From NCBI GenBank assembly GCA_028817795.1, contig JAPPOU010000038.1, forward strand, positions 1 through 52,708: DNA of 52,708 nt, given 5' to 3'. The stretch comes from Alphaproteobacteria bacterium. GTDB taxonomy: Bacteria; Pseudomonadota; Alphaproteobacteria; Micavibrionales; UBA2020. Shown in pieces: positions 1 to 52,708 of the stretch (its first letter is position 1; the number at the start of each line of letters is the position of its first letter). Under the pieces are notes generated by a model. The model was not told where the DNA came from. It did no database searches and was given only the letters and a program-made list of their open reading frames with translations. The position numbers and the translations under genes were made by a program.

Positions 1-7623: not shown

Positions 7624-9039
7624 CTACCCCCTCCCCGGCCCCACCCAAACCTGCTGGGCATTGGTAAAGGCGCGGATGCCGTGGGGGCCGAGTTCGCGGC
7701 CATAGCCGGAGCGTTTCATGCCGCCGCTGGGCAGGCGCGGGTCGGTTTTGACGATGCCGTTAATGGCGACCTGCCCCGCTTCGATATTCCGCGCCATGTC
7801 TTCGGCTTTTTTCACATCCGCACTCCAGATGCTGGCGCCAAGGCCATAGGGGGTATCGTTCGCCATTGCCATGGCATGGTTTTCATCGTCCGCCCTGATA
7901 AGAACGGCAACAGGGCCAAAGGTTTCTTCGGTAAAGGCGCACATGCCGGGCTTTACATCCCCCAGCAGCGTGACGGGATAGAAAAATCCAGCGCCGTCCG
8001 GCAAGTCACCACCCAAAAGGCAGGTGGCCCCTTGCTTGATGGTTTCTTTTACTTGCCGGTGCAGGTTATCGCGCAAATCAGCACGCGCCAGCGGGCCGAC
8101 TTTCGTATCCGCCGCCGCAGGGTCGCCCACTTTCAGTGCTGACAGTTTTTCTTTTAACAGGGCTGCCAGTTTATCGTACACAGGCGCTTCAGCAATCACG
8201 CGCTTGGCCGCAATGCAGGACTGGCCTGCGTTGATAATACGCGAGAGGACAATCACATCCGCCGCCGCATCCAGATCAGCATCTTTTAAAACAATGCAGG
8301 GGTCTGACCCGCCCAGTTCCAGAACAGCAGGTTTAATTTCAGAGGCCGCAATACGCGCCACCGCGGCGCCACCATGGCTGGACCCTGTAAAAGACACCGC
8401 CCGCACACGCGCATCGCGGATCACCGCCTCAACAGCAGGCGTTTCAAGGTAAAGGGGCTGGAAGATGCCAGCAGGCACATCCGCTTTTTCAAAAGCCTCT
8501 GCAATCATGGCAGCACAGCCGGGCACATGCGGGTCATGTTTCATCAAACAAGTATTGCCCGCCATCAACGCAGGCGCGGCAAAGCGAAATGCCAGCCAAA
8601 AGGGCGCGTTCCACGGCAAAATGCCCAGCACCGTGCCCAGCGGCATATATTGCACATAGCTCAGCGTTGCATCAGATTCAATCACTTCCCGCGCCAGATA
8701 GCTCTCGGCATGTTCCGCGTAATGCCGCGAGCACCAGATGGATTTTTCAACCTCTCCATCCGCTTCATGCGCGGGCTTTCCCATTTCTTCGGTCATCATC
8801 GCAGCATAGCGGGGTTTGTTTTCCTGCATCACGTCCGCAACAGCGTTGAGCAGTTTTGCACGCGTGGCAAAAGACGTTTCACGCCATTCCCGGCCTGCCT
8901 CTGCAGCGGCGGCAAGGCGTTTTTCAACAGCAGCGCCTGTATCAACGGCCTGTTCCCGCACAACAACGCCCGTTGCGGGATTAATGGCACGTAGCACACC
9001 CTCTGTTTCTGTCTTTTTTTTAGCTTGCAGTCCGGTCAT
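7624..9039 (-). CDS. NAD(P)-dependent aldehyde dehydrogenase (succinate-/aspartate-semialdehyde dehydrogenase-like)
   Basis: ALDH motifs: FTGSSHGG, VLELGGSDP (catalytic Glu) and NAGQSCIAAKR (catalytic Cys). SD AAGGAG before the ATG at 9039. Confidence 0.9.
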   Translation of the reverse strand: MTGLQAKKKTETEGVLRAINPATGVVVREQAVDTGAAVEKRLAAAAEAGREWRETSFATRAKLLNAVADVMQENKPRYAAMMTEEMGKPAHEADGEVEKSIWCSRHYAEHAESYLAREVIESDATLSYVQYMPLGTVLGILPWNAPFWLAFRFAAPALMAGNTCLMKHDPHVPGCAAMIAEAFEKADVPAGIFQPLYLETPAVEAVIRDARVRAVSFTGSSHGGAAVARIAASEIKPAVLELGGSDPCIVLKDADLDAAADVIVLSRIINAGQSCIAAKRVIAEAPVYDKLAALLKEKLSALKVGDPAAADTKVGPLARADLRDNLHRQVKETIKQGATCLLGGDLPDGAGFFYPVTLLGDVKPGMCAFTEETFGPVAVLIRADDENHAMAMANDTPYGLGASIWSADVKKAEDMARNIEAGQVAINGIVKTDPRLPSGGMKRSGYGRELGPHGIRAFTNAQQVWVGPGRG

Positions 9040-9057
9040 TGCAGTCTCCTTGTTTTA

Positions 9058-9323
9058 GGGTCAGGACCTATAATTATATGTTATTATACACGTTTCCAAA
9101 CGGCCAGATGCAAGGAAATGACCGCAGCGCGTAGCGGTGCTACGGGCAAGGTCACTGATACCGCAGATGGCCGTTTGGAAACGTGCCCTTACGGGTGCGA
9201 TAAAAATGGCGCCCTGCGGCTTCAAACAGCTTGCCCGTGACGCCGCCACGCGCTGCGCTGTTTTCATTGCAGGTTCGCCATTTTTCTTCGCATAGAATGA
9301 CATATAATTATAGGCCCTGACCC
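9058..9323. repeat. MITE-like, highly palindromic 266-bp intergenic element
   Basis: Terminal inverted repeats GGGTCAGGACCTATAATTATATG (9058-9080) and CATATAATTATAGGCCCTGACCC (9301-9323) match at 22 of 23 positions. There is an internal perfect 17-bp inverted repeat CACGTTTCCAAACGGCC (9089-9105) with 9169-9185, and a second imperfect long hairpin (9197-9217 with 9269-9291). Confidence 0.6.
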
Positions 9324-10492
9324 TAGGCGGCGGTCTTGCACACAAAATCTTCGTCCAGCGTGAAGAAAGATTCACAGCCATCCTCCGTAATATAAACCGT
9401 ATCGGAAATACCCACGGTTTTATCGCCGTCAACGCCCCACATCCACGGAATCACGTGAAACGTCATGCCAGGGCGCAAAATGGTTTGTTCGCCGGGTTTC
9501 AGGCTCAAAATATTCCCCTCATCCCAGCTGGGCGGAAAGGCGATACCTATGGAATAACCGGCCCGCGTAATCAGCGTCGCGCCCACATCGTTATCCATGA
9601 TAATTTTGCGCACCATCGCATCGGCATCCGACACCGTCAGGCCCGGCTTGAAATGCGCGCGCACTTCCAACAAGGCGGCTTTCATTGTTTCCTGCGCCCT
9701 GTGCATGGAATCCGCCATATCACCGATCACGACGGTGCGCATCATGGCGGTATGGTAACGGCGGTAACAACCGCCCACTTCCAAAAACACGTGTTCACCG
9801 CTTTGCACGGTACGCCCCTCCCACGTGGCATGACCGATCATCGAGCGCGGGCCAGAGGTAATATAGGGCATCACGGCAGGAAACTCCCCGCCCGCCCGGA
9901 ACATGGCAGCGCTTACCTCTGCGGCAATCTCGTTTTCACTCACGCCTGCCACGCAGGCATCAAATCCGGCTTGCATCCCGGCCTCTGTCGCGATAGCAGC
10001 TTTGCGCATCACGTCAATTTCGACATCCGATTTGCACACGCGGCAATCCTCGACAATGCCGTAACAATCATACAACCGCTTGCCATCAAAGGTCGCCATC
10101 ATGCGGTCTTGCTGATAGGCCGGAAAAAAATAACTGTTGCGCTCAAAACCAATATTCTTTTCCATCAGGCCCATCGATTTCAGCGTATCGGCCAAAAGCT
10201 GGATGGCATCGCCTGTATCATTAAAAGTCACGCTTTTTTCAACCCATGTGCGGGCATGTACGTTCGATTCTTCCATCTGGCGCGTCAGCATAACCGGCTC
10301 GCCCTCCAACGGCACGATCAGGGCCTGAAAATAGGAATAACCCGTCGTCTGATAATCTGTCAGGTACATCAGGTCGGCAGGGCTGGTAATCACCGCGACA
10401 TCCAACTGCCGTTCCTGCAGCCGTTTGCGAAAGTTACCTAGCCGCCGGGCATATTCCTCTGGCGGGAAGGTCATATCATCGCGCTGCTTCAT
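9323..10492 (-). CDS. M24-family metallopeptidase/hydrolase (creatinase / Xaa-Pro peptidase / ectoine hydrolase DoeA-like)
   Basis: Creatinase-type N-domain (LDVAVITSPADLMYLTDYQT) followed by a pita-bread fold C-domain (GHATWEGRTVQSGEHVFLEVGGCYRRYH...GYSIGIAFPPSW...PGMTFHV). Start overlaps the upstream stop (ATGA at 10489-10492). Confidence 0.8.
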   Translation of the reverse strand: MKQRDDMTFPPEEYARRLGNFRKRLQERQLDVAVITSPADLMYLTDYQTTGYSYFQALIVPLEGEPVMLTRQMEESNVHARTWVEKSVTFNDTGDAIQLLADTLKSMGLMEKNIGFERNSYFFPAYQQDRMMATFDGKRLYDCYGIVEDCRVCKSDVEIDVMRKAAIATEAGMQAGFDACVAGVSENEIAAEVSAAMFRAGGEFPAVMPYITSGPRSMIGHATWEGRTVQSGEHVFLEVGGCYRRYHTAMMRTVVIGDMADSMHRAQETMKAALLEVRAHFKPGLTVSDADAMVRKIIMDNDVGATLITRAGYSIGIAFPPSWDEGNILSLKPGEQTILRPGMTFHVIPWMWGVDGDKTVGISDTVYITEDGCESFFTLDEDFVCKTAA

Positions 10493-11754
10493 GCGGCACG
10501 CGCTTCTTTAACAACATGAAGAACGGCGCTTTCAAAAATATCCAACCCCTCCGATAAATCCGCATCGGAAATCGTAAGTGGTGGAATCAGCTTCAACACG
10601 CGCCCCTCCGTACCACAGGGGCCGACCAGCAAAAAGTTTTCAAAGCACTTTGCAGCAATGGCCTTTGACAATGCACCATCACGCATATCAAGCGCCTGCA
10701 TCATACCCTTGCCCCGCACGTCGGGCTTTATGCCGGAACAGGCCTTTGCAATTTTTTCAAGACGATCGCGCATAACAACGCCCTTCCTGTCCACGTCCTT
10801 CATCAGCTTATCACCTTCAAAATACCGCAATGCCTCGCGCCCCGCGACAAAGGACAAGTTTTGCCCGCGAAATGTACCGGTATGTTCGCCGGGTGACCAT
10901 TTATCGTGTACGGGCTTGACCATGTTCATCGCCATTGGCGTGCCAAACCCACCCAGCCCCTTGGCAAGGCAGATGATATCAGGCGACAGCTCCATGCCAT
11001 CAAAACTGAAATAAGAACCTGTACGCCCACACCCGGCCTGAATGTCATCGATAATGAACAACGCCCCCATGTCATGCGCCAGCTTTTGCACTTCGTGCAG
11101 CCATTCTTTTGATGCAATATTAACGCCGCCTTCGGATTGTATCGCCTCCAGAATAAAGGCAGCAGGCGGTTTCAGGCCTGATGATGCGTCTTCCAGCGCA
11201 TCACGCAACCGCGCAAGATCGGTCATGCCGCCGCCTGCATGTTCAAACGGCAAGCGATGCACATGATCCAGTGGTACGCCCGCAGCGTTGCGGAAATAAT
11301 CATTTGCCGTACAGGCCAATGCCCCCAACGTCATCCCGTGGAACCCGTGCGAAAACGCAAAAACCGTTTCCCGCCCCGTCACCTTGCGCGCCAGTTTCAG
11401 CGCTGCCTCCACAGCATTCGTGCCCGTCGGCCCCATGAATTGCAGTTTGTAATCCATGCTGCGCGGTTTCATCACGGTATTCACAAAAGCATCAATGAAT
11501 GCGCGCTTGGCTGTGGTGTACATATCAAGGCTATGGGCAATGCCGTCTTCTTCGATGTATTTTAAGATCGCCACCTTCATGTTTTCATTATTGTGACCGA
11601 AGTTCAAAACACCTGCGCCTGCAAAAAAGTCGATATATTCCTTGTCGTTTTCATCGATCTGGCGCGCGCCGCGTGCCGTTTTAAAAACGGTCGGGTAAGC
11701 ACGGCAATACCCGCGAATGTCTGATTCCCATTTCTCAAAAACCTGCGTGTCCAT
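10489..11754 (-). CDS. Class-III aminotransferase, diaminobutyrate--2-oxoglutarate transaminase-like (EctB/DoeD type)
   Basis: The N-terminus ESDIRGYCRAYPTVFKTARGA...EYIDFFAGAGVLNFGHNN...IAHSLDMYTTAK...FMGPTGTNAVEAALKLARKVTGR closely follows the EctB family pattern as I remember it. The PLP region DDIQAGCGRTG is present. Confidence 0.8.
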   Translation of the reverse strand: MDTQVFEKWESDIRGYCRAYPTVFKTARGARQIDENDKEYIDFFAGAGVLNFGHNNENMKVAILKYIEEDGIAHSLDMYTTAKRAFIDAFVNTVMKPRSMDYKLQFMGPTGTNAVEAALKLARKVTGRETVFAFSHGFHGMTLGALACTANDYFRNAAGVPLDHVHRLPFEHAGGGMTDLARLRDALEDASSGLKPPAAFILEAIQSEGGVNIASKEWLHEVQKLAHDMGALFIIDDIQAGCGRTGSYFSFDGMELSPDIICLAKGLGGFGTPMAMNMVKPVHDKWSPGEHTGTFRGQNLSFVAGREALRYFEGDKLMKDVDRKGVVMRDRLEKIAKACSGIKPDVRGKGMMQALDMRDGALSKAIAAKCFENFLLVGPCGTEGRVLKLIPPLTISDADLSEGLDIFESAVLHVVKEARAA

Positions 11755-11929
11755 ATGTATCCTCTCCGTACAAAAATAATTTCATGAAAAAATGCTATCC
11801 CGTAAAAGCGGGCCTGCTCAATCAATTTTGAAAGCCCGCACACAAAACGCAATATTCTTCCCCTGCGCATAATACCGTGGCGCGGGCGGTTTTTTACCGT
11901 AACCTTACGCCTTGCGGCCCAGCAACAAA

Positions 11930-11958
11930 TTTACACTGCCCCTGTTTTGAAATATAAT
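11930..11958 (+). promoter_or_regulatory. Near-consensus sigma-70 promoter for the hybrid kinase gene
   Basis: TTTACA (11930-11935), a 17-nt spacer, then TATAAT (11953-11958). The predicted transcription start near 11965 argues against the GTG at 11963 as the start codon. Confidence 0.5.
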
Positions 11959-11986
11959 TTTTGTGGGGAAAGAATCGTTAAGGGGA

Positions 11987-14161
11987 ATGCTGCCAAATAT
12001 GTGGGGAATTCGGACAAAGGTATTGTTGCCGCTTATCGTTGCGCTGCTGGGCATTGGCGCTTATCTCTATTTCATATGGGTGCCGCAATCCGTTATCGCT
12101 GCCAAAAAGGAATCCATTGACCTTTTACAACACACCCTGGAGATCGTGGACGACCAAATCACGCAAGACATTCTGGATGGCAATACTGATGTCGCCCTGC
12201 AACGGCTAGACCTTATCCTTCTTAAAAACTCTGACTGGAAAAGCATCACCCTGACAGGAAAAGACGGGCAACAACTCTACCCCATAGATAATTTTGAAGT
12301 CGAGAGCGACCCCAACGATGTCCTGCTACCACTCTCACGCGATCTTATCGCTTTTGATGAAAAAGTCGGCACACTGTCTATCACCTATGACTTCACAGAG
12401 ATGTCCAACTTGATACGCCAAAACGCGCTGGGCGTTTTCTGGACAATTTTAAGCGGTATTGCCCTGTTCTCTATTTTCCTGGCCTTTATGTTATACAAAT
12501 ACGTCGTCAACCCTGTGACAGCTTTGGCAGATGTCACCAACAGCATCGCCAATGCCGAAACAACGGAAAAAATGCGCGATGTCGCCATGCCCCCCGCCGG
12601 ACGGGATGAAATTGGCCTTTTGGTCCGTAACTTCGAAACCATGAAGGAAACCGTCCTTTCGAAACAGGAAAGCCTGACGCAACAAAACGAAGAACTGGGC
12701 AAAGCCAAGGAAAAAGCCGAGGCCGCCAGCCAGGCAAAATCCATGTTCCTTGCCAACATGAGCCACGAACTGCGCACACCCATGAACGGCATCCTTGGCC
12801 TCACACGGCTTTTGTGTGAAGGCGACCTTGATAGCGAGCAACGCGAATCTGCACAAGCTATTCTGCAATCCGGCGAAACGCTTTTATATTTGTTGAATGA
12901 CATTCTCGACTTTTCAAAAATCGAGGCCGGCGAACTGGTTTTGGAAACCGTGCCCTTTAACCTGAAAGGTAGCCTTAGGAACGTCATCCACCTTTTATCC
13001 CCCATGGCCAGCAAAAAAGGGATTGTACTGGAATACGATTACGACGAATCAACACCCGACAGCGTTATTAGTGATCCATCCCGTATTGGCCAAATTGTCA
13101 CGAACCTTGTCGGCAATGCTATCAAGTTTACAGACCTTGGCTATGTACGCATTAACGTTATCGGCACGCTGCTGGATAAACAAAAAGAGATGTGGGAAAT
13201 AGCGATCCGCGTTGAAGATACCGGCATTGGCATGACGCCGGAACAAATGAAAAAGCTGTTTTCAAAATTCAGTCAGGCCGATACCTCGACCACCCGCAAA
13301 TACGGCGGCACGGGGCTGGGGCTCGCCATATCAAAACAGCTTACGGAGCTGATGGATGGCAGCATCACGCTGGACAGCACCTATGGCAAAGGCTCTACGT
13401 TTACGGCGACCATGCGCGTCAGAAAGGCCGATTCCGCCATCGCAGCGCGGGAAGCCATAGACACGCCCGCGCTGAGCGAACGCATGGGAGATTTTGCACC
13501 TTATAAAGTTCTGGTCGTCGATGACCACCCCATCAATATGATGTTTGCAAAAAAACAATTAAAGAAAATGGGGTTTGTGTCCATTGACGAAGCTGTCAAC
13601 GGGAAAGACGCGCTGGACAAAATCATCAGCAACAACGATGCACCCTATGACATCATCCTCATGGACTGCCAAATGCCGGAGATGGACGGATTTGAAACCT
13701 GTCGCCGTCTCAGGCAAATCGAGGCCGAGTCAAATAGCAGCCGCCGCACCCCTGTCATCGCCGTCACAGCGCACGCCATGGAGGGGGATAAAGAGATGTG
13801 CATGCAATCCGGTATGGACGGCTACCTCAGCAAACCCATTAACCCGGCCAAGTTGAAAGACACCATACGCGACACCCTGTTCCATGTGCATGATACACAC
13901 ACAATACATGACCATACGCAAGAACAGACCACACCCATTCCCACGGAAGACGTCGCTGAGAAACCTCAAAACCCCTCTATTGACCTTGAGCAGCTAGAGT
14001 TATTGACGGACGGCGATCCCGATATGGAGCGCGAAATGGCAGAAATCTTCTTCCGTACCACGGTGGAATCCGTAGAACTCTTAAACGACCATGTTCGCGG
14101 TAAAAACGACGATAAAACATGGAAGGGCGCGGCGCACAAAATGAAGGGGTCTTCCGCGTAA
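11987..14161 (+). CDS. Hybrid sensor histidine kinase / response regulator (TM-HAMP-HisKA-HATPase-REC-HPt) ending at an in-frame TAA inside the HPt domain
   Basis: H-box [17 protein letters not shown]-box [10 protein letters not shown]-boxes EDTGIGM and [10 protein letters not shown]. Receiver [11 protein letters not shown]...[12 protein letters not shown]...SKP. HPt motif [10 protein letters not shown] is followed by TAA (14159-14161). The start is ATG 11987 or 11999; the track's 11963 is a GTG upstream of the predicted transcription start. Confidence 0.85.
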
Positions 14162-14308
14162 CTGGGCGCACCGGCTTTATCTGCAGCTTGCAAAGAAGCT
14201 GAATTTTCAGCAGATGCCTCAATGGAAGATAAAAAAGCTCTACTGGATAAAATTGAAGCAGAACTCGCAGCCGCCAGACAGTTTTTTGAAGAACGTGGCA
14301 CGGCCTGA
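14162..14308 (+). other. In-frame continuation of the HPt domain after the premature TAA (48 codons plus TGA)
   Basis: Reading on in the same frame gives LGAPALSAACKEAEFSADASMEDKKALLDKIEAELAAARQFFEERGTA*. This completes the canonical HPt H-x-[LM]-K-G-S-[SA]-x-x-L-G-A-x-x-L helix hairpin. Confidence 0.7.
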
Positions 14309-14322
14309 CCTTGCCTTTGCCT

Positions 14323-14982
14323 TCAAGCAGAATGCGCCAAAGACCAACCGTCCGGATCTTTTAAATACTCTTCAACCGTATCCAGAGCAGCACCCGCGAA
14401 AAGCTGGCGGCCCCGCGCCGCAGCCAGAACATCAGCCCATGTAGCCAAATAGTGCAACCGCAGGCCTGCATCCGCCAAAATCTTTTCGCTTTGCGGATAA
14501 ATGCCGTAAAAGAAAACAGAAAAAACATCCGCAACCACGCCGCCTGCATCGCGCAAGGCATCGGCAAATACGATCTTGCTGCCACCGTCCGTTGTTAAAT
14601 CCTCAACCAAGAGTACCTTTGCGCCTTTGCGCAAATCACCCTCTATCTGCGCGCCCCGGCCAAAACCTTTTGGCTTTTTACGCACATACAGCATGGGCTT
14701 TGACAAAGCTTCAGACAAAAACGCCGCATAGGCAATGCCCGCCGTTTCACCGCCTGCGATATAATCCACATTATCAAGGTCGCAGATCTGCGTTAAAAGC
14801 TGCGCGGCCATATCTGTTACAGCCCGGCGCTCGTTAAGATAGGCAATCAACTTTCGGCCATCAATATAGACGGGGCTTGCCTTGCCAGAGGTCAAGGTAA
14901 AGGGCTGGCCTGCATTGATATGAACAGCCCCAATATCCAAAAGGATGTCCGCCGTTGCGCGGGCCGGGGAAACAGCGCTCAT
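14323..14982 (-). CDS. pyrE: Orotate phosphoribosyltransferase
   Basis: PRPP-binding motif VLLVEDLTTDGGSK, an N-terminal FTLTSGKASPVYIDGR motif, and a length of 219 aa. Confidence 0.9.
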   Translation of the reverse strand: MSAVSPARATADILLDIGAVHINAGQPFTLTSGKASPVYIDGRKLIAYLNERRAVTDMAAQLLTQICDLDNVDYIAGGETAGIAYAAFLSEALSKPMLYVRKKPKGFGRGAQIEGDLRKGAKVLLVEDLTTDGGSKIVFADALRDAGGVVADVFSVFFYGIYPQSEKILADAGLRLHYLATWADVLAAARGRQLFAGAALDTVEEYLKDPDGWSLAHSA

Positions 14983-15305
14983 TTGCGCAAAATCCTGTTC
15001 GGATTGTGTGATGCCGGTTTAAACAGCCAAAAATTCCTGAGCAACGTGAACACGCCCAGAAAAACAATGTTAATACCCGCAAACCCCGCCATAACCAGTA
15101 TTGGAATAACGCGTTCGGCCTGCGTGCCGATATAGTTGGATACCACCAAACCCCAGACAAACCAGAACAACACGCACACGCCCAGGATCATCTGGTTAAA
15201 AACCTTGATCTGGCGGGCTTTGTCAGGCGCGTCGGGCTGGAACTTCCAAAAAGCCCACAGCGGCAACAATCCTGCAACCAACAACATAAAGAGTGTAATG
15301 CCCAT
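14979..15305 (-). CDS. Small integral membrane protein (three predicted TM segments), unknown function
   Basis: 108 aa with three hydrophobic stretches. The stop overlaps the pyrE start, which implies co-transcription. Confidence 0.55.
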   Translation of the reverse strand: MGITLFMLLVAGLLPLWAFWKFQPDAPDKARQIKVFNQMILGVCVLFWFVWGLVVSNYIGTQAERVIPILVMAGFAGINIVFLGVFTLLRNFWLFKPASHNPNRILRK

Positions 15306-15348
15306 GACCTCTCCCCCGGTCTTTCATGCATGCGACGTAAAATGCGCG

Positions 15349-15741
15349 TCAGGCAACCTGCGAATCCAGGAAGTCCTGCGTGTTACGATAGTCCACGGCC
15401 CGTTCCATCTGGCGGCGGGCCAGATCATCGGGCAAGAAAGATGCTGCCGTGCCCATGCGGCCCGTGCGCAAAATGCGCGCCCTGTGGCCAACACTAATCG
15501 TTTCGTGCGAGAAACGAAAACGCAACGTCACATCCAAAACCTCGCCTGCCCGCACGCCGGCATCAACCATGCCAAACGCCGTGCCGCCAAGACCCCAATC
15601 CTGAATATCGTAAACCTGGCCGCGTACAACAATATCGGCATCCACGCCGGGAAATCTTACATGCTGGCGGCGGCTATCCGTTTCCACGTTCAAGGAACCA
15701 TCACCCAGCCCCAGTTTCATCAGAAGTCTGTTAATCATCAC
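15349..15741 (-). CDS. PilZ-domain protein (putative c-di-GMP binding)
   Basis: RRxxxR motif (SRRQHVRFP), followed about 25 aa later by a degenerate D-x-S-x-x-G-like element (DIQDWGLGG). Confidence 0.6.
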   Translation of the reverse strand: MMINRLLMKLGLGDGSLNVETDSRRQHVRFPGVDADIVVRGQVYDIQDWGLGGTAFGMVDAGVRAGEVLDVTLRFRFSHETISVGHRARILRTGRMGTAASFLPDDLARRQMERAVDYRNTQDFLDSQVA

Positions 15742-15877
15742 AGAGCACCCTTCTTCTGTTCACACAATGTCACAAAGTATGACATATATATAGCATAGCG
15801 CATATATGCCACAAGCCATGGTTTCCGAGTATAAATTTACATATTGCAAAAGACGCTGTAAAAGAGCCGGAATCAGC

Positions 15878-15907
15878 TTGACTCAAAGCCCCACAACACC
15901 GTATAAA
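15878..15907 (+). promoter_or_regulatory. Candidate sigma-70 promoter of rpmI-rplT
   Basis: TTGACT (15878-15883), an 18-nt spacer, then TATAAA (15902-15907). This leaves a leader of about 100 nt before the rpmI ATG. Confidence 0.4.
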
Positions 15908-16014
15908 CGCTCTCCATAAACAGGCGATCTGGCTGATTTTGGCTGCCTCGGTCGCTGTATACGAAACCCGCGAAGGTCCGGCTATCCGGCCCCCGCCATG
16001 GAAAGGAAAAAGAA

Positions 16015-16278
16015 ATGCCAAAGATGAAAACCCATTCGGGGGCAAAGAAACGCTTTAGCGTGACAGCCCGCGGCAAGGTCAAGGCCCGCGCCGCATGGAA
16101 GCGCCACCTGATGACCAACAAATCCAAACGCGGAAAAATGGAAGGCCGGAGCACAAACATTCTGTGCGAGCCGGATGCCCGCATTATCCTCGACGACTTC
16201 CTGCCCTATCAAAGCAAGAAGCGCCGCCCAAAGCGCATGGATTCGCGCAAACTTGAAGCAGCGAAGGAGAAAGCATAA
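16015..16278 (+). CDS. rpmI: 50S ribosomal protein L35 with a C-terminal basic extension of about 20 aa
   Basis: [37 protein letters not shown] is canonical L35. The ORF runs on to TAA at 16276-16278, overlapping the rplT ATG (TAATG). Confidence 0.9.
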
Positions 16279-16646
16279 TGGCACGCGTTAAAGGTGGGAC
16301 GTCATCTATCAACCGTCACAAAAAAGTTCTGAAACAATCCAAAGGCTACGTTGGCCGGTCCAGCAACTGCTATCGTTCGGCAAAACTGCGCCTTGAAAAA
16401 GCATTGCAGTATGCATACCGCGATCGCCGCAACAAAAAGCGCGATTTTCGTGCGCTTTGGATTCAGCGTATCAACGCGGGCGCGCGCCTGCACGGCCTGA
16501 CCTATTCCAAAATGATGGGCGGACTGAAAGCTGCCGGTATCGACCTGGACCGCAAAGTCCTGTCCGATATCGCAATCCACGATGAAGCGGCCTTTGCTGC
16601 CCTTGCAAAACAGGCACAAACCGCACTGGATAAGAAAGCCGCCTAA
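16278..16646 (+). CDS. rplT: 50S ribosomal protein L20
   Basis: [24 protein letters not shown]...[23 protein letters not shown] is canonical L20. Confidence 0.95.
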
Positions 16647-16673
16647 GAACCGCTTTCGATAAGAACAAAAAAG

Positions 16674-16707
16674 AAAACCCCCGGCACATCACCGGGGGTT
16701 TTCTTTT
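16674..16707 (+). terminator. Rho-independent terminator after rplT
   Basis: AAAACCCCCGG-CACATCA-CCGGGGGTTTT followed by CTTTT. Confidence 0.8.
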
Positions 16708-16771
16708 GCGCCGCCGCACGACTGTGCTAAAAATAAAGCTTAGAAAACACGCAATTTAGAATAAGGTTGCC

Positions 16772-18136
16772 ATGGCCCGCGCCCAACGTCTTTACGTCTG
16801 CCAATCCTGCGGCACGTCCTATAACAAATGGGCGGGCAAGTGCGAAGCCTGCGCCGAATGGAACTGCATCACCGAAGAAGCCGCACCCGATGCACCGCCC
16901 AAGGGCCTTGGCCGCATCAAAGGCAAAACAATTGAGCTGGTTTCATTGGCCGGTGTTTCAGAAGCACCACCCCGGCGCAAATGCGGCATGCCCGAATTTG
17001 ACCGCGTCACCGGCGGCGGGTTGGTGGCAGGCTCCGCCGTCTTGATCGGCGGCGATCCTGGCATTGGCAAATCAACATTGCTGATGCAGGTCACAGGGCA
17101 ACTGGCAAAAACGGGCGGGCGCTGCCTGTATATTTCGGGCGAGGAAGCAGCGGGCCAAGTACGCATGCGCGCGCAAAGGCTGGGCCATGCCGATGCGCCC
17201 GCCGACCTTGCCACATCCACCAATGTGCGCGATATCATCGCCACAATGGAAAAGGAAAAATATGACGTCATCGTCATCGATTCTATCCAAACCATGTATC
17301 TCGACATGCTCGATTCCGCGCCCGGCACGGTGGCGCAGGTCAGAGCGAGCGCACAAGAACTCATCCGCGCCGCCAAACGCCGGGGCACCTGCCTTTTACT
17401 GGTCGGCCACGTGACCAAGGAAGGCCAGATTGCAGGCCCCCGTGTTCTGGAGCACATGGTCGATACCGTTTTGTATTTCGAAGGTGATCGCGGCCATGCC
17501 TTTCGCATTCTCCGCGCTGTCAAAAACCGCTTTGGCGCCACAGATGAAATCGGTGTTTTTGAAATGGCGGAACAGGGCTTGATCGAGGTTGAAAACCCTT
17601 CGGAAATATTCCTCTCGCAACGCCAACAAAATATTTCGGGTAGCGCTGTCTTTGCAGGGATGGAGGGGACACGCCCCTTGCTCGTCGAAATTCAGGCGCT
17701 TGTGGCACCATCGCCGCTGGGCACACCGCGCCGCGCCGTCATCGGCTGGGATTCAAGCCGCCTGTCCATGGTGCTGGCCGTGCTGGAAGCCCGCTGCGGT
17801 GTGGCCATTGGCGCGAATGATGTTTACCTGAACGTTGCAGGCGGGTTGAAAATTTCTGAACCCGCCGCCGATCTTGCCGTTGCATCGGCACTGGTCTCTG
17901 CCATGTCGGGCATCCCTGTGCCGGACGACATGATTATATTCGGCGAAATTGGCTTGTCCGGTGAAATCCGCCATGTCACGCAAACGGAGCAACGCCTGAA
18001 GGAAGCGGCCAAGCTGGGCTTTAAACACGCCCTTGCCCCTGCAATCCACACCCGTAAAGCGCCAAAGGTTGAGGGCATCAAGACCACGGAAACAAAACAA
18101 CTCAAAGACATTCTGCCGCTGTTTAGCGAGGAGTAA
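16772..18136 (+). CDS. radA: DNA repair protein RadA/Sms
   Basis: N-terminal zinc finger YVCQSCGTSYNKWAGKCEACAEWN, Walker A GGDPGIGKSTLL, KNRFG motif and a Lon-like C-domain. Confidence 0.95.
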   Translation: MARAQRLYVCQSCGTSYNKWAGKCEACAEWNCITEEAAPDAPPKGLGRIKGKTIELVSLAGVSEAPPRRKCGMPEFDRVTGGGLVAGSAVLIGGDPGIGKSTLLMQVTGQLAKTGGRCLYISGEEAAGQVRMRAQRLGHADAPADLATSTNVRDIIATMEKEKYDVIVIDSIQTMYLDMLDSAPGTVAQVRASAQELIRAAKRRGTCLLLVGHVTKEGQIAGPRVLEHMVDTVLYFEGDRGHAFRILRAVKNRFGATDEIGVFEMAEQGLIEVENPSEIFLSQRQQNISGSAVFAGMEGTRPLLVEIQALVAPSPLGTPRRAVIGWDSSRLSMVLAVLEARCGVAIGANDVYLNVAGGLKISEPAADLAVASALVSAMSGIPVPDDMIIFGEIGLSGEIRHVTQTEQRLKEAAKLGFKHALAPAIHTRKAPKVEGIKTTETKQLKDILPLFSEE

Positions 18137-18141
18137 AGCAC

Positions 18142-18900
18142 ATGACACCCGTTCTGTTCGACATCATCGTATCTGTTATCATCCTTTTGTCTGCCGGTAT
18201 CGCATGGTATCGCGGCCTGATCCGCGAGGTTCTCACCATTATCGGCCTAGGCCTTGCCGCACTTGTCACCATCAAGGGCGGGCCCATGATGGTGCCCTAT
18301 ATGAATAAGTGGATGAACGTGACAGAAGACGGCGGCGAGAAAGCGGCAGAAATGGTAACAGACGGCATGGGATCAGACGCCACCAGCGCCGAAGCCATGC
18401 GCGGCGCCGTTTATGAAAGCGACCTGATATGGGGCATTCTTTCCCCCGGCGTGGCCGCGCAGGCGGCCGCCTATGGCAGCGTTTTTATCGGCACGTTTGT
18501 CGTTGTCGCCCTTATCAGCTTTTTCCTCTCACGCAGCATACAAGAACTGGGATTGACGGTAATTGATAAATCCGCAGGTTTTATCTTTGGCGTTGCACGT
18601 GGCTTTGCTTTGGTCTTTTTACCCTATGCCGCCGCCTTTATCATGATGAACGGCGATGACAACATGTTCAAATGGGTCCGCAACTCCGTGAGTGGCGAAG
18701 TCATGAAAACCAGCTATATATGGGCTGAGAAAAGATTTGATATCTCCGATATGGTGGAATCACGCGGCGACAAGCTGGAAATAAAAATGAACAAAGAAAC
18801 CGTGGACAATATCCGCCGCAACATGACAGAAGCAGAAATTGAGCTGCAAGAAGCGTTAAAACGCGAAGAACTCATTCGCGATAAAAACAGTCACCAATGA
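18142..18900 (+). CDS. cvpA: CvpA-family membrane protein
   Basis: N-terminus FDIIVSVIILLSAGIAWYRGLIREVLTIIGLGLAALV, plus the conserved radA-cvpA neighbourhood. It carries an unusually long charged C-terminal tail. Confidence 0.75.
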   Translation: MTPVLFDIIVSVIILLSAGIAWYRGLIREVLTIIGLGLAALVTIKGGPMMVPYMNKWMNVTEDGGEKAAEMVTDGMGSDATSAEAMRGAVYESDLIWGILSPGVAAQAAAYGSVFIGTFVVVALISFFLSRSIQELGLTVIDKSAGFIFGVARGFALVFLPYAAAFIMMNGDDNMFKWVRNSVSGEVMKTSYIWAEKRFDISDMVESRGDKLEIKMNKETVDNIRRNMTEAEIELQEALKREELIRDKNSHQ

Positions 18901-19343
18901 CGGAAAAAACAAAACGCGCCCTGCCTCTTGCGCACACACTGGGACTATCTGCCGCCGCTGCGGGTGCTGCAATATTCGGCCATGCCCGTGCTATGGACTA
19001 TGTCACGCTCACGGCGACAGCACCTCAACGCCTCTCTTATGCCTACCTTGCCGTTTTCATAGGCGTTTTTGCTATGGGATATGCCGGCGCGAAATTCGCG
19101 CTTCGGCATAAAAAGGGATTGGGGGTAAAGGGTGTGGCCCCTGTTGCCGCACGCGCCATCATTATCGCTTTTTGCGCGGCCCTGCCCTTGCTTTGGCTGT
19201 TGCGTGACGGGAAATCTACAGTCTCGCTCCAAAAGCTGATCGATGCCGCGCCCGTCACCGCCGAAAAAACCATTGAAAAAGGATACGCCAAGGATGATCG
19301 CGACGAACTGGATGCGCTGATTGGCCGGGAAGGAACACCATGA
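18897..19343 (+). CDS. Hypothetical membrane protein (148 aa)
   Basis: Three hydrophobic segments. ATGA overlaps with both neighbours (18897-18900 and 19340-19343) indicate translational coupling. Confidence 0.55.
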   Translation: MTEKTKRALPLAHTLGLSAAAAGAAIFGHARAMDYVTLTATAPQRLSYAYLAVFIGVFAMGYAGAKFALRHKKGLGVKGVAPVAARAIIIAFCAALPLLWLLRDGKSTVSLQKLIDAAPVTAEKTIEKGYAKDDRDELDALIGREGTP

Positions 19344-20047
19344 CACAAAAACTTGAAAATCGTATTGCCCTGATTACCGGCGCATCACGCGGCCTTGGCG
19401 CTGCCATCGCCCAAGCCTATGCCAAGGAAGGCGCGCAAGTGATATTGCTGGCCCGCAACGTCAAGGCGCTGGAAGAAGTGGATGACCGTATACAAGCCGC
19501 AGGCGGAAAAGCCACATTGATGCCCTTTGACCTTTTACAGACAGACAAAATTGAAGCCATTGGCCCCACCATCGCGGAACGGTTTGGCAAGCTTGATATT
19601 TTTGTCGGCAATGCCGCCATGCTCGGCGCGCTTAGCCCCGTATCCCACACCGATCCCAAAACGCAAGACAAGGTTTTTAACGTGAATTATTTTGCCAATG
19701 TGCAAATGATTCGTACGCTGGACCCTTTATTACGCGGATCAGACGCAGGCCGCGCCATTTTCGTGACATCGGGCGCTGCCACAGCACACACGCCGTATTG
19801 GAGCACCTATGCCGCATCAAAAGCCGCACTGGAATGCATGGCCGCAACCTATGCCGCCGAAGTTGCCTTTAGCCCATTGAAGGTCAATATCGTCGACCCC
19901 GGCATTTTGCGCACAGGCTTAAGGGCTGAAGCGTTTCCGGGCGAAGACCCGCTGGAACTGCCAGAACCTGCCGATATCACACAGCGCTTTATCGACCTTG
20001 CCGCCCCTGACTGCACCGAAACCGGGCAGATCGTGAAGGCCGCATGA
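19340..20047 (+). CDS. Short-chain dehydrogenase/reductase (SDR) family oxidoreductase
   Basis: Cofactor motif ALITGASRGLGAAIA, NAA motif, and catalytic YAASKAAL (YxxxK). Confidence 0.85.
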   Translation: MTQKLENRIALITGASRGLGAAIAQAYAKEGAQVILLARNVKALEEVDDRIQAAGGKATLMPFDLLQTDKIEAIGPTIAERFGKLDIFVGNAAMLGALSPVSHTDPKTQDKVFNVNYFANVQMIRTLDPLLRGSDAGRAIFVTSGAATAHTPYWSTYAASKAALECMAATYAAEVAFSPLKVNIVDPGILRTGLRAEAFPGEDPLELPEPADITQRFIDLAAPDCTETGQIVKAA

Positions 20048-20982
20048 GCATCGCCAATCCGCATCTGCAGGAAGAAAATACAGCAGACACACGGCTGAAA
20101 AAAGCCGCCACAATGGCAAGCCTTGCCGTGGCAGGCATTCTTATCGTCACAAAATTCATGGCCTATGCCATTACCGGTTCCGTTTCCATCATGTCATCAT
20201 TGCTGGATTCGGCCTTTGACATGGCCGCATCCTTTATTACCCTGCTGGGCATCATACAAGCCGCCGCGCCTGCCGATCACAGCCACCGTTTTGGCCACGG
20301 CAAGATCGAAGCGCTGGCCGCCATGGGGCAGGCCCTGTTCGTGGCTGGTTCCGCGCTGTTTCTTTTGTTTGAATCCCTTCACCGCTTTTTGCACCCCAAA
20401 GCCATTGCGCAGCCCACTATCGGCATCTATGTCATGCTGCTCTCCATTGCGCTGACCCTTCTTCTTGTCCTTTTTCAAAAATATGTCATCGACAAAACGC
20501 AATCCGTTGCGGTTTCGGCAGATCATCTGCATTACAAGGGCGATCTTTTAATGAACCTTGGCGTCATAGCCACAATTACGGCATCCATGTACACGCCCTG
20601 GCCCTATCTGGACCCACTGTTCGCCGGGGCCGTTGCGCTGTATCTTTTGTACGGGGCGCGGGATATCGGCCGCGATTCCGTCGATATCCTCTTGGACCGC
20701 GAACTGCCTGATGCAGACAGGGAAAAAATACTGGCGCTGGCATCAAGCCACCCCGCCGCCCGCGCCGTGCATGACCTGCGCACCCGCACGACGGGCGATC
20801 GCATGTTCATCGAATTTCATTTGGAGATGGATGCGGACATGTCGCTTTCCGCCGCGCATGATGTGACTGAGGAAATCGAGAAAATCCTTTACGATTCCTT
20901 CCCGAAATCAGAAGTCATCATTCACCAGGAGCCTTACGGGATCGACGATCACCGGCTGGATGACCAGATTGCAAAGGCTTAA
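20044..20982 (+). CDS. Cation diffusion facilitator (CDF) family metal efflux transporter, FieF/YiiP-like
   Basis: LLDSAFDMAASFITLL...PADHSHRFGHGKIEALAAMGQ matches the FieF-type metal site. Six TM segments plus a cytoplasmic C-domain. Confidence 0.85.
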   Translation: MSIANPHLQEENTADTRLKKAATMASLAVAGILIVTKFMAYAITGSVSIMSSLLDSAFDMAASFITLLGIIQAAAPADHSHRFGHGKIEALAAMGQALFVAGSALFLLFESLHRFLHPKAIAQPTIGIYVMLLSIALTLLLVLFQKYVIDKTQSVAVSADHLHYKGDLLMNLGVIATITASMYTPWPYLDPLFAGAVALYLLYGARDIGRDSVDILLDRELPDADREKILALASSHPAARAVHDLRTRTTGDRMFIEFHLEMDADMSLSAAHDVTEEIEKILYDSFPKSEVIIHQEPYGIDDHRLDDQIAKA

Positions 20983-21475
20983 CGCCCACAGCGCGCTTAA
21001 TCTTCCGCGCCCGCACCGTTCCCTTTTCCGCTGCCGCCTGAAAAGCCAGAACAACGCGCCGCCTGTCTTCTGCTTCAAAAAGAGACAACATGCCACGCCC
21101 ACCGTGGACCGCCGCCCAGCTGCGTGGCGTCATGCCCCAAGACGTTTTGATATCCATGTCAGCGCCCTGCGCAAGAAGGAATTTTACCGTCTCCACACGT
21201 TCCTTATGCACAGCCATTAAAAGAGCCGTATATCCCTTCATTTCAGCTTGCATATTAATATCCGCACCCTTATCAAGCATGACTTCTAAAAGGCGGGTAT
21301 AGCCCTTTTCCGCCGCGACGACAAAGGCCGGGTGACCTTTCGAGGCTTGCGCATTGACATCCGCACCATCCTTAACACAGTCAATACACGCATCCTCGTT
21401 TTCCTTGAAAACTGGAAAGGACAAAATTGAAAAAAGAGTGCGTGTACGACTATTGCGCTGATCTTTAGAAGGCAT
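20918..21475 (-). CDS. Ankyrin-repeat protein (A5, about 185 aa)
   Basis: ANK repeats (GHPAFVVAAEKGYTRLLEVMLDKGADIN; GYTALLMAVHKERVETVKFLLAQGADMD). The ATG at 21475 is preceded by AAGGAAGGG; the track start at 21484 is a GTG directly abutting that SD. The 3' end overlaps the convergent CDF gene by 65 nt. Confidence 0.8.
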   Translation of the reverse strand: MPSKDQRNSRTRTLFSILSFPVFKENEDACIDCVKDGADVNAQASKGHPAFVVAAEKGYTRLLEVMLDKGADINMQAEMKGYTALLMAVHKERVETVKFLLAQGADMDIKTSWGMTPRSWAAVHGGRGMLSLFEAEDRRRVVLAFQAAAEKGTVRARKIKRAVGVKPLQSGHPAGDRRSRKAPGE

Positions 21476-22007
21476 GGCGTTCACCCTTCCTTAACCCATC
21501 TGAAGCCTGAGGTTTTTTCACACGCAGGATTTTCCGACGGGTAGCCGTACCCTTTTCCGCCGCAGCGCGGAAATCTGCTGCAATACGCTTCTTCTCTTCC
21601 TGATAAAAAAGAGATAAAAGTTCTCTTTTGCTATATTTAGCGGCAAGGGCATATGCACTGTCACCCGTCCTGTTTTTTAATCGGAAATCCGCACCCTGCG
21701 CCACCAACATAGCCACAAGGCCTATACGCTTATGACGTGCGGCATAGTGCAGCGCTGTATTGCCATACGCATCACGCATGTTTACATCTGCGCCGTTTTC
21801 TAGCAGGGCGCGCGCTACTTTTTCATACCCGTTCCGCGCCGTACACATCAGCGGCGTCAAGCGATAGCTCATAAATGTCGTATTCACACACGCGCCAGAT
21901 TGGATAGCTTTCAGGCCAACATCTTGGTCCGCGCCAGAATTTATAACCATGTCCACCAAGCGGCGGGTCGCATAATGAACTTTTGGATTTAAGCGCTTCC
22001 AGTCCAT
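21465..22007 (-). CDS. Ankyrin-repeat protein (A6, 180 aa)
   Basis: ANK repeats (LTPLMCTARNGYEKVARALLENGADVN; GNTALHYAARHKRIGLVAMLVAQGADF). It begins 4 nt after the der stop and overlaps the A5 start by 11 nt. Confidence 0.85.
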   Translation of the reverse strand: MDWKRLNPKVHYATRRLVDMVINSGADQDVGLKAIQSGACVNTTFMSYRLTPLMCTARNGYEKVARALLENGADVNMRDAYGNTALHYAARHKRIGLVAMLVAQGADFRLKNRTGDSAYALAAKYSKRELLSLFYQEEKKRIAADFRAAAEKGTATRRKILRVKKPQASDGLRKGERHAF

Positions 22008-22010
22008 AGG

Positions 22011-23420
22011 CTAATCCACATACGGGTTCTTGCTGGCCTTAACCAGAAAACGCACCGGCACGCCCGGCACGTCAAAATCACGACGCAAATTGTTTATCAA
22101 ATAACGCTTATGCGTTTCAGGGTAATCGTTCGGGCGCGACACCCAAAGGGCGAACGTGGGGGGGCGTGCTTTAATTTGCGTGATATACCGCAGCCGGTTT
22201 TGGCGCCCCTGCGCCAGTGGTGCGGGATGTTGCGATTCCATCTGCGCCAGCCAGCGGTTCAGCCTGCCCGTCGGCACGCGGCTGTTCCACAGGGCATAGA
22301 CATCCAAAACAGCCTGCATCAACTTATCAAGCCGCGTACCGTTCAAGGCTGATAATGTCACCAGCGGCACGCCTGCCGCCTGCGCCAGCGATTTTTTAAG
22401 CTGTTTTTTTAAGTTTTCCAGCGTTTCCTCGCGTTCTTTCACGCTGTCCCATTTATTGACCGCCACGACCATGGCGCGTCCCTCTTCAAACACATGGCCT
22501 GCAATGGCAAGGTCTTGGTGCGAAAACTTTTCATTGGCATCGATCATCATAATCACGACATGCGCCAAGCGAATAGCGCGGATCGTATCCTCTGCCGACA
22601 TACGCTCGATATAATCGACAACCTTTGCCTTTTTTCGCAGGCCTGCCGTATCCACCAGCCGCATATTACGCCCGCCAAAGGACCAATCGACATGAACGGC
22701 ATCCCGTGTAATACCGGCCTCCGGCCCGGTCATTGACCGCTCTTCCCCGACAAGCTTGTTCAGCAGTGTCGACTTCCCCACATTGGGGCGACCCACAATA
22801 GCAATGCGGATTGGAATTTCCGGCGCTTCTTCTTCTGCCTCTTCATCGCCAAAACCCGTTTCGGACCCTTCGGCATATTGAATATCAATATCGCCACCTT
22901 CCCCGCTGCCATCGATTAAAGCCTCATCATCCCCGATATGCGGCTGCAAAAGATCAAAAAGCTCTCCCATGCCAAGGCCGTGTTCGGCGGATATGGCGAT
23001 CGGCTCACCAAGGCCAAGCTCATAAGCTTCGTATAAACCGTCAATACCCTTGCCTTCGCATTTATTTGCAACCAAGGCCGCAGGAATGCGCTGGCGCCGC
23101 AAAAAGTCGGCAAAGTGCCTGTCCATCGGCGTCACGCCGGCGCGGGCATCGATCACCAAAAGCGCCATATCCGCTTTTTCCAGCGCAGCTTCGGTCTGGC
23201 GGCGCATCCGGCCTTGTATGGAGGCATCAAAACTTTCCTCCAGCCCGGCGGTATCAATAACATCAAAGGATAGCCCCATAAGATGCGCAGGAGCCAAACG
23301 CCAGTCACGCGTCAACCCCGGCGTATCATGCACCAGCGCCAGTTTTTTGCCGCACAAACGGTTAAACAATGTGGATTTTCCGACATTCGGGCGGCCTATG
23401 ATGGCAAGGGTAAAGGCCAT
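22011..23420 (-). CDS. der: Ribosome-associated GTPase Der (EngA)
   Basis: Two GTPase domains (GRPNVGKSTLFNRL and GRPNVGKSTLLNKL, DTAG twice, NKCE/NKWD) and a KH-like C-terminus. Confidence 0.95.
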   Translation of the reverse strand: MAFTLAIIGRPNVGKSTLFNRLCGKKLALVHDTPGLTRDWRLAPAHLMGLSFDVIDTAGLEESFDASIQGRMRRQTEAALEKADMALLVIDARAGVTPMDRHFADFLRRQRIPAALVANKCEGKGIDGLYEAYELGLGEPIAISAEHGLGMGELFDLLQPHIGDDEALIDGSGEGGDIDIQYAEGSETGFGDEEAEEEAPEIPIRIAIVGRPNVGKSTLLNKLVGEERSMTGPEAGITRDAVHVDWSFGGRNMRLVDTAGLRKKAKVVDYIERMSAEDTIRAIRLAHVVIMMIDANEKFSHQDLAIAGHVFEEGRAMVVAVNKWDSVKEREETLENLKKQLKKSLAQAAGVPLVTLSALNGTRLDKLMQAVLDVYALWNSRVPTGRLNRWLAQMESQHPAPLAQGRQNRLRYITQIKARPPTFALWVSRPNDYPETHKRYLINNLRRDFDVPGVPVRFLVKASKNPYVD

Positions 23421-23429
23421 GACGAAACC

Positions 23430-24746
23430 TTAGCGGTAAACGGCAAGGCGGCCGTCTTCCGTCAACAATAAAAGGCTGCCGTCCGCCACCACCGGGGGGA
23501 CGGTGACGCTGCCCGGCAGTTTTGTTTCACGCACAACCTTGCCGCTTTGCGGGTCCAGTTCCATCATGCGTCCGCCAGAGGATGCAACAATCAAGCGACC
23601 GCCTGCCAAAACAGGGCCGGTCCAGACAATCGTTTCTTCCTTGTCGTCATCTTCATATCGCGGCAAATCCGCCACCCAATGAATACCGCCATCCTGACGC
23701 GACAGGGCCACAAGCTGCTGGTCTGCCGTCACAATAAACAGGTGCGCGCCCGCCACATAGGGCGTTTCCGCAGAGCCTGTTTCGCGCTGCCACAAACGCC
23801 GCCCCGTCACCTGGTCAATCGCGACAAGCCGCCCGCTATAGCTGACGGCATAAACAACGCCCTGCTCCAGCACAGGCAGGCCGCGTATATCGGCAATAGA
23901 TGATAAAGCACCCATTTTCCGAACGGCGGAGAGGTTATCTTCCCACACAACGCGCCCATTTTCGGGCCTGAGGCCGAAAATCTCGCCGGAAGACAGGGGC
24001 AACACCACCAGGGATTTATCAGCCGCAACGGAAGCCGCGCCCAAAAGATTGGTCGTCTCGCTCACGCCCTTGTAATCCCAAAGCGGCGCGCCATCGCTGG
24101 CTGCGAAAACCAAAAGCTTGTTATCCATCGTAATCACGTAAACGCGGTCATCCGCCACGGTCGGCGCAGACCGCGCTGGCGATGCAATCGGGCGGCTCCA
24201 AATCATATGTCCGGTTTCAGGATTAATCGCAGCCAAATATTTATAACCGCTGGTCACGTACAAACGCCCCGCCGCATAGCCAAGACCACCACCTTGCAGG
24301 CCTGTATCCTCTTCGCCCTTGGGCACCACGTTTTGTTGCCAGCGCGATTTTCCGGTTTTCAAATCAAAAGCACGGACAGTGCCCCGCGTATCAATCGTGA
24401 AAACAAGCCCCTCGGCCACAATGGGGGCGGATGTGAGCGGCGCGCGGCGACCACCGCCCTTGCCCACAGATTCTTCCCATGCCTTTTTCAATTCCGCATC
24501 AAGATCCAGATGCCCCATGGCATGGTTGGGATAACCGCCGTTTTGCGGCCAGTAACGATTGGTCCAGGCTTGCGGCAGCGCAAGTTCCGCTTGTTCCAGC
24601 GCGGGGTCTGGCAAAAGATCGTTTTGCAATTGCAAAACGGAAATACGCTCGCCTTCCAGCGGCACCTTGCCGTCTTGCGCAAAATTACTGCAGGCCGACA
24701 GGGTCAGCAGCAGGGCGGCAAAGCTTATAGATAAATGGCGGCGCAT
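23430..24746 (-). CDS. bamB: Outer-membrane protein assembly factor BamB (PQQ-like beta-propeller lipoprotein)
   Basis: Lipoprotein signal MRRHLSISFAALLLTLSAC, repeated beta-propeller blades, and the conserved yfgM-bamB-der order. Start chosen at ATG 24746 (SD GGTGAGGGG) rather than the track's 24794. Confidence 0.85.
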   Translation of the reverse strand: MRRHLSISFAALLLTLSACSNFAQDGKVPLEGERISVLQLQNDLLPDPALEQAELALPQAWTNRYWPQNGGYPNHAMGHLDLDAELKKAWEESVGKGGGRRAPLTSAPIVAEGLVFTIDTRGTVRAFDLKTGKSRWQQNVVPKGEEDTGLQGGGLGYAAGRLYVTSGYKYLAAINPETGHMIWSRPIASPARSAPTVADDRVYVITMDNKLLVFAASDGAPLWDYKGVSETTNLLGAASVAADKSLVVLPLSSGEIFGLRPENGRVVWEDNLSAVRKMGALSSIADIRGLPVLEQGVVYAVSYSGRLVAIDQVTGRRLWQRETGSAETPYVAGAHLFIVTADQQLVALSRQDGGIHWVADLPRYEDDDKEETIVWTGPVLAGGRLIVASSGGRMMELDPQSGKVVRETKLPGSVTVPPVVADGSLLLLTEDGRLAVYR

Positions 24747-24756
24747 AGCAAACCCC

Positions 24757-25404
24757 TCACCTTTTTTGTTCCACGTCGGCGGCATAAAGCGCATGCAGCG
24801 TCATCGCCCGCGTGCGTAAATCTTGCGGCGTCAAAGGGTCTGCTGCCAATACGGCCAAACCCTCGACGGCATCTTTCACTTTATTTTCACGAATATTCAA
24901 AAGCGCTAGCAATTCCCGCGCTGAAAAACGCCACCAGTTCTTTTCAGCGGATAAATCTTTGAGCGTCTTGCGCAACCATGCAGGATCGCCATCATCAAGC
25001 TGCGCCGACGCCGCCTTTAAAAGCGCAAGGTCGCGCCAAACTTTCTCGCCGCCGCCTTTGGATATCTCTATCCATGTCTTAACGGCTTTGTCTCTGTCGC
25101 CCGCTGCCGCATAGGCGGCGGCCGCTTCAAAACGGGCATAGGTCGCGTGCTTTTTCCCAAGCTCTGGCGCGCGCGCCGTCAATGCTGCAGGGTCAGCCTT
25201 GCTTGCCGCCTCCAACAAAACGGACGTCATACGCATATTTTGTTTTGCTTCATACACCCGCCAAAAAGAAATGCCGCCTGTCAGCACAATCGCCGCCACA
25301 ACGCCACCGATAATCCACGCGCCGTTTTCACGCCAAAACGCCTTCAGTTCCTGTTGGCGCAGCTCTTCGCTGATTTCATGATAGAGTTCGTCAGATTCGG
25401 CCAT
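24757..25404 (-). CDS. YfgM-like TPR membrane protein (ancillary SecYEG translocon subunit family)
   Basis: Acidic N-terminus, a single TM segment (AWIIGGVVAAIVLTGGISFW), then a helical-repeat periplasmic domain. It lies upstream of bamB as in the E. coli yfgM-bamB-der order. The start could also be 25452. Confidence 0.65.
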   Translation of the reverse strand: MAESDELYHEISEELRQQELKAFWRENGAWIIGGVVAAIVLTGGISFWRVYEAKQNMRMTSVLLEAASKADPAALTARAPELGKKHATYARFEAAAAYAAAGDRDKAVKTWIEISKGGGEKVWRDLALLKAASAQLDDGDPAWLRKTLKDLSAEKNWWRFSARELLALLNIRENKVKDAVEGLAVLAADPLTPQDLRTRAMTLHALYAADVEQKR

Positions 25405-25606
25405 GGCGATCTTCTTTGTTTTTCGTTTTTTCCCAAGGGGTTTCGATATCACTTATACCCTTGCCGCGCCGATTCCTCAAGCGCTCCCCCCTTATTTTAC
25501 GTATATTATGTATATATTATTGACGCCGCATAGATATGCTGGTAAGCCTCATAAGATCATCAATATAGAAAAGCCCACCCACATGGGGCGATATGAACGG
25601 AGCGAT

Positions 25607-26146
25607 ATGTCGGGACTCAGCGATATTTTCAACAAATACGATGCCCGTGGCATGACACGGCTGCATACAGCGGCGGAGAACAACGATACCGACCAGATTC
25701 GTCGCCTTATCAATGCAGGTGCAGATCCGAACCTTGGCATCCAGCCGCAAAGCCTGGCCGCAAAACTGGTTTTTCACACACCCTATGTCGTTGGGATGTC
25801 GCCACTGCACATTGCCTGTGTTCACGGCAATCTGGATGCGGTCAAAACACTTTTGCGCAAGGGCGCGCATGTCCTGAAAACAGACATGAGCCAGAAAACG
25901 CCGCTGGATTACGCCGTCGACAAACGCGATTACTACGCAGAAAAGCAAGAAACGCTTGAAAAAAGTTTTATGAAGCGGAAAACGGCCGCGCAAAAAGCCG
26001 GGGATCAGGTGCGTCTTTACGATGATGTAATCCGGCACATGCTGAAAAACGGCGGCAGAACGCACTTTTTTGCAATACCCGAAAAATTTTCAGAGCTTAT
26101 GCATGCCGCGCCGCCGCGCATGCCACGCCGTCACGGACCGCGTTAA
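25607..26146 (+). CDS. Ankyrin-repeat protein (A7, about 179 aa)
   Basis: ANK repeats (MTRLHTAAENNDTDQIRRLINAGADPN; MSPLHIACVHGNLDAVKTLLRKGAHV). The ATG at 25607 has GGAG 4 nt upstream. The track's longer N-terminus (25403) reads through the divergent promoter region. Confidence 0.75.
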   Translation: MSGLSDIFNKYDARGMTRLHTAAENNDTDQIRRLINAGADPNLGIQPQSLAAKLVFHTPYVVGMSPLHIACVHGNLDAVKTLLRKGAHVLKTDMSQKTPLDYAVDKRDYYAEKQETLEKSFMKRKTAAQKAGDQVRLYDDVIRHMLKNGGRTHFFAIPEKFSELMHAAPPRMPRRHGPR

Positions 26147-26153
26147 TAGTCTT

Positions 26154-26663
26154 TCAGCCCGGCCCTGAAAAACCATCGCGACGCCTGATAATCGGCGGCG
26201 TATGTTTTGCACGGTGTTCAAACAAGCTATCGATGCCATTGCGAATGGCAGCAGGCATCATGTCATAGACAACGCTAAAATGATCTTTCTTGGGCAGTGT
26301 TTCCGGCATTGGCGTCACGTCGCTGCGCGCATGAAGAGCTTCTTCCATATCCCGCAACACCATAAAGGCCGTATCGAAATTCACGAATTGCGTCCAGCCC
26401 TGCTTGCTGTCATTATCCACGCGTTCGCCCGCGTGTTTAAAAAATGCTTTTTTCCATGCTTGTTCGGCGTCCTGCAGCCCCTCTGTCACCGTGCTCACGT
26501 TATGGCACATGCGCAAACGCCAATGTCCGCCCGATGCCCGTTTGGCCTCAATACGCATCCAGCGATCTTTCACATCAGCCATGCCCGGCACCGGCAGGTC
26601 GCGCGTGACCATCTTTTTTACGTCGTTAAATGCCTTGGCTTCACGATTAAACCAGAACTTCAT
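26154..26663 (-). CDS. Hypothetical protein (about 169 aa), no recognisable domain
   Basis: The ATG at 26663 has AAGGG about 9 nt upstream. The track start at 26762 would overlap the lipB start region. The C-terminus ...PPIIRRRDGFSGPG resembles the basic/Pro-Gly tails of the ankyrin proteins. Confidence 0.5.
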   Translation of the reverse strand: MKFWFNREAKAFNDVKKMVTRDLPVPGMADVKDRWMRIEAKRASGGHWRLRMCHNVSTVTEGLQDAEQAWKKAFFKHAGERVDNDSKQGWTQFVNFDTAFMVLRDMEEALHARSDVTPMPETLPKKDHFSVVYDMMPAAIRNGIDSLFEHRAKHTPPIIRRRDGFSGPG

Positions 26664-26733
26664 AGGGGGTGCCCTTACATTATGACAAAAACAAGCCTGT
26701 TGATTTCTTCGATATAACCGGCATATTAGCCAT

Positions 26734-27411
26734 ATGTCAAGAGAGACGCCCGTTTGGATCAAGGAGCGCGGGCCTGTCGGCTATGCCGAGGCCATATCCC
26801 GCATGGATGACTCTGCCTTGGATATTCGCCAAAACGGCGCGGCAGAGACAATCTGGCTTTTGGAACACCCCCCCCTTTACACCGCCGGTACCAGCGCAAA
26901 TGAAAACGATTTGATCGCACCGGAATTTCCCGTGCACCAAACAGGGCGCGGCGGGCAATATACATACCACGGCCCCGGCCAGCGCATTGCCTATGTCATG
27001 CTGGACCTGCAAAAACGCGGGGCGGATGTCAGGGCCTATGTCGATAACCTTGAAAGCTGGATTATCGCGGCGCTCACAGACTTTGGAATACGCGGGGAAC
27101 GGCGCACGGGTCGCGTGGGCATCTGGGTCGATATGACGCGACACGGCAAGCCCATGGGCACCGAAGCCAAAATCGCTGCCATTGGCGTGCGCATTAAAAA
27201 ATGGGTGACAATGCACGGCCTTGCCATCAACGTCTGCCCCGACCTGTCCCACTTTGGCGGTATCGTGCCCTGCGGCATTCGCGGGCACGGCGTCACGTCA
27301 CTGGCCGATCTGGGGTGCGATGCATCTATTGCAGATATAGACGCATCATTGCAAAAACATTTCGACGCTATTTTCACGCAACACACTGAAAAGGCACGGT
27401 CCCATGGCTAA
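26734..27411 (+). CDS. lipB: Lipoyl(octanoyl) transferase
   Basis: LLEHPPLYTAGTSA, TGRGGQYTYHGPGQRIAYVMLDL, KIAAIGVRIKKWVTMHG. Confidence 0.9.
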   Translation: MSRETPVWIKERGPVGYAEAISRMDDSALDIRQNGAAETIWLLEHPPLYTAGTSANENDLIAPEFPVHQTGRGGQYTYHGPGQRIAYVMLDLQKRGADVRAYVDNLESWIIAALTDFGIRGERRTGRVGIWVDMTRHGKPMGTEAKIAAIGVRIKKWVTMHGLAINVCPDLSHFGGIVPCGIRGHGVTSLADLGCDASIADIDASLQKHFDAIFTQHTEKARSHG

Positions 27412-28663
27412 AGAAACGCTGCCCACACGTCCCAAAACAAACAGCATGACCATTACGCGCCTGACCGGCGGTCTTATAAAAGCGGCCCCTACAAAAGACG
27501 AGCTCATCACGCAGATACGGCAAGAACTTTCCAGCCATATCACCCAAGCGGAAGAGGAACAAAAGCAGCAACAAGCAGCCGGGCAACTGCGCGGATCATT
27601 CAACAAGGCCGTAAGACGCGCGCAAAAGGAACTGGCCCGCTTTGAGCAAATCATTTCCCATGTACCGGACGGCTTTGCACTGGCCCCCGTCTATTACAAA
27701 GGCCCTGATACCGCAGAAAAAAAAGATATATACGATGAATACCTAACGCACGTGCGCAGCCAGTTCTTGCGGTATATCGCAACGGAACATGCTGATGCCG
27801 TGACAGCACTGGGCATTTGCGAAACCGGGATTGACCGCATGCGCAAGGGGCTTGAACCTGCAGACGATCAGAAACGCCCCTATAACGTCGATATCGACCA
27901 CATTGTCGAGCGCGCGGGCAGTTGGCACATGGGGGATACACAACAAAAAGACCCCCTGAACCCCGGAAGGACAAAGGCACAGGTTAATCATTTCGCCAAT
28001 CTTATTCTGTTACCCAGCGAAATCCATGGCATGAAAAACAACCTGAACAACGTCCAGTTCTCCAGCGGTCCGCCCGCGCGGCAGGGGCGCTGGATGTTGA
28101 TGCTGGTGCCCGACGATACGCATGCAGGTTTCGTCTGCCCGCCGCAACCAAAGCGTATATTAAATGGCTTAAGTTTTCGCACCAGCGACATCTCGCGCAA
28201 GACGGGCTACTTAACGTTCCAAATTGACAACGTGTATCGCTCTCTTGAAAGCCTAAGGCAAAGCAGCATCGTACGAAAAGCACTGGCCCTTTATGATGCG
28301 ATTGCCGAAAATAAGAATACAACCGTCATGAAAGCAGCGGCACAAGACCCGGAACTCAGCCGCGTGTTCAATTATCTGGCCACGCAAGACCCGCATGCCA
28401 GCGCGGAACTGGCGCAGATTTTCCGGCCCGGCTTGAATGAAATCAAGGATAGCATCACCGATATCTTTAACGAGGTTTCGCCCGACAACCCTTCTGCCGC
28501 GACCGCAAAACAACGCATCGTTTTTTCACGCCTTTATCAAGGGCGCAAAATCAAAAGGCTGAAAAAGACACTGACAACCCTGCCCTTTCCTGAAGCGCAG
28601 GCACTGAGCGAGACGCTCACCCGTATTGACAATAAGCTTAAAGAAAAACCGCCGCAGGTTTAG
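27404..28663 (+). CDS. Hypothetical 419-aa protein with an HNH (beta-beta-alpha-Me)-like nuclease motif
   Basis: YNVDIDHIVERAGSWH...VNHFANLILLPSEIHGMKNN (aa about 160-212, nt about 27881-28039) has the D-H...N...N-L-x-L-L...H spacing of HNH nucleases. The start overlaps the lipB stop by 8 nt. Confidence 0.55.
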   Translation: MAKETLPTRPKTNSMTITRLTGGLIKAAPTKDELITQIRQELSSHITQAEEEQKQQQAAGQLRGSFNKAVRRAQKELARFEQIISHVPDGFALAPVYYKGPDTAEKKDIYDEYLTHVRSQFLRYIATEHADAVTALGICETGIDRMRKGLEPADDQKRPYNVDIDHIVERAGSWHMGDTQQKDPLNPGRTKAQVNHFANLILLPSEIHGMKNNLNNVQFSSGPPARQGRWMLMLVPDDTHAGFVCPPQPKRILNGLSFRTSDISRKTGYLTFQIDNVYRSLESLRQSSIVRKALALYDAIAENKNTTVMKAAAQDPELSRVFNYLATQDPHASAELAQIFRPGLNEIKDSITDIFNEVSPDNPSAATAKQRIVFSRLYQGRKIKRLKKTLTTLPFPEAQALSETLTRIDNKLKEKPPQV

Positions 28664-28704
28664 AATATATCGCCATTAAACGCTATTTTTCTGCCCTTCC
28701 CCCT

Positions 28705-28950
28705 GTCCCTGCGCAGGCAGGGACCCAAAGGTAATTTACAAAGCACGGCTTACAGCCAAACTAGAGCACCCTGCACTTAAAAAGAGTCCTGTCATTCCGG
28801 CGAAGGCCGGAATCTACCATGCAGCAGTCCGGTAAAGGTGGGCAACGGGCAATGGATTCCGGATCAAGCCCGGAACGACGAAGGCAAACGATCATCCTTG
28901 CCTGCCCGGATTTGAATGCAGGATGCTCTGGACCCCTGCCTGCGCAGGGG
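28705..28950. repeat. REP/MITE-like palindromic element cluster
   Basis: The ends share the inverted core CCCTGCGCAGGCAGGG (hairpins at 28705-28724 and 28933-28950). Internal hairpins are ATTCCGGC-GAAG-GCCGGAAT (28794-28813) and TTCCGG-ATCAAGC-CCGGAA (28857-28875). The GTCATTCCGGCGAAGGCCGGAATC type of repeat is a widespread proteobacterial extragenic palindrome that yields spurious VIPAKAGI-type ORFs. Confidence 0.55.
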
Positions 28951-29086
28951 CACGATGTCTTTTTAAAATACAACCTTGGGTCAAAACCAAACTGTTTTGA
29001 ATCACTCCAAGAGGTTCCGCCATCCCCACCTTCGAGGGGGGGATTGGGAAAGCGCTGATAAAAATCGATTCAGTTGAGTCTTCACC

Positions 29087-29761
29087 TTAACACGACGGCC
29101 GATCAATCCAGACCGTCAGGCACGTCACGCCGCAACTGCCGTAGTCCAGCGCCGCCTGGCATGAGCTGAACTTGCGCATAAAGCGCGTTAAAGCATCAAG
29201 ATGCGTCGCGCTTAACGGAGCCGTTATTTCCATGCCGACACCATCAGCAACAGTATTGAAATACGTCCATTCCGTATAGCCGGAGGGTGGTGGCGGCAAA
29301 AGCTGGCCGCGATTGCCCGCACCCTGGAACATATTACGCGCTGTCGAGGACGACATCAGGCATTTCAAATTGCGCACTTGGTCATTACCCGCCGCGCCAC
29401 CGGGGTTGAGGGCATCATTCGGCTCCAACGGATAGGGCGTGTTGGCATTATCTGCCGCGTCAATATCATTATCGCCATCCAGATCACCGCCGCCGCCCGG
29501 AAATTCCAGCACGCATTCGGTCACAGCCGCGCGAATCAAGTTCGCCTGCGCGTACAATTCGCTGGCTGTGTTCTGCGCGACCTGCGTTGATACGGTGCTA
29601 TCGCTGTCTTCCATGACAACAAAGCTTAAAGCCCCGATCAGGGCGACAGCCATAAGAATATAAAAGAGGACGCTGCCCCGCGCCCCGCGTGAAGATGGAG
29701 AAGGGGAGGCTTCGATAAGGAAGCGCTCCCCTTTTTCCATGTGTGCGTCTGCTTTGTTCAT
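29087..29761 (-). CDS. Pilin-like protein 2 (224 aa, putative minor pilin/pseudopilin)
   Basis: Basic leader ...SSRGARG, then the hydrophobic helix SVLFYILMAVALIGALSFVV, then a globular part with a C-terminal Cys cluster (SSCQAALDYGSCGVTCLTVWIDRPSC). No Glu at +5. A vestigial KGERFLIE precedes a Ser/Pro linker. Confidence 0.55.
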   Translation of the reverse strand: MNKADAHMEKGERFLIEASPSPSSRGARGSVLFYILMAVALIGALSFVVMEDSDSTVSTQVAQNTASELYAQANLIRAAVTECVLEFPGGGGDLDGDNDIDAADNANTPYPLEPNDALNPGGAAGNDQVRNLKCLMSSSTARNMFQGAGNRGQLLPPPPSGYTEWTYFNTVADGVGMEITAPLSATHLDALTRFMRKFSSCQAALDYGSCGVTCLTVWIDRPSC

Positions 29762-29779
29762 GCCAGCCGCACGGTACGA

Positions 29780-30535
29780 TTATTGTTCAACAATCGCGTG
29801 GTAGTACACAAACGGGCCGTTTGCGTTGGTCGCGTTCGAATAGCAAGCAAAAGGCTCGCCAATGGCACCGGAAATGGTGGTTGCCGTACCGGTTACACCA
29901 GCCGTAGACGCGCCTGCACCACCATCCTGCGTTCCAGGAATGCCTTCAGTACCATCCGTAGGCGTCGCAAAGCTGACCGCCGCCACTGACTGGAAGCCCA
30001 GAGTCACACCCAAGCCTGTATTGATCGAGTTACAGGTACCCGTGGTCACGCCGAGAAACGCAAAAGCATCGCGGTTGGTGGCGGCAAGTGCGGAACCGTT
30101 CACGCCCTCAATATACCAGCCACCAACATTACCCGATGGCGTTGCCGCCTTGAAGCGCCAGTCGTTACAGGCTGCGGCCTGCGTATCATCTGTACAAGCC
30201 GTACCAACCACAGCCGTTGACGGTGGTGTTTGCGCGGTCACGCCGCCACCTGTGGGCGAGAAAATCGCATCGCCACCAGACGTCGCATCAAAATCAACCG
30301 CCGTTGCCGCCGTACCCGTCAAAATCAGGCGGGTCGCTGCCGTGCGAATGGCAGATGGATACTGCGTGAGCTGCGCTGCGTTAATCAGCCCCTGCTCGCG
30401 GTCAATAGAACCAGAACCCCGGCCCGACTGCGTCACCGCATAAGACAATGCCGCAAACAGCGCAACGGCAATCAAGATCAGGAACAGGGCGTTACCGCGC
30501 TCCCCCTGACGGTGTTTACATGAAAGTGCTTTCAT
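29780..30535 (-). CDS. Pilin-like protein 1 (251 aa, candidate major subunit)
   Basis: MKALSCKHRQGERG, then NALFLILIAVALFAALSYAV, then a Thr/Gly/Ala-rich globular domain with paired Cys residues. Strong SD AAGGGAGAG. First of the two terminal genes of the filament operon. Confidence 0.6.
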   Translation of the reverse strand: MKALSCKHRQGERGNALFLILIAVALFAALSYAVTQSGRGSGSIDREQGLINAAQLTQYPSAIRTAATRLILTGTAATAVDFDATSGGDAIFSPTGGGVTAQTPPSTAVVGTACTDDTQAAACNDWRFKAATPSGNVGGWYIEGVNGSALAATNRDAFAFLGVTTGTCNSINTGLGVTLGFQSVAAVSFATPTDGTEGIPGTQDGGAGASTAGVTGTATTISGAIGEPFACYSNATNANGPFVYYHAIVEQ

Positions 30536-30598
30536 CTTTTCTCTCCCTTTTTAAAGTCAAAAGCCTCGTTGGTTTACAAAACTTAATCTTGTTTCAGC

Positions 30599-31162
30599 CT
30601 AGCCCTCTCCGGACAAAATGCCTGCATCGCGTGGTGGATTATCAACACGCACCATCTCCACCTTCATGATTGCTGAAAGCTTTGATCCCGTACAATCCCT
30701 GCCAACGCACATGCTGGAAATCTGCACGCGCCAGTTCTTGCCGCCGTTTTGCAAGTAGTTCACGGCTGCCAAAAACTCAGGGAAAAACTGTGTATCACTG
30801 GCGCTCAGCGTGACTTGATTGCCGCTGATGACCATGCCAACCTCTGTATAGGTTTCTTTTATTTTGTCCTGCAAATCCTGCAACGATTTTTGCGGCGGCG
30901 CGGAATACGTCAGAACGGGAATGGGGGGCTTCAACGCCTCCACCTTCATCAATTCTGCACGCAATTCACTGACGCGGCCCGATTCCACAACCGTGAAAAA
31001 CACAGTCACCCCGGCAATAATCCAGGCCATGCCTGCCGCAATCAACGCGTTATAACCGACATTCAGGGGCAAAGCGTCAAGGAAGCGATCCAGATCCTTA
31101 ATGGCCTGGGGATTCGTCCAGCGCTTTAGCGTGTTCATGTCTATTTTGTCGAATCCCTGCAA
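30599..31162 (-). CDS. Bitopic membrane protein, GspM/PilO-like by topology only
   Basis: About 40 aa cytoplasmic, a TM segment (YNALIAAGMAWIIAGVTVFFTVV), then a coiled segment (ELRAELMKVEAL) and a periplasmic domain of about 100 aa. The start is TTG 31162 or ATG 31138. Confidence 0.4.
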   Translation of the reverse strand: MQGFDKIDMNTLKRWTNPQAIKDLDRFLDALPLNVGYNALIAAGMAWIIAGVTVFFTVVESGRVSELRAELMKVEALKPPIPVLTYSAPPQKSLQDLQDKIKETYTEVGMVISGNQVTLSASDTQFFPEFLAAVNYLQNGGKNWRVQISSMCVGRDCTGSKLSAIMKVEMVRVDNPPRDAGILSGEG

Positions 31163-31344
31163 AGCAGATACCCCGTTTAAAAACCCAACCCAAGCCTATG
31201 GTACTACAGGCTCATTCTTTGATTCTAGGGATAAAATGTGTCAACATGATGGCATTCCCCTCAAATTTCGTAAAATTTGTCTCTTTTTTCACGCGTATTT
31301 GCATTAATGCCTTGTTAATACAAAATTTAATGCGCATCTGTTTT

Positions 31345-31749
31345 CTACTTCGCCGCCTTTTTCCTGCAGGCATCTGCATAAACAACCAACGATTTTCCGC
31401 AACCCTTAGGGTGGGGGTGATCTTTGCACTGCCGCATAACCCACTTCAGAGAATTTCCCACATTGTCCAACGGTATCGTACGACAAAAGCTTTGGCTGTA
31501 ACTGGCCTTAGCCGTGCAACCACGGGCAAACCCCATGGCACTTATCATGCAAGCTTGTTCCCCAAAGCAACCCCCAAGTTGCTGTCGTGTTTGCCCAAAA
31601 CATGCGCGCAAATCATGTGCCTTACCATAGGCATACCCCTTTTCAAGACTCTCGCCACCACCCATGCTCTGTCCAAAAAAGTAAGCTGCAACGATCAGAA
31701 CCACAAGCGCCAGAAAAATAAAGCCCACGGTCTTCAATAGTTTTCCCAT
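31345..31749 (-). CDS. Small membrane-anchored Cys-rich protein (134 aa)
   Basis: N-terminal anchor KTVGFIFLALVVLIVAAYFF, then a domain with 9 Cys residues. No motif recognised. Confidence 0.5.
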   Translation of the reverse strand: MGKLLKTVGFIFLALVVLIVAAYFFGQSMGGGESLEKGYAYGKAHDLRACFGQTRQQLGGCFGEQACMISAMGFARGCTAKASYSQSFCRTIPLDNVGNSLKWVMRQCKDHPHPKGCGKSLVVYADACRKKAAK

Positions 31750-31791
31750 GATCTCTTTCTTATCTTAAGATGCCTTAACAAAGGCCATACC

Positions 31792-32724
31792 CTAATTCGT
31801 GCCTTGGATGCGGATACGTCCCTTTTCCGCGCCAATGGCTGTCGCCTGCAGCTGTTTTGGCGCCACCGCACTGGGAATCAACGCCTCCCACATCACGCCG
31901 CCGCCGTCTTTCACTTCGTACTTTTCTAAAACACCACCGAAACTGCCAATCACATTATTCAGCTCGATAATACGCGACAAATGCTGGCTGACGTTGCTGT
32001 GCTGCGCCGCCGTTGCATCAATCAAAAGCTGGTTTGTGGCCTGTGTCGTAACCTGCCGGGCTTTATCAAGCTGCGGCGAAATAATTCCGGCCAACATATA
32101 TGATCCCGCAAGAAACAACAGCGATATAAGCGTGACGCCCAGTCCTGAAAAGACCAATACCTTAATCGCAAAGCGCGATAGTCTTTCTTGATTCAACGCC
32201 ATATTGTGCCATATCACAGGACGGGCAACTTCGGGGTTAATCGTCACGAAATTCGCATCCATGCTTTGCACCTTTGGCAAAACAGTCCGCGCCGCGCCCA
32301 GAAAAACCTGCATGCGGCCCGTATCTTTATCCCACCGAAGCGCACCTGCAACACCTTCTTGCTCGTACAAATAAATCGTTTCCCGGTCCCAATATTCGCT
32401 ATTGCCGGGCAGGGCTGCGGCCAAGGGGCACCAACTATCCGGGCTGCTTGCCAGCGCCGACGATGGCGTTGCCAAATACCAAATGCGCCCTTCATGCACA
32501 GTATAACAGTAATGCACCCGTTCCGTGCCGCAGGCCTGCGATGCCGCGTTCCATACAGCTTCTTCTTCAGTGCCCGGAATATGCGGCAGGCCGCCACCCA
32601 CCAGTTCCGATGGCAAATAGGGCGGCGTCATCGCAATGGCATTTTCTGTCGCAATCGCCGTTGCCGTCGCCGCTGCGTCTTTGCCGGTCATTTGCGGGTT
32701 TTGTATGGTGGACGATGAGTCCAT
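31792..32724 (-). CDS. Bitopic membrane protein, GspL / PilM-PilN-fusion-like by topology only
   Basis: Cytoplasmic domain of about 190 aa, a TM segment (FAIKVLVFSGLGVTLISLLFLAGSYMLAGII), then a coiled segment and a periplasmic domain of about 90 aa. It follows the platform gene. Confidence 0.4.
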   Translation of the reverse strand: MDSSSTIQNPQMTGKDAAATATAIATENAIAMTPPYLPSELVGGGLPHIPGTEEEAVWNAASQACGTERVHYCYTVHEGRIWYLATPSSALASSPDSWCPLAAALPGNSEYWDRETIYLYEQEGVAGALRWDKDTGRMQVFLGAARTVLPKVQSMDANFVTINPEVARPVIWHNMALNQERLSRFAIKVLVFSGLGVTLISLLFLAGSYMLAGIISPQLDKARQVTTQATNQLLIDATAAQHSNVSQHLSRIIELNNVIGSFGGVLEKYEVKDGGGVMWEALIPSAVAPKQLQATAIGAEKGRIRIQGTN

Positions 32725-32752
32725 TGCAGGTTCCTTGTCTTTCTCTTTTTTA

Positions 32753-33967
32753 TCAGGGCGTCATAAACTGGCCCATCATGCTATCCATGCTCATGTTCAT
32801 AACCGTCAGCGCGTAAATCGCGCTACCAAATGCTACCACGAGATAAAGGCCGGATAAACCGAATGCAAGCCACACAATCAAACTATGTTTCGTTTTCGCG
32901 TTGGTTTGCCTCATTTCGGAAATAGACTCCATGAGCGTTGCCACCTGCCCCAAATCGGAAATACCGGCCAGCTCCAAACGTTCGTTCTTTGTCAGCGGTG
33001 CACGATCCAGTGCTGCACCCAAACCAACGCCACGTGACAAATCTTCGCGCGCATTCATCCAATATTCGCTCACATCCGGAATATTACTGGCTTCGGAGGC
33101 TTGTTCCAAAACATCGCCAATCGGCACGTTACCGCGTAACATCCGGGCCGCCGCTGCTGTCGAGTCGGAAAAACCCAGATCACGCAGATACGCGCCAATC
33201 AACGGAATTTTACGCACAATGCGGGCCGTCGGCCAATCACGTTTACCCCGGTTATGCCAGAACGATAAAATCGTCCAAACAAGAAAGGCGCCCATCGCAT
33301 AGGCGACATAGAGCAATACATCCCACAACAAAGAAAGATTTCCGACAACCTTGTTATATTGCTCTAACTTGTCCGGTTCGGATGGTGGGTTGCTTTCAAA
33401 CCAGCCGATAATTTTTCCCTTGCCCCAATACATGCCCTGCACGATCGTCAGAATATCAAACCCCAGCCAAGCCATCGTACCAATCACCTTGCCGCGATTT
33501 TTCCGCTTTTGCGTGATGTTTTGAATGGCGTGTGGAATCCCTTCGTGCAGGCGGTTTGATCGTTCCGATGCCGCCAAAATCGCCAGCGTGCCGTAATCAT
33601 AAATGTTCAACGACCGTAAAGCGTCAATAACACCAAGACCCCGCGCCAAGGCCTCCCGCGCTGGCGACAAAATATTCTGCCGCCGTGGATTGGTTTCTGC
33701 CTGAATAAGTCGCCACAATGCAACGCCGGGCGATGTCGCCGTGGAACGAAACTGGATACCGCGCAATAACTGCACCTGCCACCAGCTCGACCGCGCCAAC
33801 CAGCGTTCAAGGGGGGAGCGCGCATGCGGACGGATTGTCAAAACATAGCCGCCACGCTTGGTAACTTCGTGCCGCACGTCGGCTTGCGATGGCATGTAAT
33901 AAGATTCTTCCAATACCCGTGGCCCTGCGGGTGTGTCGATAGAAAATTTAACGATCCACTGCTGCAT
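32753..33967 (-). CDS. GspF/PilC-family inner-membrane platform protein
   Basis: 404 aa with two GspF-like cytoplasmic helical domains (e.g. LARGLGVIDALRSLNIYDYGTLAILAASERSNRLHEGI; LRGNVPIGDVLEQASE...) alternating with three TM segments. Confidence 0.75.
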   Translation of the reverse strand: MQQWIVKFSIDTPAGPRVLEESYYMPSQADVRHEVTKRGGYVLTIRPHARSPLERWLARSSWWQVQLLRGIQFRSTATSPGVALWRLIQAETNPRRQNILSPAREALARGLGVIDALRSLNIYDYGTLAILAASERSNRLHEGIPHAIQNITQKRKNRGKVIGTMAWLGFDILTIVQGMYWGKGKIIGWFESNPPSEPDKLEQYNKVVGNLSLLWDVLLYVAYAMGAFLVWTILSFWHNRGKRDWPTARIVRKIPLIGAYLRDLGFSDSTAAAARMLRGNVPIGDVLEQASEASNIPDVSEYWMNAREDLSRGVGLGAALDRAPLTKNERLELAGISDLGQVATLMESISEMRQTNAKTKHSLIVWLAFGLSGLYLVVAFGSAIYALTVMNMSMDSMMGQFMTP

Positions 33968-33973
33968 ATGCCG

Positions 33974-35803
33974 TTACTCCCTAAGGAGGACCAGGCCCAC
34001 CTTTGGGTCGATCTGCCCGTCCGCAACCAAAAGCCGCACGCCATCTGCGCGGGAAATATGAGTCACGCCTTTTTCATGAAGAATATCATTCACGTTATGC
34101 ATTAATGCGTGGAAAATCGGGTCACGCTGCGATAAAGGCGTATCCACCACCAAAGCTTCCAAAAGCAGCGCCCGGCCCAAAACGCCGGTATGATTACACA
34201 GATCGCAGCCATTCGGGTTATGTGTATGAACAATATGCTCGGCGTGCAGTTGCAAAGCTTCGCGATCTTCTTCGTTCAGCGCATCACCTGCGGGAATTTT
34301 GCTGGTGCAACTATGGCACAGGGTCTTAATAAGACGCTGGTTCAAAACGCCCCTGATTTGCTGTGACAATGTATAAGTCGAAGATCGCTCGCGCTCGGAC
34401 GGCATAAAGGATTTCAAACGTTCCAGCGTCTGCACCGCCGTATCGGCGTGGATGGTCGAGATTACCGTGTGGCCGGATTCCGCAGCCTTCAACGACGTTT
34501 CCACCGTCGCCGCATCCCGCATCTCGCCAATGATGATATAATCAGGATCATGGCGCATCGCAGCGCGGATCAGGTCCGAAAAATGACGGCCCGGCCCATC
34601 GGCCACTTGCCATTGCGTTGCATAGCGCATTTCGTATTCAATCGGGTCTTCAATCGACAGAACATGGCGACGGCGGCGGTCAATTTCAAGAACGCAGGCA
34701 TACAATGTGGTCGACTTACCTGAACCCGTCGGGCCAGACATGAGTAGCAAACCGCCACCACCTTTAATCTCCGGTGCCAGCAGGCGCGTTAAATGCTCGT
34801 TGACCATGGGGTAGCGCGAAAACAGCTCTTCAAAAGAACGCAGACTGGCGCGATCCAAAAGACGCAACGTCAATTTTTCGCCATCTTGCGCTTGCGGCCC
34901 TGCCGCCACACGCACGTCGATCGCGCGGCCCTGCCATGTAAACCCAAACCGACCATCCTTGGGCGTTGATCTGTCACCAAAGTTTAGGCCCGCATCGCGT
35001 TTTAACAGCGTCGTTAAACGCGCCATCGCATCAGCGGGCAACAAGTGCATGGGCACCATATCACCATCAATGCGGTACTTGATCCAGTTTGGTGCATCGG
35101 GCGCGTTATCTTGCACCAGGTGAATATCCGATACGCGCATCTGCAACGATTCCGCCAGCATGTCACGCTGGAACTGGTTGAGTAAAAGGCCGTTATCAAT
35201 ATCGTTTAGCCACATCGCCAACGTTTTCTCGCAGCGGTCCGCCGACAAGTCATGTACGGACTGCAATGTGCGAACAAGTTCAGACCTGTCCCACAGCTCT
35301 ATATCGATCTTTTCAACTTTCAGGCCGATACGCAATGCTGTATTTTTCAGTGCGGCAAGCTGTCGGTCCGTCAAATCATAGAGCGGCGCAATCGTCAAAA
35401 CCCCCTTATCGAGCGAGACAAGGTGAATGCTGAGAGGCAACCATGACTGCACCGGCAACACCTGGCGCAATTGGTCGCCGGAGGCGCTGTCGCGTTCGCC
35501 ATCTGCAACCTCGGCTTCCGAACCCGCGCCCGCAGCGCTCAGCAATTGTTCAGCAGAGCGCGTTTGTCCTTGCTGTGCAAGCAGGGCGCGCTCGCGCATG
35601 ACCATATCCAAATATCTTTCACGCCCAATGTTGGACCGCGTCTTGCGACGATCGCCCTTGCGCCGTTCAAAACCGCCGGGCGGGCCAAGGTCTTTTTCAC
35701 GTCTGTCAGATTTACGGGGATCGGGCGGCAGGGAATCTTCCGGCCTTTTCATGCCGGTTTTTTCTAAAATCTCTTCCCTGTCTTTTCCCGTTGTATCGTT
35801 CAC
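33974..35803 (-). CDS. GspE/PilB-family type IV filament assembly ATPase with an Arg/Asp-rich N-terminal extension
   Basis: Walker A SGPTGSGKSTTL, Asp box VLSIEDPIEYE, Walker B DPDYIIIGEMRD, His box GHTVISTIHA, tetracysteine CHSC...CDLC, and an N-terminal GSPII-type domain. GTG start at 35803. Confidence 0.9.
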   Translation of the reverse strand: MNDTTGKDREEILEKTGMKRPEDSLPPDPRKSDRREKDLGPPGGFERRKGDRRKTRSNIGRERYLDMVMRERALLAQQGQTRSAEQLLSAAGAGSEAEVADGERDSASGDQLRQVLPVQSWLPLSIHLVSLDKGVLTIAPLYDLTDRQLAALKNTALRIGLKVEKIDIELWDRSELVRTLQSVHDLSADRCEKTLAMWLNDIDNGLLLNQFQRDMLAESLQMRVSDIHLVQDNAPDAPNWIKYRIDGDMVPMHLLPADAMARLTTLLKRDAGLNFGDRSTPKDGRFGFTWQGRAIDVRVAAGPQAQDGEKLTLRLLDRASLRSFEELFSRYPMVNEHLTRLLAPEIKGGGGLLLMSGPTGSGKSTTLYACVLEIDRRRRHVLSIEDPIEYEMRYATQWQVADGPGRHFSDLIRAAMRHDPDYIIIGEMRDAATVETSLKAAESGHTVISTIHADTAVQTLERLKSFMPSERERSSTYTLSQQIRGVLNQRLIKTLCHSCTSKIPAGDALNEEDREALQLHAEHIVHTHNPNGCDLCNHTGVLGRALLLEALVVDTPLSQRDPIFHALMHNVNDILHEKGVTHISRADGVRLLVADGQIDPKVGLVLLRE

Positions 35804-35823
35804 AATCCGTCCATCAGGTTTTT

Positions 35824-37431
35824 TTACTGTTCACTTGTCGATGATGATGTTGCCGTTGTCGTCATCTCCGGCTCTGCCGGAGAGATCGTACCAATGCGGA
35901 AAGACTTGTCAAAGAACAACGTCACATCCTCATGTTCCCGGCTCAACACAACGCCGTTTTCAACAATCGTGGCCATCCAGCGGGCGCCACCAATAAATGA
36001 TTCACGCCCGTTGCGCACAATAATACTGCCACCCGGCCCGCTCAGCACCGCCTTTTGCGCCGACATAGACGTCACGGACACACCGTCCAGCGATGCGCCC
36101 ATATTCGCCAGAACATCGGCAACGTCGTTCAAGTCAGGCGGCGTTGTTCGCGCCTCTCCCGCACTTCGCGGGCGCTGCCCTCCTGTTTCTGCCTGGCTTC
36201 CACCATCAAGCATGGGGAGAGATGATTGCCGCACCTGCAAAGAAGACGTATCACGCGGTGCCGCCGCCGCCGCTTCACCGCGAATAGGTAAAACCAAAAC
36301 GCCCCGCGCTCCGGTATGCAAAACCTGCAAATCATCTACCAGCGCACCCGCCCTGTTCGGCGTCCAGCTAATCGTAAGAACGCACGCGCCGCCGGGGGTA
36401 ATTTCGGTGCCCACCCTACAGCCGTCACGCGACAACGACAACCCGCTATCCGACCCCGCAAGACGAATGTTCTTGAGCGTTAACGCGGAATAGCCGGAAT
36501 TCACCAGCATCACCGTATTGGACGACACGCTATTGATGCCCGTGCCAAAGTTCACTTCCGTTTTATCCGCCACTAAAAGCCCCATATCCGGCACGGATTC
36601 AGGATAAATCGCGGCGCTGGCCCCTGTGGGCGGTTGATACGTGCCTTTTATATCCACCTTTGTCAAACTGCTGTTGGCGGAGTGGCCGACAAGCAAAACC
36701 CCTTCCGTCAAACCACCGACCTGGGGCGTCCATGTAACATTCACAACACAAGATTCCCCGGCCACCAAACGCTCCGGACATTCGCTGACATATTTGAAGC
36801 CCGACAAAGCCGCACTATCCAGTTTTAAATTTGTCAGCGTGACCGGATCTGCCGTGCGGTTACGCAGCAAGATAGAACGCACCAGTGGAAGGCCGCTATT
36901 GACGCTACCAAAATCCAGCGTTTCCGGCACGGCTTCGACATCCATTTTAACTTTATCGAGCTGTTGCGTTGAAGAGCTTTCCGCTTCCCCGGTAATCGCC
37001 GCCTTGGCAAGGCGCGAGCGACCATCGTGGTCAATCAACACTTCTACCCTATAGGCGCCCGCCTGCAAGCCCGTCACGGCAACGGTAATAGCACATTGCC
37101 CTTCCGGCGGTAATGGCTCTTCCGCACATTTATTCAAATTGACCTGTGCGGCAACGCCGGATGACGGGTAAAGGTTTACACCCAATGTCTTGACAGGTTG
37201 CGTGCCGTTGTTTTGAAAGACTGTCACGACATATGCCGTCGTGCCGACCGCAACCTTGCCGGCCACAATCGAATCTTGCACGGCCTTCAAGTCAGGCCCT
37301 GCCGCCGCGCCCGCTTTGCCCGATGTCGGGTCCTTAAACGCATTGAACTGCGCCAGCGCCGGATAAGACGTCAGGCACAACCCCATTACCAGAATAAAAG
37401 CCAGCCTTTGCATGCCAGATACAAATATCAC
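35824..37431 (-). CDS. Secreted protein with three tandem beta-sandwich (ASH / choice-of-anchor-D-like) repeats and a PilP/GspC-HR-like C-terminus
   Basis: Signal peptide MQRLAFILVMGLCLTSYPALAQ. There are three repeats of about 85 aa, each ending C.(V/I)(T/N)(V/I)...P...G pattern. The C-terminal VTSMSAQKAVLSGPGGSIIVRNGRESFIGGARWMATIVENGVVL resembles secretin-binding PilP/GspC modules. The start is GTG 37431 or ATG 37413. Confidence 0.55.
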   Translation of the reverse strand: MIFVSGMQRLAFILVMGLCLTSYPALAQFNAFKDPTSGKAGAAAGPDLKAVQDSIVAGKVAVGTTAYVVTVFQNNGTQPVKTLGVNLYPSSGVAAQVNLNKCAEEPLPPEGQCAITVAVTGLQAGAYRVEVLIDHDGRSRLAKAAITGEAESSSTQQLDKVKMDVEAVPETLDFGSVNSGLPLVRSILLRNRTADPVTLTNLKLDSAALSGFKYVSECPERLVAGESCVVNVTWTPQVGGLTEGVLLVGHSANSSLTKVDIKGTYQPPTGASAAIYPESVPDMGLLVADKTEVNFGTGINSVSSNTVMLVNSGYSALTLKNIRLAGSDSGLSLSRDGCRVGTEITPGGACVLTISWTPNRAGALVDDLQVLHTGARGVLVLPIRGEAAAAAPRDTSSLQVRQSSLPMLDGGSQAETGGQRPRSAGEARTTPPDLNDVADVLANMGASLDGVSVTSMSAQKAVLSGPGGSIIVRNGRESFIGGARWMATIVENGVVLSREHEDVTLFFDKSFRIGTISPAEPEMTTTATSSSTSEQ

Positions 37432-39185
37432 GGCGCACCTCCTGCATTGTCATCAGCCCGCGTCAGTGGCATGGGCGCTAAATCCGTATGCCCTACGGGT
37501 AATTGCGGCATTTGCGGTTTTTGCGGTGCCTGTACGTCGGGGTAATTTTCTTCAAAACCGCCGTTGGCCGATTCGCCGTTATTCCCCGCTTGCGCGACCG
37601 GCGCAATGTCACTGCCGAAAACGCGGCCCATCTGGCCGCTTAAATCACGCGCCATCCGGTTATCGCGGGGCATTGTTGCCACCGGCACCGTATCCAGTTC
37701 ATCACCCGGCACGAAAGCAACAACACGGGGGCGCAAAAGGAAGACAAGTTCTGTATTGCGGGTCGTCGCAGCGCGGGCCGATGAAAACAACGGCTTCATG
37801 AAACCGGGGCCGCTTGATGTATATTCGTCTTTCTGCGTCACCATGCCACCGATCAAAATGGCATCACCCGGCCGTACGCGTACATAGGTGCTCAGGTTAC
37901 GCTGTGTCGTGCGCGGCAACTGAATTGTCGTGTTTGGATCAGGGTTAAAGGTATCAAGGCGTAACAGTTCATCAATGTTAATCGCGATCGAGCCGTAAAC
38001 CGTCGATTGGTCCCACGCGCTTTCCACGTTCATCGTCAGGCCTGTCTGCACCGTCCCTGTCGTCGTTGCAACCGTATCAGCAATACCCGGCGTGGTTGAC
38101 GGCGTGCGCGATACGCCGCTGACAAAGTTTTCCGTCTGCTGGATCAGCAACGATGCCGAACCGCCCGACAGCACCGCCAATTGCGGCTGCGATACCGTTT
38201 TCACCGTGCCATGTTCGGAAATAAACTCCAAAACCGTGCTAGGCTGGATGCCGTTTGATCCCGTCCATGCGGGCGTAATAGTAATGGGTGCCGCCGTGCC
38301 GTCCGGCGCACCGCCGGGCAGGATGATATCAAGGCCAAAATTGCCATCCTGCATCAAAACACTCCAATCAATACCGGTACGGTTCTGGTTATCAAGCGCC
38401 ACTTCCCAAATATGGGTTTCATAGATAATCATGGCCGTGTTTTTACGCAGGCGCTCGAAATATTTCTCCGCGCTTTTTTGCGTGCGCTGCGTTGCCGTAT
38501 AGATCATGACACGCGTTGTGCTGTCGATCACGGGCGTGGACCCAATCAGTGCCGTCAAGCCGGTGGCGATTTGGTCATACCCACCGCTGCTGCTACTGCT
38601 GCCGCTTCCTGATGATGACGAAGACGATGAGGACGATGATGAACTGCCGCCACTCGATGAGGATGAAGACGATGACGCCGTATCAGGCAGCGGCGGCAAA
38701 TCCACCACAAATGTCTCCGTGTCCTTGATCGTCATCAACCCGTCTTTGTAAACACAGTACATATTCGCAAGGCCGCAGATTTTATCCACAACCTCATCCA
38801 CCGTGCCGCGCAGGTTTGAAACAGCAATGCGCGCATTCATGGCACTTTCCGTTTCAAAGGCCAAGGAGACGTCATAGTCATCCAAAACCATCTGCAAGGC
38901 TGCCGCCAGCGACGTACCGCGTAACTCGAACGGGCCAATAAAATCTTCAGGCAACGGGTCTTGCGGGGCGCGTTGCGGCACCAGAACATCCCTGCCCAGG
39001 CGCACCCGCGTGACGGGGTCACGTTTTTCGTTCAGGCCCTGAAAACGATCCAGGGGCGGCGTCACTGTCGGCACAGAGGCAGAACGCCCATCCGGCACAT
39101 CAACGCCGGCACAGCTTGTCACGGCCAGCGTCAAAGGCAAAAGCAGGCACAAAGCACGCAGCGTGTATTTAAATTTATGCGGCAT
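37428..39185 (-). CDS. Lipoprotein secretin (type IVb R64 PilN-like outer-membrane channel)
   Basis: Lipobox LTLAVTSC. Secretin core ...TVKTVSQPQLAVLSGGSASLLIQQTENFVSG...YVRVRPGDAILIGGMVTQKDEYTSSGPG...NTELVFLLRPRVV. Confidence 0.85.
   Translation of the reverse strand: MPHKFKYTLRALCLLLPLTLAVTSCAGVDVPDGRSASVPTVTPPLDRFQGLNEKRDPVTRVRLGRDVLVPQRAPQDPLPEDFIGPFELRGTSLAAALQMVLDDYDVSLAFETESAMNARIAVSNLRGTVDEVVDKICGLANMYCVYKDGLMTIKDTETFVVDLPPLPDTASSSSSSSSGGSSSSSSSSSSSSGSGSSSSSGGYDQIATGLTALIGSTPVIDSTTRVMIYTATQRTQKSAEKYFERLRKNTAMIIYETHIWEVALDNQNRTGIDWSVLMQDGNFGLDIILPGGAPDGTAAPITITPAWTGSNGIQPSTVLEFISEHGTVKTVSQPQLAVLSGGSASLLIQQTENFVSGVSRTPSTTPGIADTVATTTGTVQTGLTMNVESAWDQSTVYGSIAINIDELLRLDTFNPDPNTTIQLPRTTQRNLSTYVRVRPGDAILIGGMVTQKDEYTSSGPGFMKPLFSSARAATTRNTELVFLLRPRVVAFVPGDELDTVPVATMPRDNRMARDLSGQMGRVFGSDIAPVAQAGNNGESANGGFEENYPDVQAPQKPQMPQLPVGHTDLAPMPLTRADDNAGGAP
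38580..38675 (-). repeat. Poly-Ser/Gly low-complexity linker inside the secretin (aa 171-202)
   Basis: SSSSSSSSGGSSSSSSSSSSSSGSGSSSSSGG, encoded by mixed AGC/TCA/TCG/TCC codons with short TCATC/GTCGTC-type DNA reiterations. Confidence 0.9.
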
Positions 39186-39562
39186 TATCTTGCAGCCCCC
39201 CTTTGCAACAGACGGCCAACCGTCGATACCAATCTTTCTTTTTCAACAGGCTTTAACATGACGGCGGCCACGTTGTGACGCCCCGCCCGCTCCAAAAGAC
39301 TGGGGTCTTGGTCGCCCGTTACCAAAATAACCGGAATTTTAAAGCCTTCGGCTTGCAGGACGGAAATAAAATCAAACCCGCCCATCGGTTCCATGCGCAC
39401 GTCGACAATGGCAAGTGATACATCATTCGCGACAACGTCCAGCGCATGATCGCCGTCCGTCGCCTCACGCGTGTCGTAACCCGCCCCCTTCAGGAAGGTA
39501 ACAATCTGCATCCTGACAAAGTCGTTATCCTCGACAACCAATATTGTGCGCTGTTCGCTCAT
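39185..39562 (-). CDS. Single-domain response regulator (CheY-like receiver)
   Basis: ILVVEDNDFVR...LAIVDVRMEPMGGFD...PVILVTG...MLKP carries the acidic pocket, the phospho-Asp and the conserved Thr/Lys. The stop overlaps the secretin start (TAATG). Confidence 0.85.
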   Translation of the reverse strand: MSEQRTILVVEDNDFVRMQIVTFLKGAGYDTREATDGDHALDVVANDVSLAIVDVRMEPMGGFDFISVLQAEGFKIPVILVTGDQDPSLLERAGRHNVAAVMLKPVEKERLVSTVGRLLQRGAAR

Positions 39563-39689
39563 ACTCCCCTTAGCAGCTTGTCTCTTCCAAAACAGAAAAG
39601 ACGATCACGCCCCCATCAATCAAAAACCCCGCAGGAAAAAAATCCTGCGCGCCGCGCCATGTAACCCCTTACATAGAGCCGCACCTTTA

Positions 39690-39701
39690 AAGTATATACT
39701 T
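39690..39701. promoter_or_regulatory. Perfect 12-bp palindrome in the divergent control region (candidate operator)
   Basis: AAGTATATACTT, lying between the receiver/secretin operon (start 39562, minus strand) and the prepilin peptidase gene (start 39756, plus strand). Confidence 0.3.
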
Positions 39702-39755
39702 AAGATTAAAGAGTCTACAACTGGCAATTACGGAACGCAGAGGGAACAGCACGGC

Positions 39756-40271
39756 ATGACGGACACAATTCTGCAAATTGTTCACATAACGGTGTTCATC
39801 TCGATTTTCGGCGTGATGATCGCGTTGGCTGCCATAGACGTAAAGCATTACATATTGCCAGATGTACTCAACGCCGCGCTCGGCATCCTCTTCCTTGCAT
39901 TTCATCAACTTGCAGGATGGCACCTGATCTCCCCCACACAGGCATTGATTGGCGCGCTGGCGGGGGGCGGCATGCTGCTGGCCATCCGCTGTGCCGCTAA
40001 TGCCTATTACAAAGCCGACACGCTCGGTTTGGGTGATGTGAAGCTAATGACCGCAGCGGGTTTGGGGCTTGGATTTCCAGATATACTGATGGCCCTCTCC
40101 CTTGGCGCCATGGTCGGGCTGGGGCACGGTATAATTATGGGAATAAATGAGCGGCGGCGGGGGAATAAAAACGCCTCTTTTGCCAAAGTTAATGTCCCTG
40201 CGGGCTTGGGCCTTTGCGTGGGAATCGCTATCATGTTCCTGATCGCATTCCAAATGAACTGGCTGGCATGA
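39756..40271 (+). CDS. Short (171-aa) A24-family prepilin peptidase without a methyltransferase domain
   Basis: First catalytic Asp in LAAIDVKHYILPD, second in GLGDVKLMTAAGLGLG. The track start at 39546 would read through the divergent promoter, so ATG 39756 begins the first TM segment. Confidence 0.8.
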   Translation: MTDTILQIVHITVFISIFGVMIALAAIDVKHYILPDVLNAALGILFLAFHQLAGWHLISPTQALIGALAGGGMLLAIRCAANAYYKADTLGLGDVKLMTAAGLGLGFPDILMALSLGAMVGLGHGIIMGINERRRGNKNASFAKVNVPAGLGLCVGIAIMFLIAFQMNWLA

Positions 40272-41503
40272 GCACGACGATGCAAAACAGCAAAGGCGCA
40301 CTGGACGGACTGCGCGTGTTTGACATGACACGCGTGCTGGCCGGGCCGTCAGCAACGCAGATACTGGGAGATTTGGGCGCAGAGGTTATCAAGATTGAAA
40401 AACCCGGCGCGGGCGACGACACACGCGGCTGGGGGCCGCCGTTTCTCAAAGACAATAACGGCAACGATACACAGGAGAGCGCCTATTACCTTTGCGCCAA
40501 CCGCAACAAGAAATCCGTCACGCTCGATTTCACAAAACCAGAGGGGCTGACGCTTGCCAAAAAAATCATCAGCACCTGTGATATTCTGGTTGAAAACTTC
40601 AAGACAGGATCGCTGGACCGTCACGGCCTTGGCTATGAAACGCTGAAACAGGAATATCCGGGGCTGATTTATTGTTCTATCACAGGCTTTGGCCATACCG
40701 GCCCCTTAAAAGACGATGCGGGATATGATTTCATGATACAGGCCATGGGCGGTATCATGAGCGTCACGGGCGATCCCGGCGGCGCGCCCATGAAGTGCGG
40801 CGTTGCCATTGCCGATTTGATGGCCGGGATGTATGCCGCCACCGGCATATTGGCCGCGCTGCATCACCGCGACAAAACAGGGCAGGGCCAGCATATTGAT
40901 CTGGCCCTTTTTGATTCGCAGGTCGCATGGCTGGCCAATGTCGGGCAATACTACCTGACCTCGGAAAACACCGTGCCGCGCCTTGGCAATGCACATTCCA
41001 CCATCGTGCCCTATGAAGCTTTCATGGCACAGGACGGCTGGATCGTGCTGGCTGTCGGTAATGATCGGCAGTTTCGTGACTTTTGCACCTTGGCCGGAAA
41101 GCCGGAACTGGCGGATGATCCGCGTTTTGAAACCAATGCAAAGCGCGTTGTCAACCGCGCGGCCTTAACACCCATTGTTAAGGACATCATTGCCGCAAAG
41201 ACCGTTACCCACTGGATGAAAACGCTGGAGGAAAAGCGCGTGCCCTGCGGCCCTGTGCAAACCGTCGACCAGGTTTTCGCGCACCCGCAGACAAAAGCAC
41301 GAAACATGACAATGACGCTGCCGCATCCCGCGTCACCAGAGCCCGTCACGCTGACGGCAAGCCCCCTGAAAATGTCGGCCACGCCCGCCACATATCGCCA
41401 TGCCCCGCCCACACTGGGCCAGCATACCCATGAAACACTGAAAAACCTTCTCGCTATGAATGATGACGACATCGCCCACCTGCAACAACAAGGAGTGATT
41501 TGA
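40268..41503 (+). CDS. CaiB/BaiF family III CoA-transferase
   Basis: LDGLRVFDMTRVLAGPSATQILGDLGAEVIKIEKPGAGDDTRGW is the family N-terminal signature. The ATG overlaps the peptidase stop (ATGA). Confidence 0.85.
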   Translation: MSTTMQNSKGALDGLRVFDMTRVLAGPSATQILGDLGAEVIKIEKPGAGDDTRGWGPPFLKDNNGNDTQESAYYLCANRNKKSVTLDFTKPEGLTLAKKIISTCDILVENFKTGSLDRHGLGYETLKQEYPGLIYCSITGFGHTGPLKDDAGYDFMIQAMGGIMSVTGDPGGAPMKCGVAIADLMAGMYAATGILAALHHRDKTGQGQHIDLALFDSQVAWLANVGQYYLTSENTVPRLGNAHSTIVPYEAFMAQDGWIVLAVGNDRQFRDFCTLAGKPELADDPRFETNAKRVVNRAALTPIVKDIIAAKTVTHWMKTLEEKRVPCGPVQTVDQVFAHPQTKARNMTMTLPHPASPEPVTLTASPLKMSATPATYRHAPPTLGQHTHETLKNLLAMNDDDIAHLQQQGVI

Positions 41504-41504
41504 T

Positions 41505-42443
41505 ATGACCGCCCAAACCGCCCTGAAAACCCAACCGCCCCTGTATAAAAGCCTGACCGGCATTGCCGAACTATCTGCGAACGAGATTAACGATATCCTT
41601 GACCTTGCCGATCACTATGTCGTGCAAAACAGGCGCCGCACGCAAACGGCCGCGCTGTTAAAAAACATGACCATCATCAACCTGTTTCTTGAAAATTCGA
41701 CGCGCACGCGCCTGTCGTTCGAAATCGCGGCCAAGCGTCTGGGCGCTGATATCGTCAACATGGCGGCAGACGGCTCATCCTTAAGGAAGGGCGAGACCCT
41801 CCGCGATACGCTATTGACCATCAACGCCATGCTGCCCGATCTTGTCGTCATCCGCCACCCGGAAGACGGCGCAGCCATTGAAGCTGCCAATGCCATGGAC
41901 TGCCCCGTCATTAACGCAGGCGACGGCATGGGCGAACACCCGACGCAGGCGCTTTTGGACGCGCTGACCCTGCGCCGTCATTTCGGCACTATAGACGGCC
42001 TGAACATCACGATTTGCGGCGATATCCTGCACAGCCGCGTTGCCAAATCAGGGGCCGTTCTTTTAAAGAAACTGGGCGCATTGGTGACGCTGGCCGGGCC
42101 GAAGGAGCTTGTCCCGCCCGGCATGCCCTCCTTTACCGACATTGGCGCTGCATTAAAAGACGCCGATGCCGTCATGATGCTACGCATTCAAAAAGAACGG
42201 CTGGAAAAAGCGCTATCCTACAGCGAGTCCGACTACTTCAAGAAATGGGGCCTGACGCAAGAGCGCATAAAGGTAATGAAGCCCGATGCCGTCGTCATGC
42301 ACCCCGGCCCCATGAATCGCGGCGTTGAAATTGATAGCGCTATCGCGGACGACCCCAAACGCAGCCTGATTACGACGCAGGTTGAAATGGGCGTTGCCGT
42401 GCGCATGGCCTGTCTTGACCTTCTCACCCGCCGCAAGAGGTAA
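41505..42443 (+). CDS. pyrB: Aspartate carbamoyltransferase catalytic subunit
   Basis: NLFLENSTRTRLSFEIAAKRLGAD, HPTQALLD, HPGPMNRGVEI. Confidence 0.95.
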   Translation: MTAQTALKTQPPLYKSLTGIAELSANEINDILDLADHYVVQNRRRTQTAALLKNMTIINLFLENSTRTRLSFEIAAKRLGADIVNMAADGSSLRKGETLRDTLLTINAMLPDLVVIRHPEDGAAIEAANAMDCPVINAGDGMGEHPTQALLDALTLRRHFGTIDGLNITICGDILHSRVAKSGAVLLKKLGALVTLAGPKELVPPGMPSFTDIGAALKDADAVMMLRIQKERLEKALSYSESDYFKKWGLTQERIKVMKPDAVVMHPGPMNRGVEIDSAIADDPKRSLITTQVEMGVAVRMACLDLLTRRKR

Positions 42444-42445
42444 AC

Positions 42446-43156
42446 ATGGCCCGCATTATCCTGTCTTTTATCCTGTGCCTTTTTCTGGCTGCACCCGCGC
42501 TGGCGCAAATGCCGTCGCAAGAGTCCCTAAAAGCCGCGTGGGAACACAGAATCCGCACAGACGAGAACACCGTCCGGCTAAAAGAAACAGAAACAGAGGG
42601 CGTATACGATTTCAAAACCCTTTATTTCCCCTATGAAGGAAGCTTGCGTGTTTTGAACCACCTCGTCACGAAAGACAGTTACATGCAAACCCCTGACGGG
42701 CGGCAGCTCTACAGCGGTATTGTTGAAATTGAACTGACCAACGCGCCAAAAGACTTTTTTGCCAAATATGCTTATAGCTACGCGGCTTTCCAGCGCGGGA
42801 ATCAATTCTATTATGACCCTGCCACGCAAAGCTGGTTTGCGCAGGACGCATGGACAGAACATTTCAGCAATGCTGCGGCAGGGCAACAGAGCAATTACCG
42901 CTGCCCCCTGCCGTCAACGAATACGCTTATCAACATCGTCTTGATATTGGCGGCGCTCACTTTGCTGTTTTTGGTGCTTGCCGTTGCCAAACGCGGCAAA
43001 AAAGCCATGACAGATCAAGACACCATGATGGCACGGCAAAAACGCGGGCTTGAAATCGCCGAGGAAAACACGGCCCTCATTCGCGCGCAAATCCGTATTT
43101 TGGAAGACATCCGCGCCGCACTGGACGGGCAGGAGAAAAATGACGACAATGCATGA
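42446..43156 (+). CDS. Hypothetical exported/bitopic protein (236 aa)
   Basis: Signal peptide MARIILSFILCLFLAAPALAQ, a C-proximal TM segment (LINIVLILAALTLLFLVLAV), then a charged helical tail. Confidence 0.55.
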   Translation: MARIILSFILCLFLAAPALAQMPSQESLKAAWEHRIRTDENTVRLKETETEGVYDFKTLYFPYEGSLRVLNHLVTKDSYMQTPDGRQLYSGIVEIELTNAPKDFFAKYAYSYAAFQRGNQFYYDPATQSWFAQDAWTEHFSNAAAGQQSNYRCPLPSTNTLINIVLILAALTLLFLVLAVAKRGKKAMTDQDTMMARQKRGLEIAEENTALIRAQIRILEDIRAALDGQEKNDDNA

Positions 43157-44294
43157 TGTTATTGTGATCGGCGGCGGGAGCATGGGTGCCGCCGCCGCTT
43201 GGCAGCTCGCCCAAAAGGGCAAGAACGTTCTGGCTTTGGAACAATTCGATATCCCGCACACCAAAGGCTCCTACCACGGCGAATCGCGGCTGATCCGCTT
43301 TGCGTATAAGCAAGGAGACCACTATGTGCCTCTGCTGCTGCGCGCACGCGATCTGTGGCGGGAGATAGAACAACACACCGGCGAAAAGCTCTTTTTCGAT
43401 GTCGGCGGCCTTTCCATCGCCGCGCCGGAAACGGAAGCATATCTGGAGGGCGTGTACCGCTCCGTCAAAAAATACGATATTCCGCACAAGGTCATGACAG
43501 GGGCAGAGGTCAATAAACAATACCCTGCCTTTAACCTGCCGCATGATTTTATCGCCGTGCACGATTCATGGGCCGGGTATCTTTTATCGGAAAAAGCCGT
43601 GCCCGCTTTTGCGCGTCTTGCACAGGCAGCAGGCGCAAACATCATGACGAATACAAAAGTTTTGTCATGGGGTTCAGATGGAAGCACTGTCACCGTCACA
43701 ACAGATAAAGGCGCGCACAAAGCAGAAAAACTGGTGATTGCGCCGGGCGCGTGGTTTTCCACGCTGGTGCCGGAATTCAATACGGTCCTGAAAACAATCC
43801 GTGTCGCAATTTCATGGTACGCACCACAAAATAAAGCCGCGTTCACGCCAGACAAAATGCCCATTTTCATCATGCGTGACAGAACGGACCGCAACGGATG
43901 TTACGGCCTGCCCATATGCGATGCCGTGCCCGGCATGAAAATCGGCCAACATTTTCATCTGGGCGAAGAAGTCACCGGTGACAGCATCGACCGTGCGCCC
44001 ACGCCCGCCGATGAACATGTCACGCGTTACTGGACAGATACGTTTTTTGATCTGAAAGACGCGCCCTGCCTCAACACCGCTATTTGCATGTACACAAAAA
44101 CACCGGATGAAGCCTTTATCCTTGGCCTCCATCCACGGCATGAGAACGTCATCCTCGGCCATGCCTGTTCCGGTCATGGGTTTAAATTCGCGCCCGTGAT
44201 CGGCGAAATCCTTTCTGATCTTGCAACGGACGGCACAACACGGCACGATATAGCCGCGCATATGCCGCAAAGGTTTCAGCAAGAGGTGTCATAA
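43140..44294 (+). CDS. FAD-dependent monomeric sarcosine oxidase / N-methyltryptophan oxidase (SolA-like)
   Basis: Dinucleotide fold DVIVIGGGSMGAAAAWQLA, GSYHGESRLIRFAY, and the covalent-flavin Cys context HACSGHGFKFAPVIGE. ATG 43140 has AGGAG upstream. Confidence 0.8.
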   Translation: MTTMHDVIVIGGGSMGAAAAWQLAQKGKNVLALEQFDIPHTKGSYHGESRLIRFAYKQGDHYVPLLLRARDLWREIEQHTGEKLFFDVGGLSIAAPETEAYLEGVYRSVKKYDIPHKVMTGAEVNKQYPAFNLPHDFIAVHDSWAGYLLSEKAVPAFARLAQAAGANIMTNTKVLSWGSDGSTVTVTTDKGAHKAEKLVIAPGAWFSTLVPEFNTVLKTIRVAISWYAPQNKAAFTPDKMPIFIMRDRTDRNGCYGLPICDAVPGMKIGQHFHLGEEVTGDSIDRAPTPADEHVTRYWTDTFFDLKDAPCLNTAICMYTKTPDEAFILGLHPRHENVILGHACSGHGFKFAPVIGEILSDLATDGTTRHDIAAHMPQRFQQEVS

Positions 44295-45706
44295 TGATTC
44301 CAGTTTCCGTTTTGTACTTCATCATCTTCCTTGAGGGGTACATTGTTCTGTCAACAGAGCTTTTGGCGATCCGCCTGCTCATTCCCTTTACGGGGAGCGG
44401 CACGGATACGGTCTCCATCATTATCGCCGCTGTTTTGCTGCCCTTGTCTTTTGGGTACTTCGCGGGCGGGCGCTTTAAAAAGCGCTGCGCCAAGGGCAAA
44501 GCCCGTACCGTGCGCGGCAAGCTTATTTTCAACCTTGTTCTGTCCGCTGTCATCCTCACCTTTGGCCTGTCCTATGTATTCCTTGATGGCGCTTTTGACA
44601 TCACGCGAAAAACACTGGGCACCAGCAACCGTCTGGTTCTCACAACGCTCTACGCATTCCTGTTTGTCGTGATCCCGGTCTATCTTTTGGGGCAGACCGT
44701 GCCGCTTATCAGTAACTATTTCTCCCGCGACAGGTTGTCTGCGATTGCAGGGCGCATTTTGTTTTTCTCGACGCTCGGCTCTTTTGCCGGCGCGATTTTC
44801 AGCACGCTGATTTTCATGACGCTTTTGGGCGTTCACCATACCGCCAGCATCACCATTGGTTGCATGGCGCTTTTGGTTTTCGTGCTGGCCCGCAAAAAAA
44901 CCAGTGGTTCCGTTCTTGCCTCTCTTGCCTGCCTTGCTATTACATTGTTCTTGAACAGCAACGCCGCCATGGAGCACCTGAACATCGTCAGCAACAACCG
45001 CTATAGCGTTGTGCAGGTTGAAAGCGATGGTTATGGTGTGCGCAAGATGATCTTGAACCGTACTTCAGCCTCCACTATATACGAAGGCACGCCGGAGCCT
45101 TATATGGCCTATAACCTGTTTATTGAAGACAACTTTCTTGCATCGTTGGAAGGGGAGGGTGAAAAGAAATCCATCCTTGTCCTTGGGGCCGGGGGCTTCA
45201 CGCTGGGACGGCGCGATGAAAAAAATGACTACGTCTATGTTGATATAGACCCTACACTCAAAGCCATCACCGAAGAAAAGTTATTGCAAGAAAAACTGCC
45301 GCCGAACAATAAATATGTCGCCATGGATGCCCGCGCCTATCTGTTGCAAACAGATGAAACCTACGATGTGATCGTGCTCGACCTGTTTCGCGACCCGGTC
45401 AGCGTGCACGAAAACCTGAACACGCAGGAATTTTTTACATCGGTACGCAACCACCTGAAAAAAGGCGGGGTCATGGTTGCGAATTACTGGGCATCTCCCA
45501 CCTTTTCCGATACCTATTCCCGCAATCTTGATTTCACGCTCCGCAGCGTCTTTCCGCTGTTGAACCGGCAGGTGATTGATATTTTTGACGTCTGGAAGCG
45601 CGAGAAAGATTGGCACAACATCATTTACAGCTATGTTCACCATACAGAGCCGCTGCATGCCTATACGGACATGAAAAACACGATAATTTATGACAAGCCG
45701 CTATAG
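44294..45706 (+). CDS. Membrane-fused spermidine-synthase-like (class I methyltransferase fold) protein
   Basis: About 7 N-terminal TM segments, then ILVLGAGGFTLG...VYVDIDP...DVIVLDLF, typical of fused MFS/spermidine synthase proteins. Confidence 0.7.
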   Translation: MIPVSVLYFIIFLEGYIVLSTELLAIRLLIPFTGSGTDTVSIIIAAVLLPLSFGYFAGGRFKKRCAKGKARTVRGKLIFNLVLSAVILTFGLSYVFLDGAFDITRKTLGTSNRLVLTTLYAFLFVVIPVYLLGQTVPLISNYFSRDRLSAIAGRILFFSTLGSFAGAIFSTLIFMTLLGVHHTASITIGCMALLVFVLARKKTSGSVLASLACLAITLFLNSNAAMEHLNIVSNNRYSVVQVESDGYGVRKMILNRTSASTIYEGTPEPYMAYNLFIEDNFLASLEGEGEKKSILVLGAGGFTLGRRDEKNDYVYVDIDPTLKAITEEKLLQEKLPPNNKYVAMDARAYLLQTDETYDVIVLDLFRDPVSVHENLNTQEFFTSVRNHLKKGGVMVANYWASPTFSDTYSRNLDFTLRSVFPLLNRQVIDIFDVWKREKDWHNIIYSYVHHTEPLHAYTDMKNTIIYDKPL

Positions 45707-45772
45707 GCCGTATATTGCCTGCCACAGGCGATTACGTCTATATTGCCGCCAATGACCATGAACAAAAGGTGA

Positions 45773-46414
45773 ATGCTGATGGGTCTTTTGCTGTCACAAA
45801 GCGGTCTGGACTGGGCCATGATTCTTGTCGCGTTTTTCGGGGCCTATCTATCCGGTTCCGTGCCTTTTGGCCTTCTTATCACGCGTATCGCGGGGATGGA
45901 CGATATCCGCAAATCCGGCTCTGGCAATATCGGCGCGACAAACGTTTTACGGCTGGGCGGCAAAAAACTGGGCGCGATCACACTGGTGCTGGATGCGTTA
46001 AAGGGCACCATACCCGTACTTGTGGCGCGGCAGTTTCATATGGATTACGCCCTGCTGGCCGCGCTGGGCGCAGTGCTGGGGCACATCTTTCCTATCTGGC
46101 TGCGCTTTAAGGGTGGCAAAGGTGTGGCAACGTCTTTGGGTGTTCTTATCGCGCTTAACTTTATTTTGGGCCTTGGCCTTGTCGGCATCTGGATCATGAC
46201 GGCGGCCTTATCGCGCATGTCATCGCTTGCCGCGCTAACAGCCTTTGGGTTTTCGCCCGTGCTGTCTTTCCTGCTGACCAAAAGCCCGCAAGTCGCGGCG
46301 GTCGCGCTCATTATTGCCGTTATTGTTTTTATCCGCCATCACGAAAACATCCGCCGCCTTATCAACGACACGGAAAGTAAAATAAACTTCGGGAGCACGA
46401 CAAAGGATGGCTGA
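45773..46414 (+). CDS. plsY: Glycerol-3-phosphate acyltransferase PlsY
   Basis: YLSGSVPFGLL, GSGNIGATNVLR, FKGGKGVATSLG. Confidence 0.9.
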   Translation: MLMGLLLSQSGLDWAMILVAFFGAYLSGSVPFGLLITRIAGMDDIRKSGSGNIGATNVLRLGGKKLGAITLVLDALKGTIPVLVARQFHMDYALLAALGAVLGHIFPIWLRFKGGKGVATSLGVLIALNFILGLGLVGIWIMTAALSRMSSLAALTAFGFSPVLSFLLTKSPQVAAVALIIAVIVFIRHHENIRRLINDTESKINFGSTTKDG

Positions 46415-47519
46415 CGATAAAAAGCGCCTGAACACCCTGCGCCTGATCCGCACTGAAAACATCGGCCCCGTCACGTTCCACCGCCTGCTCAGCCGCTATG
46501 GCACGGCAGAACGTGCGCTGGAGGCACTGCCCACGCTATCAAAACGCGGTGGGCGGACAAAACCGCTTGTTGCTTTTCCCGCCGATGAAGCTGAACGCGA
46601 ACTGGAACGCATCGAAAAGTATGGTGCACACCTGATTGCTTTTGACGACCCGCTCTACCCCGCATTACTGCGGCAGTGCGATGACGCGCCACCGCTTATC
46701 ACTGTATTGGGAGACCCTCAAATACTCTCGCGCCCGGCACTTGGCGTTGTCGGCGCCAGGAACGCATCACTTGCCGGGCGAAAAATGGCGGAAAGCCTTT
46801 CGCAAAAAACGGGCGCGGGCGGCTATACCATTGTCTCCGGCCTTGCACGCGGCATTGACAGCGCCGCGCACCAGGCCGCGCTGGATACAGGCACCATCGC
46901 CGTTGTCGCAGGCGGGATTGATGTCATCTACCCGCCGGAAAATGAAAAATTATATCGCGCCATTGCCGAAAAAGGCGCAATCGTCGCCGAAAGCCCCTTT
47001 GGCACGGAACCGATTGCCCGGCATTTTCCCAAACGAAACCGTATTATATCGGGCCTGTCCCAAGGCGTGTTGATTGTGGAGGCCGCGCTAAAATCAGGAT
47101 CACTCATTACCGCCCGCATGGCGCTGGAACAAAACCGCGAGGTTTTTGCCGTGCCGGGATCGCCCATGGACCCACGATCAGGCGGCGCGAATGCAATGCT
47201 GAAAGACGGCGCCCATATCGTCACAACGGCAGACGATATTTTACACGTATTGCGCGCCCTGAAGCTGCGACCCCTTGCAGACAACAAAGCCGCGCCATGG
47301 CAGCCCCCCCTTCCAACAGACACGCCGGACAATACGCCGGAGCCTGATACCGCCCTGCGTCACCGCGTGATGGAATCGCTCAGTACCGCACCCGTGCTTG
47401 TGGATGACCTGATCCGCAGCCTTGATGTGCCTGCAGCCTTCGTTCTGTCTGTTTTACTTGAATTAGAGCTTGCAGGCCGCGTGGAAAGGCAGACCGGCAA
47501 CAAAGTAAACCTTATTTAG
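46407..47519 (+). CDS. dprA: DNA-processing protein DprA (Smf)
   Basis: LGVVGARNASLAGRKMA, SGLARGIDSAAHQAAL, FPKRNRIISGLSQGVLIVEAALKSGSLITAR, REVFAVPGSP. Confidence 0.9.
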   Translation: MADDKKRLNTLRLIRTENIGPVTFHRLLSRYGTAERALEALPTLSKRGGRTKPLVAFPADEAERELERIEKYGAHLIAFDDPLYPALLRQCDDAPPLITVLGDPQILSRPALGVVGARNASLAGRKMAESLSQKTGAGGYTIVSGLARGIDSAAHQAALDTGTIAVVAGGIDVIYPPENEKLYRAIAEKGAIVAESPFGTEPIARHFPKRNRIISGLSQGVLIVEAALKSGSLITARMALEQNREVFAVPGSPMDPRSGGANAMLKDGAHIVTTADDILHVLRALKLRPLADNKAAPWQPPLPTDTPDNTPEPDTALRHRVMESLSTAPVLVDDLIRSLDVPAAFVLSVLLELELAGRVERQTGNKVNLI

Positions 47520-50500
47520 TTTTTTGCAGCGCTTCCATACGTTCAACCTCTGCACGCAAAGCATCTATTTCGCGCTGGCGGCTCTCGATCATATGCTGGC
47601 GCTCTTGCACTGCCTTAACCAGCGGCGCAATCATGTCATCAGACCGGATGTGATAGGTTTTCGCATCATCATTATCTTGCGTGACCATATTTGTCACACG
47701 GCCTTCAAGCGCTTTTTCCACCTCTTGCGCGATAAAGCCATACTGCAAAAGACGATCATCACTCTTCAAGCGATAAGACACAGGCCGCAAGTGGCGCACA
47801 AAATCAAGGCCCAGATCACTGTCACAGATATCTGTCTTTAAACGGCGGTCAGACGGCGGCGACCAAGCCACCTGCCCTGCGATAACCGTGATATTGCCGT
47901 CGCCCAATTGAACGGTATTGCTGCTGGATACGGACGCATTATACCCAATGGCTGTCGTATTCGACAGCGCTGCACTGGCAACATTCGCAAGATTTCCAAT
48001 AGCCGTATTCTGGCTACCCGTGCCATTCGCGGACAAAGCGCCGTTCCCCACCCCTGTATTGTCGCCACCTGTCGTATTAGATGCTAAGGCATCATGCCCC
48101 ACCGCTGTATTGTTATCGCCGGATGTCGTCGCGCCCAGGGCATCAAAGCCTATGGCCGTGTTATTGTCCCCAACCGTGCTGCTGCTGCCCGTTGCATCCA
48201 GCGTGCCTGTGCCGATGGCCACGTTATTACCACCTGTTGTGTTAGCGTACAACGCCTGATACCCCGCCGCCGTGTTATTGGCACCGCTGGTATTTGCTTG
48301 CAATGCCTGATACCCCACCGCTGTATTGTTATCTCCCGTTGCCGATGTTAATGCCCAGTAACCAAACGCCGTATTGCGCTGGCCAGACACATTCGACAAC
48401 AAAGCCTGAAACCCAAACCCCAAACTGCCCGATCCGGATTGATCTGCCGCCATGGCCTGAAATCCAAATGCCGTGCCCTGCCCGGCGCTGCTGGACCGCG
48501 ATGCCAGCGCCGCATACCCAAATGCCGTATTTTCCGCCGATGTCGTAATAGATGTTCCGGCCAGCGAACCAATGGCCGTCGTATAATGCGCCGTTGCCAA
48601 CACGGCAGCAGATGCACCCACTGCTGTGCTGTTGGTATGGGTTTGGTTTGATGCCAAGACATCCCACCCAACTGCCACATTCCCTGTGCCGCTGGTATTA
48701 GATAACAGTGCCCCTGCGCCAAAAGCAACGCCGCCCCCTGCGCCATTGGCATTAAATGCGCCATAACCAACCGCCGTTACAGCGCTGTTCGTATTGGCCG
48801 CCAACGCTCCCGCGCCAATCGCCGTAATACCGCTCCCTGTGTTGCTAGATGCCGCGCCCGACCCAATCACCACATTTTCACCCGCCGTGGCATTGTAAGA
48901 CGCAAGCACGTTATAACCTATGCCGACACTCCCCACCGCCGCGAGGTTTGTTCCCGATAAAAAAGCATTTGAGCCAATACCAACAACATAGCTGGCTGTC
49001 GTTAAGGCTGCACCAGCATTATACCCAATAAGGCTATTCCCCGTACCGCTGGTCAACGCAGTCAGCGCCTGATACCCCACCGCCGTGTTGTTGCTTTGCC
49101 CTACTGACGCATCAAGGGCCTGTGCGCCAAATACCGTATTTCCTGATCCTGTTGTATTCTGCAGCAGTGCCCGAAACCCTGCCGCCGTGTTTCCATCTCC
49201 TGTTGTATTATCCTCTAGCGTCTCATACCCCAGCGCTGTATTGCCATCGCCCTGCCCCTGTGACCAATTGCCAAAAAGCGCACTCGAACCCACTGCTGTA
49301 TTATAATGTGGGGAATTACCACCACTTGAAAAAAGCCCTGCCGCCGCACGGAATCCAACGCCAACGTTACCATCTCCTGTATTCAAATTCCCCATTGAAG
49401 CCCATCCGATTGCCGTGGTACCCCCAACACCGGCAGCAGAGCCCAAAGCACCATGCCCCACCGCCGTATTATAATCATTCGAATGGGTATATCCGGCATA
49501 CCTGCCTATCGCGACATTCCCTGTGCGGCCAGCTAAATTTCGGGCCGCCTCAAAACCAATTGCAAGGTTATATCTACCCGTCCCATTACTTAAAAGAGCT
49601 CCTGAACCAACCGCCGTATTGTAATGTCCGTTTGTGGAGTTTTCCAAAGCCTGTTTCCCAACACCAACGTTACCAAGCTTGAATCCCGCAGATGACACAG
49701 CGCGATACCCTACGCCAACATTCCCTGTCCCGGTTGTATTATCCAACATGGCTTGATACCCCATGGCCGTATTCCCGGCACCGGTCGTATTATCTTCCAA
49801 AGCCTGCTCACCAACGGCAATATTGCCCGTGCCGGGGGCCAAACCCACAGGGAATGTCGCCATCACGGTTTCCATGTTATCGCCGCTGTGCGAATCGTGA
49901 TTCCACCAATGATCGAGATACCCCGGTGTCGTAATCACCCTGTATACGGCCGATGTCGCCAGCCCTGCCGAAGAATCCTGATCCAAAAGAAACGACGTCC
50001 ACCCCACTTCGGGTGAAAAATTGACGTTGGAATCATTGGAATCATCAAATATAAGCGCGACATACAAATAAGGTGCCAACCCCGGATCGGCCAAAGGCCC
50101 GGCATCCGAAGAAGCAGAACTGCCACTCCCAAACGTAGACCAGCCAATTTTCTCTACAGGCACCACTGGATCACCGCCTGACAACTCAAGCGCGGCCATG
50201 TTAATCATCGAATCTTGCGGCGGCGTCGCTGTAATCGTAAATGGGGTGCCTGTTGCAACATTCGTCGCCACAAATATTTGCCCACGCGGGCCACTAGTAT
50301 CGGCATTCGCATAAACGCCCTGCACAACAGTGGAATAAATATTTCCCTGGTTGTCCGTAACTGTCGCGTTGTCAAAGCTACCATTCGTTCCCTTACCCGC
50401 CAAAACGACAATAACCGTATTTCCTGCCGTCGGCGCGGAAGCAAAAGTCGTTGCCGCAGACGCTGCATTGGCCGTTTGCGTGACAGGTGTCGAAACCTGC

Positions 50501-52242
50501 TCTACAGCAAGTGTGGGCACAGTGCCCGCCGTCACTGCTGTCAACGCGTTTTGCCCAAGACCGATATTTTCATTCGTATCATCCGCAACGGCATCTGATA
50601 AACTATCAATACCGCTGCCCCCACCGCTACCGATATCTGTCCAATTGCCGCTCACGCCATCGCAGAAGTCGATTCCTGCCGTTCCGGCGGCGGTGCTGGC
50701 GGCGTTAAAGGTTGCGATCGCTGCCATTTTATTCGCCGTTGCCGCAACGTCCTGTGCATCATGCACCCAATTATGCGTGGCCGTCACGCCCGCGACAGGC
50801 ATCACTTTGTAAACTGTTGACATTCCCATGGAGGCTGACGCGTTCTGGTTTGTAAACACGCCTGTCCACCCATACTGTGGCACGTAATTGACATTGATGT
50901 CATCATTGCCAACACCTTCGTACCCATGCACGGCCACAGCCAGCGTATTGGCCTGGCCCGTGCCCGCGCCCGCTGCCGCGCCGGATGATGTTGCCGTTGC
51001 CGTTGTGTTGTTACCCGTGCCTGTTTGGTCGACAACCGAAGCCGTCACAAGCCCTGTCACCGCCATGGCACCCCAGCTCAGCTTACGCGACGTGCCGCCG
51101 CCATAGTTCACCGTTACGGTAAACGGCGATCCTGTCGTCACATTGCTGGCCTCATATATATAAACCGTGCCATTCGCGCCCGCATTGGCCGTTGCGACCT
51201 GATTATAAGTGTTGCTCTGGTTATCGGTAACAGAGCTGACGGAAAACGCGCCGCCCGTTCCTTCGCCCGCAATCGTTACAATCACCGTACCGTTCGCCGT
51301 CGGCAACGCAGATGCAGGAAAAGACGCGTTCGAAGACGTTGTTGTGCCGTCTGTTTCTGTCGTCAAAGGCGTTGCCGATTCAACGTTGATCGGCGTTGTG
51401 CCGCCAACGCCTGTGTTATAGCGCAACAAACCGTCATTACCCGCCGCAATACCGCAAGACAAAACCTTGTTCTGGTCTGCAAGCTGCAAGCCGCCCGTTG
51501 CCGTGATCGCGCCGCCTGCCGCCGTTGTCAGCGCCAGCGCAGAAATTGCGGCAGCGGGTACTTCCAAATCTTTTATAATTTCCGCCGTATCCGGCGCACC
51601 CGCCTGCAAGCGCCACAGGTCGCCCGCCATAATAGAGGCTTCCGTATAGGTATAACGCATCACCACATCATCACCACCCGGCACAATGAGGTCTGCAGTC
51701 GGCGCGCCGCCGTTATACGCATTGCAATTGGTTGTAAAATCCCTGTCCGGTCCTGCGGATATAATAGCAAAGGCCGTTTGCGACACCGCCACACCCGAAA
51801 GCGGTGTGGGCGACCCCGCAAGACGGCGGGCATTGGCAGGGCAGGTACCCGTTGCCGTTGATGGCGTATTTTCCGTGCCGACATCCCACACGCAATAACC
51901 GTAGTCCGTGCCCCACGGGTCCGTTACCTTTGCCGCCATGGATGTGGGAAGCCACCCCGCATTGCCCGGCGCATCACCGGTTGCAACGCGCCATTCCGTG
52001 GGTTCAATGGAACCATCGGCATCACAATCGCCACTGGCCGCCTGATTAACGGCAGCAACCACAACGCTTTTAGACAAGGCCAGCATTTCCGTTTGCGCGG
52101 CCGTGCTTTTTGTAATGCGCGACATGGAGGCAAGAGGGCCGGAAAGAACCTGATAAAACATATAGCTTAAAGTTCCCGTCAGCGCGACACCGCCCAGCAA
52201 GATCGCAACCACGTTTCCTTTCTGGTTTTTCCACCGCATCAT
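47512..52242 (-). CDS. Giant (1576-aa) fibre protein: pilin/pseudopilin-like N-terminal domain, two duplicated ~210-aa modules, long NTAxG repeat stalk, and a C-terminal S74-type intramolecular chaperone domain
   Basis: N-terminus MMRWKNQKG-NVVAILLGGVALTGTLSY plus the GspG-like TDPWGTDYGY...FAIISAGPDRD. About 650 aa of degenerate G.(N)NTA.G..AL..NT.G units. C-terminal SDRRLKTDI...LRPVSYRLK...YGFIAQEVEKAL... followed by a coiled coil. The ATG overlaps the upstream paralogue's stop. Confidence 0.85.
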   Translation of the reverse strand: MMRWKNQKGNVVAILLGGVALTGTLSYMFYQVLSGPLASMSRITKSTAAQTEMLALSKSVVVAAVNQAASGDCDADGSIEPTEWRVATGDAPGNAGWLPTSMAAKVTDPWGTDYGYCVWDVGTENTPSTATGTCPANARRLAGSPTPLSGVAVSQTAFAIISAGPDRDFTTNCNAYNGGAPTADLIVPGGDDVVMRYTYTEASIMAGDLWRLQAGAPDTAEIIKDLEVPAAAISALALTTAAGGAITATGGLQLADQNKVLSCGIAAGNDGLLRYNTGVGGTTPINVESATPLTTETDGTTTSSNASFPASALPTANGTVIVTIAGEGTGGAFSVSSVTDNQSNTYNQVATANAGANGTVYIYEASNVTTGSPFTVTVNYGGGTSRKLSWGAMAVTGLVTASVVDQTGTGNNTTATATSSGAAAGAGTGQANTLAVAVHGYEGVGNDDINVNYVPQYGWTGVFTNQNASASMGMSTVYKVMPVAGVTATHNWVHDAQDVAATANKMAAIATFNAASTAAGTAGIDFCDGVSGNWTDIGSGGGSGIDSLSDAVADDTNENIGLGQNALTAVTAGTVPTLAVEQVSTPVTQTANAASAATTFASAPTAGNTVIVVLAGKGTNGSFDNATVTDNQGNIYSTVVQGVYANADTSGPRGQIFVATNVATGTPFTITATPPQDSMINMAALELSGGDPVVPVEKIGWSTFGSGSSASSDAGPLADPGLAPYLYVALIFDDSNDSNVNFSPEVGWTSFLLDQDSSAGLATSAVYRVITTPGYLDHWWNHDSHSGDNMETVMATFPVGLAPGTGNIAVGEQALEDNTTGAGNTAMGYQAMLDNTTGTGNVGVGYRAVSSAGFKLGNVGVGKQALENSTNGHYNTAVGSGALLSNGTGRYNLAIGFEAARNLAGRTGNVAIGRYAGYTHSNDYNTAVGHGALGSAAGVGGTTAIGWASMGNLNTGDGNVGVGFRAAAGLFSSGGNSPHYNTAVGSSALFGNWSQGQGDGNTALGYETLEDNTTGDGNTAAGFRALLQNTTGSGNTVFGAQALDASVGQSNNTAVGYQALTALTSGTGNSLIGYNAGAALTTASYVVGIGSNAFLSGTNLAAVGSVGIGYNVLASYNATAGENVVIGSGAASSNTGSGITAIGAGALAANTNSAVTAVGYGAFNANGAGGGVAFGAGALLSNTSGTGNVAVGWDVLASNQTHTNSTAVGASAAVLATAHYTTAIGSLAGTSITTSAENTAFGYAALASRSSSAGQGTAFGFQAMAADQSGSGSLGFGFQALLSNVSGQRNTAFGYWALTSATGDNNTAVGYQALQANTSGANNTAAGYQALYANTTGGNNVAIGTGTLDATGSSSTVGDNNTAIGFDALGATTSGDNNTAVGHDALASNTTGGDNTGVGNGALSANGTGSQNTAIGNLANVASAALSNTTAIGYNASVSSSNTVQLGDGNITVIAGQVAWSPPSDRRLKTDICDSDLGLDFVRHLRPVSYRLKSDDRLLQYGFIAQEVEKALEGRVTNMVTQDNDDAKTYHIRSDDMIAPLVKAVQERQHMIESRQREIDALRAEVERMEALQKTK

Positions 52243-52708: not shown

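Follow-up and report, generated by a model that had tools for sequence, protein, structure and literature searches.

A probable type IV filament machine of an unnamed lineage, known from its genes, in Micavibrio-type bacteria

The window, by which we mean the whole 52,708-nucleotide stretch of DNA that was analysed, carries a type IV filament (TFF) locus made up of nine co-directional genes and a divergently transcribed gene for a short prepilin peptidase. The initial annotation listed ten minus-strand open reading frames (ORFs) in this region, and reading of the sequence places all ten at the coordinates that it gave. The coupling of several of these genes is also evident: the secretin start overlaps the receiver stop (TAATG, 39183-39187) and the GTG start of the gene for a 535-aa protein overlaps the secretin stop (GTGA, 37428-37431). 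A survey of synteny in related genomes, which had been suggested at that stage, revealed the same gene order in 80 of 80 loci, which rules out a chance arrangement. Pfam matches substantiate the parts that had been recognised by eye, namely the receiver, secretin, ATPase, platform and peptidase, together with three Ig-like repeats in the 535-aa protein.

The peptidase gene (39756-40271, plus strand, ATG at 39756) encodes a dedicated 171-aa member of family A24 (PF01478, 58.7 bits) that has no N-methyltransferase domain, as first described, and carries both catalytic Asp motifs (IDVKHYILPD and GLGDVK). Of 53 related loci, 49 have a short, divergently encoded A24 peptidase beside the receiver, and every one of these peptidases has the two motifs. 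[quoted passage not shown] The periplasmic 535-aa protein (35824-37431) has a Sec signal peptide, three Ig-like domains with ASH / choice-of-anchor-D matches, corresponding to the beta-sandwich repeats noted at first, and a conserved C-terminal domain of ~70 aa; it is conserved in 74 loci. This C-terminal end had been likened to PilP/GspC, but the likeness is unconfirmed, as profile searches returned no PilP or GspC match for the protein.

The assembly ATPase (33974-35803, 609 aa; PF00437, 259 bits) is of the GspE/PilB class and contains a charged N-terminal extension of ~110 aa as well as the expected zinc-binding CxxC...CxxC pattern, which reads CHSC...CDLC in the translation. It scores 231 against the curated GspE model (cut-off 630) and 205 against PilB (cut-off 676); corresponding scores with solved structures are 184 for GspE, 164 for PilF, 140 for PilB and 103 for BfpD. 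In a comparison that included R64 PilQ, the latter gave 99.5 bits and GspE 163. The ATPase sequence is closer to GspE/PilB than to BfpD or R64 PilQ, which are ATPases of type IVb. The platform (32753-33967, 404 aa; PF00482, 37.7 bits) belongs to the GspF/PilC class and reaches 31.6 bits with the GspF model (cut-off 424). No retraction ATPase dedicated to the locus was found.

Three products of 310, 134 and 187 aa were originally described as lacking any recognisable motif, and none of them matches a Pfam or NCBIfam model; sequence comparison also links the 310-aa and 187-aa proteins to no curated family or solved structure. The bitopic 310-aa protein (31792-32724) is the signature protein of the locus, with more than 1,203 homologues, all unnamed, and 214 matches in a one-genome-per-species collection. 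Its AlphaFold2 model (pLDDT 92.2), which suggests the PilO2/BfpC/GspL class, comprises an actin-like cytoplasmic domain, a transmembrane helix, a coiled coil and a periplasmic alpha-beta-beta-alpha-beta-beta domain. The top Foldseek match is the cytoplasmic domain of PilO2Bp (4bz0; probability 0.94, E 0.022), aligned over 174 columns with a modest TM-score of 0.41 on the target; PilM is lower among the matches, and PF06864 does not match the protein. The predicted cytoplasmic domain thus appears closest, with modest significance, to PilO2 of the R64-type pilus, and the GspL-like reading first made from topology gains structural support of the same modest significance from the actin-like domain, helix and periplasmic end. 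In type IVb machines, the bitopic proteins with an actin-like domain are PilO2 and BfpC (PMC3984277).

Its putative bitopic partner of 187 aa (30599-31162; 179 aa if translation starts from the ATG at 31138 rather than the TTG at 31162) is conserved in 81 loci. Besides a short cytoplasmic tail, a transmembrane helix and an ALKPPVP linker, it has a periplasmic domain in which a CxGxxC pair is conserved. Sequence searches show no link to GspM, PilO, HofO or R64 PilP; we infer a GspM/PilO-like role. The 134-aa Cys-rich ORF (31345-31749), at first taken for an anchor, was rejected as a component of the machine: none of the 80 related loci has a counterpart, the 310-aa gene being followed there directly by the 187-aa gene. 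This ORF, of uncertain coding status, lies in a lineage-specific insert of ~630 bp (GC content 0.45). With a codon score of -0.035 it falls between genes (0.15-0.21) and antisense ORFs (-0.12 to -0.31), and the public gene call of the contig annotates the opposite strand at these coordinates.

The remaining two genes of the operon encode pilin-like proteins. The 251-aa protein (29780-30535), a candidate major pilin, has the leader ...GERG/NALFLILIAVALFAALSYAVTQSGR, where the slash marks the predicted cleavage site (the N-terminus was also read as ...GERG/NALFLILIAVALFAALSY); the second, minor-type pilin (29087-29761; 224 aa, or 217 aa if it starts at 29740 instead of 29761) has ...GARG/SVLFYILMAVALIGALSF. 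The translations agree with the early observation that both lack Phe/Met+1 and Glu+5. The leaders are nearly invariant, G/N or G/S, with G at -1 and about 20 hydrophobic residues, and Glu5 is absent from all of them. Residues +1 to +19 of the 251-aa pilin, for which 2,764 homologues were found, are invariant or nearly so among 23 aligned homologues and in the genome loci, and two conserved Cys residues lie near its C-terminus. Homologues of the 224-aa pilin in related loci conserve the N-terminus G/SALVYILIAIALLAALT, and the N-terminal modules of the two pilins are homologous (hhalign 99.2%). Neither matches a curated family or a solved pilin by sequence.

A further pilin-like protein, of 1576 aa (47512-52242), is encoded beyond the region first annotated (29087-40271). 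Its leader reads MMRWKNQKG/NVVAILLGGVALTGTLSYMF; a conserved N-terminal domain of ~190 aa, which contains two Cys residues, is followed by a long, variable body and, at the C-terminus, by an intramolecular chaperone domain of the tail-fibre kind (PF13884, Peptidase_S74; residues 1464-1516, 5e-13). Most of its 69 metagenome homologues have the leader G/N[VI]F..LFGAVAL. In loci L141, L161-L163 and L165, TFF genes are contiguous with the giant pilin gene, and in L088 (E 1e-12), L096 (4e-6) and L041 (9e-32) the large proteins encoded immediately after the pilins are homologous to the N-terminal domain of the 1576-aa protein. In the majority of homologous loci, the 10 kb around the machine do not include the giant pilin gene, and its association with the latter is therefore drawn from the common leader and from adjacency in a minority of loci. 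The protein is probably a tip adhesin and the eleventh component; a large trimeric minor pilin at the tip (CofB) is a known feature of type IVb pili (PMC10191384). In the window, dprA adjoins the giant pilin gene.

The closest relatives of seven components (secretin, ATPase, platform, 310-aa and 187-aa proteins and both pilins) are encoded in loci of the same order on two betaproteobacterial conjugative plasmids, from Rhodoferax and Methylibium (Burkholderiales), of types MOBH/MPF_T and MOBP/MPF_F. The window proteins score higher here than with any named family: the ATPase reaches 274 and 232 bits with its plasmid-lineage counterparts, the platform 63-76 bits, the 310-aa protein 36-48 bits and the pilins 29-36 bits. 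The secretin likewise scores higher (128-159 bits) than with its best curated models, MshL (93 bits, cut-off 250) and type IVb PilN (78 bits, cut-off 288), or with the best solved structure by sequence, BfpB (56.7 bits). Profile alignment (hhalign) relates the 310-aa protein to the plasmid proteins at the same position (94-98%), the full-length 251-aa pilin to those of the Rhodoferax plasmid (98.8%), the 224-aa pilin to Rf_pil180 and Mp_h184 (98-99%) and the 187-aa protein to its Methylibium counterpart (97%, E 5e-11), and less clearly to that of Rhodoferax (60%). The C-terminal domain of the 535-aa protein aligns weakly with the plasmid proteins at its position (234 and 219 aa; hhalign E 0.0016), and a receiver protein also precedes the Rhodoferax locus. 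L096, a further distant relative with the same gene order, has an Ig-domain protein at the position of the 535-aa protein. Tail-fibre-like proteins and a tail-fibre assembly chaperone adjoin the plasmid relatives, and a type IV secretion coupling protein adjoins one metagenomic relative.

No component reaches the curated cut-offs of the T2SS, T4aP, T4bP, MSH, Tad or Com models. The initial annotation assigned the locus to no named subtype, and this holds, since every NCBIfam equivalog score is far under its cut-off and no single subtype accounts for all parts at full length and high score. Its description as an atypical TFF locus stands; the proposed mixing of traits describes it less well, since seven components share one same-order lineage. 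Because the closest relatives of these seven lie in the plasmid loci, the locus is, on sequence comparison, a coherent unnamed lineage and not a mosaic or a Tad/T2SS chimera. Its architecture is closest to type IVb, which it resembles in the lipoprotein secretin, clustered genes, missing retraction ATPase, peptidase without a methylase domain and PilO2-like 310-aa protein. It is nevertheless quite improbable that it is a regular member of R64-type IVb or of MSH, subtypes already established, and looks atypical only through fast divergence in a reduced predatory genome. The best secretin matches (MshL, PilN and BfpB), the structural likeness to PilO2 and a peptidase that is short like R64 PilU (218 aa) are consistent with such membership, and type IVb already has several variants (PMC3984277). 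However, the gene order is unlike the L-M-N-O-P-Q-R-S-T-U-V of R64, the 310-aa, 187-aa and pilin families have no profile-level similarity to R64 proteins, R64 pilins possess the Glu5 (WAILE, WASLE) that these pilins never have, and the ATPase scores lower with PilQ than with GspE or the plasmid lineage. With respect to MSH, the N-terminal domain of MshE and MshI, J, K, M and N were undetected with Pfam/NCBIfam models, and protein identities of 55-80% within the lineage speak against erratic change.

All 80 loci retrieved are from Micavibrio-type genomes, including cultured M. aeruginosavorus. Their chromosomal flanks are fixed across the order, with genes for CoA-transferase and aspartate carbamoyltransferase, and contain no conjugation genes; in M. 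aeruginosavorus, dprA is located five annotated genes beyond the peptidase gene. A DNA-related pilus, either a domesticated mating-pair-stabilising remnant of a conjugative element or a DNA-uptake (competence) pilus, would accord with the two conjugative plasmids as the only annotated source of relatives outside Micavibrio-type genomes, with the coupling protein beside a metagenomic relative and with dprA near the giant pilin or peptidase gene. We regard this as very doubtful given the housekeeping context of the chromosomal loci, the absence of ComEA, ComEC and a dedicated retraction ATPase from the locus, and the occurrence of the system on just 2 of 72,556 plasmids.

The locus is transcribed in M. 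aeruginosavorus, with low levels for the machine genes; its most transcribed gene is the orthologue of the 251-aa pilin, which rises from 9.9 in attack phase to 53.8 in attachment phase (PMC3189940, additional file 4). The ARL-13 orthologues are GMV_1930-1939. This species has genes for Tad pili as well as for type IVa pili with PilT, either of which could serve prey attachment instead. Its genome paper reports a 'functional' T2SS without GspC, G, H and K, naming no locus, and secretion genes that are up in attachment phase, as might be expected of a divergent T2SS in which the two pilin-like proteins form a short pseudopilus that expels folded hydrolases or toxins via the secretin, either onto the prey or into it. 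GspE and GspF are indeed the top curated matches of the ATPase and platform, the gene order is gsp operon-like (D-E-F, then L-M-like), a retraction ATPase is absent, and the pilins are weakly similar at the N-terminus to GspK, the pseudopilin without Glu5. This interpretation is unlikely, however, as all T2SS model scores fall 3- to 13-fold under their cut-offs and the GspC, G-K, L and M models are all without a match. Only two small pilins are encoded, both of them large (mature length about 195-240 aa), and their sequences vary beyond the N-terminus, as exposed pilins would. As a short lipoprotein, the secretin is of the MshL/PilN/BfpB kind, an adhesin-like giant pilin is genetically linked, and the plasmid relatives have tail-fibre-like neighbours and their assembly chaperone.

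We consider it reasonably probable that the genes, from which alone it is known, encode a complete, self-contained type IV filament machine of an unnamed lineage nearest type IVb. The peptidase would cleave after the conserved Gly to leave an unmethylated Asn or Ser at +1, and the ATPase, docked on the platform via the 310-aa and 187-aa pair, would drive the 251-aa pilin to polymerise through the secretin, with the Ig-domain protein bridging the periplasm. The filament core would pack without the usual salt bridge between Glu5 and the N-terminal amine, in a system without a retraction ATPase of its own. The 224-aa pilin and the 1576-aa protein may prime or cap the filament, the latter supplying a tail-fibre-like adhesin, and assembly may be under phosphorelay control via the receiver. 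In these obligate epibiotic predators the most likely role would be to make contact with the prey surface or to recognise it, and on the plasmids it may be recipient recognition. The lineage unites Micavibrio-type predators and conjugative-plasmid relatives, with pilins that lack Glu5 and a probable giant pilin that ends like a phage tail fibre.

Ten co-directional ORFs occupy the minus strand from 39562 to 29087 and a divergent ORF ends at 40271, and the observation of the locus in the initial annotation was upheld with respect to its ORFs, overlaps and family matches. The minus-strand genes encode, in order, a 125-aa CheY-like receiver (39185-39562; PF00072), a 585-aa secretin with a lipobox (37428-39185; PF00263), a 535-aa protein with a signal peptide and three ASH/choice-of-anchor-D Ig-like repeats (35824-37431), a 609-aa ATPase containing a CHSC...CDLC motif (33974-35803; PF00437, 259 bits) and a 404-aa platform that is a single protein (32753-33967; PF00482, 37.7 bits). 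The ATPase and platform are thus encoded together and both exceed the Pfam cut-offs, while the 310-, 134-, 187-, 251- and 224-aa products that make up the remainder of the series gave no meaningful Pfam or NCBIfam match. Overlaps are present at TAATG (39183-39187) and GTGA (37428-37431). The divergent gene (plus strand, ATG at 39756, end at 40271) encodes a 171-aa A24 prepilin peptidase (PF01478, 58.7 bits) with two catalytic Asp motifs, which are also found in all 49 related peptidases. Residues ~170-200 of the secretin form a long Ser/Gly low-complexity linker and the C-terminal tails of the Ig-protein family are rich in Ser/Thr/Gly; these could serve as flexible spacers or glycosylation sites. 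A highly charged N-terminal extension (residues 1-110, rich in Arg/Lys/Asp/Glu), for which no domain match was obtained, precedes the region of the ATPase that aligns with GspE. The Ig protein terminates in a conserved domain of ~70 aa that has no PilP or GspC similarity in profile searches of solved structures and Pfam.

No component of the locus approached an NCBIfam equivalog cut-off for any named type IV filament (TFF) system. GspE and GspF of the T2SS are the top curated matches for the ATPase and platform respectively, and additional points of likeness are the tetracysteine motif of the ATPase, the lack of a retraction ATPase and a secretin-ATPase-platform order accompanied by a pair of L/M-like bitopic proteins. 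However, scores are far under the cut-offs (ATPase 231 against 630 for GspE, platform 31.6 against 424 for GspF, secretin 52.7 against 351 for GspD), and the locus differs further in its short lipoprotein secretin, large pilins and giant adhesin-like pilin. GspC, GspG-K, GspL and GspM had no Pfam or NCBIfam match at E <= 0.1, and hhalign comparison of the family alignments with E. coli K-12 GspC-M gave nothing above 26% probability. The type IVa components PilB (205, cut-off 676), PilC (24.6, cut-off 700) and PilQ (17.5, cut-off 284) likewise fall short; PilM, PilN, PilO and PilP gave no match, and there is no PilT-like gene among the window ORFs scanned. The score of the ATPase against the ComGA model is 192 (cut-off 300).

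MshL is the best curated model for the secretin, with a full-length alignment (positions 2-290 of 290), and the MSH system also has clustered genes without a dedicated retraction ATPase. Nevertheless, the MshL score of 93.1 is below the cut-off of 250.2, the gene order differs, the locus pilins lack Glu5 and the ATPase lacks the MshE-type N-terminal c-di-GMP-binding domain (no PF05157/T2SSE_N match). MshI, J, K, M, N, O, P and Q were not detected, as judged by Pfam and NCBIfam models. The only likeness to the Tad (type IVc) system is the methylase-less peptidase: the TadA-type model gives 61 against a cut-off of 373, the Tad platform is split between TadB and TadC rather than being one protein, and Flp, TadE and CpaB had no match in Pfam or NCBIfam.

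The type IVb systems (R64 thin pilus, Bfp, Tcp and Cof) resemble the locus in being small machines of about 10 parts encoded in one gene cluster, with a lipoprotein secretin, a bitopic protein having an actin-like cytoplasmic domain (predicted by modelling in our case, with Burkholderia pseudomallei PilO2 as the nearest structure), a short peptidase (R64 PilU is 218 aa) and one major pilin together with a large minor pilin or adhesin, as represented by R64 PilV and by CofB, which is a tip-located trimer (PMC10191384). The PilMNOP set and a retraction ATPase are both absent from the locus, again as in type IVb, and its relatives include loci on conjugative plasmids, which is also where the R64 pilus is encoded. 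The secretin scores 78 bits with the type IVb PilN model (cut-off 287.65) and its best solved match is BfpB (E 1.4e-14). In contrast, the gene order is unlike that of R64 pilL-V, the locus pilins lack the Glu5 retained by R64 PilS and PilV, scores remain under the PF06864 and PilN-family thresholds, and the ATPase is nearer by sequence to GspE/PilB (GspE 163-184) than to BfpD or R64 PilQ. PilL, PilM, PilP and a lytic transglycosylase are missing, and the locus has in addition the CheY-like receiver, a periplasmic protein with three Ig domains and a giant pilin that carries an S74 chaperone domain. Among solved structures, the ATPase is closest to GspE (184 bits), followed by PilF and PilB and then BfpD (103), and the platform shows a bare match to PilC. 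Comparison with reference operons (R64 pilL-V, NC_005014; E. coli gspC-O, hofMNOPQ and ppdD-hofBC) gave scores of 163 for GspE, 159 for HofB, 99.5 for R64 PilQ, 27.5 for GspF and 12.8 for GspD; R64 PilN (phmmer) and R64 PilR were not detected. No profile-level link to any R64, Gsp or Hof/PpdD reference protein was found for the 310-aa, 187-aa, Ig-protein or pilin families, and when five family alignments were compared by hhalign with every protein of the R64 Pil, E. coli Gsp and Hof/PpdD sets, the sole outcome was a weak N-terminal match to GspK.

A sensitive profile search with the 310-aa family recovered 205 representative clusters, down to 16-20% identity, and a Pfam scan of 61 distant relatives revealed no domain. 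Through one of the distant members we reached two conjugative plasmids, NC_007901.1 of Rhodoferax ferrireducens T118 and NC_008826.1 of Methylibium petroleiphilum PM1, which carry, in the same order, one or more secretin genes, a small periplasmic protein, the ATPase, the platform, homologues of the 310-aa and 187-aa proteins, and pilins. Seven components are homologous between the window and the plasmid loci (secretin 128-159 bits, ATPase 232-274, platform 63-76, 310-aa protein 36-48, pilins 29-36), and no named family scores as high with the window proteins as these loci do. With hhalign, the 310-aa and pilin families match their plasmid counterparts at 94-99% probability, and the 187-aa family at 97% for Methylibium and 60% for Rhodoferax; the conserved C-terminal ~70 aa of the Ig protein also align with the plasmid proteins in that position. 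When the whole plasmid collection was searched, these two records gave the top ATPase matches and the only secretin matches at E < 1e-8, and no other record carried the 310-aa signature protein. The Rhodoferax plasmid additionally encodes a receiver protein upstream and, downstream, a large protein with the N-terminal domain of the giant pilin. The plasmid loci differ in being plasmid-borne, in being annotated merely as hypothetical or generic T2SS/T4P, and in having a short protein (219-234 aa) at the Ig position, in which no Ig-like domain was detected by Pfam in the case of Rhodoferax. Further differences of the Rhodoferax plasmid are a second secretin gene, a PPIase and a tail-fibre assembly chaperone. 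No short peptidase adjoins the plasmid loci in the stretches examined.

The same order, including the Ig-domain protein, is found in a distant metagenomic relative (L096/L097), and three other related loci (L163, L165 and L166) encode homologues of the secretin, ATPase, platform and 310-aa protein in lineage order. The feature by which the lineage is recognised, a 310-aa homologue directly after the platform in the series secretin, X, ATPase, platform, L, M and pilins, is thereby seen in the Micavibrio-type, plasmid and L096/L097 loci. Since the closest relatives lie in the plasmid and L096/L097 loci with this same order, the mixed traits represent the coherent signature of one unnamed, type IVb-like lineage. 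Thus the initial description of an atypical system that cannot be assigned to a subtype holds, whereas its reading as a mosaic does not. The existence of an unassignable TFF is not surprising in itself, because a 2019 census left 884 'generic' TFF systems unclassified (PMC6668835); a 2023 review recognises just six subtypes in bacteria and encourages the use of new letters for additional subtypes. On a further metagenome contig (L086, 155-3840) a distant 310-aa homologue and its 172-aa neighbour adjoin a type IV secretion coupling protein (TraG/TrwB), which is consistent with carriage on conjugative elements.

Genes identical to those in the window are found on metagenome contigs, and the 310-aa protein has more than 1,203 homologues, all without a name, with 54-75% identity among the matches listed. 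A scan of one genome per species gave 214 confirmed matches to the 310-aa protein, and we examined 80 of these loci, from Micavibrio-type metagenome-assembled genomes and Micavibrio aeruginosavorus HCB189. All 80 have the order receiver, secretin, Ig protein, ATPase, platform, 310-aa, 187-aa, pilin, pilin. The short divergent A24 peptidase adjoins the receiver in 49 of the 53 loci with enough flanking sequence, and a CoA-transferase and aspartate carbamoyltransferase are often present on one flank. 'Bdellovibrionales'-type labels on some relatives derive from the placement of Micavibrio in the NCBI taxonomy. In 47 related loci a convergent hybrid histidine kinase is encoded about 1-2 kb downstream of the second pilin and is likely to be the partner of the receiver. 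The equivalent position in the window is occupied by a 419-aa protein without a family match (27404-28663, plus strand); the nearest hybrid kinase found in the window (11963-14161) was considered as a candidate orthologue of the kinases of the 47 loci, but its identity to them is only 32-36% over the generic kinase core. The window begins with a cluster of three genes for ankyrin-repeat proteins (1618-2583 and 2580-3533 on the plus strand, 4295-5092 on the minus strand), and a further ankyrin protein is encoded near the locus on an identical metagenome contig (L001).

One ORF of the series does not recur in these loci. The 187-aa gene directly follows the 310-aa gene in the 80 related loci, whereas in the window the two are separated by an insert of ~630 bp (31163-31791; GC 0.45) that contains the Cys-rich 134-aa ORF. 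The codon score of this ORF falls between those of real genes and antisense ORFs, and the public gene call at the insert is a 180-aa ORF on the opposite strand; neither has a counterpart in any of the 80 related loci. The absence of a counterpart, the low GC, the intermediate codon score and the opposite-strand gene call lead us to regard the 134-aa ORF as a lineage-specific insert, and its proposed role as a machine component as spurious. A terminator-like hairpin (31214-31191, minus strand) is located in the insert just upstream of the 187-aa gene, and the insert may therefore split the operon in this lineage.

An early structural model of the 310-aa protein, based on 20 close homologues (pLDDT 67, no Foldseek match below E 1), was superseded by a model from a diverse 61-sequence alignment (pLDDT 92.2, pTM 0.67). 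The latter has a cytoplasmic alpha/beta domain (about residues 40-160), then a long helix that holds the transmembrane segment, and then a helix-strand-strand-short helix-strand-strand arrangement. Its top Foldseek match, which is modest, is the cytoplasmic domain of B. pseudomallei PilO2 (4bz0; probability 0.94, E 0.022, 174 aligned columns, TM-score 0.41 on the target), with an actin-like protein of unknown function and PilM among the lower matches. PilO2 belongs, as an actin-like component, to a type IVb machine of the R64 kind and, together with BfpC, represents the bitopic actin-like proteins of type IVb systems. The model thus supports a function like that of GspL, PilM-N or PilO2 but not family membership; PF06864 gave no match to the 310-aa protein and hhalign against R64 PilO2 was null. 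In the 187-aa protein a short cytoplasmic tail is followed by one transmembrane helix, an ALKPPVP linker and a domain in which a Cys pair is conserved, and from the topology and position of the protein we infer a GspM/PilO-like role. A PilN/PilO-type paralogy between the 187-aa protein and the periplasmic part of the 310-aa family was considered and rejected, as only the transmembrane segments aligned. Nothing significant emerged when solved structures were searched with profiles of the 251-aa pilin, of the 187-aa and 310-aa proteins and of the C-terminal domain of the 535-aa protein; EF-Tu barrel matches at E ~1 were treated as chance.

Both pilins, as well as a 1576-aa protein encoded elsewhere in the window, have a readable class III signal peptide, in which a short basic leader with Gly at -1 precedes about 20 hydrophobic residues; this feature is nearly invariant among homologues. 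The 251-aa family has an essentially invariant [E/Q]-x-G|N-[A/V]-LFLILIAVALFAALSYAVTQS motif and two invariant Cys residues, the leader of the 224-aa family reads G|SALVYILIAIALLAALT, and the two families have an N-terminal module in common (hhalign 99.2%). The canonical N_methyl motif (PF07963) had no match in the pilins. Glu5 is absent: the residue at +5 is Leu in the 251-aa and Tyr in the 224-aa family, the giant family has Ala, Met or Thr there, and there is no acidic residue within the first ~25 residues of the pilin families. Residue +1 is Asn or Ser in Micavibrio-type genomes; the plasmid pilins keep Phe at +1 (G|FMNAL and G|FINGM) and likewise lack Glu5. For the 251-aa pilin, processing behind the Gly is predicted, with an Asn that carries no methyl group as the first residue of the mature protein. 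According to the 2023 review, the usual partner of Glu5 is the N-terminal amine of the neighbouring subunit, and normally only the capping minor pilin is without this residue.

The 1576-aa protein (47512-52242, minus strand) lies outside the interval 29087-40271 to which the system was originally confined, so that one probable part was missed. It starts MMRWKNQKG|NVVAILLGGVALTGTLSYMF, a pilin-type leader that can also be written KNQKG|NVVAILLGGVALTG, and ends in a Peptidase_S74 tail-fibre chaperone domain (E 5e-13). The first ~190 residues are homologous to large proteins located directly after the pilins in three other loci: a 1049-aa protein of the Rhodoferax plasmid (L088; E 1e-12), which is followed two genes on by a tail-fibre assembly chaperone, an 866-aa protein of L096 (E 4e-6), and a protein of a Micavibrio-type locus (L041; E 9e-32; leader YQRG|SVLTAALGVVALVGVLSY) whose gene is cut short by the end of the contig. 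In a metagenome scan, 69 loci homologous to the giant pilin were recovered, most with a G|N[V/I]F..LFGAVAL.GV leader, and complete ORFs of up to 2941 residues. The gene is contiguous with TFF genes in five loci (L141, L161-L163 and L165), but in most other homologous loci no TFF genes lie within 10 kb of it. On the basis of the shared cleavage motif and this recurrent adjacency, the 1576-aa protein is plausibly a giant minor pilin or tip adhesin, by analogy with R64 PilV and trimeric CofB. On the Rhodoferax plasmid (NC_007901.1, 16095-20727) the 1049-aa protein, which has tail-fibre-like repeats, is followed by one ORF and then by a PF16778 phage tail assembly chaperone, an arrangement that suggests a recipient-recognition fibre tied to a pilus; a PRTRC system is present upstream. 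In the window, dprA, which functions in DNA processing during natural transformation (46407-47519, plus strand), shares 8 bases (47512-47519) with the 3' end of the giant pilin gene, which is encoded on the other strand, and in M. aeruginosavorus dprA is located five annotated genes beyond the TFF peptidase.

The locus corresponds to GMV_1930-1939 in M. aeruginosavorus ARL-13; the genome paper annotated six of these orthologues (the two pilins, the platform, the Ig-domain protein and the 187-aa and 310-aa proteins) as hypothetical. The RNA-seq index in this strain is 9.9 in attack and 53.8 in attachment for the 251-aa pilin orthologue, 10.8 and 9.5 for the 310-aa orthologue, and 0.8 and 3.2 for the ATPase. 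M. aeruginosavorus has a separate Tad locus and a separate type IVa locus with PilT elsewhere, so that the unnamed machine is a third system. The genome paper describes an incomplete T2SS, the locus being unspecified, and our literature searches found no published study of this machine.

An adhesive, recognition-type filament is favoured over a secretion pseudopilus from the sequence features of the lineage, because the pilins are large and variable, the giant pilin is adhesin-like and the plasmid relatives are located beside tail-fibre-like genes. A more far-reaching proposal, to which we give rather little weight, is that these loci would constitute a seventh bacterial TFF subtype: a filament without the Glu5-amine salt bridge or N-methylation, primed or capped by a giant pilin whose phage-tail-fibre-like trimer body is folded by a self-cleaving C-terminal S74 chaperone, in effect a receptor-binding fibre on a pilus, which might function in prey recognition and holding in Micavibrio-type predators and in recipient recognition on conjugative plasmids.

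With regard to predation by Micavibrio, which attaches to its prey and feeds on it from outside, the analysis points to an envelope machine that is conserved and transcribed and to a candidate fibre for prey recognition, both open to knockout in a cultured species through the GMV_1930-1939 orthologues. For the pilus field, it identifies a well-populated lineage outside the six named bacterial subtypes (214 species-level matches and thousands of metagenomic homologues), whose pilins all lack Glu5, to which a central part in the docking of subunits is attributed, and which ties pilins to tail-fibre architecture.
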